35,775 nt of DNA, taken from contig DCVH01000032.1 of the NCBI GenBank assembly GCA_002327335.1, forward strand, positions 1 through 35,775. The letters are read 5' to 3'. Made by a program: the position numbers and the translations under genes. The notes beneath the pieces were generated by a model. It made no database searches, was not told the DNA's origin, and worked only from the letters and a program-made list of their open reading frames with translations. The stretch is from Patescibacteria group bacterium UBA2193. Its GTDB lineage: Bacteria; Patescibacteriota; Minisyncoccia; Moranbacterales; DUUL01. Below, piece by piece: positions 1 through 35,775 of the stretch. Position 1 is the first letter of the stretch, and every line of letters begins with the position of its first letter.

Positions 1-633
1 AAACCTTATTATTATTTCGACATCAAGGGTTACCGAATTATTGTTTTGGACGGTAATAATAAGCTAGGAGCAGAAGGAGCTATTGTCGATACCACTGGAG
101 ATAACCAGTCTTATCCAGGTCTTATTGACCACAACCAAATGAGTTGGCTTAGATCCCTCCTGGAAGAGTCGAGGGGTTATCAAAAAATTGTCTTTGTTCA
201 TCAGCCCTTGATAACAGAAGAAAGTAAAAATCAAGAGCAGTTATTTTTGGGAGGAAAAGAGTTGAGAAAATTATTTTCAGAAAATAAAGTAAAGGCTGTT
301 TTTTCAGGTCATACTGAAAGATTTTGTTATTTAAATGAGGATGGAGTTGATTATTATGTCTTACAGGGATTTTGGAAAGCTAATGGAGGGCTGAAAAAAG
401 AACATCAATTTAAAGATGAAGGAATTTTTAGTGAAATTTTGATTGACGGAGAGGTTGTGAGAGTTTCTGTTTTTCATAATCCAACAGCTAACGAAAAAGA
501 ATTGGACAACGGATATATGACCTTTGATTTAACTTCTGAAAATTCAAATTGTCTTGACGGAGAGAAGTTGTTTCATAAAGAAGATAAGGTTGAGGAAATT
601 GAAGAAGAAAAAAGTATCGAAGTTATTGAATAA
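1..633 (+). CDS. Metallophosphoesterase (calcineurin-like), C-terminal part; the 5' end lies outside the window
   Basis: The frame is open from nt 1 (KPYYYFDIKGYRIIVLDGNN precedes the first ATG at 46). QMSWLRSLL...IVFVHQPL and VKAVFSGHTERF match the late metal-binding motifs of this family (HHP-like and GHTH-like). The C-terminal tail is acidic. Confidence 0.65.
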   Translation, partial: KPYYYFDIKGYRIIVLDGNNKLGAEGAIVDTTGDNQSYPGLIDHNQMSWLRSLLEESRGYQKIVFVHQPLITEESKNQEQLFLGGKELRKLFSENKVKAVFSGHTERFCYLNEDGVDYYVLQGFWKANGGLKKEHQFKDEGIFSEILIDGEVVRVSVFHNPTANEKELDNGYMTFDLTSENSNCLDGEKLFHKEDKVEEIEEEKSIEVIE

Positions 634-663
634 AAAAAGAACTAAGTTAATATATTAATTTAA

Positions 664-2406
664 ATGAATAAAATAAAAGTTCATTTTAAGAAACACTGGC
701 ATCCCTATGTTTTAGCGATAATTATTTTGGTGTCATCCCTTATCCATTTTTGGAAATTCGATGCGAATCTTCTTTTCCGAGCGGATCAATCAAGGGATGC
801 TTATTATGCTAAGGAGGTTTTTGATAATGGCTTTAAATCTCTTCGGTTGCTGGGGCCTAAAGTGGATCTTGCTTATATTGATGGAGATTTGAATCCTCGA
901 GGAGAAACTTTGCATTTAGGGCCATTTTATTATTACTTACAAACATTTTTTGTTTTTCTTTTTAATGATGTTCAGCCATGGGTGATTGCTTTGCCGGATG
1001 CCCTGTTGTTTATTTTCGCAATTCCCTTATTTTATTATTTTAATATTCAATTTTTTTCCAAGAATAATAGTCTTTTGATAACAGCGCTTTTTTCTTTTTC
1101 TTTTTTTAACCTGATGTATTCAAAATTTAATTGGAATCCTAATCAACTATTTTTTTGGGAAATATTATTGGTTCTGAGTCTATTTAAGCTTATTAATTTG
1201 AAAGATGAAAAAAAAGGGAAGTGGATGATCTTTTTTGTTTTAAGCCTGCTTGTTATTTCCCAACTGCATTTTGTTGCATTCACTGGATTCGCAATTCTTT
1301 CTTTTTGTTTTTTGTTTTTTCTCCCTTTTTCTAAAATTTCTTTCAAGTTTTGGATGGCTTCGTTGTTGTTGATATTGGTTTTTAATCTGCCAATGATCAT
1401 TAGCGAAGTGAAAAATGACGGGGATAACTCAAAGCGCTTTCTGTCTGCAATAACGAGGGAGCAAAAAGAAGCAAAGTCGTTCTCCAAGAAAGTCTCAAAG
1501 ACTTATGATAAATTTGGAGAATTTTTTGCATTCAACCTAACCTCTTTTAATGAAAAAGAAATTTCTTTTGTAGAAAAAGCGGGTGGGCTTTTCTTTGTTA
1601 TCTCGATTATTTTTATCTTTTTTCTCCTTTTAAAAAATAAAACGCTAGTTTTTATTGAAAATCAGAAAATTTTTTCCTGGATTGTTTTGCTTTGGGCAGC
1701 ATGTTTCTTTCTTACTTTTTTTAGAATTTATAATAAATTGAATAACGAGCGATATTTTGTGGCAATTTCACCTTTGGTTTTTTTGATGCTTGGAGGTTGG
1801 TTTTCTTTATTAGAAAAAATAAAAATAAAGAGTTTGGGGACTTTTTTGATGGTTATTTTTACTGCTTTTCTTTTATTCTTTAATTTTCAAGCAACTTATT
1901 CTTGGTATGCTGCGTTGCATAGTAATAATCAAGAGAAAGAAATTAAGTATAGTCGCAATCTAAAGCTTGGACCACATGATGAATTAATAACTTTTGGTCA
2001 AATGAGTGATGCATTTGATTATATTGCCAGACAAGCCGAAGTTCAAAATAAAAAAGTATGTTTGCGGAATTCAAACTATCAATATAATTTAGGATTTGAA
2101 TTTATTCGAGATACAAATTACCCGGATATTATTTTTAGTCGTTTCAGTTCGACAGACAACTATTCGGATTGCTTGTATTTTATTGTCGGCAGGACATTGA
2201 AAGGAGAAAAAGATATTGAGGAAGAGTTTTTGGTTAATTTTAAAATTAAAGATTCAAAGCGTTTTAATGCTTTAACAGTTTGGGAGTTAAGCCCAATAAA
2301 TGAATCAGCTGGAAAAAATAAAGGAGTGGAAATTGAAGAGAAAGAGACAGTGTTAAGAGCTGAAACATGGGGAGATCTCTTTGGAAATCCTCCCTATAAT
2401 AAATAA
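664..2406 (+). CDS. GT-C fold membrane glycosyltransferase, ArnT/PMT_2-like (GT39/GT83-type), paralog 1
   Basis: 580 aa and strongly hydrophobic, with many TM helices. The N-terminal signature FRADQSRDA..LLGPK..LHLGPFYYY..YSKFNWNPN is shared with three downstream paralogs. A soluble C-terminal domain ends in an acidic tail. Confidence 0.7.
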   Translation: MNKIKVHFKKHWHPYVLAIIILVSSLIHFWKFDANLLFRADQSRDAYYAKEVFDNGFKSLRLLGPKVDLAYIDGDLNPRGETLHLGPFYYYLQTFFVFLFNDVQPWVIALPDALLFIFAIPLFYYFNIQFFSKNNSLLITALFSFSFFNLMYSKFNWNPNQLFFWEILLVLSLFKLINLKDEKKGKWMIFFVLSLLVISQLHFVAFTGFAILSFCFLFFLPFSKISFKFWMASLLLILVFNLPMIISEVKNDGDNSKRFLSAITREQKEAKSFSKKVSKTYDKFGEFFAFNLTSFNEKEISFVEKAGGLFFVISIIFIFFLLLKNKTLVFIENQKIFSWIVLLWAACFFLTFFRIYNKLNNERYFVAISPLVFLMLGGWFSLLEKIKIKSLGTFLMVIFTAFLLFFNFQATYSWYAALHSNNQEKEIKYSRNLKLGPHDELITFGQMSDAFDYIARQAEVQNKKVCLRNSNYQYNLGFEFIRDTNYPDIIFSRFSSTDNYSDCLYFIVGRTLKGEKDIEEEFLVNFKIKDSKRFNALTVWELSPINESAGKNKGVEIEEKETVLRAETWGDLFGNPPYNK

Positions 2407-2416
2407 AAATGATTAA

Positions 2417-4015
2417 ATGAAAAAAAACTGGCATTTTTTGGTTTTATTGGCAATTATAATTATTGCAATTTTTGTTAGAACCTATAATTATCATAATTGG
2501 TTATATTTTGAAGCTGATCAAGCAAGGAATGCAAAAAATTCAATAGAGGCAATAGAGGAAGGAGTCCAAAAAATTCCATTGTTGGGTCCAAAGGCGGGCG
2601 GGACTGATTTCCACCTAGGCCCCATTTCTTATTATTTTGAGTATGCATCCGGACTAATTTTTGGTATTGATTCCCCAGAAGTTTTCGCTTTTTCTAACTT
2701 ATTTTTTATTTTATTGGCCATTCCGCTTAGTTATTATTTTCTAAATTTATTTTTTGTAAAAGAGCAGAGTCTTTTGATTACAGCAATTTTTGCTTCTTCT
2801 TATTTGATAACGCAATATTCTCGTTTTTCTTGGAACCCAAATTCGATTATATTTTGGGGGTTACTTTTTATTGTGAGTGTTTACAAGACAGTTTCCGATA
2901 AGAATAAAAAACATATTGGATGGTGGCTTCTTTTGGTGAGTTTGAGCTATGGGATTGTCAGTCAACTTCATGTAATGGCTCTTTTGGGCTTTCCTTTGGT
3001 GGCACTATTTTTTTGGTTTTTTTATCATCCGTTAAATATAAATTGGAAATTTTGGGCCGGAGCTGTTTTAATTTTTCTTGTTTTATATTCACCATTAATT
3101 GTTTATGACGTGAAGACAAATGGTGATAACACAAGAGAGTTCATAAAAGCATTTAGCGTTAAGTCAGAAAAAAGAAGTTTTTTTGAAAAAATAGGAAAAA
3201 CAACAGAACAGTATGGCAAGTATTATTCATTAAGTATTTTTTCTATTAACGAAAAAGAACTGAAGGATGTGCGATGGCTTGGCTATTTGTTGATAAGTTT
3301 TTCTTTTGGTGCGAGTTTTGTTTTGGTGCGAAGAAATAAAAAAGAAAGAAATAATGTTAACTCGTTACCCAATGAATTTTTTGTTTTAATTGGAGGGTGG
3401 TTTTTGGTATTTCTTCTTTTGAATTACAAATTGGCTTTTGAAATTGACCAGCCAAGATTTTGGTTCTCATCTTTTTTTATTCCATATATTTTACTAGCCA
3501 TTCTGATTAAAAGTGTTTGGAGTAATAAAATAGGAAAAATAATTTCAATTTTTATTTGTATTTTTATTGTTACAATAAATTTAAGTGCTGTATTGAATTG
3601 GTATGAGGGGATGAAAAATCAAGATGAGAAAAACAGGTTTAGCAGAAAAATTTCAAGTACTTCTTTAATTCAAAGCGATTTTATTGCTTACGGTAAAATG
3701 GAAGAGTCGGTCGATTGGATAAGAGAAGAATCAAGAAGTAGTAAGAATGTTGCTTGTTTTAATAGTCCATCGACTTATTTGGCTTCTTATAAGTTTATTT
3801 TCGACAGAAACTATCCTGATTTTGAGGCAAAGCGCATTAACAAAACAATAGAAATGAACTTAGCTGATAATTGTGATATTTTTGTCATCGACCATGGCAA
3901 TAATTCAGCGGATGAGATAACTAATAGATTTTTTCAAAAAGGAGTAAAAATAAGCCTTAAAAAGGGCTACCAAACAGGATTAATAACTATTTGGAAAGCC
4001 TCTTTTGAGAAATAG
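2417..4015 (+). CDS. GT-C fold membrane glycosyltransferase, ArnT/PMT_2-like, paralog 2
   Basis: 532 aa. It carries the same signature (FEADQARNA..LLGPK..HLGPISYYF..YSRFSWNPN). It starts 10 nt after paralog 1 and lacks the acidic C-terminal tail of the others. Confidence 0.7.
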   Translation: MKKNWHFLVLLAIIIIAIFVRTYNYHNWLYFEADQARNAKNSIEAIEEGVQKIPLLGPKAGGTDFHLGPISYYFEYASGLIFGIDSPEVFAFSNLFFILLAIPLSYYFLNLFFVKEQSLLITAIFASSYLITQYSRFSWNPNSIIFWGLLFIVSVYKTVSDKNKKHIGWWLLLVSLSYGIVSQLHVMALLGFPLVALFFWFFYHPLNINWKFWAGAVLIFLVLYSPLIVYDVKTNGDNTREFIKAFSVKSEKRSFFEKIGKTTEQYGKYYSLSIFSINEKELKDVRWLGYLLISFSFGASFVLVRRNKKERNNVNSLPNEFFVLIGGWFLVFLLLNYKLAFEIDQPRFWFSSFFIPYILLAILIKSVWSNKIGKIISIFICIFIVTINLSAVLNWYEGMKNQDEKNRFSRKISSTSLIQSDFIAYGKMEESVDWIREESRSSKNVACFNSPSTYLASYKFIFDRNYPDFEAKRINKTIEMNLADNCDIFVIDHGNNSADEITNRFFQKGVKISLKKGYQTGLITIWKASFEK

Positions 4016-4093
4016 GTTGAAAAGAGAAAAATATTGATAAAAGTCTTCATTTCTGTAATAATGAGGAATATCTATTTTTATTTAAGATAAAAA

Positions 4094-5905
4094 ATGTTAA
4101 AAAATATTTACAATGAAATAAACAAAAGTAAGAAGACAACAGCAGGATTGTTTTTGATAATTTTCTTGATCGGAATTTTCTTAAGAGTTTATCAATATCA
4201 TGATTGGCTTTTCTTTAAGTGGGACCAGGCTCGAGATGCGATGATTATTTCTGAGGCGATTGAAAATGGACCGAACTATCTTCCCCTTCTAGGTCCTCGC
4301 GCTACAAAAGTTGGAGATGACTATCTTCGCCTTGGACCAGCCTTTTATTATTCTCAATATGTTTTTGGGGCAATGTTTAATTCAACTGCACCAGAAGTAT
4401 TCGCTCTCCCCGATACATTTTTTGCAATTTTGACCATCCCTTTACTTTTCTTGTTTTTAAGATTGTATTTTAATAGAGTTAATTCTCTTTTAGGAACAAC
4501 TCTTTATGCATTTTCCTTTTTGGTTGTGCAATATTCTCGTTTTGCTTGGAATCCTAACTCCGTGCCTTTTTTTATGTTGCTTACTTTTTATGGAATGTTG
4601 ATGACATTGCGTTCTAGTGAATGTAGAAAGAAACTTCTTTGGCTTTTGGTGTGGATGTCATCAGTGGCAATTGTTACGCAATATCACTTCTTCGCCTTTT
4701 TCGGACTTATTGCTATTATGGCAGCCTATTTTTTCTTTTATCTGGAGCCTTGGAAGATAAGAGGGTTTTTAATTAAGCTTAAAGGAATTTTTAATAAAAA
4801 AACTATCGGATATGTTTTAGTTTCTTTGTTCGTTTTTTTGTTTATTTATACTCCAGTGATAATAAGTGACATGAAAACTGACGGGAGCAATGTGAAAAAC
4901 TTTGTTGGAGCTTTCGTTGAAAAGCCAAGAGACGACAAGAATTTTGGGGAGAAGCTTATAAGAAATTTCAGAGAGCAAGGGAAGAATTACAATTTAATAG
5001 CAACGTCTTTTTGGACGAGAGAGGGGAAAAAGGCTGATCCTTATCCGGTTGGGTTTGGATTGTTTTTGATGATCAGTGGCATAGTTCTCTCTTTATGGCA
5101 GAGAAATAAAACTAACAACGAAAATAAAAGAGACTTTTTATTGTTAATGCCAGTTTGGATTATTATGTTTTTTTTAATTACTATTTCTGTTTCATATCAA
5201 CTTCGTCCGAGATATTTTGTGCCGGTTTTTCCAGTGCCATTCATTGTTTTGGTTTTATGGTTTAGTTTTTTGAGAAAAAAAATTGCAAAAGGAGGCTTAG
5301 CTTTTGTGTTAGTGATATTTTCTGCTTTTCTTTTAATGAATTTCTATGGAATAGCGGCTTGGTTTAAAGATCAACATATTTCACAGCAGAGAAGTTTTTC
5401 TGTTGATAGGGATTTTATTCTTAAAAAACAGGACGGTGTTACTTTGGGACAATTAGAAAGGGCTGTTGACTATATTCATAAAAATTTTGAAGGAACAAGG
5501 GTTGCTTTTTATTCAAAGGCAGAATATAAACAGCCCATTATCTACTTAGTGAGTCAAATAAAGCCGAACAGGTTAAAAGAAGAAGCAGATCACATCGGCA
5601 GTGCCAGAGATTTAGTTGGTTATAGTGAACTTTTTGTTGTTGGAACCGTGAAAGGAGGGGTTAAATCTATTCCGAAAGATATTGAGGCATGTGTCGAAAT
5701 TGTTTTATCTGAAGAATTTGGCCAAGTAATGGTCTTCAAGATGAAAATTGATCAAAATAAGGTTTCTGAGTTTATTAAAAATTCTGAAAACAAGGGAGGA
5801 AAGGAAGATTTAAAGGAAAACAATGAAGCATCTTCAGAAGAGGAGGACGAGGTGGAAGTGGAAGACGGAAAGACAGAGAGATTGCTCTGGAAGGATGTTT
5901 TTTAA
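4094..5905 (+). CDS. GT-C fold membrane glycosyltransferase, ArnT/PMT_2-like, paralog 3
   Basis: 603 aa. Signature FKWDQARDA..LLGPR..RLGPAFYYS..YSRFAWNPN. The acidic tail ends in ERLLWKDVF. Confidence 0.7.
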   Translation: MLKNIYNEINKSKKTTAGLFLIIFLIGIFLRVYQYHDWLFFKWDQARDAMIISEAIENGPNYLPLLGPRATKVGDDYLRLGPAFYYSQYVFGAMFNSTAPEVFALPDTFFAILTIPLLFLFLRLYFNRVNSLLGTTLYAFSFLVVQYSRFAWNPNSVPFFMLLTFYGMLMTLRSSECRKKLLWLLVWMSSVAIVTQYHFFAFFGLIAIMAAYFFFYLEPWKIRGFLIKLKGIFNKKTIGYVLVSLFVFLFIYTPVIISDMKTDGSNVKNFVGAFVEKPRDDKNFGEKLIRNFREQGKNYNLIATSFWTREGKKADPYPVGFGLFLMISGIVLSLWQRNKTNNENKRDFLLLMPVWIIMFFLITISVSYQLRPRYFVPVFPVPFIVLVLWFSFLRKKIAKGGLAFVLVIFSAFLLMNFYGIAAWFKDQHISQQRSFSVDRDFILKKQDGVTLGQLERAVDYIHKNFEGTRVAFYSKAEYKQPIIYLVSQIKPNRLKEEADHIGSARDLVGYSELFVVGTVKGGVKSIPKDIEACVEIVLSEEFGQVMVFKMKIDQNKVSEFIKNSENKGGKEDLKENNEASSEEEDEVEVEDGKTERLLWKDVF

Positions 5906-5920
5906 TCTAAAATTAAATTT

Positions 5921-7042
5921 ATGGATAAAAATGCTTTAACCATTATCTTGCCGACATTTAATGAAAAAGATAATGTTGGTCCGATTTTGCAAGGAATTAA
6001 AAATGCTATGAATGGGAAAGGGATTTCTTTTGATATTTTGTTTGTGGATGATAGCAGTGATGAGACACCGGAAGAAATCAATAAGCAGATTCAGATTAAT
6101 TCAGACATCAATATTCAGATGATTCATAGACCCAAAGAGGAAAGAACTGGTTTGGCAACTGCTTTTATTGAAGGATTTAAAAAGGCTCAAGGAGATTATA
6201 TTTGCTGCTTGGACAGTGATTTGCAACATCCTCCAAGCGTTATTCCAGCTCTTTTTGAAAAAATAGTTGAAAAAAAAGCGGACATATCAGTCGCAACTCG
6301 ATATACAAAAGGAGGAAGTGCCGAAGGGCTGGGGAGTTTAAAGACTTTCTATGGGGTTTATCGTCGAGCAGTTTCTTTGGGTTTCAAATATTTCACTCAA
6401 ATAATTTTTATTCCAACTAGGAAAACATCAGATCCGCTTGGAGGTTTTTTTCTTTTTAAGAAAAGTATTCTAGATGGAGTCGAATTATATCCAAAAGGAT
6501 TCAAGATTCTTGTTGAGGTTTTGATGCGAGCCAATTTCGATAAGGTGGTTGAAGTTCCCTATACATTTCTTGCAAGGGAAAATGACGAAAGCAAGGCGAC
6601 GCTTAAACAGGGATTGGAATTTTTCAAACATCTTTGGAATATTTTTTTTACTGTGCCGGAAGCAGGAAGATTTGTGAAATTCTGCATTGTTGGTGGAAGC
6701 GGAGTAGTGGTTAATATCGGAATTTTGTATTTTCTGGTTGAATTTTATGATCTTAACAAAAATGTTGCTTGGGCAATTGCGGTGATTCTTTCGATTTTAA
6801 CCAATTATATCCTGAACACCCTTTTCACTTATGGTGATAAAAAATCTCCGACCAGAAAAGAGAGCTTGAGGAGAGTGACTCTTTATTATTTAATTTCTTT
6901 CTTTTCAATGATATTTAACTGGGCGGTATTTACCGGAGTTATGTATTTTGGCATTCATTATGTATTGGCCGCTTTCTTGGGAATTCTTGTGGCAACGGCA
7001 GTAAATTTTATTTTAGTCACCAAGTTGGTTTGGCGACTTTGA
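5921..7042 (+). CDS. GT2 polyprenyl-phosphate glycosyltransferase (Dpm1/ArnC-like) fused to a C-terminal GtrA-like 4-TM domain
   Basis: LTIILPTFNEKDN, FVDDSSDETPE and DSDLQHPP are GT-A/GT2 signatures (DxD-type). The last ~125 aa (FVKFCIVGGSGVVVNIGILYFLVE...) form four hydrophobic helices typical of GtrA. Confidence 0.8.
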   Translation: MDKNALTIILPTFNEKDNVGPILQGIKNAMNGKGISFDILFVDDSSDETPEEINKQIQINSDINIQMIHRPKEERTGLATAFIEGFKKAQGDYICCLDSDLQHPPSVIPALFEKIVEKKADISVATRYTKGGSAEGLGSLKTFYGVYRRAVSLGFKYFTQIIFIPTRKTSDPLGGFFLFKKSILDGVELYPKGFKILVEVLMRANFDKVVEVPYTFLARENDESKATLKQGLEFFKHLWNIFFTVPEAGRFVKFCIVGGSGVVVNIGILYFLVEFYDLNKNVAWAIAVILSILTNYILNTLFTYGDKKSPTRKESLRRVTLYYLISFFSMIFNWAVFTGVMYFGIHYVLAAFLGILVATAVNFILVTKLVWRL

Positions 7043-7090
7043 TAATTGGTATAATTATCACTTAATGTAAAAGTTGTACGAGCTATGATC

Positions 7091-7161
7091 GGATCCCACA
7101 CAAGTAAGTTATTTTGCCAAACGTTCCTAAGGTGTCAAAATAACTTACTTGTGTGGGATTC
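7091..7161. repeat. Long inverted repeat / stem-loop between the GT2-GtrA gene and GT-C paralog 4
   Basis: ATCCCACACAAGTAAGTTATTTTG (7093-7116) is perfectly complementary to CAAAATAACTTACTTGTGTGGGAT (7136-7159). Flanking G-U and G-C pairs extend the stem. The loop is 19 nt and no U-tract follows. Confidence 0.8.
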
Positions 7162-7241
7162 CTGTGGTTATTAGCTGGGAGCATATAGCAATATATTGTA
7201 TTAAGTTGATAGGAGTAGATTATGGTTAAACATAAAAATAG

Positions 7242-8999
7242 ATGGATAAAATTATTGATTTTATAAAAAAACATTGGCTTATTTTGGCTTTTGTTTTTGT
7301 CATCATCGGAGCATTTGCCATAAGAAGCTATAATTTCAGTGATTGGCTTTATTTCAAGTCTGATCAAGTTCGAGATGCAAAATTGGCGGCAATGGCTTTT
7401 GAAAATGGTCCAGGAGAGCTTCCTTTGTTGGGGCCAAGAGCGGCTGGAACATTTTTGAGACTCGGACCGATTTTCTATTATGAAGAATATTTATCAGCTA
7501 AAATTTTTAACAGTATTGAACCACATGTTTTTGCTTTTCCTGATTTGCTGTTTTCTCTTTTAACAATTCCGCTTTTTTTTATTTTTCTTAGAATCTTTTT
7601 TTCTCAAAAAATTTCTTTTTTGACAACAACTCTGTATGCTTTTTCCTTTATCATCATTCAGTATTCTCGTTTTGCTTGGAATCCAAATCAACTGCCTTTT
7701 TGGGGGTTATTTTTCTTGCTCTCTCTTTTAAAATCGCACAGTGAAGTGGACAGAAAAAAAGCGGGGTGGTGGTTGGTTCTTGCAGGGCTTAGTTATGGGA
7801 TTGTCAGTCAACTTCATTTTATTGCTTTTGTTGGATTTCCTGTTGTTGCTTTTTTGTTTTGGATTTTTTATTTTCCAAGAAAAATTAACTGGAAGTATTG
7901 GCTTGGCGCAATTGCCGTTGGTGCTTTTTTGTATATCCCTGTTATTTTAAGTGATATTAGCACGGGAGGAGACAGTTTGCGACAATTCATTTATGCAGTT
8001 ACTTCAAAAACAGAAGGACGGGCGTTGGGATTGTTTGAAAATTGCAGAATTATTGTCATTTCCCTCTTTATGTTTTTAACCTCTTTCGGTCACAAAGAAG
8101 GAATTGTTTCTGCTTTAGCCGGCATTTTCCTTGTTGTTTTTGGAGTCGGGGCGCTTGTTTATTTTTGGAAAAAAGAAAAAGAGGCTCGACCGTTTATTTA
8201 TCTAACTCTAGTTTGGTTTTTTGTTTTTATTCTTTTACAAATAAAAACGAATATTAGTTTAAAGCCAAGATTTTTCTTGCCGATTGCTTTCTTGCCGTTC
8301 ATTTTTTGGGGAGCAATTTTAAAAGCAGTAGAAAGTTTTGGCTATAAGGCAATTACCCTTGTTGCATATTGTTCTTTTGTTGTTCTTTTGTTGATGAATT
8401 TTAATGGGATAAAGATCTGGATTTCGTTTTTATCTAGCCAAGACCCTTCTCAAATTAGTCGAAATATTTTTTTACAACAAGATGACGGAAAAACTTTTGG
8501 AAAGATAAAAGAAGCGACTGAATTTATGGCAAAGAAAGGACGGGAATCGAAAAAAACAGTTTGTTTTTATGCCGGGGAGGATTACAAACGTTCCTACGAA
8601 TATATTTTTGATGTCTATTATCCGGATGTGAAATATGACAGAATTAGTAAGGCAATAAAAGACAAGAGTGATTGTATTTATTTCTCAATCGCAACTGCAA
8701 AAGAGGAATCCAAACTGATTTCAAGCCGTTACGTTGATTATTTTGATTTTGGAAATTCTCATGAGTTTGGGACAATCGCGGTTTGGGAGATTTATCCGAG
8801 AGAAGCTTTTATAAATTATGATAAAGACGAGGATGAAAGCAGGGAGGAAAAACTTCAGGAAGAAGATGATGTTTTGGAGGAAGAGTTGGGTGTTATTGAG
8901 CAGGAAATAGAGGAGGGTGGCAACAAAGAAAACAAGCCTCCGCGAAGAAAGGAGCGAGTTTTTTGGAAAGACGTTTTTGTTCCAACGGATGCAGAATAA
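7242..8999 (+). CDS. GT-C fold membrane glycosyltransferase, ArnT/PMT_2-like, paralog 4
   Basis: 585 aa. Signature FKSDQVRDA..LLGPR..RLGPIFYYE..YSRFAWNPN. The start aligns with the paralog N-termini. The acidic tail ends in ERVFWKDVF. Confidence 0.7.
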   Translation: MDKIIDFIKKHWLILAFVFVIIGAFAIRSYNFSDWLYFKSDQVRDAKLAAMAFENGPGELPLLGPRAAGTFLRLGPIFYYEEYLSAKIFNSIEPHVFAFPDLLFSLLTIPLFFIFLRIFFSQKISFLTTTLYAFSFIIIQYSRFAWNPNQLPFWGLFFLLSLLKSHSEVDRKKAGWWLVLAGLSYGIVSQLHFIAFVGFPVVAFLFWIFYFPRKINWKYWLGAIAVGAFLYIPVILSDISTGGDSLRQFIYAVTSKTEGRALGLFENCRIIVISLFMFLTSFGHKEGIVSALAGIFLVVFGVGALVYFWKKEKEARPFIYLTLVWFFVFILLQIKTNISLKPRFFLPIAFLPFIFWGAILKAVESFGYKAITLVAYCSFVVLLLMNFNGIKIWISFLSSQDPSQISRNIFLQQDDGKTFGKIKEATEFMAKKGRESKKTVCFYAGEDYKRSYEYIFDVYYPDVKYDRISKAIKDKSDCIYFSIATAKEESKLISSRYVDYFDFGNSHEFGTIAVWEIYPREAFINYDKDEDESREEKLQEEDDVLEEELGVIEQEIEEGGNKENKPPRRKERVFWKDVFVPTDAE

Positions 9000-9001
9000 A
9001 A

Positions 9002-9421
9002 TTATTGTTTTGTTTTTTTTCTTGATTGAGAAAGAAGATCTTTGAGAAAAAAAAGAATAATTCCACCAGTTATCATTATGTCGGCAATATTGAAAGTAGG
9101 GAATGAATAAAGATTTATATAATCAACTACGCACCCTTTTGTTATCCGGTCAATAATATTTGAAATTGCTCCAAAAAGAACAATTAGTAAAAATAAGTCA
9201 AAAGATTTTAGAAGAGAATAGAGGATGGTCAGGATAATTCCTGTCCAGATAGTCCAGAAAAGTATTTCATTTATCGGAATGCTCCAAGCAATGTTGAAGT
9301 TACAGGAATTAATCAAAAACCCTTCCGTTTCCGGAAAGGGTTTTTTTATCGAAAGGTATTTAACTATTTGATCAATCAATAATAAACTGGTAGCTATTAA
9401 AAGATAAAACCAATTTTTCAT
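9002..9421 (-). CDS. lspA: Lipoprotein signal peptidase (signal peptidase II)
   Basis: 139 aa with 4 TM helices. CNFNIAWSIP and VVDYINL...FPTFNIADIMITGG match the two conserved LspA boxes that include the catalytic Asp residues. Confidence 0.85.
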   Translation of the reverse strand: MKNWFYLLIATSLLLIDQIVKYLSIKKPFPETEGFLINSCNFNIAWSIPINEILFWTIWTGIILTILYSLLKSFDLFLLIVLFGAISNIIDRITKGCVVDYINLYSFPTFNIADIMITGGIILFFLKDLLSQSRKKTKQ

Positions 9422-9430
9422 TTTTTGAAG

Positions 9431-9790
9431 TTATTTTTGGCATTTTAAACAAGTACTTGCTGATGGGTAGGCCCGCAATCTTTCTAGGGGGATTTCTTCG
9501 TTTTCACAATTTTCGCAAATTCCATATGTTCCATTTTGCATTCGGTTAAGGGCTCCATTAACTTCCTTAAGTTTGTTTTCGAGAGTTTCTGTTATGCCAA
9601 GATTGTTTGAATATTCTTCAACTTCTTCAGCATTGTCTTCTTCGTCTCTTCCGATGTTTTCAAATTTTGCTTCATATTCATCTTTTCCTTCATCTTCTTT
9701 TTTTGCGATTAGGCCAAGTTCTTTTTCTAGTTTATCTTTTTCTTCCAAAAGAAGATTCTTAAGTTCCCCAAGAGTTTTTTCATTAATCAT
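9431..9790 (-). CDS. DksA/TraR family C4-type zinc-finger protein
   Basis: 119 aa. An N-terminal coiled coil is followed by C-terminal CENCENEEIPLERLRAYPSASTCLKC (CxxC-x17-CxxC). Confidence 0.8.
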   Translation of the reverse strand: MINEKTLGELKNLLLEEKDKLEKELGLIAKKEDEGKDEYEAKFENIGRDEEDNAEEVEEYSNNLGITETLENKLKEVNGALNRMQNGTYGICENCENEEIPLERLRAYPSASTCLKCQK

Positions 9791-9886
9791 TTTTTTTCAT
9801 TATTTTTTACTTCAAACAAATCCCTTTAGACTGTGTTTCTGCTGGGCTTCTGTTTATACAACTATTCTAGCAGTTTTATTTGTTTC

Positions 9887-9914
9887 TTGCAATTTTATTA
9901 CTTTCTTGTAATAT
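9887..9914 (+). promoter_or_regulatory. Putative sigma-70-type promoter for the ileS leader
   Basis: TTGCAA (9887-9892), a 16-nt spacer, then TAATAT (9909-9914) with TG immediately upstream. It lies just 5' of the T-box leader. Confidence 0.5.
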
Positions 9915-9920
9915 GGAGGG

Positions 9921-10168
9921 TGTGAGAGGTAATAAAAAGGCGAAGATGGAACAATCATTCCGGAGCTGCAAGAAGAACTTCTTAATTAAAGAAAAATAGA
10001 CCTTGCCGGGCAGGCCCGTAATAGCTTTAATGAGAGTTGCTAGCTTTTATCTTATAGCTTCTAGAATTTTTCTAAAAGCTAATAACTAAAAACTAGAAGC
10101 TAAATTAAGGTGGTACCACGATTTATTCGTCCTTAAGTCTTTTCGACTTTGGGATTTTTTTATTGTTT
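9921..10168 (+). promoter_or_regulatory. T-box leader (tRNA-sensing riboswitch) with terminator/antiterminator, upstream of ileS
   Basis: AAAUUAAGGUGGUACCACG (10102-10120) matches the conserved T-box sequence, with GGUGGUACC exact. UUAAGG (10105-10110) can pair with CCUUAA (10131-10136) to form the antiterminator. The same CCUUAAGUC also pairs with GACUUUGGG in a terminator stem followed by AUUUUUUUAUU (to ~10168). An Ile codon AUC followed by A lies at 9954-9957 in the loop of GGAA-CAAUCA-UUCC. Confidence 0.8.
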
Positions 10169-10308
10169 CATAGAGAAGAATTAGAACCTTTATTTTTTTC
10201 ACTGAATTTGCTTCTAGTAGTTTCAGATTCTTCTCATTGATATCATTACGTTCAAAAAATAAAGTTTCTAATTCTTTAGGGTATTTTAATTTTTAAAATA
10301 ATAAAAAT

Positions 10309-13300
10309 ATGTTTAAAACAGTTGATGCGAAAAGGAAATATTCAGAAATGGAAGGGGATGTTTTGAAGTTTTGGAAAGAGAATAAGATTTTTGAGAAGTC
10401 TGTTGAACAAAGGGGTGAGGACAAGCTTTATAGCTTTTATGACGGCCCACCATTTGCCACAGGAGAGCCTCATTACGGTCATATAGTTGGAAGTACCATG
10501 AAGGACGTTGTGCCTCGCTATTGGGCAATGAAGGGCTTCAGAGTGGAACGTCGTTGGGGCTGGGACTGTCATGGTTTGCCAATCGAAAATATCGCTGAAA
10601 AAGACCTTGGTATTCATCATAAAAAAGAAATAGAAGAGCTGGGCGTGGAAAAATTCAATGAAACCTGTCGAACAAAGGTTTTGAGTTATGTTGAAGAATG
10701 GGAAAAAGTGATTGATAAATTGGGGCGTTGGGCTGACATGAAAAATGGTTACAAAACGATGGATCTTGATTATATGGAATCAGTTTGGTGGGTCTTCAAA
10801 CAACTTTATGACAAAGGATTGATTTATGAAGGTTATCGGTCTATGCATATTTGTCCTCGATGTGAAACCACTCTTTCTCAGACAGAAGTTTCCGAAGGAT
10901 ATAAGGATATTAAAGATTTATCTGTAATTGCAGAATTTCGACTTATTGATGATGAAAAAACTTCCATTCTTGCTTGGACGACAACTCCTTGGACATTAAT
11001 TGGAAATGTGGCATTAGCAGTGGGATCTGACATTGATTATGTTAAAATTGAAAAAAAAGACGAAGGTACTGGGGGCTTAGTCTGTTTTATCTTAGCAAAA
11101 GAAAAATTGGAGAATCTTTTTGAAGGGCAGGATTATAAAATTATTGAAGAATTCAAGGGAGCGGAATTGGTGGGGAAGGCCTATCGGCCATTATTTGGTT
11201 ATTATTCCAATCAAGAAAATCTGGAAAATCGAGAAAATGGTTGGAAAGTTTGTGCAGGTAATTTTGTGACTACTGAGGATGGGACCGGGATTGTGCATAT
11301 CGCGCCAGCTTTTGGTGAAGATGACATGAATCTCGGGAAAGAAAACAATCTTCCTTTTGTGCAACATGTTGGCATGGATGGAATTATCAAGAAGGAAGCA
11401 ATGGATTTTGTGGGACTTTCTGTGAAACCGCTTGGCGATCATCAAAAAACGGATGTGGAAATTATTAAATATTTAGCTCACAATAATCTGCTTTTCTCAA
11501 AAGAAAAGTTTGAGCATAGTTATCCGCATTGTTGGAGATGTGATACTCCGCTGATAAATTATGCAACTTCTTCTTGGTTTGTGGCGATTACAAAAATTAA
11601 AGAAAAAATGCTGGAGAACGCCAAGATTCTTAATTGGGAGCCATCATATATTAAAGAGGGACGATGGGGAAATTGGCTTGAAGGCGCGAGAGATTGGTCA
11701 ATCAGCCGACAGCGTTATTGGGCATCTGTAATGCCGATTTGGAAGTGTGAATGTGGTGAAATAAAGGTAATTGGTTCTGTTAAGGAATTAGAAGAGCAGA
11801 AGGATCTTGGAATTTTTTATGTGATGCGACATGGAGAAGCGGGGAATAATGTTGAAAGAGTGTTGTCTTGTAAGGTTGGAGATGGTAAATTCTTAACAGA
11901 AAAGGGCGTTTCTGATGTAAATAATACTGCGGAAAAATTAGTTGATAAAAAAATAGACCTTATTATCTCTTCTGATATTGATCGAACCAAGCAAACCAGT
12001 GAAATTGTTGCCAAAAAACTGGGGGTTGAAATCATTTATGATTCTAGATTAAGAGAAACTGATACAGGTGATTATAATGGAGTAAAAATTGATGATATTA
12101 AGGATTTTGTTGATAATTGGGAGAATGGATGCAAAGAGAGTTTTCCAAATGGTGACAGCTGGGAAAATCTGGGAGAAAGAATGGAAAATTTCTATAATGA
12201 TATTTTTTCTAAATATCGAGGTAAGAAAATATTAGTAGTTTCTCACGGTGATTTAATTAATGCATTAGAAGCGAAATTTGTAGATGGTAATTATCTAGAT
12301 AATGTCAAAGCAGTTTATCAAAATAATTACATTAATAAAGCTGAGCTTAGGGAGAAAAAATACAAAATAATTGATCTTCATAAACACATTGTCGATAAAA
12401 TAACTTTTCCTTGCGAAAAATGCGGGAAAGAAATGAAAAGGATTCCGGATGTTCTGGATACCTGGTTTGATAGTGGTTCAATGCCATATGCCCAGGCGCA
12501 TTATCCGTTTGAAAATAAGGAAAAATTTGAAAAAAGTTTTCCGGCTGAATTTATTGCGGAAGGAATTGACCAAACTCGAGCCTGGTTCTATTATTTGCAC
12601 GCGATTGCTACCGGAATTTTTGACAAAGAAGCTTTTCGAAATGTGATTGTAAACGGAATTGTTTTGGCGGAAGATGGGAAAAAAATGTCCAAAAGACTCA
12701 AAAACTATCCAGATCCAACTGAAATGATTGAAAAATATGGAGCGGATGTTTTGAGATTTTATCTTCTTTATTCTCCGGTAGTTCGTGCCCAGAATCTTAA
12801 TTTTTCGGAAAAAGATCTAGCCGAATTTTCCCGGGGAATGTTTCGAATGATTCAGAATTCTTATTCATTCTTTGTTTTATATGCAAATATTGATAAATGG
12901 AGCCCTGCTGAAAAAACAGAACCTAAAAATTTATTGGACAAGTGGCTTTTATCTGAATTGAATATGTTGATTCGAGATGTTGATTTAGCGATGGAAAATT
13001 ATGAATTAAACAAAGCAGTTCGTCTTTTCCCGCAATTTGTTGATAATCTTTCCAATTGGTATATCAGGAGATCTCGAAGAAGATTTTGGAAAAGCGAGAG
13101 CGACGAAGACAAGAATAATGCCTATCAAACACTCTGGACAGTTTTGACAGAATTTTCAAAGGTTTTGGCACCATTTTGTCCTTTTATTTCCGAGGAAATT
13201 TATCGGAATTTAACAGGCGAAGAATCGGTGCATCTTTGTGATTTTCCGGTTGCTGATGAGAAATTAATTGATGAGAAGCTGAATGCAAACATGGGTGATC

Positions 13301-13791
13301 TTCGAGAGATTATAACATTGGGATTGCAAGATAGGGCTAAAAATAAAATCAAAGTTCGTCAACCATTGAAGCGCGTTTTTCTTGGGCAAAAATATATGAG
13401 AGTGTTCGAAGAGCTGATTAATGAAACAGAATGGAGCAACATTTTGACGGAAGAGCTTAATGTAAAAGGAGCAGAGCTTGGGACTGAAATTGAAACAATA
13501 ACAGTTGATATTGAAGTTACTCCAGAACTTAGACTTGAAGGCCAAATGCGGGAGCTTATTCGTCACATTCAACAAGCCAGAAAAGAGGCTGATTTCCAAA
13601 TTGATGATCGGATAGATGTCTTCTATGAAGGTGGGGCAGAAATTTTTGGAAAAACAGAATTATATGAAGAAATCAAAAAGGAAGTTCTGGCAAAAAAACT
13701 TGAAAAAGTTGGAAACGAGAAACCAGAAGCAGATATTGAAAAAGAAGCAAGAATTGATGATTTGATAATTAGATTTTGGTTGAAAAAATAA
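10309..13791 (+). CDS. ileS: Isoleucyl-tRNA synthetase, type 2 (eukaryote/archaeal-like), carrying an inserted extra domain
   Basis: 1160 aa. It has PHYGHIVG (HIGH), WGWDCHGLP, the editing-domain signature WTTTPWTLIGN, the WISRQRYW box, KMSKR (KMSKS), and no C-terminal Zn-finger peptide of type 1 enzymes. Confidence 0.95.
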   Translation: MFKTVDAKRKYSEMEGDVLKFWKENKIFEKSVEQRGEDKLYSFYDGPPFATGEPHYGHIVGSTMKDVVPRYWAMKGFRVERRWGWDCHGLPIENIAEKDLGIHHKKEIEELGVEKFNETCRTKVLSYVEEWEKVIDKLGRWADMKNGYKTMDLDYMESVWWVFKQLYDKGLIYEGYRSMHICPRCETTLSQTEVSEGYKDIKDLSVIAEFRLIDDEKTSILAWTTTPWTLIGNVALAVGSDIDYVKIEKKDEGTGGLVCFILAKEKLENLFEGQDYKIIEEFKGAELVGKAYRPLFGYYSNQENLENRENGWKVCAGNFVTTEDGTGIVHIAPAFGEDDMNLGKENNLPFVQHVGMDGIIKKEAMDFVGLSVKPLGDHQKTDVEIIKYLAHNNLLFSKEKFEHSYPHCWRCDTPLINYATSSWFVAITKIKEKMLENAKILNWEPSYIKEGRWGNWLEGARDWSISRQRYWASVMPIWKCECGEIKVIGSVKELEEQKDLGIFYVMRHGEAGNNVERVLSCKVGDGKFLTEKGVSDVNNTAEKLVDKKIDLIISSDIDRTKQTSEIVAKKLGVEIIYDSRLRETDTGDYNGVKIDDIKDFVDNWENGCKESFPNGDSWENLGERMENFYNDIFSKYRGKKILVVSHGDLINALEAKFVDGNYLDNVKAVYQNNYINKAELREKKYKIIDLHKHIVDKITFPCEKCGKEMKRIPDVLDTWFDSGSMPYAQAHYPFENKEKFEKSFPAEFIAEGIDQTRAWFYYLHAIATGIFDKEAFRNVIVNGIVLAEDGKKMSKRLKNYPDPTEMIEKYGADVLRFYLLYSPVVRAQNLNFSEKDLAEFSRGMFRMIQNSYSFFVLYANIDKWSPAEKTEPKNLLDKWLLSELNMLIRDVDLAMENYELNKAVRLFPQFVDNLSNWYIRRSRRRFWKSESDEDKNNAYQTLWTVLTEFSKVLAPFCPFISEEIYRNLTGEESVHLCDFPVADEKLIDEKLNANMGDLREIITLGLQDRAKNKIKVRQPLKRVFLGQKYMRVFEELINETEWSNILTEELNVKGAELGTEIETITVDIEVTPELRLEGQMRELIRHIQQARKEADFQIDDRIDVFYEGGAEIFGKTELYEEIKKEVLAKKLEKVGNEKPEADIEKEARIDDLIIRFWLKK
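11800..12369 (+). other. Histidine phosphatase superfamily (PGAM-like, branch 1) domain inserted in-frame within IleRS
   Basis: Residues ~498-687 contain FYVMRHGEAGNN (R507-H508), SSDIDRTKQTSE, LRETDTGDYNG and LVVSHGDLI (H646). The flanks are the two IleRS Cys pairs, WKCECGE and PCEKCGKE. Confidence 0.8.
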
Positions 13792-13815
13792 AAATCTCCT
13801 TATTGGGAATAAAAA

Positions 13816-13845
13816 ACGACGGAAGAAAAATCCGTCGTTTTTGTT
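13816..13845. terminator. Bidirectional intrinsic terminator between ileS and the convergent response-regulator gene
   Basis: The ACGACGGA / TCCGTCGT stem (8 bp) has an A-run on the 5' side and a T-run on the 3' side. Confidence 0.8.
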
Positions 13846-13864
13846 TTTCGAATATTTTTTTGAA

Positions 13865-14710
13865 CTATTCTTTTCCTAATTCTTTTTTAATCTTTTCGAT
13901 AATTTCTTCGGTGTTGAAATGGGCTTTTACGAGATAGTCGTTGGCGCCGATTTTGATAGCTTTTTCGATATCATCTTTCTGTCCAAGATTTGAAAGCATA
14001 ATGATTGGAACTTTTTGCACCTCTGGGTTAGAAAGTCCTCTGATTTTTTCTAGTACTTCAAACCCATCGATAGCAGGGAGGATAATGTCTAATAGTACGA
14101 TGTCAGGGTTGATTTTTTCAACGTTTTTCAAAGCTTCTTCTCCGTCAATTGCTTCATAAACCTCAAATCCTTCCTTGCTTAATTTCTTAGCGCAAATATC
14201 TCTCAAAAAAGAATCATCTTCAACCAACATTACTTTTATTCCAACACTTTCTTTCGCGCCTTCTTCCTTTCGAGGTTGGATAACTTCTTCGTCCGTAGCT
14301 GTTTCTGAGGCTGTTTCTCCTGTTGCGGTTTCGTTTGAAGAATTAAGGTATTTTTGAACTTTTTCAATTACTTCCTTCGGATCAAATTGAGTTTTGATTA
14401 GATGATCAATTGCTCCTAATTTTTTTGTTTTTTCGATTTCAACTGGTTGACCGGAGTTTGAAATGATAATTACTGGGGTTTTGACTCCTTCCTCGTTCAT
14501 CTTTTCTAAAACCTCATAGCCGTCCATTTTTGGCATTACAATATCAAGAAGAATTAAATCTGGTCCCCAACTTTTGATATTGTTGTAGCCATCTTCACCA
14601 TCAAAAGAAACTTTTACTTCATGTCCTTCTTTGATGAGTTTTGCCTCAAGAACGTCTGCTAGCGCTTCCTCGTCTTCTATCAGCAATATTTTAGCGGTTT
14701 TATTTTCCAT
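13865..14710 (-). CDS. Response regulator with two receiver (REC) domains and no output domain
   Basis: 281 aa. Two CheY-like units carry phospho-acceptor contexts LILLDIVMPKMDG and IVLLDIILPAIDG. They are joined by an acidic T/E-rich linker, and no DNA-binding or enzymatic domain is present. Confidence 0.85.
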   Translation of the reverse strand: MENKTAKILLIEDEEALADVLEAKLIKEGHEVKVSFDGEDGYNNIKSWGPDLILLDIVMPKMDGYEVLEKMNEEGVKTPVIIISNSGQPVEIEKTKKLGAIDHLIKTQFDPKEVIEKVQKYLNSSNETATGETASETATDEEVIQPRKEEGAKESVGIKVMLVEDDSFLRDICAKKLSKEGFEVYEAIDGEEALKNVEKINPDIVLLDIILPAIDGFEVLEKIRGLSNPEVQKVPIIMLSNLGQKDDIEKAIKIGANDYLVKAHFNTEEIIEKIKKELGKE

Positions 14711-14746
14711 AATTTTATTTATTATTTTTTTATTAAATTATTTAAA

Positions 14747-14791
14747 GCAAAGACAGAAATGGTGCTTTTGGAAGCACAAAATGTCTTTTGC
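14747..14791 (-). promoter_or_regulatory. Intercistronic stem-loop between the HK1 stop and the REC-REC start
   Basis: Nested complementarity: GCAAAGACA...UGUCUUUUGC encloses GTGCTT-TTGG-AAGCAC. The function (attenuator or processing site) is unknown. Confidence 0.4.
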
Positions 14792-14809
14792 TGTTTTTAA
14801 AATGCTTTT

Positions 14810-16402
14810 CTACAGTTTACTATTTTTCAACGGTAATGTAAAACTAATTTTGGTTCCTTTGCCTTCTTCGCTTTCAATGCTGATTCTTCCTTTGTGTTCT
14901 TCTACAATATTTTTAGCAATAAACAAGCCCAATCCGCTTCCTTCTGTTTGCATTCTCATTACATTAGTAGCTCGGAAGAACTTTGTGAATAATTTAACTT
15001 TATCTTCTTCTGGAACACCAACTCCATTGTCTTTGACAGCAACTTCAAGAAAATCTTCTCCTTTCTTTTCAAGGATAATCTCAATCTTCCCAAACTCTGG
15101 TGTATATTTTATAGCATTATCTACGAGATTTTGCAAAACCAAAAGGATTCTTTCTTTGTCTATATACACTTTCGGCAGAGAAGGTGGTTTTGTAATTATC
15201 AATTTTTGATTATTTTTCTTTATGAGATTTTTAACATTATCATCAACAATGTCTATTACTTCCTGAAAATCGCACATATTAAAATCATAGCCAAATCTTC
15301 CTTCCTCGATTCGGGAAACACTGAGCAGATCATTTACAAGTTCAATAATTCTTTCATTACTTCGGTATCCTTTGTCCAGAAGCTCTTTTTGTTCGTCGTT
15401 TAATGTTCCACAGTCTTCATCGAGAATCATTTTAATTACCCATTTAATTGCAGAAAGAGGGGTTCTTAGTTGATGGGCGGCAATTGAAATAAACTCAGAT
15501 TTCATTCGATCAATCGCTTTTTCTCTGGTGAGATCATGGAATATTTTCATTGTTCCAAGATAAGAGTCTTTGTCAAAAACCTTGGCTGTAATCACTTTGT
15601 AAATAATTTCTTTATCGCCATTTTTTATGGTTACTTCCTCCGTTATCTCCTCTTCTGATTCAGAGCCTATTTCTTTAACCTCAAAATCTTTTCGAGCTAT
15701 TTTATGAAAATTGTTCATGGAAAAATTTTCATTTTCGAAAGCTTTTTGCCCAAGAGCGTCATCTCTTAAGCCAAAAACTTCTTTGGCCGCTGGATTGAGA
15801 AGACTAATAACCCCATTTTTATCAGCTACGATAATCGGGTCAACAAGATTGGAAAGAATGGCAGAGGTTTTGTTTTTTTCTTCTTCAACTTTTTTTCTAG
15901 CATCTTCTGTGTCCTCAAGCATGTTAATTAAGGACTTTTTTGTTCTTTCAAGCTCCTCAGTTCTTTCTGCGACCTTTTCCTCAAGCCCTTCTTGCAATTT
16001 TTTTATTTCCGTTATATCAGAAATAGCTAAAAAGAAGCCAATGAAATTCTTTTCTCGGTCTGTTCTTTTCGCAACAGAAACGTTGACGGACATTTTTTTG
16101 CCCTCCTTGGTAACCAGAATCATTTCTTGATTTTCGATGATTTCTTCGTTAGCTGATTTTTTTAGAAAATCATCGAGGAGGGTTTGATTTTCAAAAAGCT
16201 TGTTTGCATATTCTCCGATGAGATCAATTTCGCTGAATCCTGTCATTTTTTTAGCAGATTCATTGATGTCAACGATAACATTTCTTGGATTTATGGTGCA
16301 AACCGAAAGAGGAAGAAAAAAAGAAAACTCTTCAATATATTTTTCCAAACTTTCTATGTCCTCATAGATTTGTTGGGAAAGTTTGTCTTGTTGATTCTCC
16401 AT
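14810..16402 (-). CDS. Soluble PAS-domain sensor histidine kinase (HK1)
   Basis: 530 aa with no TM segment and PAS-like repeats. The HisKA H-box is SEFISIAAHQLRTPLSAI. The HATPase N/G boxes are NLVDNAIKYTP, DNGVGVP and GSGLGLFIAK. Confidence 0.9.
   Translation of the reverse strand: MENQQDKLSQQIYEDIESLEKYIEEFSFFLPLSVCTINPRNVIVDINESAKKMTGFSEIDLIGEYANKLFENQTLLDDFLKKSANEEIIENQEMILVTKEGKKMSVNVSVAKRTDREKNFIGFFLAISDITEIKKLQEGLEEKVAERTEELERTKKSLINMLEDTEDARKKVEEEKNKTSAILSNLVDPIIVADKNGVISLLNPAAKEVFGLRDDALGQKAFENENFSMNNFHKIARKDFEVKEIGSESEEEITEEVTIKNGDKEIIYKVITAKVFDKDSYLGTMKIFHDLTREKAIDRMKSEFISIAAHQLRTPLSAIKWVIKMILDEDCGTLNDEQKELLDKGYRSNERIIELVNDLLSVSRIEEGRFGYDFNMCDFQEVIDIVDDNVKNLIKKNNQKLIITKPPSLPKVYIDKERILLVLQNLVDNAIKYTPEFGKIEIILEKKGEDFLEVAVKDNGVGVPEEDKVKLFTKFFRATNVMRMQTEGSGLGLFIAKNIVEEHKGRISIESEEGKGTKISFTLPLKNSKL
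14816..15135. repeat. Copy 1 of a 320-bp near-identical repeat (3' end of HK1)
   Basis: By hand alignment at a constant offset of 4117 nt, it matches 18933-19252 at 319/320 positions. The single difference is at 15017/19134. Confidence 0.9.
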
Positions 16403-16420
16403 GTTGTTTGTTTTTTTTAT

Positions 16421-17026
16421 TTATTCCCAGCGAAAAATGAATTCATAGCAATCTTTTTTCTGAACTCCATCTCCTTTAATATTTTCTATTCCAAGGGCAA
16501 TTTCTCCCATTTTTTCGAAAGAGCCGACAATGAAAAGATAGTCTACTGGATGGGTTTTAAAATTTTTGAGGCGAAGGATCACTTCTTTCTCATTTTCATC
16601 ATATTTTAAAAACTCTAAATCTCCCCGGGTGTAATGTTTTCTCCAATTTCTTGTGCCTGCCTCGATTGTTTTTTGAGGAGATATAAAATATTTTACAAAT
16701 ATTTTGAGTAGAGGGGAAAATGTTACGAAATTTCTTCCCATCTCAATAATGTCTTGTCTTTTCCATTTAAAAAATTTGGCGCTTGCTATAACGAAAAATA
16801 CTGGAATTTTCATTGGAATCCAACTCATTTTTTCAAAGGCTTCAATTTTTGGCAAAACAAATCCAATTGATTGAAGATTGTTTAGGAGAAGATTATATTT
16901 TCCTTCCCCTTCTTTTTTTTTGACATATTCCGTGACATACCTCAGGTCAAGCGCTCGTTCCTCTCCCTCGATTTTATTTATATCAGCAAGTTCTTCCTCA
17001 AGGCTTTTAAATTTTAATTCCTCCAT
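16421..17026 (-). CDS. Hypothetical protein, paralog B of a pair; possible V4R/H-NOX-like small-ligand-binding fold
   Basis: 201 aa. It shares IIEMG, YFIS, W(R/K)xHY, F(K/E)xHP and a C-terminal CYEFIFRWE-type ending with the adjacent ORF. It lies inside the two-component operon. Confidence 0.75.
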   Translation of the reverse strand: MEELKFKSLEEELADINKIEGEERALDLRYVTEYVKKKEGEGKYNLLLNNLQSIGFVLPKIEAFEKMSWIPMKIPVFFVIASAKFFKWKRQDIIEMGRNFVTFSPLLKIFVKYFISPQKTIEAGTRNWRKHYTRGDLEFLKYDENEKEVILRLKNFKTHPVDYLFIVGSFEKMGEIALGIENIKGDGVQKKDCYEFIFRWE

Positions 17027-17032
17027 TTTTTT

Positions 17033-17635
17033 CTACCAGGTTACTTTAAATTCGTGATATTCATCGCCCTTAAACATGCATTTTGTTTCTTTCATGACCA
17101 TATTTTCCGCTTTAACTATCATTCTGCAAATAGAAAGAAAATATCCTTTGTAATATTCACATAAAATCGGGTGAACCTCAAAATCTTTTAGGGGGAAAAC
17201 GAGATAATTGTCATTTACAACACTTGGATCAGGAACAACAAGTTCCCCGACGGAATAATGTTCTTTCCAGTATTTCGAGGCTTCCGAGAAAGTTTTTTCA
17301 AAGGAGATAAAATATCTCAGCAGAGTCCTTACAATAAAAGAGTATTTAGGGGCGGCTTCTCCCATTTCTATTATTTTTTCATTATCCCACTCAAAAACAT
17401 CTTGAATAAGGAGAATGGAAAGAACCCGCAGACTCAAGGGATACCATTTTGTAGCGTTTGCTTCTCCGTTGTAGTCTATGGGGATGTTTAATTGATTTGC
17501 CATGTTTTGAAGTTTCTCGAGGCCCTCTTCACCCATTTTTTCTTTTATGAACTCCGCATCAGTCTTGAAAACAACTCCTCGCGTTTCTCCTTTAACATTA
17601 TCAAGGATATTCTTAATTATTTTTTCATCAAGCAT
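17033..17635 (-). CDS. Hypothetical protein, paralog A of a pair; possible V4R/H-NOX-like small-ligand-binding fold
   Basis: 200 aa. The C-terminal KETKCMFKGDEYHEFKVTW resembles the ExxCxxxGDxxCxF ending of V4R domains. The fold assignment is tentative. Confidence 0.75.
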   Translation of the reverse strand: MLDEKIIKNILDNVKGETRGVVFKTDAEFIKEKMGEEGLEKLQNMANQLNIPIDYNGEANATKWYPLSLRVLSILLIQDVFEWDNEKIIEMGEAAPKYSFIVRTLLRYFISFEKTFSEASKYWKEHYSVGELVVPDPSVVNDNYLVFPLKDFEVHPILCEYYKGYFLSICRMIVKAENMVMKETKCMFKGDEYHEFKVTW

Positions 17636-17676
17636 GGTTTTGGTCTAAATATTTATGTGAAAATTTAAGGGAAAAG

Positions 17677-18888
17677 TTAATTATTTTTAATTAATTCAAT
17701 CTCTTCTCGAAGTTTTTTGTTTTCTTCTTTCAATTCCATCATGCGAAACTCTCTATTGACAGTTAGCTTTTGAATTTTTTCTAGTTCTTTTATTTTTGTT
17801 TCAAGCTCCCAGGCTCTTTTTTGCAATTGTTCTTCTGTTTTTTTGAGTTGAGTGATGTCCTTGGCGATGCAAATAATTCCTACAATATGATTGTCTTTGT
17901 TTTTGAGAAGAGAGTCAGAGAAGATTACTGGGATGTTTTCTCCTTCTTTGGTCACCAGTAATAAATTATAATTATTAATTGTGAGACCGCTGAAAGCTTT
18001 GCTGATAACCATTTCCTTGAAATTGTCTTCCATGAAAAGTCCATTCAATCCAAGCTCTTTTATTTCTTTTTCGCTATATTTGGAAAGAGAGAGCGTGGCC
18101 TTGTTGATGGTGTTTATTTTTCCTTGAAGATCAATGAGGATAAGGGCATCTGACATTGTTTCTATAATATTTTCAGCGGCAGTCGAAGGAGTAATTCCAA
18201 GGAATCTATATCTAACCATAGCATAAATAATTCCGAAAGACCAAATGAGAGAGAAGAGGTCGGCAGTGGAAGGAATTTTATGAATACCAAATTCTTGGAG
18301 AATAACATTAGTAAGAGTCCCGAGTGTCAGGGGGACAAGAGACGCAATAATAATAATTTTTGCCTGCTTTCTTTTTAATACGGAGGTAGATTTTCTGTAA
18401 AAATCAATTAATAGATAGATTGGGAACAATGAAAAGAGGGTGTAATAGAAATAGAAAGAATAAGTCAGTAAAGAGTCAGACCAAACATGCGACCAGCCAT
18501 AGGAGGTTTCTATGAAGGTATAGATCAGTTTTCCTTGCCATTGTTGCGAGATAAAAAATAAAGCAGGGAGAAAGAGTAAGATTAAATAATATTTTTTATT
18601 TAAAAAACTTTTTTTATCAGTAAAAACCAAAACAAACCAAAAGAAGAAGGCAGAAAAAGAAATCCAACCGATGGAGTCAATTTTATTTGCCAAAACTGCT
18701 CCTTCATAGGGGGTGTTTGGATTGTTAATAAAAAACATTCCAGCGCTCCAGATCACAAAACAAGCAAGATAAGCCGCGATTATCCGGTTGAGAGTTTTTT
18801 TAGGATCTTTATAGAGAATAAAGACAATAAAAAATAAAAAGATTAATAAACTCAGAAGGTTAGCAAGGGATAATAGCGAAATCTCCAT
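17677..18888 (-). CDS. Membrane sensor protein: N-terminal multi-TM (7TM-type) domain, PAS domain and C-terminal coiled coil, with no kinase domain
   Basis: 403 aa. About 7 hydrophobic helices occupy the first 215 aa. These are followed by a PAS-like core (IIETMSDALILIDLQGKI...GIICIAKDITQLKKTEE) and a heptad-rich tail. H-box and HATPase motifs are absent. Confidence 0.8.
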   Translation of the reverse strand: MEISLLSLANLLSLLIFLFFIVFILYKDPKKTLNRIIAAYLACFVIWSAGMFFINNPNTPYEGAVLANKIDSIGWISFSAFFFWFVLVFTDKKSFLNKKYYLILLFLPALFFISQQWQGKLIYTFIETSYGWSHVWSDSLLTYSFYFYYTLFSLFPIYLLIDFYRKSTSVLKRKQAKIIIIASLVPLTLGTLTNVILQEFGIHKIPSTADLFSLIWSFGIIYAMVRYRFLGITPSTAAENIIETMSDALILIDLQGKINTINKATLSLSKYSEKEIKELGLNGLFMEDNFKEMVISKAFSGLTINNYNLLLVTKEGENIPVIFSDSLLKNKDNHIVGIICIAKDITQLKKTEEQLQKRAWELETKIKELEKIQKLTVNREFRMMELKEENKKLREEIELIKNN

Positions 18889-18905
18889 TTTTTCTTATTT
18901 TTGTA

Positions 18906-20708
18906 TTATTTATTTGCTTCTTTTTGCTTTATTTTACTATTTTTCAACGGTAATGTAAAACTAATTTTGGTTCCTTTGCCTTCTTCGCTTTCAATGCTGA
19001 TTCTTCCTTTGTGTTCTTCTACAATATTTTTAGCAATAAACAAGCCCAATCCGCTTCCTTCTGTTTGCATTCTCATTACATTAGTAGCTCGGAAGAACTT
19101 TGTGAATAATTTAACTTTATCTTCTTCTGGAACTCCAACTCCATTGTCTTTGACAGCAACTTCAAGAAAATCTTCTCCTTTCTTTTCAAGGATAATCTCA
19201 ATCTTCCCAAACTCTGGTGTATATTTTATAGCATTATCTACGAGATTTTGCAGAGCGAGAAGAATGCGATCTTTGTCCATATAGACTTCTGGCAGGATAT
19301 CTGGTTTAGTGATGACTAATTTTTGATGGCTCTTGGCAACAGCCCTTTCCACGTTTTCTGTGATGGTGATAAGAATTTCCTTGAAATCATATGTGCCGAA
19401 GTTATAGCCAAATTTTCCTTCTTCAATTGTGGAGGCGTTCAACAAATCATTTACAAGTTCAATGATTCTTTCGTTGCTTTTATAGCCTTTTTCGAGAAGT
19501 TCTGCTTGTTCCTTGTTGAGTTTTCCGACGTCTTCATCCAAAATCATTTTAATTACCCACTTAATTGCGGAAAGGGGAGTTCTTAGTTGATGAGCGGCAA
19601 CAGTGATAAATTCTGATTTCATTTTGTCTATTTGTTTTTCTCGGGTCAGGTCATAGAAAATCTTCAAAAATCCATAGCAAGCAGTTTTATCATTGCCTCG
19701 GCACACAGAAGTAGTGATCACTTTAAAAGTTTTTTGTTGACCTTTGTGTTCAATTTCAATTTCTTCAATAGGATTGTTATTTTCATCAAGCTCACTTACT
19801 TTTTCGTTTATTTTAAAATTATTTTTGATTAGTTTTTTGAAGTTAGCAAAACTATAGTGATTATCAGAAGAAATTTTTGTTCCATAGTTATTTTCGTTTA
19901 TGCCGAGAATTTCTTTTGTAGAAGCATTAACAAGGCTGATTTCCTTTCTGCTGTTGACGAAGATGATTGGACCGGTGAAATTGGCGACAATTGCACCTAT
20001 TTTATTTTTTTCTTCTGTCAATTCGGCATTTATTTTTGATAGAGATTTTTCTTTCCTGGAGAGAAGGCTTGTTTTTTTGCTGAGTTGTTTTGTCTGGGAT
20101 TCGAGAAGGTCTTCTCTTTTGAAAAGAAGGCTTGCTCCGTAACCACTATAAATTCCAATAATAATATAGAAAATCGAAGTGGTAATTGTTTTTGTTAAAA
20201 TAATTGGAAGACTGTTTAATTCAGGAGACAGCACTTCATATCTTGAAATGTGAGGAATGATGCCAAAAAATTCAAGGGTTACCAAGGTATTTATGAGCAA
20301 GGCAGCGAAAAGAGCGGTGATAATTGAGCCTTTGGTCCCTAGTAAATAAGAAGCAGAGACTATTGGCATAAAGAAAAAAGTTATAGCAACACTTTCTATT
20401 CCTCCGGCATAGTGCATTATCAAAGTCAGGATTCCTAGCTCGACAAAAACCTGTCCAATACTCAAAATATGAAGACCCTTAGCGGAGCGACTTCTGTTGA
20501 TTCGGCGGAAAGCTAGTTCAAAAACAATATTAATCAATGCAAAAATCATCAACAATAAAAGCATGTTGAGAATGGAAAAGTTGACATTGGAATGGCTCAG
20601 AACTTTTGAAACAGCACCAATTGCAAAAACACCCATTCCATAGAACCAGCGGGCATTGATCAGCCAACGATTAACTTCTATTTTTCTTTCTATATGTATA
20701 TTTAACAT
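18906..20708 (-). CDS. Membrane-bound PAS sensor histidine kinase (HK2)
   Basis: 600 aa. About 6 N-terminal TM helices are followed by a coiled coil and a PAS-like region. The H-box is SEFITVAAHQLRTPLSAI, and the HATPase domain is identical to that of HK1. Confidence 0.9.
   Translation of the reverse strand: MLNIHIERKIEVNRWLINARWFYGMGVFAIGAVSKVLSHSNVNFSILNMLLLLMIFALINIVFELAFRRINRSRSAKGLHILSIGQVFVELGILTLIMHYAGGIESVAITFFFMPIVSASYLLGTKGSIITALFAALLINTLVTLEFFGIIPHISRYEVLSPELNSLPIILTKTITTSIFYIIIGIYSGYGASLLFKREDLLESQTKQLSKKTSLLSRKEKSLSKINAELTEEKNKIGAIVANFTGPIIFVNSRKEISLVNASTKEILGINENNYGTKISSDNHYSFANFKKLIKNNFKINEKVSELDENNNPIEEIEIEHKGQQKTFKVITTSVCRGNDKTACYGFLKIFYDLTREKQIDKMKSEFITVAAHQLRTPLSAIKWVIKMILDEDVGKLNKEQAELLEKGYKSNERIIELVNDLLNASTIEEGKFGYNFGTYDFKEILITITENVERAVAKSHQKLVITKPDILPEVYMDKDRILLALQNLVDNAIKYTPEFGKIEIILEKKGEDFLEVAVKDNGVGVPEEDKVKLFTKFFRATNVMRMQTEGSGLGLFIAKNIVEEHKGRISIESEEGKGTKISFTLPLKNSKIKQKEANK
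18933..19252. repeat. Copy 2 of the 320-bp near-identical repeat (3' end of HK2)
   Basis: See copy 1. Identity falls abruptly to an ordinary paralog level beyond 19252. Confidence 0.9.
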
Positions 20709-20805
20709 GTTTTGATTATAGCATTAAATTGAAAATATTAAAAATTTTATATAAAAAAACGGCCTCACGGGAGTCGTCTTGTCTAAAAACTAAATATGTA
20801 AATTT

Positions 20806-20880
20806 GTCCGGTGTTTTGGTAAGGATACCGGGGCGCTGTAAGCCCCTAAAATTATTTATGTGGCTCAGCGCCACCGGAAC
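20806..20880 (+). ncRNA. Candidate structured RNA element (unclassified) in a 630-bp gene-free spacer
   Basis: GC-rich complementary segments sit in very AT-rich DNA. CCGGUGUUUUGGUAAGGAUACCGG (20808-20831) has G-U pairs that are only valid on the + strand. Also present are GGGGC-GCUGUAA-GCCCC, GUGGC-UCAGC-GCCAC (20860-20874), and alternative long-range pairings GGCGCUG/CAGCGCC and GUCCGGUG/CACCGGA(A)C. Confidence 0.4.
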
Positions 20881-21074
20881 CAATCTCGACTTAGGAGAGT
20901 TGCATTTCATCCGAAGATAAAAGACAACATCAAAAGTTTAAACCAAGATTGGGAGACATTGCTTTATTAAAGCAATAAAATTCATCTAACCGTTCCATGA
21001 TTTTTTAAATCTTTTTTATTTTTGTTTTGGGCGATCTTTTTTATTTTTGTTTTTTAAAGATGGATGGAATAGCA

Positions 21075-21123
21075 AGATGAGTTCCAGTCACGAATAGGGG
21101 GAAATCGTGGCTGGAGTTCATCT
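21075..21123 (+). ncRNA. 19-bp stem-loop with strand-specific G-U pairs (unclassified)
   Basis: AGAUGAGUUCCAGUCACGA pairs with UCGUGGCUGGAGUUCAUCU. Three G-U/U-G wobbles would be C-A mismatches on the minus strand. The 11-nt loop is AUAGGGGGAAA. Confidence 0.4.
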
Positions 21124-21340
21124 CACTAAAATACATCTTTGTTTGTTGGAACGTCAGACTATGAGAAAGAACTAACTTACAAATCAATTATAGCATTTTT
21201 TGACACAACGGTCAATTCTTTGATTATTATTTCTTGAAAATCCTTTTCAGCAGGGGGTTGCCGGGTTCTTTGTGAAAAAAAATCTAGTAGAAATAGTGAA
21301 AAAATAGCTAAAAGTTATCCACAAGTTATCAACAGTTGCC

Positions 21341-22573
21341 TTAAAAAGCCGAAGATGACAGCAATTTCTTTATTTCCTTGGCCATTTCTTTGGATGTGGC
21401 AAAAACGAGAAGTTTGTCATCAGCAACCATTCCCCAATCAAGAGATTTTAGACTGGATGGATTTGGGTTGATGTTATAATAACGAAATCCGACATTATCA
21501 ACGCTGTCTTTGAAGATAATGTTTTCAGTTAATTGTTCTGTTCCTGGGGTAGAATAAAGACCAGACATCATAGTCGGCAATTTTTGCTCCGAACTTAAAA
21601 TCGCTTGCTCTATTTCATTAGCTTTTGTGGGATCAATGTTGACGACAAGTCCAATTTTTGGTGTTGCTGAAGATTCGTAATAAATCCAAGTTTTTGAAGA
21701 AGGGGTGTTGATTGTTTGAGGAATTTCGATTTCAAGTAGTGCGGAAATTTTTTCAAGATTCAATATTCCGTTTTCATCTTTAATGGAATAGAATCCAGAA
21801 ATTAAACTGTTGGGATTCTGGGGATTAAATAATTTTGTTTTGAGATTTTCACCGGTAACCAGATTAATTTCCTTGGTTTCCGAAAGAATAATTGGCAATA
21901 TTTCTTCGACAGGTGGTTGGATTGGTTCGATTTCTGGTTCAACTGGAAATTCGGCCGGGGCTTCAGGTTTTTCAATAGCAGTTTTTGCATTAAGTACAAA
22001 AAAATAATAATAAGCACCTGAGGCGACAGCGACAAGCAAGACGATCGCAAGGATAATTATGAGAATTGAACTTGGTGAGCCGGCTTCTTGTTCGGGCAAT
22101 GGTTTTTTAATTTTGTCCTTAAAAAAATCATCATAGTTTTTTTGACTGGCCACCGGAGGGGTTGTTGAATTTTTTTTCTGTTCTAGCTTGTGATTATCTT
22201 GAAAGAAATTATTCGCCGGGGTTTCTTGTTTTTTGTCCTGGAGTTGCATTTTCATTCTGTTTTCTTCTTCAGCAAAAGTATTTGAAATTTTTTCTGCAAT
22301 AGGCAAATTAGCCGGGAACCCAGATTCATTCAGCTTTTCAACGGCTGGTTTTCTGTTGATTTCAGGGGTCAAATCTTTCCTGGGCAATAAGGGCTTGATT
22401 GGTTTTTCTATAATTTTTTCTTCCACCTTTTCTGTTTTCTGGTCTTTTTTGGGAATAGTTATTTGATCATGAATTAAATTGTCATCAGAGTTTCCTTCGA
22501 GGTCGCTTTTCATGGAGCGAGTGGTTAACTGGACGTCATCGCCCGTTGAACTTGTTTTTTTGTTTCCAAACAT
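21341..22573 (-). CDS. Hypothetical single-pass membrane protein
   Basis: 410 aa. A charged low-complexity N-terminal region of ~165 aa is followed by one TM helix (ILIIILAIVLLVAVASGAYYYFFVL), a Pro/Glu-rich linker and a C-terminal domain of ~190 aa. No motif was recognised. Confidence 0.7.
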   Translation of the reverse strand: MFGNKKTSSTGDDVQLTTRSMKSDLEGNSDDNLIHDQITIPKKDQKTEKVEEKIIEKPIKPLLPRKDLTPEINRKPAVEKLNESGFPANLPIAEKISNTFAEEENRMKMQLQDKKQETPANNFFQDNHKLEQKKNSTTPPVASQKNYDDFFKDKIKKPLPEQEAGSPSSILIIILAIVLLVAVASGAYYYFFVLNAKTAIEKPEAPAEFPVEPEIEPIQPPVEEILPIILSETKEINLVTGENLKTKLFNPQNPNSLISGFYSIKDENGILNLEKISALLEIEIPQTINTPSSKTWIYYESSATPKIGLVVNIDPTKANEIEQAILSSEQKLPTMMSGLYSTPGTEQLTENIIFKDSVDNVGFRYYNINPNPSSLKSLDWGMVADDKLLVFATSKEMAKEIKKLLSSSAF

Positions 22574-22713
22574 TTTTTTGAAATATTATTTATTTTTTGT
22601 TTACCTCGTTAAATTTTTTCAAAATAAAATATTGAAAAATAATTCCACAAGGTGAATTTTTGTTTTTTAAATGATGATAATATTTTAGCACAAATTTTTT
22701 AAAAAAGAAATAT

Positions 22714-23445
22714 CTATTTCAAATTGTTCCACGCAATATCAAAAATTTGTTTTTGAGCGAATGATGACTCGGGACTTTCCATGATAGTCGTGATTCGAGG
22801 TCCTGATAATTGATGAGAAAGTATTTTTTGGGGAGTAAAAACCAGGTTTGCATGAATCTGAGTCCCTTTTGGTAATAATTTTACTTGTTCGTTATAATTT
22901 TTTTGATGTTTTAGTGAATTTCTTCCGAATTCGTTGTCAACCAACATTAATTTCAAATCCAAGTTCATTTTCGCTCTTTTGCGCATGAATTTTTCAAAAA
23001 ATATTGGGTCGGTGTTGTACCAAAGGTTTCCATCGCTGACGATATAGTAAAAATCTCCAGATTTGAGGTTTTCTAGCATAGACAAAAAAGCTGATCTCAT
23101 CCCATTGATTCCTTTAAAATGAAAAATTTCATTGGTTCCAATGTTTTGGCATTTTTCTACTTTTGATTTTAAAGTGTTTATTACCTGATTGGTTTGTTGC
23201 TCGACAAGATTTTTAAGGTTTTCGGGTGATTCAGCTGAATAATATTTTTTGAAACCTGTTTCTTTTAATTTAAAAAGTCCCATTTCCATTAAATTATTAA
23301 TCAGAGCATAGACATTTGTTCGTCCCAGTCCTGTTTTCAGGGAAATCTCTGATATCTTAGTTGGGCCAAGTTCAAGACCGGCAAGATAAACCTGTGCCTC
23401 ATTTTCTTTCAAGCCTAATTTTTCTAGTTCTTTTAAAAAGTTCAT
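22714..23445 (-). CDS. TrmB-family transcriptional regulator (paralog 1 of 4)
   Basis: 243 aa. The N-terminal winged HTH is LGLKENEAQVYLAGLELGPTKISEISLKTGLGRTNVYALINNLMEMGL. The C-terminal domain and its ending (FDIAWNNL) are shared with the ORFs at 25533, 27452 and 30796. Confidence 0.8.
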   Translation of the reverse strand: MNFLKELEKLGLKENEAQVYLAGLELGPTKISEISLKTGLGRTNVYALINNLMEMGLFKLKETGFKKYYSAESPENLKNLVEQQTNQVINTLKSKVEKCQNIGTNEIFHFKGINGMRSAFLSMLENLKSGDFYYIVSDGNLWYNTDPIFFEKFMRKRAKMNLDLKLMLVDNEFGRNSLKHQKNYNEQVKLLPKGTQIHANLVFTPQKILSHQLSGPRITTIMESPESSFAQKQIFDIAWNNLK

Positions 23446-23538
23446 ATATTTGTCATTGAATTATTTTGACTTTTTTGATGTTTATTAAATCGATAAAAAG
23501 CCTTATTTATAGCAATTATTTCACACATATTTAAAATA

Positions 23539-23555
23539 GTCAAAAATATTTTGAC
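23539..23555. promoter_or_regulatory. Candidate operator palindrome in the divergent TrmB1/methyltransferase intergenic region
   Basis: GTCAAAA-ATA-TTTTGAC is a perfect 7-bp inverted repeat. Extra TTTTGAC half-sites lie at 23465-23471 and ~23602. It directly abuts the predicted -35 element. Confidence 0.4.
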
Positions 23556-23559
23556 AGAT

Positions 23560-23587
23560 TTGCGAAAAGAGACCAAGACGCTAGAAT
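23560..23587 (+). promoter_or_regulatory. Putative promoter of the methyltransferase cassette
   Basis: TTGCGA (23560-23565), a 16-nt spacer, then TAGAAT (23582-23587). Confidence 0.4.
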
Positions 23588-23637
23588 GCTATGTCGTGAT
23601 TCTTTGACAATTTAATCCATAAACGAAAGGAGCTGTT

Positions 23638-24444
23638 ATGAATACTAATCAAGGATATGCTGATTTTTATAAAAAAAATTGGCAAGAGGTTTATGGTTTT
23701 TGGCATAAAATCATTAACAGGGGAGAAAAGCAAATAAATTTTTTGGTAACCTGGTTCGAAAAATTTTCCGGTGATAAAATTAGGGTTTTGGATTTGGGTT
23801 GTGGATCAGGGGATGAAATACTAGAAGCCATTTCCTTGATTTCGGGAAAGCAATTTGAAATATGTGCCAATGGCACCTCTGCTGAAGCCTTGGATTTGTA
23901 CGAGGAAAACCTTGGTCGATTTGTGAAGAAAAAGATTTTGGGAAGACTTGAGGATTTGCCGGAAAAAATTGCCGAAGAAAGATTTGATTTAATCCTTTTC
24001 TCGCACAGTCTCTATGACACGAAACTAGAGGGACTCTTTGAAAGATATCTCAAATTGCTTTCAGAGGAAGGTCGGATTGTGATTTTTATGGATGCTCTTT
24101 TCAATGATTTTAAACAAATCCAGACGTTTTTTTGGGTAGATATTTATGGCAGGCTTTTTGATGAAAACGTTGCAGAGGACATTGAAGAGTGGCTAGTTAA
24201 AATATCGATGAACTTCAAGTCTATTTCTTTCGGGTATGTCATTGATATCAAAAAATTATTAAAAATAAATCCAAAAGGAATTGAAGAACTTTTTATTCCT
24301 TTCGCAATGAGAAAAAATGATCTGAATAGTGAGATGAAAGATGAAATTGCTCTTTCAATTCAAGTCATGGGTACGCGGAAAAAGGAACTTGAAGGGCAAG
24401 CTAAAATTATAACGATAAGGAGAACAAAAAATGAATCATGCTGA
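23638..24444 (+). CDS. Class I SAM-dependent methyltransferase
   Basis: 268 aa. Motif I is VLDLGCGSGDE, followed by the downstream motifs DLILFSHSLY and LSEEGRIVIF. A good SD (AAAGGAG) precedes the ATG. Confidence 0.75.
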   Translation: MNTNQGYADFYKKNWQEVYGFWHKIINRGEKQINFLVTWFEKFSGDKIRVLDLGCGSGDEILEAISLISGKQFEICANGTSAEALDLYEENLGRFVKKKILGRLEDLPEKIAEERFDLILFSHSLYDTKLEGLFERYLKLLSEEGRIVIFMDALFNDFKQIQTFFWVDIYGRLFDENVAEDIEEWLVKISMNFKSISFGYVIDIKKLLKINPKGIEELFIPFAMRKNDLNSEMKDEIALSIQVMGTRKKELEGQAKIITIRRTKNESC

Positions 24445-24667
24445 ATATCTAGTTATTATTTCTGAAACAGAGAGCTACGTAGAAAAGAGAATGCAAGCGA
24501 TTGAGTTAACAGGGGAGCTATCTGTTTTAATCTCAATCAGCACCGAAAATATGGAATTACTAATTCGTAATCTAATTTATACCAGGGTTAGTAAGCTAAA
24601 CGAATTGGATGCCGAAATTAGACATCTTGGTGAAAATATTCTCGAAAAAATACGGCTACGGCTCTAG
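24431..24667 (+). CDS. Hypothetical small protein (78 aa)
   Basis: It overlaps the methyltransferase stop by 14 nt. The SD is TAAGGAGA with 7-nt spacing, and a terminator hairpin follows. No motif was recognised. Confidence 0.6.
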   Translation: MNHAEYLVIISETESYVEKRMQAIELTGELSVLISISTENMELLIRNLIYTRVSKLNELDAEIRHLGENILEKIRLRL

Positions 24668-24677
24668 AAACTCATAG

Positions 24678-24714
24678 GCGGTCTGATGATATAAATCATT
24701 GGACCGCTTTTCTG
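24678..24714 (+). terminator. Intrinsic terminator (hairpin family H, copy 1)
   Basis: GCGGUC-U-GAUGAU ... AUCAU-U-GGACCGC is followed by UUUUCUGUUU. It is related to the hairpins at 30664, 32433 and 32859. Confidence 0.65.
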
Positions 24715-24721
24715 TTTACTT

Positions 24722-24762
24722 AGAAAAAAAATAAGGCAACCAGAAATTTCTAGTTGCCTTAT
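24722..24762 (-). terminator. Intrinsic terminator of the minus-strand TrmB2 operon
   Basis: The ATAAGGCAAC / GTTGCCTTAT stem (10 bp) is followed on the minus strand by a U8 run. Confidence 0.75.
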
Positions 24763-24783
24763 CGTTTGCCGTAACAAGTTTAT

Positions 24784-25098
24784 TTAAAAAACTGTTTTTT
24801 TCGTAGGCAAAACACTTTCCCGAAATCCCAATTTTAATAATTTATCCCAAAGCTTGGGATCTCGATCTCGCAATCGAAATCGAATCAATTTTAATCTTTT
24901 TGGCGATGTACTGCAAATCGCCATCAAGAAGGTGACCAGATGATGCTGATTTTGTTTATTGCGTGATCGTATCACTTTCTCCATCTCATCAACGAGCTTT
25001 GTTGAGTCTTCTTGGTCGATATACACCAATTGCATTATGAAATCTCGCATTTCCATAAATGCATTAGATTTTTCCATTAAAGGGCCAACTTTTTTCAT
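24784..25098 (-). CDS. Hypothetical protein (104 aa)
   Basis: The start overlaps the stop of the upstream ORF (ATGA, 4-nt overlap). The C-terminus is basic. No motif was recognised. Confidence 0.6.
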   Translation of the reverse strand: MKKVGPLMEKSNAFMEMRDFIMQLVYIDQEDSTKLVDEMEKVIRSRNKQNQHHLVTFLMAICSTSPKRLKLIRFRLRDRDPKLWDKLLKLGFRESVLPTKKTVF

Positions 25099-25499
25099 TT
25101 TTCATCCCCCTTTTCTTTTTCTAGTTTTTCAATCTTTTCAAACCATTCCTGAACTGTTTGATCCTTTTCTGGCAGGTGAGCACCTGGAATTTGCCTTAAA
25201 TAATTCTCCAGCTTATTAAATACCGATATGATATCAAAAGCATTCCACGTTGCTAACCATTCATAATTAGTGAAGTACATATGAGATGGCTCGTCTCTTA
25301 AAATAATCAAACATGCTTTCATTAAATCGTGAGAGCTAAGCAGTGTATTATTTATTTTTAAACTGCCCTGGGGGTTTGTTTCGGCGATCTCGAGACATTT
25401 AATTATTTCTTCTTTAATTTTTATTATTTCTTTTCTTAAGCTTTGCAGATGTTTTCCCAAATTGCGTATACGAAATATAGACTCCTTGTTATCAATCAT
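25095..25499 (-). CDS. Hypothetical protein (134 aa)
   Basis: A strong SD (GGGAGG) lies upstream. It starts 33 nt downstream of TrmB2 and is predicted helical. No motif was recognised. Confidence 0.65.
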   Translation of the reverse strand: MIDNKESIFRIRNLGKHLQSLRKEIIKIKEEIIKCLEIAETNPQGSLKINNTLLSSHDLMKACLIILRDEPSHMYFTNYEWLATWNAFDIISVFNKLENYLRQIPGAHLPEKDQTVQEWFEKIEKLEKEKGDEK

Positions 25500-25532
25500 A
25501 ATTCCTCCCTGAATTCATTAATATATTTTATC

Positions 25533-26297
25533 TTACAGTCTCTCCCACATAAATTCCAAATATGTCTTGATTGTTTCGGCGATTGATTTATCTTCTATTA
25601 GTGTCGCCGTTATTTTGTCGTAAGATATAAGTGCAGTTAGATTGCCGGAGACAACAATATCAGCAGAAAGTTTAATTTCGGGCGGAAGAAATTTTGTATG
25701 TGTTGCTCCTTTGCCAATTTCAGCAAATTTACGATTGAGTGGCGTATCTTCCAAAATCATTCGATAAAAAACATTTTGTTTTTTTATATTTTCAAAATAT
25801 TTTTCTTCCATTTTAGCAGGAATTGCCTTAATTGCGGTTTCGTATGATCCGCAATTTATCGCTTCATGGCTTTTCAAAATATACTCATCAAAAATCTTGT
25901 TAATTCCATCCACTCCTTCGAAAAACTTTACCTGCGGTTTATTTTCCTGGTTAATATCAATCGCTTTGAGTATTGGCAGAATGGTATTTTGCAACAACGC
26001 CTCTTCTTTTTTTACTGCCTCTCGTTTTTTTTCAATAAGTTGATTGATGTTATCAGGGCTTTCCGCAACAAATAATTTCTTCTTACCTTTTCGGCTTTCT
26101 GCGATGAGTCCTTTTTGCTTCAATTCATCCAGAGCAGAATAGACGCTCACGCGATTTACTCCAGTTGTTCGAGAAACATCTTGAACAGAAGAAGCGCCGT
26201 TTTCCAAAAGTGAAAGATAGGTTAAAATCTCTTTTTCCGTGAAATTAAGTTGTAAAAGAGCTTTTGTCAGATTTTCTGAGATGATTTTCTTTTTCAT
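25533..26297 (-). CDS. TrmB-family transcriptional regulator (paralog 2 of 4)
   Basis: 254 aa. The wHTH is FTEKEILTYLSLLENGASSVQDVSRTTGVNRVSVYSALDELKQKGL. The C-terminal ending is YLEFMWERL. Confidence 0.8.
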   Translation of the reverse strand: MKKKIISENLTKALLQLNFTEKEILTYLSLLENGASSVQDVSRTTGVNRVSVYSALDELKQKGLIAESRKGKKKLFVAESPDNINQLIEKKREAVKKEEALLQNTILPILKAIDINQENKPQVKFFEGVDGINKIFDEYILKSHEAINCGSYETAIKAIPAKMEEKYFENIKKQNVFYRMILEDTPLNRKFAEIGKGATHTKFLPPEIKLSADIVVSGNLTALISYDKITATLIEDKSIAETIKTYLEFMWERL

Positions 26298-26421
26298 AAT
26301 CTAACGATTTAGTATGCACTGGATTTGGTGTTTAGTCAAAGCAATATATACAAATTATGATTAAAAATTAAATTAATACCAAAATATGCTTTATCTATAG
26401 GATTATTTAGTTATTCAAATG

Positions 26422-26442
26422 TTGTAAATCTATTATTTACAA
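26422..26442. promoter_or_regulatory. Candidate operator palindrome upstream of TrmB2
   Basis: TTGTAAAT-CTATT-ATTTACAA is a perfect 8-bp inverted repeat, ~125 nt upstream of the TrmB2 start. Confidence 0.35.
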
Positions 26443-26477
26443 ATATAGCATATTCGTTAAAAAAATCAATAAAAAAC

Positions 26478-26496
26478 GCCTCAGATTTCCCGAGGC
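26478..26496. terminator. Possible bidirectional terminator after the STAS-like gene
   Basis: The GCCTC-N9-GAGGC stem is only 5 bp, so it is weak. It is flanked by an A6 run and a T5 run. Confidence 0.4.
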
Positions 26497-26548
26497 ATTT
26501 TTGTGTTTATGAGATTAGAAATACCTCGTCTGGGCATCTCTACAAAAT

Positions 26549-26830
26549 TTATATCTTCAAATCCGAATATTCCCGCAAAGTTTTCAGTGTCGCTTGTACT
26601 GTTTCATTTTCAGTGTTTGTTAGTTTCACATTTTTGAATTTTTCAGCAATTTTTGTGATTACTTCATCCGCCCAAGACGGCGCTATGACTTTCACACCAG
26701 AAAAATCAATTTCAATTTCCTCATCTTCTTTAAGATCTTTCAAATTATAAGCTGAAATTGTCAAAAATGCCTCTCGACCGGCAGGACGAGAAACTAGGAC
26801 ATCACCAATTTTTTGCAGTTCAATACGCAT
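26549..26830 (-). CDS. STAS-like protein (DUF4325-type, anti-sigma-antagonist-like fold)
   Basis: 93 aa. The pattern VLVSRPAGREA...IEIDFSGVKVIAPSWADEVI is typical of small STAS-like proteins that partner with GHKL ATPases. Confidence 0.6.
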   Translation of the reverse strand: MRIELQKIGDVLVSRPAGREAFLTISAYNLKDLKEDEEIEIDFSGVKVIAPSWADEVITKIAEKFKNVKLTNTENETVQATLKTLREYSDLKI

Positions 26831-26834
26831 AAAA

Positions 26835-27437
26835 TTATAAGGTTATTATTGCTAAACATCCTCCAATATCCTCCAAGTTTTCTTCTATTTTCATTTGATC
26901 ATTTAGTTCCGCTTTAGCAGCTCCGCTATAAAAAGTTAGATGCATTTTTTTGCTTTGCACATTTTCTCTCACAAATTTTAAACCATTGCCACGTTTTTCC
27001 GGAGCCCGCCCAGAAATTCTTTCAGTAAAGGCCGTCATCAATGCCTCTTGGTCGTTTTTGATTTCCGATTTAACTCTTTTAAGCGTGTTGAAAATTCCGC
27101 GTCCTCTATCGGCTAAAACTATCTCTATTTTGTTTTCAGAAAAAGAATATCCAAAAAATATTCCTGGGACATCCTTCCAGTTCCCAACATTATGGTCAAA
27201 AGAATTATTAGCGATTTCACCAACTACTGCAGAAACAATTGAGGCATCCTTTTCTCTTTTTTCAAAAAGCTCCCTGACCATTCTCCCAAATCTCGCCTCA
27301 AAAACATCTCTCGTCGCACAGTAAAAATCACTGGCAATATCAACATTGCTAGCTTTCGCCATAATCCACTCATAAGCTAATTTTCTTTGGGAATTTTCCA
27401 TGTTTTTATTATAGTTTATTTTAAGGTTAAAAGTCAA
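26835..27437 (-). CDS. GHKL-type ATPase / anti-sigma-factor-like serine kinase (RsbW/SpoIIAB-like)
   Basis: The N-box is GEIANNSFDHN, the G1 box is ADRGRGI and the G2 box is RGNGLKFV. The listed start at 27437 is TTG. The in-frame ATG at 27401 (MENSQRK) is the more likely start. Confidence 0.65.
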   Translation of the reverse strand: MTFNLKINYNKNMENSQRKLAYEWIMAKASNVDIASDFYCATRDVFEARFGRMVRELFEKREKDASIVSAVVGEIANNSFDHNVGNWKDVPGIFFGYSFSENKIEIVLADRGRGIFNTLKRVKSEIKNDQEALMTAFTERISGRAPEKRGNGLKFVRENVQSKKMHLTFYSGAAKAELNDQMKIEENLEDIGGCLAIITL

Positions 27438-27451
27438 AAATCAAAATAGTT

Positions 27452-28198
27452 TTAATTTTCTGAATTTCCCGCCCCTCTCCACGCCAACTCAAAAATCGCC
27501 TTTTGCGAACGGGCGATTTCGGCTGATTCTATAATCATGCCAAACATTTCCGTTCCATAGCTGGCGATGGCGATTTTGTTTTTGTAGATATTGGTTTCGT
27601 TGGAAATTGGAAAATCTTTTTCGTTTAGAATTATCACTTCACGAAGTTGCTGTGCGTTATTTTCCATGTATTTTCTGATCGCAGGAGAATCTTTATAGAT
27701 CCCTCGAAGTCTGATGCTTTTTGACACTCTTCTTTTTATGTAATTATCCGAATATTTTTGAAGATTTTTCAGTGTATCTTCCCCCACGTAAGCCAGAATT
27801 TCATCACCTTTTTTTAAACTTTTAAGACTGTCTTCCCACATTTCTTTGATTCCTTCCTTGCCTTCAAAATATCTAATAAGCGGTTTTTCTTTTGGTGAAT
27901 TGTAGAGATTCTGAAGAGAAGGCATTATGGAATTTATCCTTTCCTCTTTTTCTTTGATTTTTTTGATTAAAATTTCCGGATCAGCCGGAGAAAAATATTT
28001 CACATTGCCTTTGATTGATTTGTAGATCAAACCTTCTTTCATCAATTGATTAACAATATCATAGACAGTCGGACGTTTCAGCCCGACTTTTTTTGCTAAT
28101 GAATAGGCGGTTACCCCTCCCATTTCCAAGGTTGCCAGATAGACTTCCGCTTTTTTATCTTCCATTCCAAATTGTCTCAAAATTTCTTTTATTTCCAT
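27452..28198 (-). CDS. TrmB-family transcriptional regulator (paralog 3 of 4)
   Basis: 248 aa. The wHTH is EDKKAEVYLATLEMGGVTAYSLAKKVGLKRPTVYDIVNQLMKEGL. The C-terminal ending is FELAWRGAG. Confidence 0.8.
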   Translation of the reverse strand: MEIKEILRQFGMEDKKAEVYLATLEMGGVTAYSLAKKVGLKRPTVYDIVNQLMKEGLIYKSIKGNVKYFSPADPEILIKKIKEKEERINSIMPSLQNLYNSPKEKPLIRYFEGKEGIKEMWEDSLKSLKKGDEILAYVGEDTLKNLQKYSDNYIKRRVSKSIRLRGIYKDSPAIRKYMENNAQQLREVIILNEKDFPISNETNIYKNKIAIASYGTEMFGMIIESAEIARSQKAIFELAWRGAGNSEN

Positions 28199-28204
28199 CT
28201 CATT

Positions 28205-28228
28205 GTCATCCCCGTGAAAACGGGAATC
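28205..28228. repeat. REP-like palindromic element, copy a
   Basis: GTCATCCCCGTGAAAACGGGAATC lies 7 nt upstream of the TrmB3 start codon. It belongs to the family GTCATYCCCRYGAAWRYGGGRATC. Confidence 0.7.
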
Positions 28229-28361
28229 TAGTTCAATAAATTATTCTATTCGTAATTTTCCGACTACTGAATATAGCCTAGCATAATTGCCAAATAAGTC
28301 AATTAATAAAGGCTTTGTAAGATAATTTAGAAACGCAATTAATAAATTATGACGGTAAACA

Positions 28362-28389
28362 TTGAATATATTATTTAGAAGAGTATAAT
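28362..28389 (+). promoter_or_regulatory. Putative promoter of the radical SAM cluster
   Basis: TTGAAT (28362-28367), a 16-nt spacer, then TATAAT (28384-28389). Confidence 0.45.
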
Positions 28390-28442
28390 AAACAGTTCCA
28401 GTTCGTTGACAATTACATAATATTCAAAGAAGGAGCTAGCCA

Positions 28443-28634
28443 ATGTTTACTCAAAATGTTGTTGAAGGTTTTGTTTGTTTTTCATTTGCTTCACCCTTTT
28501 TAGCAATTCTGATTACGGCTTTTATTGTAAATAGGCAAGATAAAAAAATGCTCAAGTTATTAGTTATCAAACTGATGGAGGGTGCTCTTATTATTCGCCT
28601 CATTTATTTTCTTAGTTTTAAGGTAATACATTAA
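28443..28634 (+). CDS. Small hydrophobic protein (63 aa, ~2 TM segments)
   Basis: The SD AGGAG (28431-28435) lies 7 nt before the ATG. Hydrophobic stretches are FVCFSFASPFLAILITAFIV and ALIIRLIYFLSF. It is the first gene of the radical SAM cluster. Confidence 0.55.
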   Translation: MFTQNVVEGFVCFSFASPFLAILITAFIVNRQDKKMLKLLVIKLMEGALIIRLIYFLSFKVIH

Positions 28635-28656
28635 AAAAAATCGGGGGGGGATAAAA

Positions 28657-29760
28657 ATGAAGAAAATAGAACAAGAAATAAAATTCCACAAGGAAAAACT
28701 TTGGGCTTATTGGCGGAAGAATCTTGGCGAAAAATTTGCCAAACATCCATTAGAAATAATTCAATGGGAGGCGACGAGAAGATGTGATTTACAATGTAAA
28801 CATTGCGGATCGCCAAGGGAAAACGTAAATCTTCAAAGCGAATTATCAACTAAAGAAGTCATTTCTGCTTTTACTCAAATAAAAAACGGCATTGATCTCA
28901 GCGGATTCAAATTTATCACTATTACCGGTGGCGAGCCATTTTTAAGAGCTGATTTATTTAAGGTTTTGGCTTTATTTAAATCATTCGGCTGGATAACAAC
29001 AATTCAGACTAATGGAAATTTTTTGGCACAAAATCCGGAAAGAATTCCAGAACTTTTGAATTTGGGGGTGGCTGGGATTGGTCTTGATCTTGATGGCGCT
29101 GAAGAATTGCATGATGATCTGCGTTGTCGTTTGGGGCATTGGCGACAAACCAGAGAGCTTGTTAAAAAACTTCTTAAGTACAGTGACGTTTTGCACACAA
29201 CCGTTACTACGGTTGTGTCAAAACAAAACATTTCAAGTCTTCCGAATCTTTGGAAGGAAATCGAGATATTGGATTCTCATCGCTGGAGACTTTTGCCGAT
29301 TGAAAATATTGGTCGTGCAAAAAATAAAAATTTAGCGTTAGATAGAGCAGACTATTTAAACCTTTTGAGTTTTGTGACCGAAAAAAGATTACTGAAATTA
29401 AATGAGCAATCAGTGCAAACTGAGTTGGGTTGCGTCGGCTGGTTTGGAAAAAATCTGGAAGGCGCAATTCGTCCTTATGTTTGGTCTTGTATTGCCGGGC
29501 GGACATGTCTTGGAATTATGTATGATGGAGGAATCAGTGCTTGTGCTCACATTGATCGGGCATTTTTGCAAGGCAATGTGCGTAAGGATAATATTTATGA
29601 TGTTTGGGAGAATAGTTTCGAAATTTTTCGTGATCGCCCCAAACAAAAGATTTGTCTGTGCTGTCCGGAAAAAGATTTCTGCACTTTGTCGATGCATAAA
29701 CTTGATGCATTCGGCAGAATACGTGAATGCGTATTTAATAATCTAACGGAAGGGAGGTGA
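28657..29760 (+). CDS. Radical SAM enzyme with a C-terminal SPASM/twitch-like Cys-rich domain
   Basis: 367 aa. ATRRCDLQCKHCGS provides the CX3CX2C motif and ITGGEPFLR the SAM-binding GGE motif. C-terminal cysteine clusters are WSCIAGRTCLGIMYDGGISACAH and ICLCCPEKDFC. Confidence 0.85.
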   Translation: MKKIEQEIKFHKEKLWAYWRKNLGEKFAKHPLEIIQWEATRRCDLQCKHCGSPRENVNLQSELSTKEVISAFTQIKNGIDLSGFKFITITGGEPFLRADLFKVLALFKSFGWITTIQTNGNFLAQNPERIPELLNLGVAGIGLDLDGAEELHDDLRCRLGHWRQTRELVKKLLKYSDVLHTTVTTVVSKQNISSLPNLWKEIEILDSHRWRLLPIENIGRAKNKNLALDRADYLNLLSFVTEKRLLKLNEQSVQTELGCVGWFGKNLEGAIRPYVWSCIAGRTCLGIMYDGGISACAHIDRAFLQGNVRKDNIYDVWENSFEIFRDRPKQKICLCCPEKDFCTLSMHKLDAFGRIRECVFNNLTEGR

Positions 29761-29765
29761 GATTA

Positions 29766-29942
29766 ATGATGGTGATTATTGATGGGAAAAGTATACAATT
29801 GGCTCCTGAAGCTGTCGAAAGAATAGCAGGGAAAATGAAAGAGCTTAGCGAGACAGTCGCCAAGGCGCTTGATGCTGATCCAACAGCAGGAGTATATTCA
29901 ATGTATGTTGCCTTTCCTGCTATCGAACAAGTTCGGGCATAA
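29766..29942 (+). CDS. Short peptide ORF (58 aa), candidate precursor peptide or accessory protein
   Basis: The SD GGAGG (29753-29757) overlaps the end of the radical SAM gene, and the ATG is at 29766. The ORF track starts it at GTG 29757. It is Cys-free with an aromatic-rich C-terminus: AGVYSMYVAFPAIEQVRA. Confidence 0.6.
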   Translation: MMVIIDGKSIQLAPEAVERIAGKMKELSETVAKALDADPTAGVYSMYVAFPAIEQVRA

Positions 29943-29958
29943 TTTCAACAGTTAAATG

Positions 29959-29989
29959 GAGGCGAGCTTCTGGAGAAGAAGCCCGCCTC
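29959..29989 (+). promoter_or_regulatory. GC-rich stem-loop between the peptide ORF and the methyltransferase gene
   Basis: GAGGCGAGCUUC pairs with GAAGCCCGCCUC at 11 of 12 positions around a 7-nt loop. No U-tract follows. Confidence 0.6.
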
Positions 29990-30007
29990 AAAGTTAAGAG
30001 GTGAAAG

Positions 30008-30724
30008 ATGAATGATGCTGTGGAAAAGGTTAGAAAATTTTACGAAACATTTGATTTCAGCAAAATTATTACTAACTCACCAAAACAAATTCAGGATTTT
30101 TTAGACAAAGAAAATGAATGGATTAGGAATCATCTTTGGATCGGGAAAAATGTTTTAGAAATTGGTTGTGGCTATGGGAGGCTTACTGAAAAAATTGCTT
30201 CACTCGCAAAAAGTATAGCAGGAATTGATTATAGCTTGCCTCTTATCGAAAAGAGCAGGATTTCATTGGTAGCGTTGTCTAATATTTCGTTGGCTCTTAT
30301 GGACGCTACTGAATTGGGGTTTGCAAAAAATATTTTTGGTAGCGTTGTTTGTTTTAATGCTTCTTTCTCTAATATGCCGGGGATTGAAATAAAAGTGTTG
30401 CGCGAGATGAAACGGGTTTGTAAAAATGGTGGGGAAGTAATATTTTCTGTTTTATCGGAAAAAGCAAAAAAAGCTCAATTGGAAAATTATTTAAGACTGG
30501 GATTAAAAATTATTAATCAGGATAAGAATTCAATCACAACCAAAGAAGGATTAGTTTCGTGTCGTTTCTCTCGAAAAGATCTTGAGTTTCTTTTAAATCG
30601 AATGAAAATGGAATATGAGATAATAGAGTTTTGTTCAATTGGATATTTGGTAATTGCAAAAAAGCGGAGTGATTATTACATCACATCCGCTTTTTTCTAT
30701 CTTAAATATGCGGTTTTCTATTGA
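30008..30724 (+). CDS. Class I SAM-dependent methyltransferase
   Basis: 238 aa. Motif I is VLEIGCGYGRLT, with GIDYS and CKNGGEVIFSV downstream. The SD is AAGAGGTGA. The last ~20 codons run through a terminator hairpin and repeat element. Confidence 0.75.
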   Translation: MNDAVEKVRKFYETFDFSKIITNSPKQIQDFLDKENEWIRNHLWIGKNVLEIGCGYGRLTEKIASLAKSIAGIDYSLPLIEKSRISLVALSNISLALMDATELGFAKNIFGSVVCFNASFSNMPGIEIKVLREMKRVCKNGGEVIFSVLSEKAKKAQLENYLRLGLKIINQDKNSITTKEGLVSCRFSRKDLEFLLNRMKMEYEIIEFCSIGYLVIAKKRSDYYITSAFFYLKYAVFY

Positions 30725-30783
30725 ATGGATCACCGCCTTGCGCCACCGCTAAAGCTTTGGCGACACGCGGTCGCGGGGATGAC
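30664..30783. repeat. Composite element: terminator hairpin (family H, copy 2), conserved spacer and a long REP-like palindrome
   Basis: The hairpin GCGGA-G-UGAU...AUCA-CA-UCCGC plus U6 spans 30664-30696. The spacer matches the copy at 32881 at 41/51 positions (hand alignment, no gaps). It ends in GGATCACCGC...CGCGGGGATGAC (30727-30783). Confidence 0.7.
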
Positions 30784-30795
30784 AAAAGGGCAAGG

Positions 30796-31533
30796 TTATT
30801 TTATGGAATTCCACATAAAATTGAAGAGTTCTTTTTGGAGGCGGATGATGTTTTTGTTTTCGATTGCCATCACCATAACAGGTGGGGTGGTTTGGTGGAT
30901 GAGGATTTTGTAAGGGGTGATTGTGATTGAGGCAGAAAGCTGGATTTCTTGAGGAAAAATTTTGATTTGCATGTTATAGATCGTTTCATTTTGTTTGTAT
31001 TTTCTGGCGATTTCAGAATCTTGCAGGAGAAGCCTGTTATTTAGTTTTTTGTTTGCACGTTTTTCGACAAATTTTTCAAAAAACTTTTGATCTTCCGACA
31101 TCCATTTGGCGGAATCGCTGATAACCCAATAATCTTCACCAAATTTCACCTCATCCAAAAGATCGAGGTGAATATTTTTTATTGCTTCCACTCCTTCGTA
31201 ATATTTTATTAAACTGCTTCCTCCCTCGGCGCTGTATAGAGTTTTCAAGTCAGGAAGACTTTCTTGCAGTTTTTGTTTTTTGTTTTCTATGATTCTTTCT
31301 AGTTTATCGGGATTTTCAGCAGAATAGAAGGTTTTCCAGCCTATTTGTTCAATTTTCATCAAACCCATCTGTTTGAGACTCTCCACCGCTGAATAGACGG
31401 TGGTTCTTTTAATTTCTGAAGCTTTGGAAATCTTTAGGATGGTGGTTTTCCCAAGAGAAAGGGCATTGAGATAGACGGTTGCTTCATTCTCGCTGAGCCC
31501 CATTTCAATTAGGTTTTTTTGTAGATTATTCAT
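30796..31533 (-). CDS. TrmB-family transcriptional regulator (paralog 4 of 4)
   Basis: 245 aa. The wHTH is LSENEATVYLNALSLGKTTILKISKASEIKRTTVYSAVESLKQMGL. The C-terminal ending is FNFMWNSIK. Confidence 0.8.
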   Translation of the reverse strand: MNNLQKNLIEMGLSENEATVYLNALSLGKTTILKISKASEIKRTTVYSAVESLKQMGLMKIEQIGWKTFYSAENPDKLERIIENKKQKLQESLPDLKTLYSAEGGSSLIKYYEGVEAIKNIHLDLLDEVKFGEDYWVISDSAKWMSEDQKFFEKFVEKRANKKLNNRLLLQDSEIARKYKQNETIYNMQIKIFPQEIQLSASITITPYKILIHQTTPPVMVMAIENKNIIRLQKELFNFMWNSIK

Positions 31534-31568
31534 ATCACAGAATTATTTTTTTGTATAAAAATTTTCTT

Positions 31569-31670
31569 GTCATCCCCGCGAATGCGGGGATCCAGTTTGT
31601 AGTAGAACTTATTTAACAAGGCAAGATTGTGTTTATCAATCTTCTGGATTCCCATTTTCATGGGAATGAC
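31569..31670. repeat. Inverted pair of REP-like palindromes (MITE-like, ~102 bp)
   Basis: GTCATCCCCGCGAATGCGGGGATCC (31569-31593) and the inverted copy GGATTCCCATTTTCATGGGAATGAC (31646-31670) are separated by 52 nt. No coding capacity lies between them. Confidence 0.65.
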
Positions 31671-31904
31671 AGTTTTGTGTCTAAAAATATGACAACTAAT
31701 TATATCTTAAAATAAAGCTTTAAATAAGTCAATAATATTCCGTGTCGACAGATATGACACAAATTTGATTTTGAGGTATTATTCAGTGTTAAACAATGAG
31801 GTTTAACAAGTTCATTGAAAACTAAATAAATCGCAAAGGCCCGGTCCGCCCAAGGCGGATGGTCGGGAGCTACACTGGCGAAAAGATTGATAAGGAGAGT
31901 AAAA

Positions 31905-32303
31905 ATGGATGAATATAAGTTAAGGGTAAATAGTGTTACAGACTATGGTAAATACATTATATCTAAACAGGGAAGCGAGCTTGTTTTTGACGCTTTGGGA
32001 TATGATGATTTGGGTAGAAAAGGATTGCTACATAAACATATTGCAAAACACAAAGGACTAGAAGAAGAAGCTGTTTTAGGAGGTGGAAAAGTTTCAATAA
32101 ATGAAGGAGGACTATGTATTTATGATTATTCAGTTGAATTTGGTTCAATTCCTAAAAAATTGCTTGATGCTTTTGAGTCTTTGTTGAAAAAAGCTTATAG
32201 CGATAAGGGCATAGTTATTGGGGAATATTCGGCAGATCAGGGGGATGGACTTATTGGCGCAAGCCACCACCCTAGTGTGATGAATTTTATAGAATCTTTG
32301 TAG
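31905..32303 (+). CDS. Hypothetical protein (132 aa from the SD-supported start)
   Basis: The SD TAAGGAGA lies 6-7 nt before the ATG at 31905. The ORF track begins at 31887. No motif was recognised. Confidence 0.6.
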   Translation: MDEYKLRVNSVTDYGKYIISKQGSELVFDALGYDDLGRKGLLHKHIAKHKGLEEEAVLGGGKVSINEGGLCIYDYSVEFGSIPKKLLDAFESLLKKAYSDKGIVIGEYSADQGDGLIGASHHPSVMNFIESL

Positions 32304-32432
32304 CTTGTTGTTTTATTTAATCTTCTTGTTCCTGCTTCTCGACAAATGCAGAGCTCAATGAAATTTGTTGGCGAGGAAATGTCTGTTGTTATTTTTATTG
32401 GATTTTTGGTTGTAATCAAAGGTTGTGCGAAA

Positions 32433-32461
32433 GCGGAGCGTGATTATCAAATCACCTCCGC
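32433..32461 (+). terminator. Hairpin family H, copy 3 (possible terminator of the 31905 gene)
   Basis: GCGGAG-C-GUGAU / AUCAC-CUCCGC. Only a weak U-tract follows. Confidence 0.45.
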
Positions 32462-32492
32462 TTCAAAAACAACCTATAAAAAGGAGAAAAAA

Positions 32493-32849
32493 ATGAAAAT
32501 AATTTTTTTGGGCGAAGAAGTTGAGTTACCGGAAGAAATATTGGTGCCTGAAAACAATAGTTGCATCGCATTTTCTGGTGATGTAATAAATGGCAATGGG
32601 TATTTTTCGGATTCATCGGAAAATCTGTGTAATCTATTAGAAGAAATTGGGATTGAAAAATCTTTGGAATTTTTGAAAGAGTTGAAAAATCGCATGGTCA
32701 TACCAAGTCTTGGGAATTTATTGGCCTTTATTGCCTTCAAGAAGGATGGCGTTGATAAAAGAGAAGAGACAAGAGTTAGAACTGAAAAATTAAATGAAAC
32801 GACAAAGGCACTGGACTTGTTAATTGAGGTCCTAGAAAAAAATAAGTAA
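32493..32849 (+). CDS. Hypothetical protein (118 aa from the SD-supported start)
   Basis: The SD AAGGAG (32481-32486) precedes the ATG at 32493 (MKIIFLGEE...). The longer ORF from 32346 reads through hairpin copy 3 and is considered an artefactual extension. Confidence 0.6.
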   Translation: MKIIFLGEEVELPEEILVPENNSCIAFSGDVINGNGYFSDSSENLCNLLEEIGIEKSLEFLKELKNRMVIPSLGNLLAFIAFKKDGVDKREETRVRTEKLNETTKALDLLIEVLEKNK

Positions 32850-32858
32850 AATCAAAAA

Positions 32859-32966
32859 GCGGTCTGATGAGAATCATCGACCGCTTTTTTCTATCTCAAG
32901 TACCTGGTTTTCTGTCGAATGGATTCCTGCCGGAGTTTATGCTCGCGAAGGCGGGTACAGGAATGA
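32859..32966. repeat. Composite element: terminator hairpin (family H, copy 4), conserved spacer and a long REP-like palindrome
   Basis: GCGGUC-U-GAUGA / UCAUC-GACCGC plus U6 is followed by the conserved 51-nt spacer. It ends in GGATTCCTGCC...GGGTACAGGAATGAC (32921-32966). It sits between convergent genes. Confidence 0.7.
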
Positions 32967-33006
32967 CAAACAAAATATTCAGGACAACAAGATAGTAAAA
33001 TTGGAT

Positions 33007-35118
33007 TTATTCTTTATTCACATTCTTCATCGTTAAGCTGATTTTTCCTTGGGGGTCAACTTCTTTGACTCTTACTGGAACGATTTGACCAACTTTCAAA
33101 TGATCGCTGACTTTTTCCACGCGTTTGTCGGAAATTTCAGAAATATGAATTAGTCCGTCTTGTCCTGGAAGAAGTTCGGTGAATGCTCCGAAGTCCATGA
33201 TTTTTACAATCTTTCCTTCGAAGATTTCGCCGGCCTTCACTTCTCGGGTGAGATTTTCTACCCAAGTTTTGGCTTCTTGACCGGATTTTTCATCTTTAGC
33301 GGTGATGAAAACGTGTCCGTCGTCTTCAATATCAATTTCGACACCGGTTGCATCAATAATTTCATTGATAACTTTTCCTCCTGGTCCGATGACATCTCGG
33401 ATTTTGTCAGGGTTGATGGTGATGATGATTATTCTTGGGGCATATTGAGAAAGTTCTTTTCTTGGAGCTTCAAGAGCCTCAGCGATTTTTCCAAGAATAA
33501 ATACTCGGTTGTCATAGGCTTGTGTGAAAACTTTTTCCACCATATCAGGCGTGATTCCGTCGATTTTCACGTCAAGTTGCATCGCGGTGATCCCGTCTTT
33601 GGTTCCGGCGATTTTGAAATCCATATCTCCCCAGTGATCTTCCGGTCCTTGAATATCGGAAAGCACTTTGTATTCTCCGTCTTTTCCGGTCACAATTCCC
33701 ATCGCAATCCCACTGACTGGTTTTTTGATTGGCACTCCGGCATCCATCAACGCAAGAGTTGATCCACAAGTTGATGCCATTGAAGAAGAACCGTTTGATC
33801 CAAGAATTTCACTCATCAATAAAATGGTATAAGGGAATTCTTCTTTGGAAGGAATCATCGGCGCAAGTGCTTTTTCTGCAAGTGCTCCATGCCCAATTTC
33901 TCTTCTTCCTGGTCCTCGCAAGAATCGAACTTCTCCAACACTGTAAGGAGGGAAATTATAGTAATGAATATATCGTTTTTTCTCGTCTGTTTCCATTGTG
34001 TCAACAATTTGTTCTGCTCCGGGAGCACCAAGAGTTGCCACGGTCAAAGCTTGAGTGTCGCCTCGAGTGAAAAGTCCAGATCCGTGAGTTCTTGGAAGAA
34101 GTCCGGTTTGACAGTCGATTGAACGAATTTCATCAAGTTTTCGTCCGTCTGGTCGCTCGTCTTTCTCAAGAATTCTTCGGTGAAGAACTTCGTTAAGATA
34201 ATTTTCGAAAACAAGATCAGCTTCTGCTTTTCTTTTGGCTAATTCTTCTTTGTCAGTAAATTTGTCTTCCAAATATTCTTTCATTTTTTCCTTGATGGCG
34301 TTCATTTTTTCTTCTTGTTCTTTCTTGGTCTTGGTATAAAACGCATCTTCAAGCCCTTCATTATCAAAGAAAGAAAGAATTCCTTTTTTAAAGGCTTCTT
34401 CCGGTTCAATGAAGTCGATTTGAGCTTTTTCTTTTCCGATTTCTTTGATGACTTTTTTCTCGAAAACATTGATTTCCTTGATGACATCAAAAGCTTTTTT
34501 GATTGCTTCGAACATTTCTGCATCTGGCAATTCTTTTGCTCCAGCCTCCATCATATTGATTCTTTCTTCGGTTCCAGAAACAAGCAAGTCAAGCTGTGAA
34601 TCAGGGTAAGAACTGATTGGAGGGTTCACAACAAAGCCTTCTGCTCCCTTGCCAATTCGAACTGCAGCCACTGGACCAGCCCATGGAATGTTTGAAATTC
34701 CAAGAGCAAGAGATGCGGCAATCAGAGCAATAATATCAGGAGCATTTTCGTGATCAATTGAAAGAACAGTGGTGATTACTTGAACTTCATTTCTCATTCT
34801 TTCATCAAAAAGAGGCCGAATTGTTCGGTCGATGAGACGAGATGTCAAAACGGCATCATCAGAAGGACGTCCTTCTCTTTTGATGAAACGGGATCCTTTG
34901 ATTTTTCCCGCAGCATAATATTTTTCCTCATAATCAACCATCAATGGGAAATAGTCGATCCCAGTGACTTTCCGACTGCTCATGGTGGCAGTTGCGAGCA
35001 CCATGGTGTCACCATAACGTACGGTTACAGAACCACCTGCTTGTTGAGCCAAAAGACCGGCTTCAACGATAAGCTGTTTTCCAGCAATTTCAGTGGAAAA
35101 CTTTTTTGCTTCTAGCAT
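33007..35118 (-). CDS. pnp: Polyribonucleotide nucleotidyltransferase (PNPase)
   Basis: 703 aa. Two RNase PH-like domains are present (GRPSDDAVLTSRLIDRTIRPLF; FLRGPGRREIGHGALAEKAL; GSNGSSSMASTCGSTLALMDAGVP). They are followed by KH (IRDVIGPGGKVINEI) and S1 (GEIFEGKIVKIMDFGAFTEL) domains. Confidence 0.95.
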   Translation of the reverse strand: MLEAKKFSTEIAGKQLIVEAGLLAQQAGGSVTVRYGDTMVLATATMSSRKVTGIDYFPLMVDYEEKYYAAGKIKGSRFIKREGRPSDDAVLTSRLIDRTIRPLFDERMRNEVQVITTVLSIDHENAPDIIALIAASLALGISNIPWAGPVAAVRIGKGAEGFVVNPPISSYPDSQLDLLVSGTEERINMMEAGAKELPDAEMFEAIKKAFDVIKEINVFEKKVIKEIGKEKAQIDFIEPEEAFKKGILSFFDNEGLEDAFYTKTKKEQEEKMNAIKEKMKEYLEDKFTDKEELAKRKAEADLVFENYLNEVLHRRILEKDERPDGRKLDEIRSIDCQTGLLPRTHGSGLFTRGDTQALTVATLGAPGAEQIVDTMETDEKKRYIHYYNFPPYSVGEVRFLRGPGRREIGHGALAEKALAPMIPSKEEFPYTILLMSEILGSNGSSSMASTCGSTLALMDAGVPIKKPVSGIAMGIVTGKDGEYKVLSDIQGPEDHWGDMDFKIAGTKDGITAMQLDVKIDGITPDMVEKVFTQAYDNRVFILGKIAEALEAPRKELSQYAPRIIIITINPDKIRDVIGPGGKVINEIIDATGVEIDIEDDGHVFITAKDEKSGQEAKTWVENLTREVKAGEIFEGKIVKIMDFGAFTELLPGQDGLIHISEISDKRVEKVSDHLKVGQIVPVRVKEVDPQGKISLTMKNVNKE

Positions 35119-35304
35119 TGTTTTTTGTTTTCCTGATCCGCAAACGATAAGACAAGTTGAAACCCTGTTTTATTAGGGATAACTTCGTCGTCTTAGATGT
35201 CTGCGGAACAAGAAATAATTAAATTGTTAAATTAGCATATTTAAAACCAATATACTCTAAAAAAGTTAGCATTTAGAAGCGTGATTGTCAATTTTAATTG
35301 CTGG

Positions 35305-35640
35305 CTATTTTTGCTTTTCTTGTTCTTCAAGCTGTTTGTAAATCCGGTAAAACTTTTTATCTCTAAGAGCAAAAGCCAACCCTTTATTTGTTGACTTCAG
35401 AACTTTTTTCATTTCCTGAAAGGAAACCGGGGTTTTCTCATCATCGATAAACCACTGTCCTCCTTTAAATTCGATTTTGACATCTTTATAGTCGGAGCGC
35501 CAGTCGTTTGGGTCTATTTTTTCATCAGATTCGAAGATCATCGGCTCCAAACTTAGTTCATTTTCCTTGAGTGGTCCAAATCCAGGCAAGTCTAATTGTT
35601 TATCATTCAAAGGAACTTTTCTTTTTGGGAATTCTGACAT
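35305..35640 (-). CDS. Hypothetical protein (111 aa)
   Basis: It occupies the position upstream of pnp where rpsO is often found, but it does not resemble S15. No motif was recognised. Confidence 0.55.
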   Translation of the reverse strand: MSEFPKRKVPLNDKQLDLPGFGPLKENELSLEPMIFESDEKIDPNDWRSDYKDVKIEFKGGQWFIDDEKTPVSFQEMKKVLKSTNKGLAFALRDKKFYRIYKQLEEQEKQK

Positions 35641-35775
35641 TTTTTTAGCTTATTAATATTATGCATCCATTTTAACATATTTTTGAAAAAATTAGCAATT
35701 AGTAGTTTAGGACTTGCGCGTTTCAAGCAATATGGTGCATTTCCCCCAAGAAACATTTTTTCTCCGGCCTTTCGT

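Follow-up and report, generated by a model that had tools for sequence, protein, structure and literature searches.

A histidine-phosphatase domain nested in the isoleucyl-tRNA synthetase of Patescibacteria

Introduction

Few enzymes are as conserved as the aminoacyl-tRNA synthetases, and the extra catalytic domains found inside their Rossmann-fold core have, to our knowledge, so far been editing domains. The stretch of DNA analysed here (35,775 nt from Patescibacteria group bacterium UBA2193, hereafter the window) raises the question of what an unrelated enzyme might be doing within this core. An initial annotation, made from the sequence alone, had claimed that the ileS gene of the window encodes an isoleucyl-tRNA synthetase (IleRS) with a complete, PGAM-like histidine phosphatase inserted in its Zn-knuckle region, an architecture unfamiliar among aminoacyl-tRNA synthetases. 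We followed up this claim by comparing the protein with profile models, solved structures, related synthetases and species genomes.

Results and discussion

The 1160-aa open reading frame is present as first described, and its product scores 930.2 bits against the NCBIfam ileS model TIGR00392 (cut-off 621.4). Outside the insert it is colinear over its full length with a solved type-2 enzyme, Priestia megaterium IleRS2 (8c8v; E 1.8e-228), on which the AF2 model of the window IleRS superimposes with a TM of 0.76, normalised to target. As the initial annotation expected, the Pfam tRNA-synt_1 match is split, at residue 498 (aa 18-498 cover profile positions 2-267 of 414), and is followed by His_Phos_1, Anticodon_1 and DUF5915, in that order. 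All of the sequence signatures it had named were recovered (Table 1), with a single correction: the motif given as WISRQRYW actually reads WSISRQRYW (aa 463-471). With its HIGH, KMSKS and CP1 editing motifs, the Zn knuckle of CP3, the anticodon-binding domain and the C-terminal domain all conserved, the host synthetase is an intact housekeeping enzyme of type 2, predicted to form Ile-tRNA(Ile) and to edit Val. Around ileS, no tRNA gene and no Rfam element (e.g. a T-box) was found within the window, in which argS is not adjacent to ileS.

Table 1. Coordinates in the window of the synthetase, its signatures and the nested domain
Feature	Position	Strand	Basis
ileS, type-2 isoleucyl-tRNA synthetase, 1160 aa	10309..13791	+	ORF, TIGR00392, AF2 model
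HIGH signature HYGH, aa 55-58	10471..10482	+	Sequence; H55, G57 and H58 invariant in 76 relatives
CP1 editing-domain motif WTTTPWT, aa 223-229	10975..10995	+	Sequence; invariant in alignment of relatives
CP2-CP3 linker ARDWSISRQRYWA, aa 460-472	11686..11724	+	Sequence; invariant residues; PMC7955072
CP3 Zn knuckle, first Cys pair, C480 and C482	11746..11754	+	Invariant in carriers and non-carriers
Nested His_Phos_1 domain, aa 498-687	11800..12369	+	Pfam, comparison with plain IleRS, AF2, Foldseek
RHG motif: R507, nucleophile H508, G509	11827..11835	+	R and H in 41/41 carriers, G in 40/41
Second phosphate-binding Arg R559, in RTxxT motif	11983..11985	+	41/41 carriers
General acid Glu E583	12055..12057	+	E in 40/41 carriers, D in 1/41
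Second catalytic His, H646-G647	12244..12249	+	H in 41/41 carriers, G in 38/41
CP3 Zn knuckle, second Cys pair, C702 and C705	12412..12423	+	Invariant
KMSKS signature KMSKR, aa 792-796	12682..12696	+	Sequence; K792 and K795 invariant (76 sequences)
Anticodon-binding domain, aa 877-1021	12937..13371	+	Pfam PF08264, E 2e-35
Type-2 IleRS C-terminal domain DUF5915, aa 1053-1143	13465..13737	+	Pfam PF19302, E 7e-16

The claim of about 190 extra residues between the two Cys pairs was verified by two comparisons. The pairs lie 43–44 aa apart in 79 insert-less relatives and 223–242 aa apart in 40 of 41 carriers (397 aa in the remaining one, P0027, which has a further insert), while the alignment to 8c8v steps from query 497/chain 477 to query 688/chain 486. 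The nested domain thus replaces a surface loop of about 8 residues, between the Cys pairs and upstream of KMSKS as had been proposed. The 'Zn-knuckle region' can be refined to the CP3 subdomain, where the Zn motif of T. thermophilus IleRS is located (PMC7191050). The inserted segment matches His_Phos_1 (PF00300) at aa 504-687 of the full ORF (E 6.3e-33; 114.5 bits, gathering threshold 21.7), over profile positions 2-188 of 194, and the 190 residues taken in isolation do so with an E of 2.8e-34. AlphaFold modelling, suggested earlier as a check, gave the domain a pLDDT of 96.7 and a pTM of 0.92. With the catalytic set of R507, H508, R559, E583 and H646 complete and kept in its orthologues, the domain is apparently active. 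Mean pairwise identity among carriers is 37% for the insert and 68% for the host core, and conservation in the inserts of the carriers is confined to the superfamily-wide motifs, so that a specificity pocket cannot be read from them.

The homologue search showed the domain to be shared by 41 of the 120 closest IleRS, within the Patescibacteria lineage. When 185,579 species genomes (GTDB) were scanned with a profile built from 6 sequences of a phosphatase sub-family, 79 of the best 80 loci were IleRS carrying the domain at the same site, all from Patescibacteria, with cores 40–66% identical to that of the window. The architecture is therefore common in public genomes of this group rather than a singleton. 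Our literature searches found no paper describing a phosphatase nested in IleRS or the related arrangements reported below, and public annotations name these proteins just 'isoleucine--tRNA ligase' or 'class I tRNA ligase family protein'. A single gain of the insert was tested on a tree built by neighbour joining from 943 columns of the core; in this sample, biased to carriers and with all cores about 70% identical, carriers are interspersed with non-carriers, and the nearest relative of the window IleRS (P0003, 79% core identity) is without the insert. Distances between inserts correlate moderately with those between cores (Mantel r 0.37), and embedded copies are closest to one another, IleRS copies to those in IleRS (174/183) and ValRS copies to those in ValRS or IleRS (8/9).

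Oddities from single MAGs are often artefactual, and a few related loci do have frameshifts; apparent 'split ileS' genes starting at the phosphatase (L009, L012, L015) proved to be due to frameshifts or an in-frame stop, not a genuine feature. For the window gene itself, a mis-called ORF, a chimera made in assembly, or a decayed phosphatase relic kept as a structural spacer is nonetheless extremely improbable. The identical 1160-aa protein occurs on 8 independently assembled contigs (JGI, ENA, two Logan runs; at least 4 samples and 3 pipelines), which excludes the chimera against which the initial annotation had cautioned, and the same architecture recurs in at least 79 species genomes. Invariant or near-invariant catalytic residues rule out a degenerate domain, and the confident model and the host-like codon usage of the insert (cosine to the host gene 0.880, within the range of random host chunks, 0.899 ± 0.016) also speak against an artefact or a dead domain. 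An intein or mobile in-frame element was likewise rejected, the extra segment holding only His_Phos_1, with a complete-enzyme fold and this same codon usage. The core reading of the initial annotation stood up to the checks it had named: profile search, homologue search, alignment to solved IleRS, AlphaFold model, misassembly, and conservation of the catalytic residues. We conclude that a complete branch-1 histidine-phosphatase architecture is almost certainly nested in a type-2 IleRS.

The label 'PGAM-like' holds at the level of the superfamily and fails if taken to mean a true phosphoglycerate mutase. Foldseek placed the domain with Rv2419c, PhoE, PspA and CobC (TM 0.82–0.85, rmsd 2.0–2.5 Å, probability 1.00), with a TMt of 0.74–0.80 to compact phosphatases vs about 0.6 to dPGM/BPGM, and PhoE is also matched by sequence (E 3e-12). 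For no characterised subfamily does the domain reach the curated cut-off: dPGM (models including TIGR01258, 30.8 vs 81.7 bits; NF010713, 22 vs 305; and NF038349; archaeal short dPGM, 97 vs 225), CobC alpha-ribazole phosphatase (TIGR03162, 85.2 vs 162.9), PspA (NF045917, 72.6 vs 350), GpmB (NF002901, 86.9 vs 261) and SixA (TIGR00249, 32 vs 74.5). Given these structural neighbours and dPGM equivalog scores far below cut-off, the predicted fold matches the compact phosphatase type, not the mutase.

The same phosphatase occurs outside IleRS. In its free-standing form it is a 190-aa gene in a tight argS-phosphatase-ileS operon, alongside a plain IleRS; 7 of 9 free-standing homologues sampled adjoin argS and/or ileS (gaps 1–119 nt), and the downstream ileS is plain in both fully visible cases (931 and 984 aa). 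Among carriers, argS lies directly upstream at 36 of 62 loci, and a second, free copy within 5 kb was seen at 0 of 80. On two contigs of about 70 kb the phosphatase is fused to the C-terminus of ArgRS. In ValRS a nested copy sits at the homologous CP3 position (the alignment is colinear through the domain, and the Pfam profile splits at 265 in the ValRS carrier, 267 in the window IleRS), and CP1 provides a further insertion site. IleRS has a second site near aa 740, and some proteins hold two to four tandem copies, among them a ValRS fragment with four. The phosphatase is thus a Patescibacteria subfamily in four genomic states: free operon gene, ArgRS C-terminal fusion, IleRS-nested and ValRS-nested.

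The shared layout of IleRS, together with the separate phosphatase gene that relatives have between argS and ileS, suggests that tRNA charging is tied to a phosphatase activity not described before. The best explanation overall, which we favour tentatively, is a bifunctional enzyme with a predicted phosphomonoesterase accessory to class I synthetases, and we regard mechanistic coupling of the phosphatase to aminoacylation as somewhat probable. The main competing account is that of an ordinary housekeeping phosphatase with a small-metabolite job, captured by gene proximity: a local rearrangement would have placed it in the permissive CP3 loop, and loss of the free copy would have locked in the nested one, the two activities remaining independent. 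A free phosphatase gene directly 5' of ileS, the local mutual exclusion of nested and free copies, the fast drift of non-catalytic surfaces, and solved structural neighbours that are all metabolite phosphatases fit such a history. Aminoacyl-tRNA synthetases have moreover been reported as preferred hosts of domain insertion (PMC13114784), and unrelated alpha/beta-hydrolase-like and NUDIX domains too occupy loops of sister IleRS. Capture alone accounts less well for an argS-phosphatase-ileS order kept, with gaps of 1–4 nt, across lineages whose IleRS cores are only about 40–60% identical, for a phosphatase that keeps its link to ArgRS in places where ileS is no longer nearby, or for independent fixation at no fewer than five positions in three class I synthetases, ValRS included; repeated fusion and a conserved neighbourhood usually signal functional association in comparative genomics. 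We consider uncoupled capture a serious possibility, though not the probable one.

In a coupled enzyme, H508 would take the phosphoryl group from a phosphomonoester substrate and E583-assisted hydrolysis would then free the phosphate, with nesting holding the phosphatase in cis, at 1:1 stoichiometry, beside the ligand-binding cleft of the synthetase. Its substrate probably belongs to the likeliest candidate class, phosphates on the ribose of an adenosine that the synthetase handles, for example in a nucleotide or at the blocked 3' end of a tRNA. The leading candidate would be a tRNA A76 end with a 3'(2')-phosphate, which would have to come off before charging; nucleotides (2'/3'-AMP, pAp or AMP, for example) would come second. 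Of the putative targets suggested in the initial annotation (a nucleotide, an ApnA-type by-product, a tRNA-end phosphate or a phospho-signal), the tRNA end and the nucleotide gain indirect support from the context described here. CP3 directly follows the CP2-CP3 linker, which lines the tRNA CCA-end pocket (PMC7955072), and toxins can prevent charging by adding pyrophosphate to the 3' end of tRNAs (PMC11559606). The tandem copies and the separation of argS from ileS in the window weigh against the coupled reading. Against a tRNA-end role, the substrates of all characterised close structural relatives are small metabolites, and an IleRS-nested phosphatase would oddly serve tRNA-Ile alone in cis if it were meant for general tRNA repair. 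The charge of the inserts, with a mean net value of about 0 and no systematic positive charge, lends no support to an RNA-binding signature. No histidine phosphatase with an RNA end as substrate is known to us, and as a specific proposal the tRNA end is rather unlikely.

Another reading is a phosphatase of by-products or nucleotides, giving local clearance of AMP or PPi, which would pull activation forward, or of inhibitory 2'/3'-nucleotides or pAp. In its favour, ATP-derived nucleotides are common ligands of IleRS, ValRS and ArgRS. CobC, whose substrate is a ribose-5'-phosphate nucleotide analogue, is among the best sub-threshold family matches, and NUDIX nucleotide hydrolases are nested in sister IleRS and, at locus L073, encoded by a stand-alone gene that separates argS from ileS. 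Set against this, histidine phosphatases are not known as pyrophosphatases, AMP destruction would be costly for these organisms, which depend on nucleotide salvage, diffusible substrates offer little reason to nest in cis, and the insert has no identifiable specificity residues. We judge this reading improbable.

Sister IleRS carry further inserts, of MutT/RppH-like NUDIX, kinase-like and alpha/beta-hydrolase-like type, and in P0027 a segment resembling the P-loop of APS/dephospho-CoA kinases directly precedes the phosphatase, a weak similarity (E ~1e-5) seen in this one protein. A free P-loop gene between argS and ileS (L074) is unrelated to that segment, and the parallel was dropped. The NUDIX inserts and the kinase-like segment are leads for a ribose-phosphate or tRNA-end theme. 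One could picture the class I synthetases of Patescibacteria as holding a built-in, cis-acting toolkit for the tRNA acceptor end, a speculative and on present evidence unlikely scheme, in which the synthetase about to charge a tRNA would also be the place of its repair after blockage by normal turnover or by toxins of the RNase or toxSAS type: the NUDIX domain of sister enzymes would first cut a 3'-pyrophosphate, the nested histidine phosphatase would strip the 3'(2')-phosphate from A76, and kinase-, hydrolase- or GNAT-type inserts would deal with other end modifications. The kinase-like segment of P0027 also bears on another possibility, that of a phosphatase undoing inhibitory phosphorylation, by a kinase toxin or for regulation, of the very synthetase that houses it; the segment would then complete a kinase/phosphatase pair on the synthetase. 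Kinases of the HipA and HipT types are known to inactivate the class I enzymes GluRS and TrpRS, and the histidine phosphatase superfamily includes the protein phosphatases SixA, PGAM5 and Sts. A cis-acting protein phosphatase is all the same very unlikely, in view of the score far below cut-off for SixA, metabolite phosphatases as structural neighbours, no known phosphosite or cognate kinase for IleRS, ValRS or ArgRS, and a kinase-like insert confined to a single protein.

Returning to the bifunctional enzyme that we favour, its importance lies in an unrelated second catalytic centre, a phosphatase, housed by the catalytic domain of a synthetase that cells cannot do without. At least 79 species from a major bacterial radiation have it, and operons or fusions link the same phosphatase to two further synthetases. 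Functional coupling, if real, would expose a step of tRNA charging or protection (end repair, by-product clearance or de-inhibition) unseen in model organisms, and provide an experimentally tractable way into translation in CPR bacteria, which is poorly understood; the acceptor-end toolkit, if true, would add a new proofreading or repair layer to aminoacylation, and its histidine phosphatase would be the first known with an RNA end as substrate. If the coupling is merely genomic, the locus is an example of a neighbouring gene becoming a nested domain. The tolerance of CP3 and CP1 loops for whole enzymes is relevant to synthetase engineering.

Comparison with known systems

The host corresponds to the eukaryote-like, mupirocin-resistant-type type-2 IleRS represented by 8c8v and T. 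thermophilus IleRS (1ile), which match it in the HIGH, KMSKS and CP1 motifs and the type-2 C-terminal domain, the latter enzyme also in its four-Cys CP3. They differ at the insertion point, where 8c8v has a CP3 loop of about 8 residues (477-486) and the window IleRS about 190 aa forming a separate catalytic domain. The homologous counterpart of the window linker in ScIleRS, 453-ARDWNVSRNRYWG-465, lines the pocket where reveromycin A, a mimic of the tRNA CCA end, binds (PMC7955072). Membership of the mupirocin-resistance enzymes MupA and MupB (NF000257 and NF000258) was rejected, at 781 and 783 bits vs a cut-off of 1900. A curated precedent for an IleRS chain with an extra enzyme domain is NF040702 ('isoleucine--tRNA ligase, N-acetyltransferase domain-containing'), to which the window protein does not belong (321 bits vs 1999); there the extra domain is a GNAT, in the CP1 region by profile coordinates, whereas that of the window lies in CP3.

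The phosphatase shares its fold, size, and catalytic quartet plus Glu with PhoE/YhfR (1ebb, 1h2e), the glucosyl-3-phosphoglycerate phosphatase Rv2419c (4qih, 6s2q), the phosphoserine phosphatase PspA (4ij5/6), CobC (6nru, 3hjg) and the riboflavin-pathway HFP (9mmh), at 21–27% identity, but none of these is nested in, or operon-linked to, an aminoacyl-tRNA synthetase. His_Phos_1 domains are joined to other enzymes in PFK-2/FBPase-2, where a P-loop kinase precedes the phosphatase in the order seen in P0027, and in the Rv2228c-type bifunctional RNase H/acid phosphatase (NF005567; phosphatase half 83 bits, below cut-off), where the partner is a nucleic-acid enzyme. Both are end-to-end fusions with unrelated partners and substrates, whereas the IleRS domain is nested. 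For the hypothesis of tRNA-end repair, a functional analogy, which is a lead rather than evidence, is the E. coli CCA-adding enzyme, a tRNA-3'-end enzyme with a phosphoesterase domain of its own, whose HD domain is credited with 2',3'-cyclic phosphodiesterase, 2'-nucleotidase and phosphatase activities (Yakunin et al. 2004, pmid 15210699, as cited in PMC2190708). That domain has an unrelated, metal-dependent fold and is terminal in a different host, whereas the phosphatase described here is nested within the synthetase.

Results

Structure and integrity of the fused protein

As a whole, the protein encoded by the single long ileS ORF of the window is recognized by the NCBIfam model for ileS (TIGR00392, 930 bits vs a cut-off of 621). 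Pfam divides its tRNA-synt_1 domain into two pieces, the first ending at aa 498 (profile position 267 of 414), with His_Phos_1 following at aa 504–687 (E 6.3e-33, 114.5 bits vs a gathering score of 21.7), and then the remaining synthetase, Anticodon_1 and DUF5915. The inserted stretch translated by itself also matches His_Phos_1 (E 2.8e-34). The coordinates given in the initial annotation correspond exactly to codons 498–687, and the catalytic and synthetase motifs that it listed are all present, although one was miswritten and reads WSISRQRYW (coordinates of this and other features are collected in the table below).

The identical 1160-aa protein, with the same neighbors, occurs on 8 contigs, which derive from a JGI metagenome (64 kb), an ENA assembly and two Logan runs. 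The chimera that had been raised as a caveat is therefore excluded, and an artefact in general is effectively excluded. The GC content of the insert (0.31) lies closer to the window average (~0.34) than to that of the conserved synthetase flanks (0.37), and its codon usage falls inside the spread of random host-gene chunks. Across 76 relatives there is no variation in HIGH, KMSKS or the editing motif, nor at many further synthetase positions. AlphaFold, run on the full protein with an alignment of 76 sequences, gave a pLDDT of 83.7 and a pTM of 0.75, with block means of 83–96, mostly > 90, over the insert, and the model superposes on 8c8v, the solved type-2 IleRS2 of P. megaterium, with a TM of 0.76. 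Modelled separately, the insert reached a pLDDT of 96.7 and a pTM of 0.92. Both the synthetase half and the phosphatase half look functional.

Features of the window and of related operons
Feature	Location	Positions	Strand	Remark
Large ORF, 580 aa	window	664-2406	+	no Pfam match
Large ORF, 532 aa	window	2417-4015	+	no Pfam match
Large ORF, 603 aa	window	4094-5905	+	no Pfam match
lspA (signal peptidase II)	window	9002-9421	-	just upstream of ileS
DksA/TraR-type zinc-finger protein	window	9431-9790	-	just upstream of ileS
ileS	window	10309-13791	+	1160 aa, single long ORF
His_Phos_1 insert	window	11800-12369	+	exactly codons 498-687
Response regulator	window	13865-14710	-	two receiver domains, no output domain
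PAS histidine kinase	window	14810-16402	-	
7TM-PAS protein	window	17677-18888	-	
Second histidine kinase	window	18906-20708	-	
TrmB-family winged-helix regulators	window	22714-23445, 25533-26297, 27452-28198	-	three paralogs, ~245-255 aa, within 6 kb
argS, 190-aa histidine phosphatase, plain ileS	L093	3303-8367		tight operon
argS, 190-aa histidine phosphatase, plain ileS	L096	401-5663		tight operon
argS, 190-aa histidine phosphatase, plain ileS	L087	801-4004		tight operon

Insertion point

Residues 3–497 of the window IleRS align to residues 2–477 of the 8c8v chain, and the alignment resumes at residue 688 from chain position 486, so that ~190 residues stand in place of a loop of ~8 residues. 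When the 120 best homologs are aligned with MAFFT, the two Cys pairs (C480, C482 and C702, C705, invariant in carriers and non-carriers) are spaced 43–44 residues apart in 79 proteins and 223–242 residues apart in 40 of the 41 carriers; the spacing is 397 residues in the homolog P0027, which has a further insert. The claim of ~190 extra residues between the Cys pairs accordingly held, the segment being absent from insert-less relatives and from 8c8v. Published boundaries place CP3 at residues 473–534 of C. albicans IleRS and 459–526 of yeast IleRS (PMC7191050; PMC7955072), and a zinc motif is present in CP3 of T. thermophilus IleRS (PMC7191050); by these boundaries the insertion point is within CP3. 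This subdomain starts immediately after the CP2–CP3 linker, which in yeast (ARDWNVSRNRYWG) contributes to a pocket that binds reveromycin A as a mimic of the tRNA CCA end (PMC7955072). The window counterpart of this linker, ARDWSISRQRYWA, lies 26–38 residues upstream of the insertion point, which suggests, but does not prove, that the insert is close to the acceptor-end entrance.

The phosphatase domain

The catalytic hallmarks of histidine phosphatase branch 1 reported for the window protein are kept in its orthologs, with R507, H508, R559 and H646 found in all 41 carriers and E583 in 40 of them. Mean pairwise identity is 37% for the rest of the inserts and 68% for the host cores; constant catalytic residues with a drifting remainder are the pattern that selection on catalysis alone would be expected to leave. 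Besides the superfamily-wide RHGExxN, LTxxG, RTxxT, E..G and HG motifs, no conserved insert residues were found, and therefore no specificity pocket could be read. The closest solved proteins are PhoE/YhfR (E 3e-12), CobC and PspA by sequence, and Rv2419c, a riboflavin-pathway phosphatase, PspA and PhoE by structure (TM 0.82–0.85, rmsd 2.0–2.5 Å), while true mutases fit less well (TMt ~0.6). The models of the curated subfamilies (dPGM types, GpmB, CobC, PspA, SixA) each scored far under their cut-offs. Taken together, sequence, predicted fold and subfamily scores identify the insert as a compact, phosphatase-type member of branch 1 that belongs to no characterized subfamily.

Distribution and novelty

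PF00300 was detected in 41 of the 120 IleRS closest to the query; the carriers come from Patescibacteria/Parcubacteria MAGs and are annotated only as 'isoleucine--tRNA ligase' or 'class I tRNA ligase family protein'. With the insert as query, an exhaustive phmmer search returned 1316 proteins at E<=1e-10; of the top 150, the long ones are mostly IleRS that carry the domain in the equivalent position but have cores 39–57% identical to that of the window. Scanning GTDB at one genome per species confirmed at least 553 relatives. In the best 80 of these loci the domain is carried 79 times by an IleRS, with unchanged flanks, and once by a ValRS. Nearly all of them belong, by database labels, to Patescibacteria of many classes, complete genomes included; a few third-party assemblies are labelled as other phyla, and such labels may be unreliable. 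These comparisons show a bifunctional architecture, with two intact catalytic centers, that is lineage-wide in Patescibacteria. Carriers are interleaved with non-carriers in a core-only tree of a sample biased towards carriers, and the nearest relative of the window protein, P0003 (79% core identity), lacks the phosphatase. In three carrier loci ileS is interrupted just before or within its N-terminal half, by an in-frame stop (L009, ~980–1058) or by frameshifts (L012, 3466–5003; L015, ~4969–5001), which are probably assembly errors.

The initial annotation knew of no synthetase with an embedded PGAM-type phosphatase, and our search of the full-text literature, which covered a 2026 preprint on IleRS evolution and a 2026 domain-insertion survey, likewise found no account of an aminoacyl-tRNA synthetase that contains a phosphatase. 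The sequences of carriers are already public with precomputed Pfam hits; the architecture, a synthetase with an accessory domain, is therefore undescribed but common, and not a singleton.

Other synthetases and operon context

The same phosphatase subfamily occurs at the homologous CP3 position of ValRS, where the host is split at Pfam profile position 265 and one BLASTP alignment runs colinearly across synthetase and phosphatase. Further placements are CP1 of the ValRS P0232, a second IleRS site near residue 740, at times alongside the CP3 copy (two-copy IleRS P0122 and P0157), and the C-terminus of an ArgRS (P0173), a fusion found on two ~70-kb contigs from a genome in which ileS is no longer adjacent. 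Tandem or dispersed copies inside one synthetase number up to four, as in the 1161-aa ValRS fragment P0121, with four tandem His_Phos_1 domains after aa 417. Among 289 domains, embedded copies group together (nearest neighbor IleRS to IleRS in 174/183, ValRS to ValRS or IleRS in 8/9), and the ArgRS copy and tandem free proteins have free-standing phosphatases as nearest neighbors.

Seven of nine sampled closest free-standing homologs (~190 aa) adjoin argS and/or ileS; one of the others lies elsewhere and one is on a contig too short to judge. Several form a complete argS–phosphatase–ileS series on one strand with gaps of 1–119 nt (1–4 nt in L093 and L096), and the downstream ileS is plain in both fully visible cases (931 and 984 aa). 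In L093 the operon is preceded by smpB, infC, rpmI and rplT; recO lies 3' of ileS in L093 and L096, separated from it by a single small ORF, and directly 3' of the ArgRS–phosphatase fusion in L102. Among the 62 carrier loci with enough upstream sequence, argS is directly upstream in 36, within 300 nt in 12 of these, and none of 80 loci holds a second free phosphatase copy within 5 kb. The phosphatase is thus encoded by a free gene flanked by two synthetase genes, fused to ArgRS, or nested within IleRS/ValRS.

In the window, argS is not adjacent to ileS, and the lspA and DksA/TraR-like genes upstream are on the other strand, so that the classical ileS–lspA linkage is one of proximity only. The ileS gene is followed immediately by a signalling cluster (13865–20708) encoded on the other strand. 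Further away, the three consecutive large ORFs without Pfam matches precede genes for a GT2/GtrA glycosyltransferase and a PMT-like protein, and the group may constitute a cell-envelope glycosylation locus.

Discussion

Our survey shows that this phosphatase is repeatedly coupled, both genomically and physically, to three class I synthetases, and we infer, leaning somewhat in favor, that the coupling is functional. The strongest rival explanation, which we regard as possible but rather doubtful, is a capture event, in which the adjoining gene, coding for a metabolite phosphatase of ordinary function, entered a loop that tolerates insertions and became locked there; preferential insertion into synthetases is documented (PMC13114784).

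The leading candidate for the substrate would be a ribose phosphate, either on A76 or on a nucleotide. IleRS, ValRS and ArgRS have two kinds of ligand in common, the tRNA acceptor end and nucleotides derived from ATP. Charging is blocked when the tRNA bears a 3'-phosphate, cyclic phosphate or pyrophosphate, and the CCA-adding enzyme of E. coli reportedly has a phosphatase domain of its own (Yakunin 2004). Toxins that install such 3'-end groups on tRNA are known (PMC11559606). However, the inserts are not basic, action in cis would reach tRNA-Ile alone, and the tandem copies fit no mechanism considered. To our knowledge there is also no histidine phosphatase that acts on RNA ends, which further speaks against the A76 phosphate. 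Clearance of nucleotides or by-products and self-dephosphorylation of the synthetase are lesser rivals.

Other domains are nested in related IleRS as well. MutT/RppH-like NUDIX domains occur at two different CP1 sites among P0003 (aa 219–331), P0018 (aa 321–448) and P0060 (aa 321–439), of which P0018 also carries the CP3 phosphatase. P0009 and P0042 have an alpha/beta-hydrolase-like segment in CP1 (aa ~277–450, weak Ser_hydrolase match), and the further insert of P0027 is a P-loop kinase-like segment inside CP3 (aa 489–~650), immediately before the phosphatase, that matches APS, dephospho-CoA and CMP kinases weakly (E ~1e-5). At one locus, L073, a free NUDIX gene (160-aa ORF with a Nudix box) stands between argS and a phosphatase-carrying ileS, and its product shares 30% identity with the NUDIX domain nested in P0003 (E 3.5e-8). 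The CP1 region near window residues 251–307 appears as a common hot-spot for GNAT, NUDIX and hydrolase inserts. Among known systems, NF040702, the NCBIfam IleRS with a GNAT domain, is a curated IleRS with another extra domain, whose ~170 extra positions appear, when profile and host coordinates are compared, in this same part of CP1.

Follow-up and report, generated by a model that had tools for sequence, protein, structure and literature searches.

The window analysed here, a stretch of DNA of 35,775 nt, contains on its forward strand a gene for a radical SAM/SPASM enzyme, followed by genes for a 58-aa peptide and a methyltransferase (Table 1). Judging from relatives that bear the names Parcubacteria or Moranbacteria, the DNA probably comes from a bacterium of the candidate phyla radiation (CPR). 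The locus had been read earlier as a candidate RiPP pathway, and the open reading frames, cysteine motifs, Shine-Dalgarno overlap, hairpin and methyltransferase listed in that original prediction were all recovered at the positions assigned to them.

Table 1. Positions of genes, signals and motifs at the locus, numbered from the first nucleotide of the window.
Feature	Coordinates	Strand	Basis or remark
TrmB-family winged-helix regulator gene, divergent	27452..28198	-	Pfam TrmB, 52.9 bits
Intergenic block ATTCGTA..CCGACTACT..AGTATAGCAT by the TrmB start	28248..28285		Invariant columns in five CPR intergenic regions
Sigma-70-like promoter, TTGAAT-16-TATAAT (predicted)	28362..28389	+	10/12 consensus matches; conserved in CPR
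Hydrophobic 63-codon ORF, orphan	28443..28634	+	AAGGAG 8 nt 5' of ATG
Radical SAM/SPASM enzyme, 367 aa	28657..29760	+	Pfam and NCBIfam scans
GGGAGG Shine-Dalgarno of the peptide gene	29752..29757	+	Read from the sequence
Putative precursor peptide, 58 aa, type C	29766..29942	+	Leader 1-37, core from D38
Conserved core D38-P-T-A-G-V-Y-S-M-Y47-V-A-F-P51	29877..29918	+	Tyr47 codon 29904-29906
GC-rich hairpin without U-tract	29959..29989	+	3' of the precursor gene
Class I SAM-dependent methyltransferase, 238 aa	30008..30724	+	Pfam Methyltransf_25 (57 bits)/11/31
Intrinsic terminator: A-tract, 15-16 bp stem, U-tract	30658..30696	+	Folding statistics
Second TrmB-family gene, downstream	30796..31533	-	Pfam

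Judging from conserved signals, transcription would start at the sigma-70-like promoter, divergently from the upstream TrmB-family gene, and the transcript would carry in order the orphan 63-codon ORF, the radical SAM/SPASM gene, the 58-codon precursor gene, the hairpin, the methyltransferase gene and the terminator. By count, the promoter that had been predicted is a mere consensus match, with 6 sites of its type found against 8.1 ± 2.9 expected, but when five CPR loci are aligned, TTGAATA and the TA...T of the -10 element do not vary, so that the promoter is more than a chance occurrence. The Shine-Dalgarno sequence of the peptide gene lies within the final radical SAM codons (stop codon 29758-29760) and the two genes appear to be translationally coupled; the enzyme and peptide genes were observed to overlap or abut in four further loci as well (L001, L003, L005 and L166). 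If translation were to begin at the GTG at 29757, the peptide would be 61 aa long. The hairpin that follows the precursor gene (dG -26.5 kcal/mol, z = -5.7) folds better than all 200 of its shuffles, and the stem-loop described originally at this place recurs, with GC-rich hairpins in the equivalent position in L003, there with a U-tract, and in L005. It is probably a 3' stabiliser or attenuator. The terminator, which is absent from the original prediction, is equally distinct from shuffled sequences (dG -19 kcal/mol, z = -6.2, 0/200 folding as well) and appears to mark the end of the operon. It falls inside the 3' end of the methyltransferase ORF, whose homologous part stops near residue 219 (about 30664).

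The enzyme carries the motifs C43-x3-C47-x2-C50, C278-x5-C284-x11-C296 and C333-L-C335-C336-x5-C342, along with a GGE motif at G91-G92-E93, and matches both Radical_SAM (PF04055, 66.6 bits, cut-off 29.5) and SPASM (PF13186, 29.8 bits, cut-off 21.5) in Pfam. The first of these motifs and the GGE do not vary across 43 homologues, and on alignment of the homologues C43, C47, C50, C259, C278, C296, C333, C336, C342, C358 and H347 were all found to be invariant. Of the SPASM motif CX9-15GX4C ... CX2CX5CX3C ... C, with its seven or eight Cys for two auxiliary clusters, C278-x12-G291-x4-C296, C333-x2-C336-x5-C342, C259 and C358 are conserved, and M346-H347 takes the place of the fourth Cys of CX2CX5CX3C in the whole family, as it does in TIGR04133, where the pattern reads C-x2-C-x5-C...[M/L]-H. 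An AF2 model of the enzyme (pLDDT 91.7) has SkfB, SuiB, PqqE, anSME and CteB as its closest folds (TM 0.6-0.69), and the modelled fold matches that of peptide-modifying SPASM/twitch enzymes. No RRE domain was detected in the enzyme using Pfam, NCBIfam or the AF2 model, its N-terminus aligning C-terminal to the RRE domains of CteB and SuiB.

Whether the enzyme might belong to a non-peptide family had been raised with the original prediction, and the NCBIfam scan speaks against it: the best match is TIGR04133, a SPASM enzyme with a protein partner, at 205 bits (205.1) over residues 21-360. This score lies below the cut-off of 425 and the identity is about 30-34%, placing the enzyme outside TIGR04133 itself, of which it appears to be an outlying relative. 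The NirJ/AhbD, PqqE and MftC models gave 62-102 bits against cut-offs of 265-500. Enzymes of heme and heme d1 synthesis (NirJ, AhbC/D) were considered and rejected, at 74-102 bits against cut-offs of 500-650 and with no heme genes nearby.

Of the two small ORFs proposed originally, it is the 58-aa one that is conserved beside homologues of the enzyme. A homologous peptide adjoins the enzyme in 20 of 21 family loci, directly 3' of the enzyme gene in all CPR loci, and its conserved core coincides with the AGVYSMYV stretch flagged earlier. In the one exception, L006, the sequence stops 54 nt past the enzyme gene. A profile search with the peptide matched 450 proteins, all of them unnamed and without a Pfam domain, and E-values against 5.8 billion proteins reached down to 1e-22. 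The family loci come from CPR bacteria, Woesearchaeota, Deltaproteobacteria, Thermodesulfovibrionia, Zixibacteria, Planctomycetota, Nitrospirae and Caldilineae, and further named matches to the peptide or enzyme from Pacearchaeota, Thorarchaeota, Acidobacteriota and Armatimonadota. The peptides are a large, strongly conserved family, so far unnamed, whose members accompany this enzyme across many phyla of bacteria and archaea.

Alignment of the peptides revealed three subtypes, with the core motifs NPVE[YF]VNNMYGCHP (type A), NPLTGIYSIYGDYP (type B) and, in CPR bacteria, [DN]PT[AE]GVYSMYV (type C). All three share a leader Leu (L35), an (N/D)-P turn (P39) and one Tyr (Y47); the leader is variable, charged and helical and closes at Leu35, after which the (D/N)-Pro39 turn follows. 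The equivalent of Tyr47 is unvarying at all 160 core sites of the three types, and is followed by Gly at each of the 143 type A and B sites. The type A sequence P-V-E-x-V-N-N-M-Y-G-C-H-P is nearly invariant over 129 sites, and all 17 of the type C peptides compared share P-T-x-G-V-Y-S-M-Y-V without a difference; I-Y-V was seen in addition in L172. At the second residue after the Tyr we observed C, S or A in type A, D in type B, and V, S, A, N or C in type C. Within each subtype, the sequence C-terminal to the core is conserved as well. The conservation of the peptide across phyla appears far too high for a typical hypervariable antibiotic RiPP, and would equally fit a cofactor-like or a structural role.

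Taken together, the conserved enzyme-peptide pair and the peptide-type family of the enzyme support the candidate RiPP pathway, and on this sequence evidence the enzyme and the 58-aa peptide very probably form an enzyme-substrate pair. In another explanation, the small ORF would encode an accessory or chaperone subunit comparable to PlpY, MftB or PqqD, the enzyme acting on some other protein or metabolite. Such small partner proteins are common beside SPASM enzymes (PMC11414181), and the enzyme has no RRE domain of its own; however, conservation in the peptide amounts to a short linear motif in which one Tyr and one Pro do not vary, and not to a fold-sized domain, and no PqqD or RRE match was found for it in Pfam or NCBIfam. 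In addition, a tandem duplication of the core unit was seen in nine peptides, which fits a substrate motif and not a chaperone, and a sister family (described below) swaps the peptide for unrelated lipoproteins that have only the Y-G site in common with it. We therefore consider an accessory subunit very improbable.

If the peptide is the substrate, the region of Tyr47 is the probable site of modification. The earlier preference for Tyr-directed chemistry over thioethers is supported by the one Tyr that is invariant over all subtypes, the CPR cores being mostly free of Cys. Sactipeptide or ranthipeptide formation was rejected, as the window peptide and the type B cores lack Cys altogether and the Cys of type A is replaced by Ser or Ala at 12 of 129 sites.

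The nearest comparison is provided by TIGR04133 and TIGR04134 ('radical SAM-associated putative lipoprotein') of Bacteroidota, both of which are held in NCBIfam as 'hypoth_equivalog'. In sister loci from gut and rumen metagenomes, enzymes scoring 578-588 bits against TIGR04133 were found with lipoproteins upstream that score 91-112 bits against TIGR04134 (cut-off 39.8). Y-G occurs in 52 of 58 TIGR04134 lipoproteins, at 85 sites, in the context [E/M/C/V/L]-Y-G-[T/V/S]-P. As in the family described here, the partner gene is adjacent and on the same strand, and the partner carries x-Y-G-(x)-P sites. The two systems differ in that the TIGR04134 partner is a lipoprotein of 180-250 aa, whereas ours is a cytoplasmic-type peptide of 40-90 aa with a charged leader; the window, type A and type B peptides gave no NCBIfam match, to TIGR04134 or to any other family. 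The CPR clade differs further by having Y-V where the TIGR04133 system has Y-G, and by placing the peptide after the enzyme, the reverse of the lipoprotein-first order of the sister loci. Considering types A and B together with the x-Y-G-[TVS]-P sites of the lipoproteins, the whole superfamily appears to pair with [M/L/I]-Y-G substrates, the CPR clade being the exception. Five residues set the CPR-clade enzymes apart, and four of them flank Cys residues of the auxiliary clusters (S277, A297, H298 and T343), a change that parallels the Gly to Val change in the substrate.

X-Y-G is the published splice site for tyramine excision, occurring as MYG or LYG in PlpA, PcpA, RcsA and RasA, with the splice tags AVAAMYGVVFP and PIRPLYGLPI (PMC11414181, PMC11626197, PMC10533398). 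The spliceotide systems comprise PlpX/PlpY/PlpA, PcpX, RhaX/RhaA, RcsX and RasX (Morinaka 2018 and Scott 2022, via PMC11414181, PMC11626197 and PMC10533398). They resemble the present family in having a radical SAM/SPASM enzyme by its precursor and a target Tyr within [M/L]-Y-G, with a Pro 1-3 residues further on. Those of them that are binary do without a separate RRE protein. Recognition in spliceotide systems is core-proximal, and PcpA, a precursor with two sites, recalls the nine two-core peptides. The X-Tyr-Gly motif is present at 143/143 type A and B sites and missing from the window peptide, which reads M46-Y47-V48. For L007, L092 and L126, the PlpX family TIGR04103 ranks second or third among the NCBIfam matches. 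The window enzyme reaches 97 bits with TIGR04103/IPR026482 (cut-off 725), no better than with NirJ2 or TIGR04053, and the similarity is generic. Other differences are that the precursors here have no Nif11 or NHLP leader and that a dedicated methyltransferase is associated here.

The reaction that we prefer is a splicease-like rearrangement of the peptide backbone centred on the Tyr, since all the related enzymes pair with [M/L/I]-Y-G-(x)1-2-P sites (types A and B, and TIGR04134). In such a scheme the core-proximal block would probably be recognised directly by the enzyme, as the enzyme has no RRE domain. SAM would be cleaved at the cluster held by C43, C47 and C50, with attack at or beside the invariant Tyr47; the redox chemistry would fall to two auxiliary clusters, with seven conserved Cys and Met-His for the fourth Cys of CX2CX5CX3C, and the product may then be methylated as an accessory step. 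The absence from the window clade of the Gly of the X-Y-G motif would argue against splicing there, and with Val in its place either splicing tolerates Val or the CPR clade has shifted to another reaction at Tyr. The cluster also has neither a protease nor an exporter, which counts against the operon reading as a whole. Tyramine excision in the CPR clade is a tentative proposal and somewhat doubtful, whereas the whole reading, that of a RiPP-like maturation operon centred on Tyr47 in which splicease-type chemistry is favoured, seems reasonably likely to us.

The same pair could instead install an oxidative cross-link at Tyr47, possibly followed by methylation. This may be a triceptide-like three-residue cyclophane joining the Tyr ring to the beta-carbon of the second residue after it (Y-V-A), or a C-O or C-C bond to the side chain of a residue close by. 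The residue after the Tyr varies within the family, being Gly in types A and B and Val in type C, which a cross-link spanning +1 tolerates and the published splice motif does not; there is always a beta-carbon at +2, and the nearest folds include SuiB, which cross-links Lys to Trp, and PqqE, which links Glu to Tyr. A mere spacer, however, leaves unexplained the Gly at every type A and B site and the Y-G of the TIGR04134 lipoproteins. Triceptides share with the present system an enzyme of the SPASM class and an aromatic residue with two residues after it, but no triceptide-maturase model was present among the best 25 NCBIfam matches. Known triceptides usually have repeated aromatic motifs, and the core here holds a single site, with Gly at +1 in most of the family. 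On this evidence we regard cross-linking as rather unlikely. Still less likely is that the CPR-clade enzyme performs a Tyr-directed radical reaction at X-Tyr-Val which is neither tyramine splicing nor a described cross-link, giving a conserved modified small protein or metabolite that CPR bacteria and DPANN archaea would have kept in spite of genome reduction. The same system is tied to a Liv-type ABC importer in free-living bacteria, and in this case the product, or an excised Tyr fragment, would be a signal or nutrient that is exchanged and not an antibiotic.

Following the logic of PqqA and MftA, the peptide might also serve as the scaffold from which a small molecule or cofactor is made. 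Tyr47 would be modified, cellular proteases would release a small product and the methyltransferase would finish it, and in free-living bacteria this product or the excised fragment would be exchanged through the adjacent Liv-type ABC importer. The loci around the type A and B modules do encode a Peripla_BP_6 binding protein, two BPD_transp_2 permeases and two ABC ATPases, CPR and DPANN organisms keep the module although their genomes are small, and the extreme conservation of the core across bacterial and archaeal phyla also suits this explanation. There is some likeness to mycofactocin in a SPASM enzyme with a short peptide containing Val-Tyr, including a G-V-Y triplet, and to PQQ in a short and very strongly conserved peptide with a target Tyr, PqqE being among the nearest solved structures. 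The GVY analogy drawn in the original prediction nevertheless fails: the GVY of MftA is C-terminal, while here it is internal (residues 42-44 of 58) and its Tyr is not the invariant one. The MftC (TIGR03962) and PqqE (TIGR02109) models reach 62-63 bits with the window enzyme (62.9 against a cut-off of 265, and 61.6 against 381, respectively), and the conserved Glu of the PqqA E-x3-Y motif is missing from type C, position 41 being A or E in the CPR clade. In the neighbourhoods compared, the module is not accompanied by any conserved homologue of a peptidase, an oxidase, PqqB/C/D or MftB/D/E/F. The conservation C-terminal to the core, subtype by subtype, suggests moreover that the whole peptide matters. 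A scaffold role is thus distinctly unlikely.

The methyltransferase is 34% identical over its full length (E = 3e-32) to the one that trails the enzyme in the Woesearchaeota locus L007, and belongs to a specific orthologue group shared with DPANN archaea. Its assignment to the cluster stands insofar as it is a frequent partner, present in L001, L003, L005, L166, L007 and L009; it is dispensable, however, being absent from L167 and L173, both CPR loci. It would therefore be best described as an accessory tailoring enzyme.

The hydrophobic 63-aa ORF had been put forward as an alternative substrate, or as an immunity or export component. It has a strong Shine-Dalgarno sequence and two hydrophobic stretches, and is flanked by the conserved promoter on one side and the enzyme gene on the other, yet no homologue was found among 21 related loci, and a phmmer search of 1.84 billion representative proteins returned itself and one match at E = 1e-3. 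As an orphan it offers no family-wide candidate. In L003 and L005 the distance from promoter to enzyme is too short for an ORF of this type, and in L001 and L167 its slot is filled by unrelated genes. The ORF lies outside the conserved module, and such a role is scarcely credible, its standing as a family component being, from these comparisons, effectively refuted. The ORF is called as a gene by JGI, ENA and Logan, and not by NCBI.

The pair of TrmB regulators said to bracket the cluster holds for its upstream member, orthologues of which were grouped by clustering and lie divergently 5' of the module in L001, L003, L005, L167 and L172. The downstream gene is not conserved with the module and is one of four paralogues in the window. 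The invariant intergenic block by the start of the upstream gene is probably the TrmB promoter or operator.

The 58-aa peptide and the radical SAM/SPASM enzyme encoded next to it form a conserved enzyme-substrate-type pair, which occurs in CPR (candidate phyla radiation) bacteria, in archaea including DPANN, and in no fewer than eight further bacterial lineages. The ORF set, the Shine-Dalgarno overlap, the hairpin and the methyltransferase claimed in the original prediction were all confirmed in the window, and the promoter in part. The Shine-Dalgarno sequence of the peptide, GGGAGG (29752-29757), lies within the 3' end of the enzyme gene (stop codon 29758-29760), and the hairpin folds with -26.5 kcal/mol (z = -5.7). 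The count of promoter-like sites was not significant (6 against 8.1 expected), but the -35 heptamer and the -10 positions were invariant across five CPR loci; the CPR alignment also revealed a second conserved block adjoining the TrmB start. An intrinsic terminator (z = -6.2) closes the operon; it lies within the tail of the methyltransferase ORF, past the homologous part.

Features of the window and of related loci (L numbers); window positions refer to the forward strand
Feature	Position	Strand	Remark
63-codon ORF	28443-28634	+	read from window sequence
Radical SAM/SPASM enzyme, 367 codons	28657-29760	+	Pfam Radical_SAM 66.6 bits, SPASM 29.8 bits
Peptide, 58 codons	29766-29942	+	61 codons if start is GTG 29757
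Methyltransferase, 238 codons	30008-30724	+	Pfam class I methyltransferase models
Promoter-like TTGAAT-16-TATAAT	28362-28389
Second conserved block	28248-28285
Hairpin	29959-29989
Operon terminator	30658-30696
TrmB paralogues	22714-23445, 25533-26297	-	Pfam TrmB 52-53 bits each
TrmB paralogues flanking the module	27452-28198, 30796-31533	-	Pfam TrmB 52-53 bits each
TrmB-leader hairpin element	28200-28232, 31564-31596	-	partial copy 30772-30785 (+)
Similar intrinsic terminators with following repeats	30658-30737, 32858-32931
DUF4325 protein and 200-aa ORF	26549-27437	-
Duplicated segment	14806-15549, 18923-19666		spacing 4117 nt
Long ORFs overlapped by duplication	14810-16402, 18906-20708	-
Class I aminoacyl-tRNA synthetase, 1160 aa	10309-13791	+	tRNA-synt_1 and Anticodon_1
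Four large paralogous ORFs	664-8999	+	532-603 aa
Intermediate-group partner ORFs	L090 1445-1777, L091 1297-1629, L128 3566-3835, L130 1109-1453
Importer-embedded pairs	L169 5633-14204, L170 2415-12033
Split radical SAM gene	L172 5001-6114

In NCBIfam the enzyme came closest to TIGR04133 ('rSAM_w_lipo'), a full-length match whose 205 bits fall short of the cut-off of 425. The remaining models, among them NirJ, AhbC/D, PqqE, MftC, the PlpX-type TIGR04103 and the sactipeptide maturases, scored at most 106 bits, far under their cut-offs. Identity to the enzyme is 36-78% in about 80 database proteins, and those that are named come from Parcubacteria, Moranbacteria, Pacearchaeota and Armatimonadota. 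Alignment of 43 homologues showed C43, C47, C50, G91-G92-E93 and H347 to be invariant, together with seven C-terminal cysteines (259, 278, 296, 333, 336, 342 and 358); every Cys motif predicted earlier is present in the 367-aa protein. In the canonical CX2CX5CX3C, Met-His stands in place of the fourth Cys, a substitution common to this family and TIGR04133 members. The AlphaFold model, of high confidence (pLDDT 91.7), resembles SkfB, SuiB, PqqE, anSME and CteB (TM 0.6-0.69, 17-23% identity); these neighbours are generic SPASM maturases only, so that the comparison does not tell chemistries apart. Since profile alignment to CteB and SuiB begins past their N-terminal RRE (recognition) domains, and the model has a single N-terminal helix ahead of the barrel, the enzyme has no RRE domain. 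A natural enzyme-peptide fusion was not found.

CPR relatives (L001, L003, L005, L166, L167 and L173) carry a 46-64-aa ORF 3' of the enzyme gene, ending ...[DN]PT[AE]GVYSMYV..., and L172 carries a 55-aa variant (...NNPVAGSYSIYV...). At L172, a frameshift also splits the radical SAM gene, and IS-like transposase ORFs come after it; this is either module decay or an assembly error. In distant family members (37-41% identity) from Woesearchaeota, Deltaproteobacteria, Thermodesulfovibrionia, Zixibacteria and Sedimentisphaerales, the peptide gene lies 5' of the enzyme gene and its product carries the motif ...KKRMLEWPNPVE[YF]VNNMYGCHPDDDDNEYFKVIFAK. Nitrospirae and Thorarchaeota have a third subtype (...MLDNPNPLTGIYSIYGDYPIE...), and P0267 (...NPVEGVYSMYGDHP...) forms a bridge between the subtypes. 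All three can be aligned, with L35, P39 and Y47 of the window peptide invariant. Over 160 core sites, the residue following the invariant Tyr was Gly in all 129 of subtype A and all 14 of subtype B, and Val in all 17 of subtype C, the CPR type. The likely target is Tyr47. Nine peptides, most of which come from Pacearchaeota, contain the unit R[IM]A..NPVE.VNN[MI]YG[CS]HP twice in tandem. Of 21 family loci, 20 have the peptide next to the enzyme, and this conserved pairing supports the RiPP-like reading of the original prediction. At L006 (Caldilineae) no peptide was observed: the C-terminus of the upstream protein is without the motif, and the contig ends just past the enzyme.

A peptide profile search retrieved 450 proteins at E <= 0.01, and the family amounts to 450 or more clusters at the 90% identity level. 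Each of the 120 matches listed is unnamed or 'hypothetical', and none of these 120 has a Pfam domain. NCBIfam holds no model for any of the three subtypes and Pfam none for the family; the open literature searched does not mention it, and its core string 'NNMYGCHP' yields no papers.

The enzyme has a sister tier of 76 metagenomic loci (128-179 bits), whose tested members are TIGR04133 proper (578-588 bits) and are immediately preceded by an ORF for TIGR04134, 'radical SAM-associated putative lipoprotein'. Tyr-Gly is present in 52 of 58 such upstream proteins, at 85 of 425 Tyr where Gly frequency would predict about 37, in the context [E/M/C/V/L]-Y-G-[T/V/S]-P. An intermediate group of enzymes matches TIGR04133 at 373 bits, under the cut-off; its partner is a downstream 110-aa protein running from a signal peptide through a PMYGV or PLYGI site to a transmembrane segment, and is a third kind of Y-G substrate. 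The whole superfamily thus has in common an adjacent substrate in which Pro comes soon after x-Tyr-Gly. A literature search on 'TIGR04133' returned no papers. The peptide family provides a link to this gut Bacteroidota system of no known function, and the Tyr-Gly site they have in common suggests a hypothesis that can be tested in either system, namely tyramine excision or a related Tyr reaction. What is new is an unnamed, widely distributed peptide family with its cognate radical SAM enzyme, and also its sister relation to the uncharacterised TIGR04133/TIGR04134 and a natural Gly-to-Val site variant in CPR.

Spliceotides are spliced at X-Tyr-Gly, with natural sites including MYG and LYG and minimal tags AVAAMYGVVFP and PIRPLYGLPI; some systems are binary and have no separate RRE protein, and 27 systems have been confirmed and 939 predicted (PMC11414181, PMC11626197, PMC10533398, PMC10849128). 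NNMYGCHP, SIYGDYP and xYG[TV]P of the family and its sisters resemble these splice sites, a likeness that is the strongest lead to function but does not amount to membership. Several relatives have TIGR04103 as their second- or third-best family; however, the match of the window enzyme to the PlpX model is generic only (97 bits), and the splice motif requires Gly where the window's own clade has Val. Splice-type Tyr excision is the leading option for this clade, though a tentative one, and is more probable for types A and B. A cross-link at Tyr, such as a three-residue Tyr cyclophane, would tolerate Val and hence stays a serious rival, albeit an unlikely one that ranks behind excision; a role for the peptide as cofactor scaffold comes last and is improbable. 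Model scores, motifs and context rule out membership of the mycofactocin, PQQ, heme and sacti/ranthipeptide families; the proposed analogy to mycofactocin was accordingly abandoned, while the earlier argument against thioether peptides holds. On Patescibacteria with RiPPs and radical SAM enzymes, the literature offered general BGC surveys only.

Five residues set CPR-clade enzymes apart from all others, and four of them (S277, A297, H298 and T343) flank Cys ligands of the auxiliary clusters. This pattern suggests that the active-site region changed along with the substrate. The Gly-to-Val change and the co-varying enzyme residues provide a natural experiment on the purpose of the splice-motif Gly.

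The methyltransferase is 34% identical over its full length (E = 3e-32) to one located 3' of the enzyme in Woesearchaeota (L007), the homology stopping at residue 219, and hence represents a specific orthologue group common to the CPR and DPANN versions. It is found in five distinct CPR loci and is absent from L167 and L173. An 848-875-aa methyltransferase-domain protein of type A loci was rejected as orthologue, sharing the generic fold only (27% identity over 59 residues). The upstream TrmB gene accompanies the module in six CPR loci; in archaeal loci a divergent double AsnC-type regulator takes its place. Two TrmB genes do bracket the module as proposed, but the downstream one is not conserved with it elsewhere; among the four paralogues, which lie within 9 kb, only 27452-28198 has orthologues linked to the module. 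The 63-aa ORF, suggested to be a substrate, immunity or export component, was discarded, having no homologue in related loci or among 1.84 billion representative proteins.

Free-living bacteria carry the module within a Liv-type ABC importer locus, in the order Peripla_BP_6 lipoprotein, peptide, enzyme, 848-875-aa protein, two permeases and two ATPases. One such locus, L170, has a second, unrelated SPASM enzyme, best matched by a tungsten-cofactor maturase model (105 bits). No conserved protease or exporter was found in related loci, and the membrane or unknown proteins 3' in L014, L015 and L170 were set aside, with neither family matches nor mutual similarity. It is unusual for RiPP-like chemistry to be kept in ultra-small symbiont genomes, and equally for the module to lie within amino-acid-type importer loci of free-living bacteria; together these raise the question of the role of a nearly invariant, putatively modified peptide.

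Elsewhere in the window, the 5' leaders of two TrmB genes carry a hairpin element, AUCCCCG-N4-CGGGGAU-GACAA (z = -3.1 and -4.1), which may act as a common regulatory site at the RNA or DNA level. A 51-nt repeat, 80% identical between its two copies (CCGCTTTTTTCTATCT.AA.TA..TGGTTTTCT.T.GAATGGAT...GCC), comes after each of the two similar terminators, the first of which is the one in the methyltransferase ORF tail. A 93-aa STAS-like DUF4325 protein, preceded by a 200-aa ORF without Pfam match, sits with it between two TrmB paralogues, and the two may be a partner-switching pair. The duplicated segment is 98% identical over 300 nt and 76% identical over the next 290 nt. Its copies overlap two long ORFs in their 3' parts, a pattern suggestive of paralogues that have recently undergone gene conversion. 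The aminoacyl-tRNA synthetase has a histidine phosphatase domain (His_Phos_1, residues 504-687, 114 bits) inserted within its catalytic domain. Lastly, the four large ORFs share 58-71-nt repeats with conserved 'TTTGCTTGGAATCC' segments, and resemble a tandemly arranged family of surface or membrane proteins.
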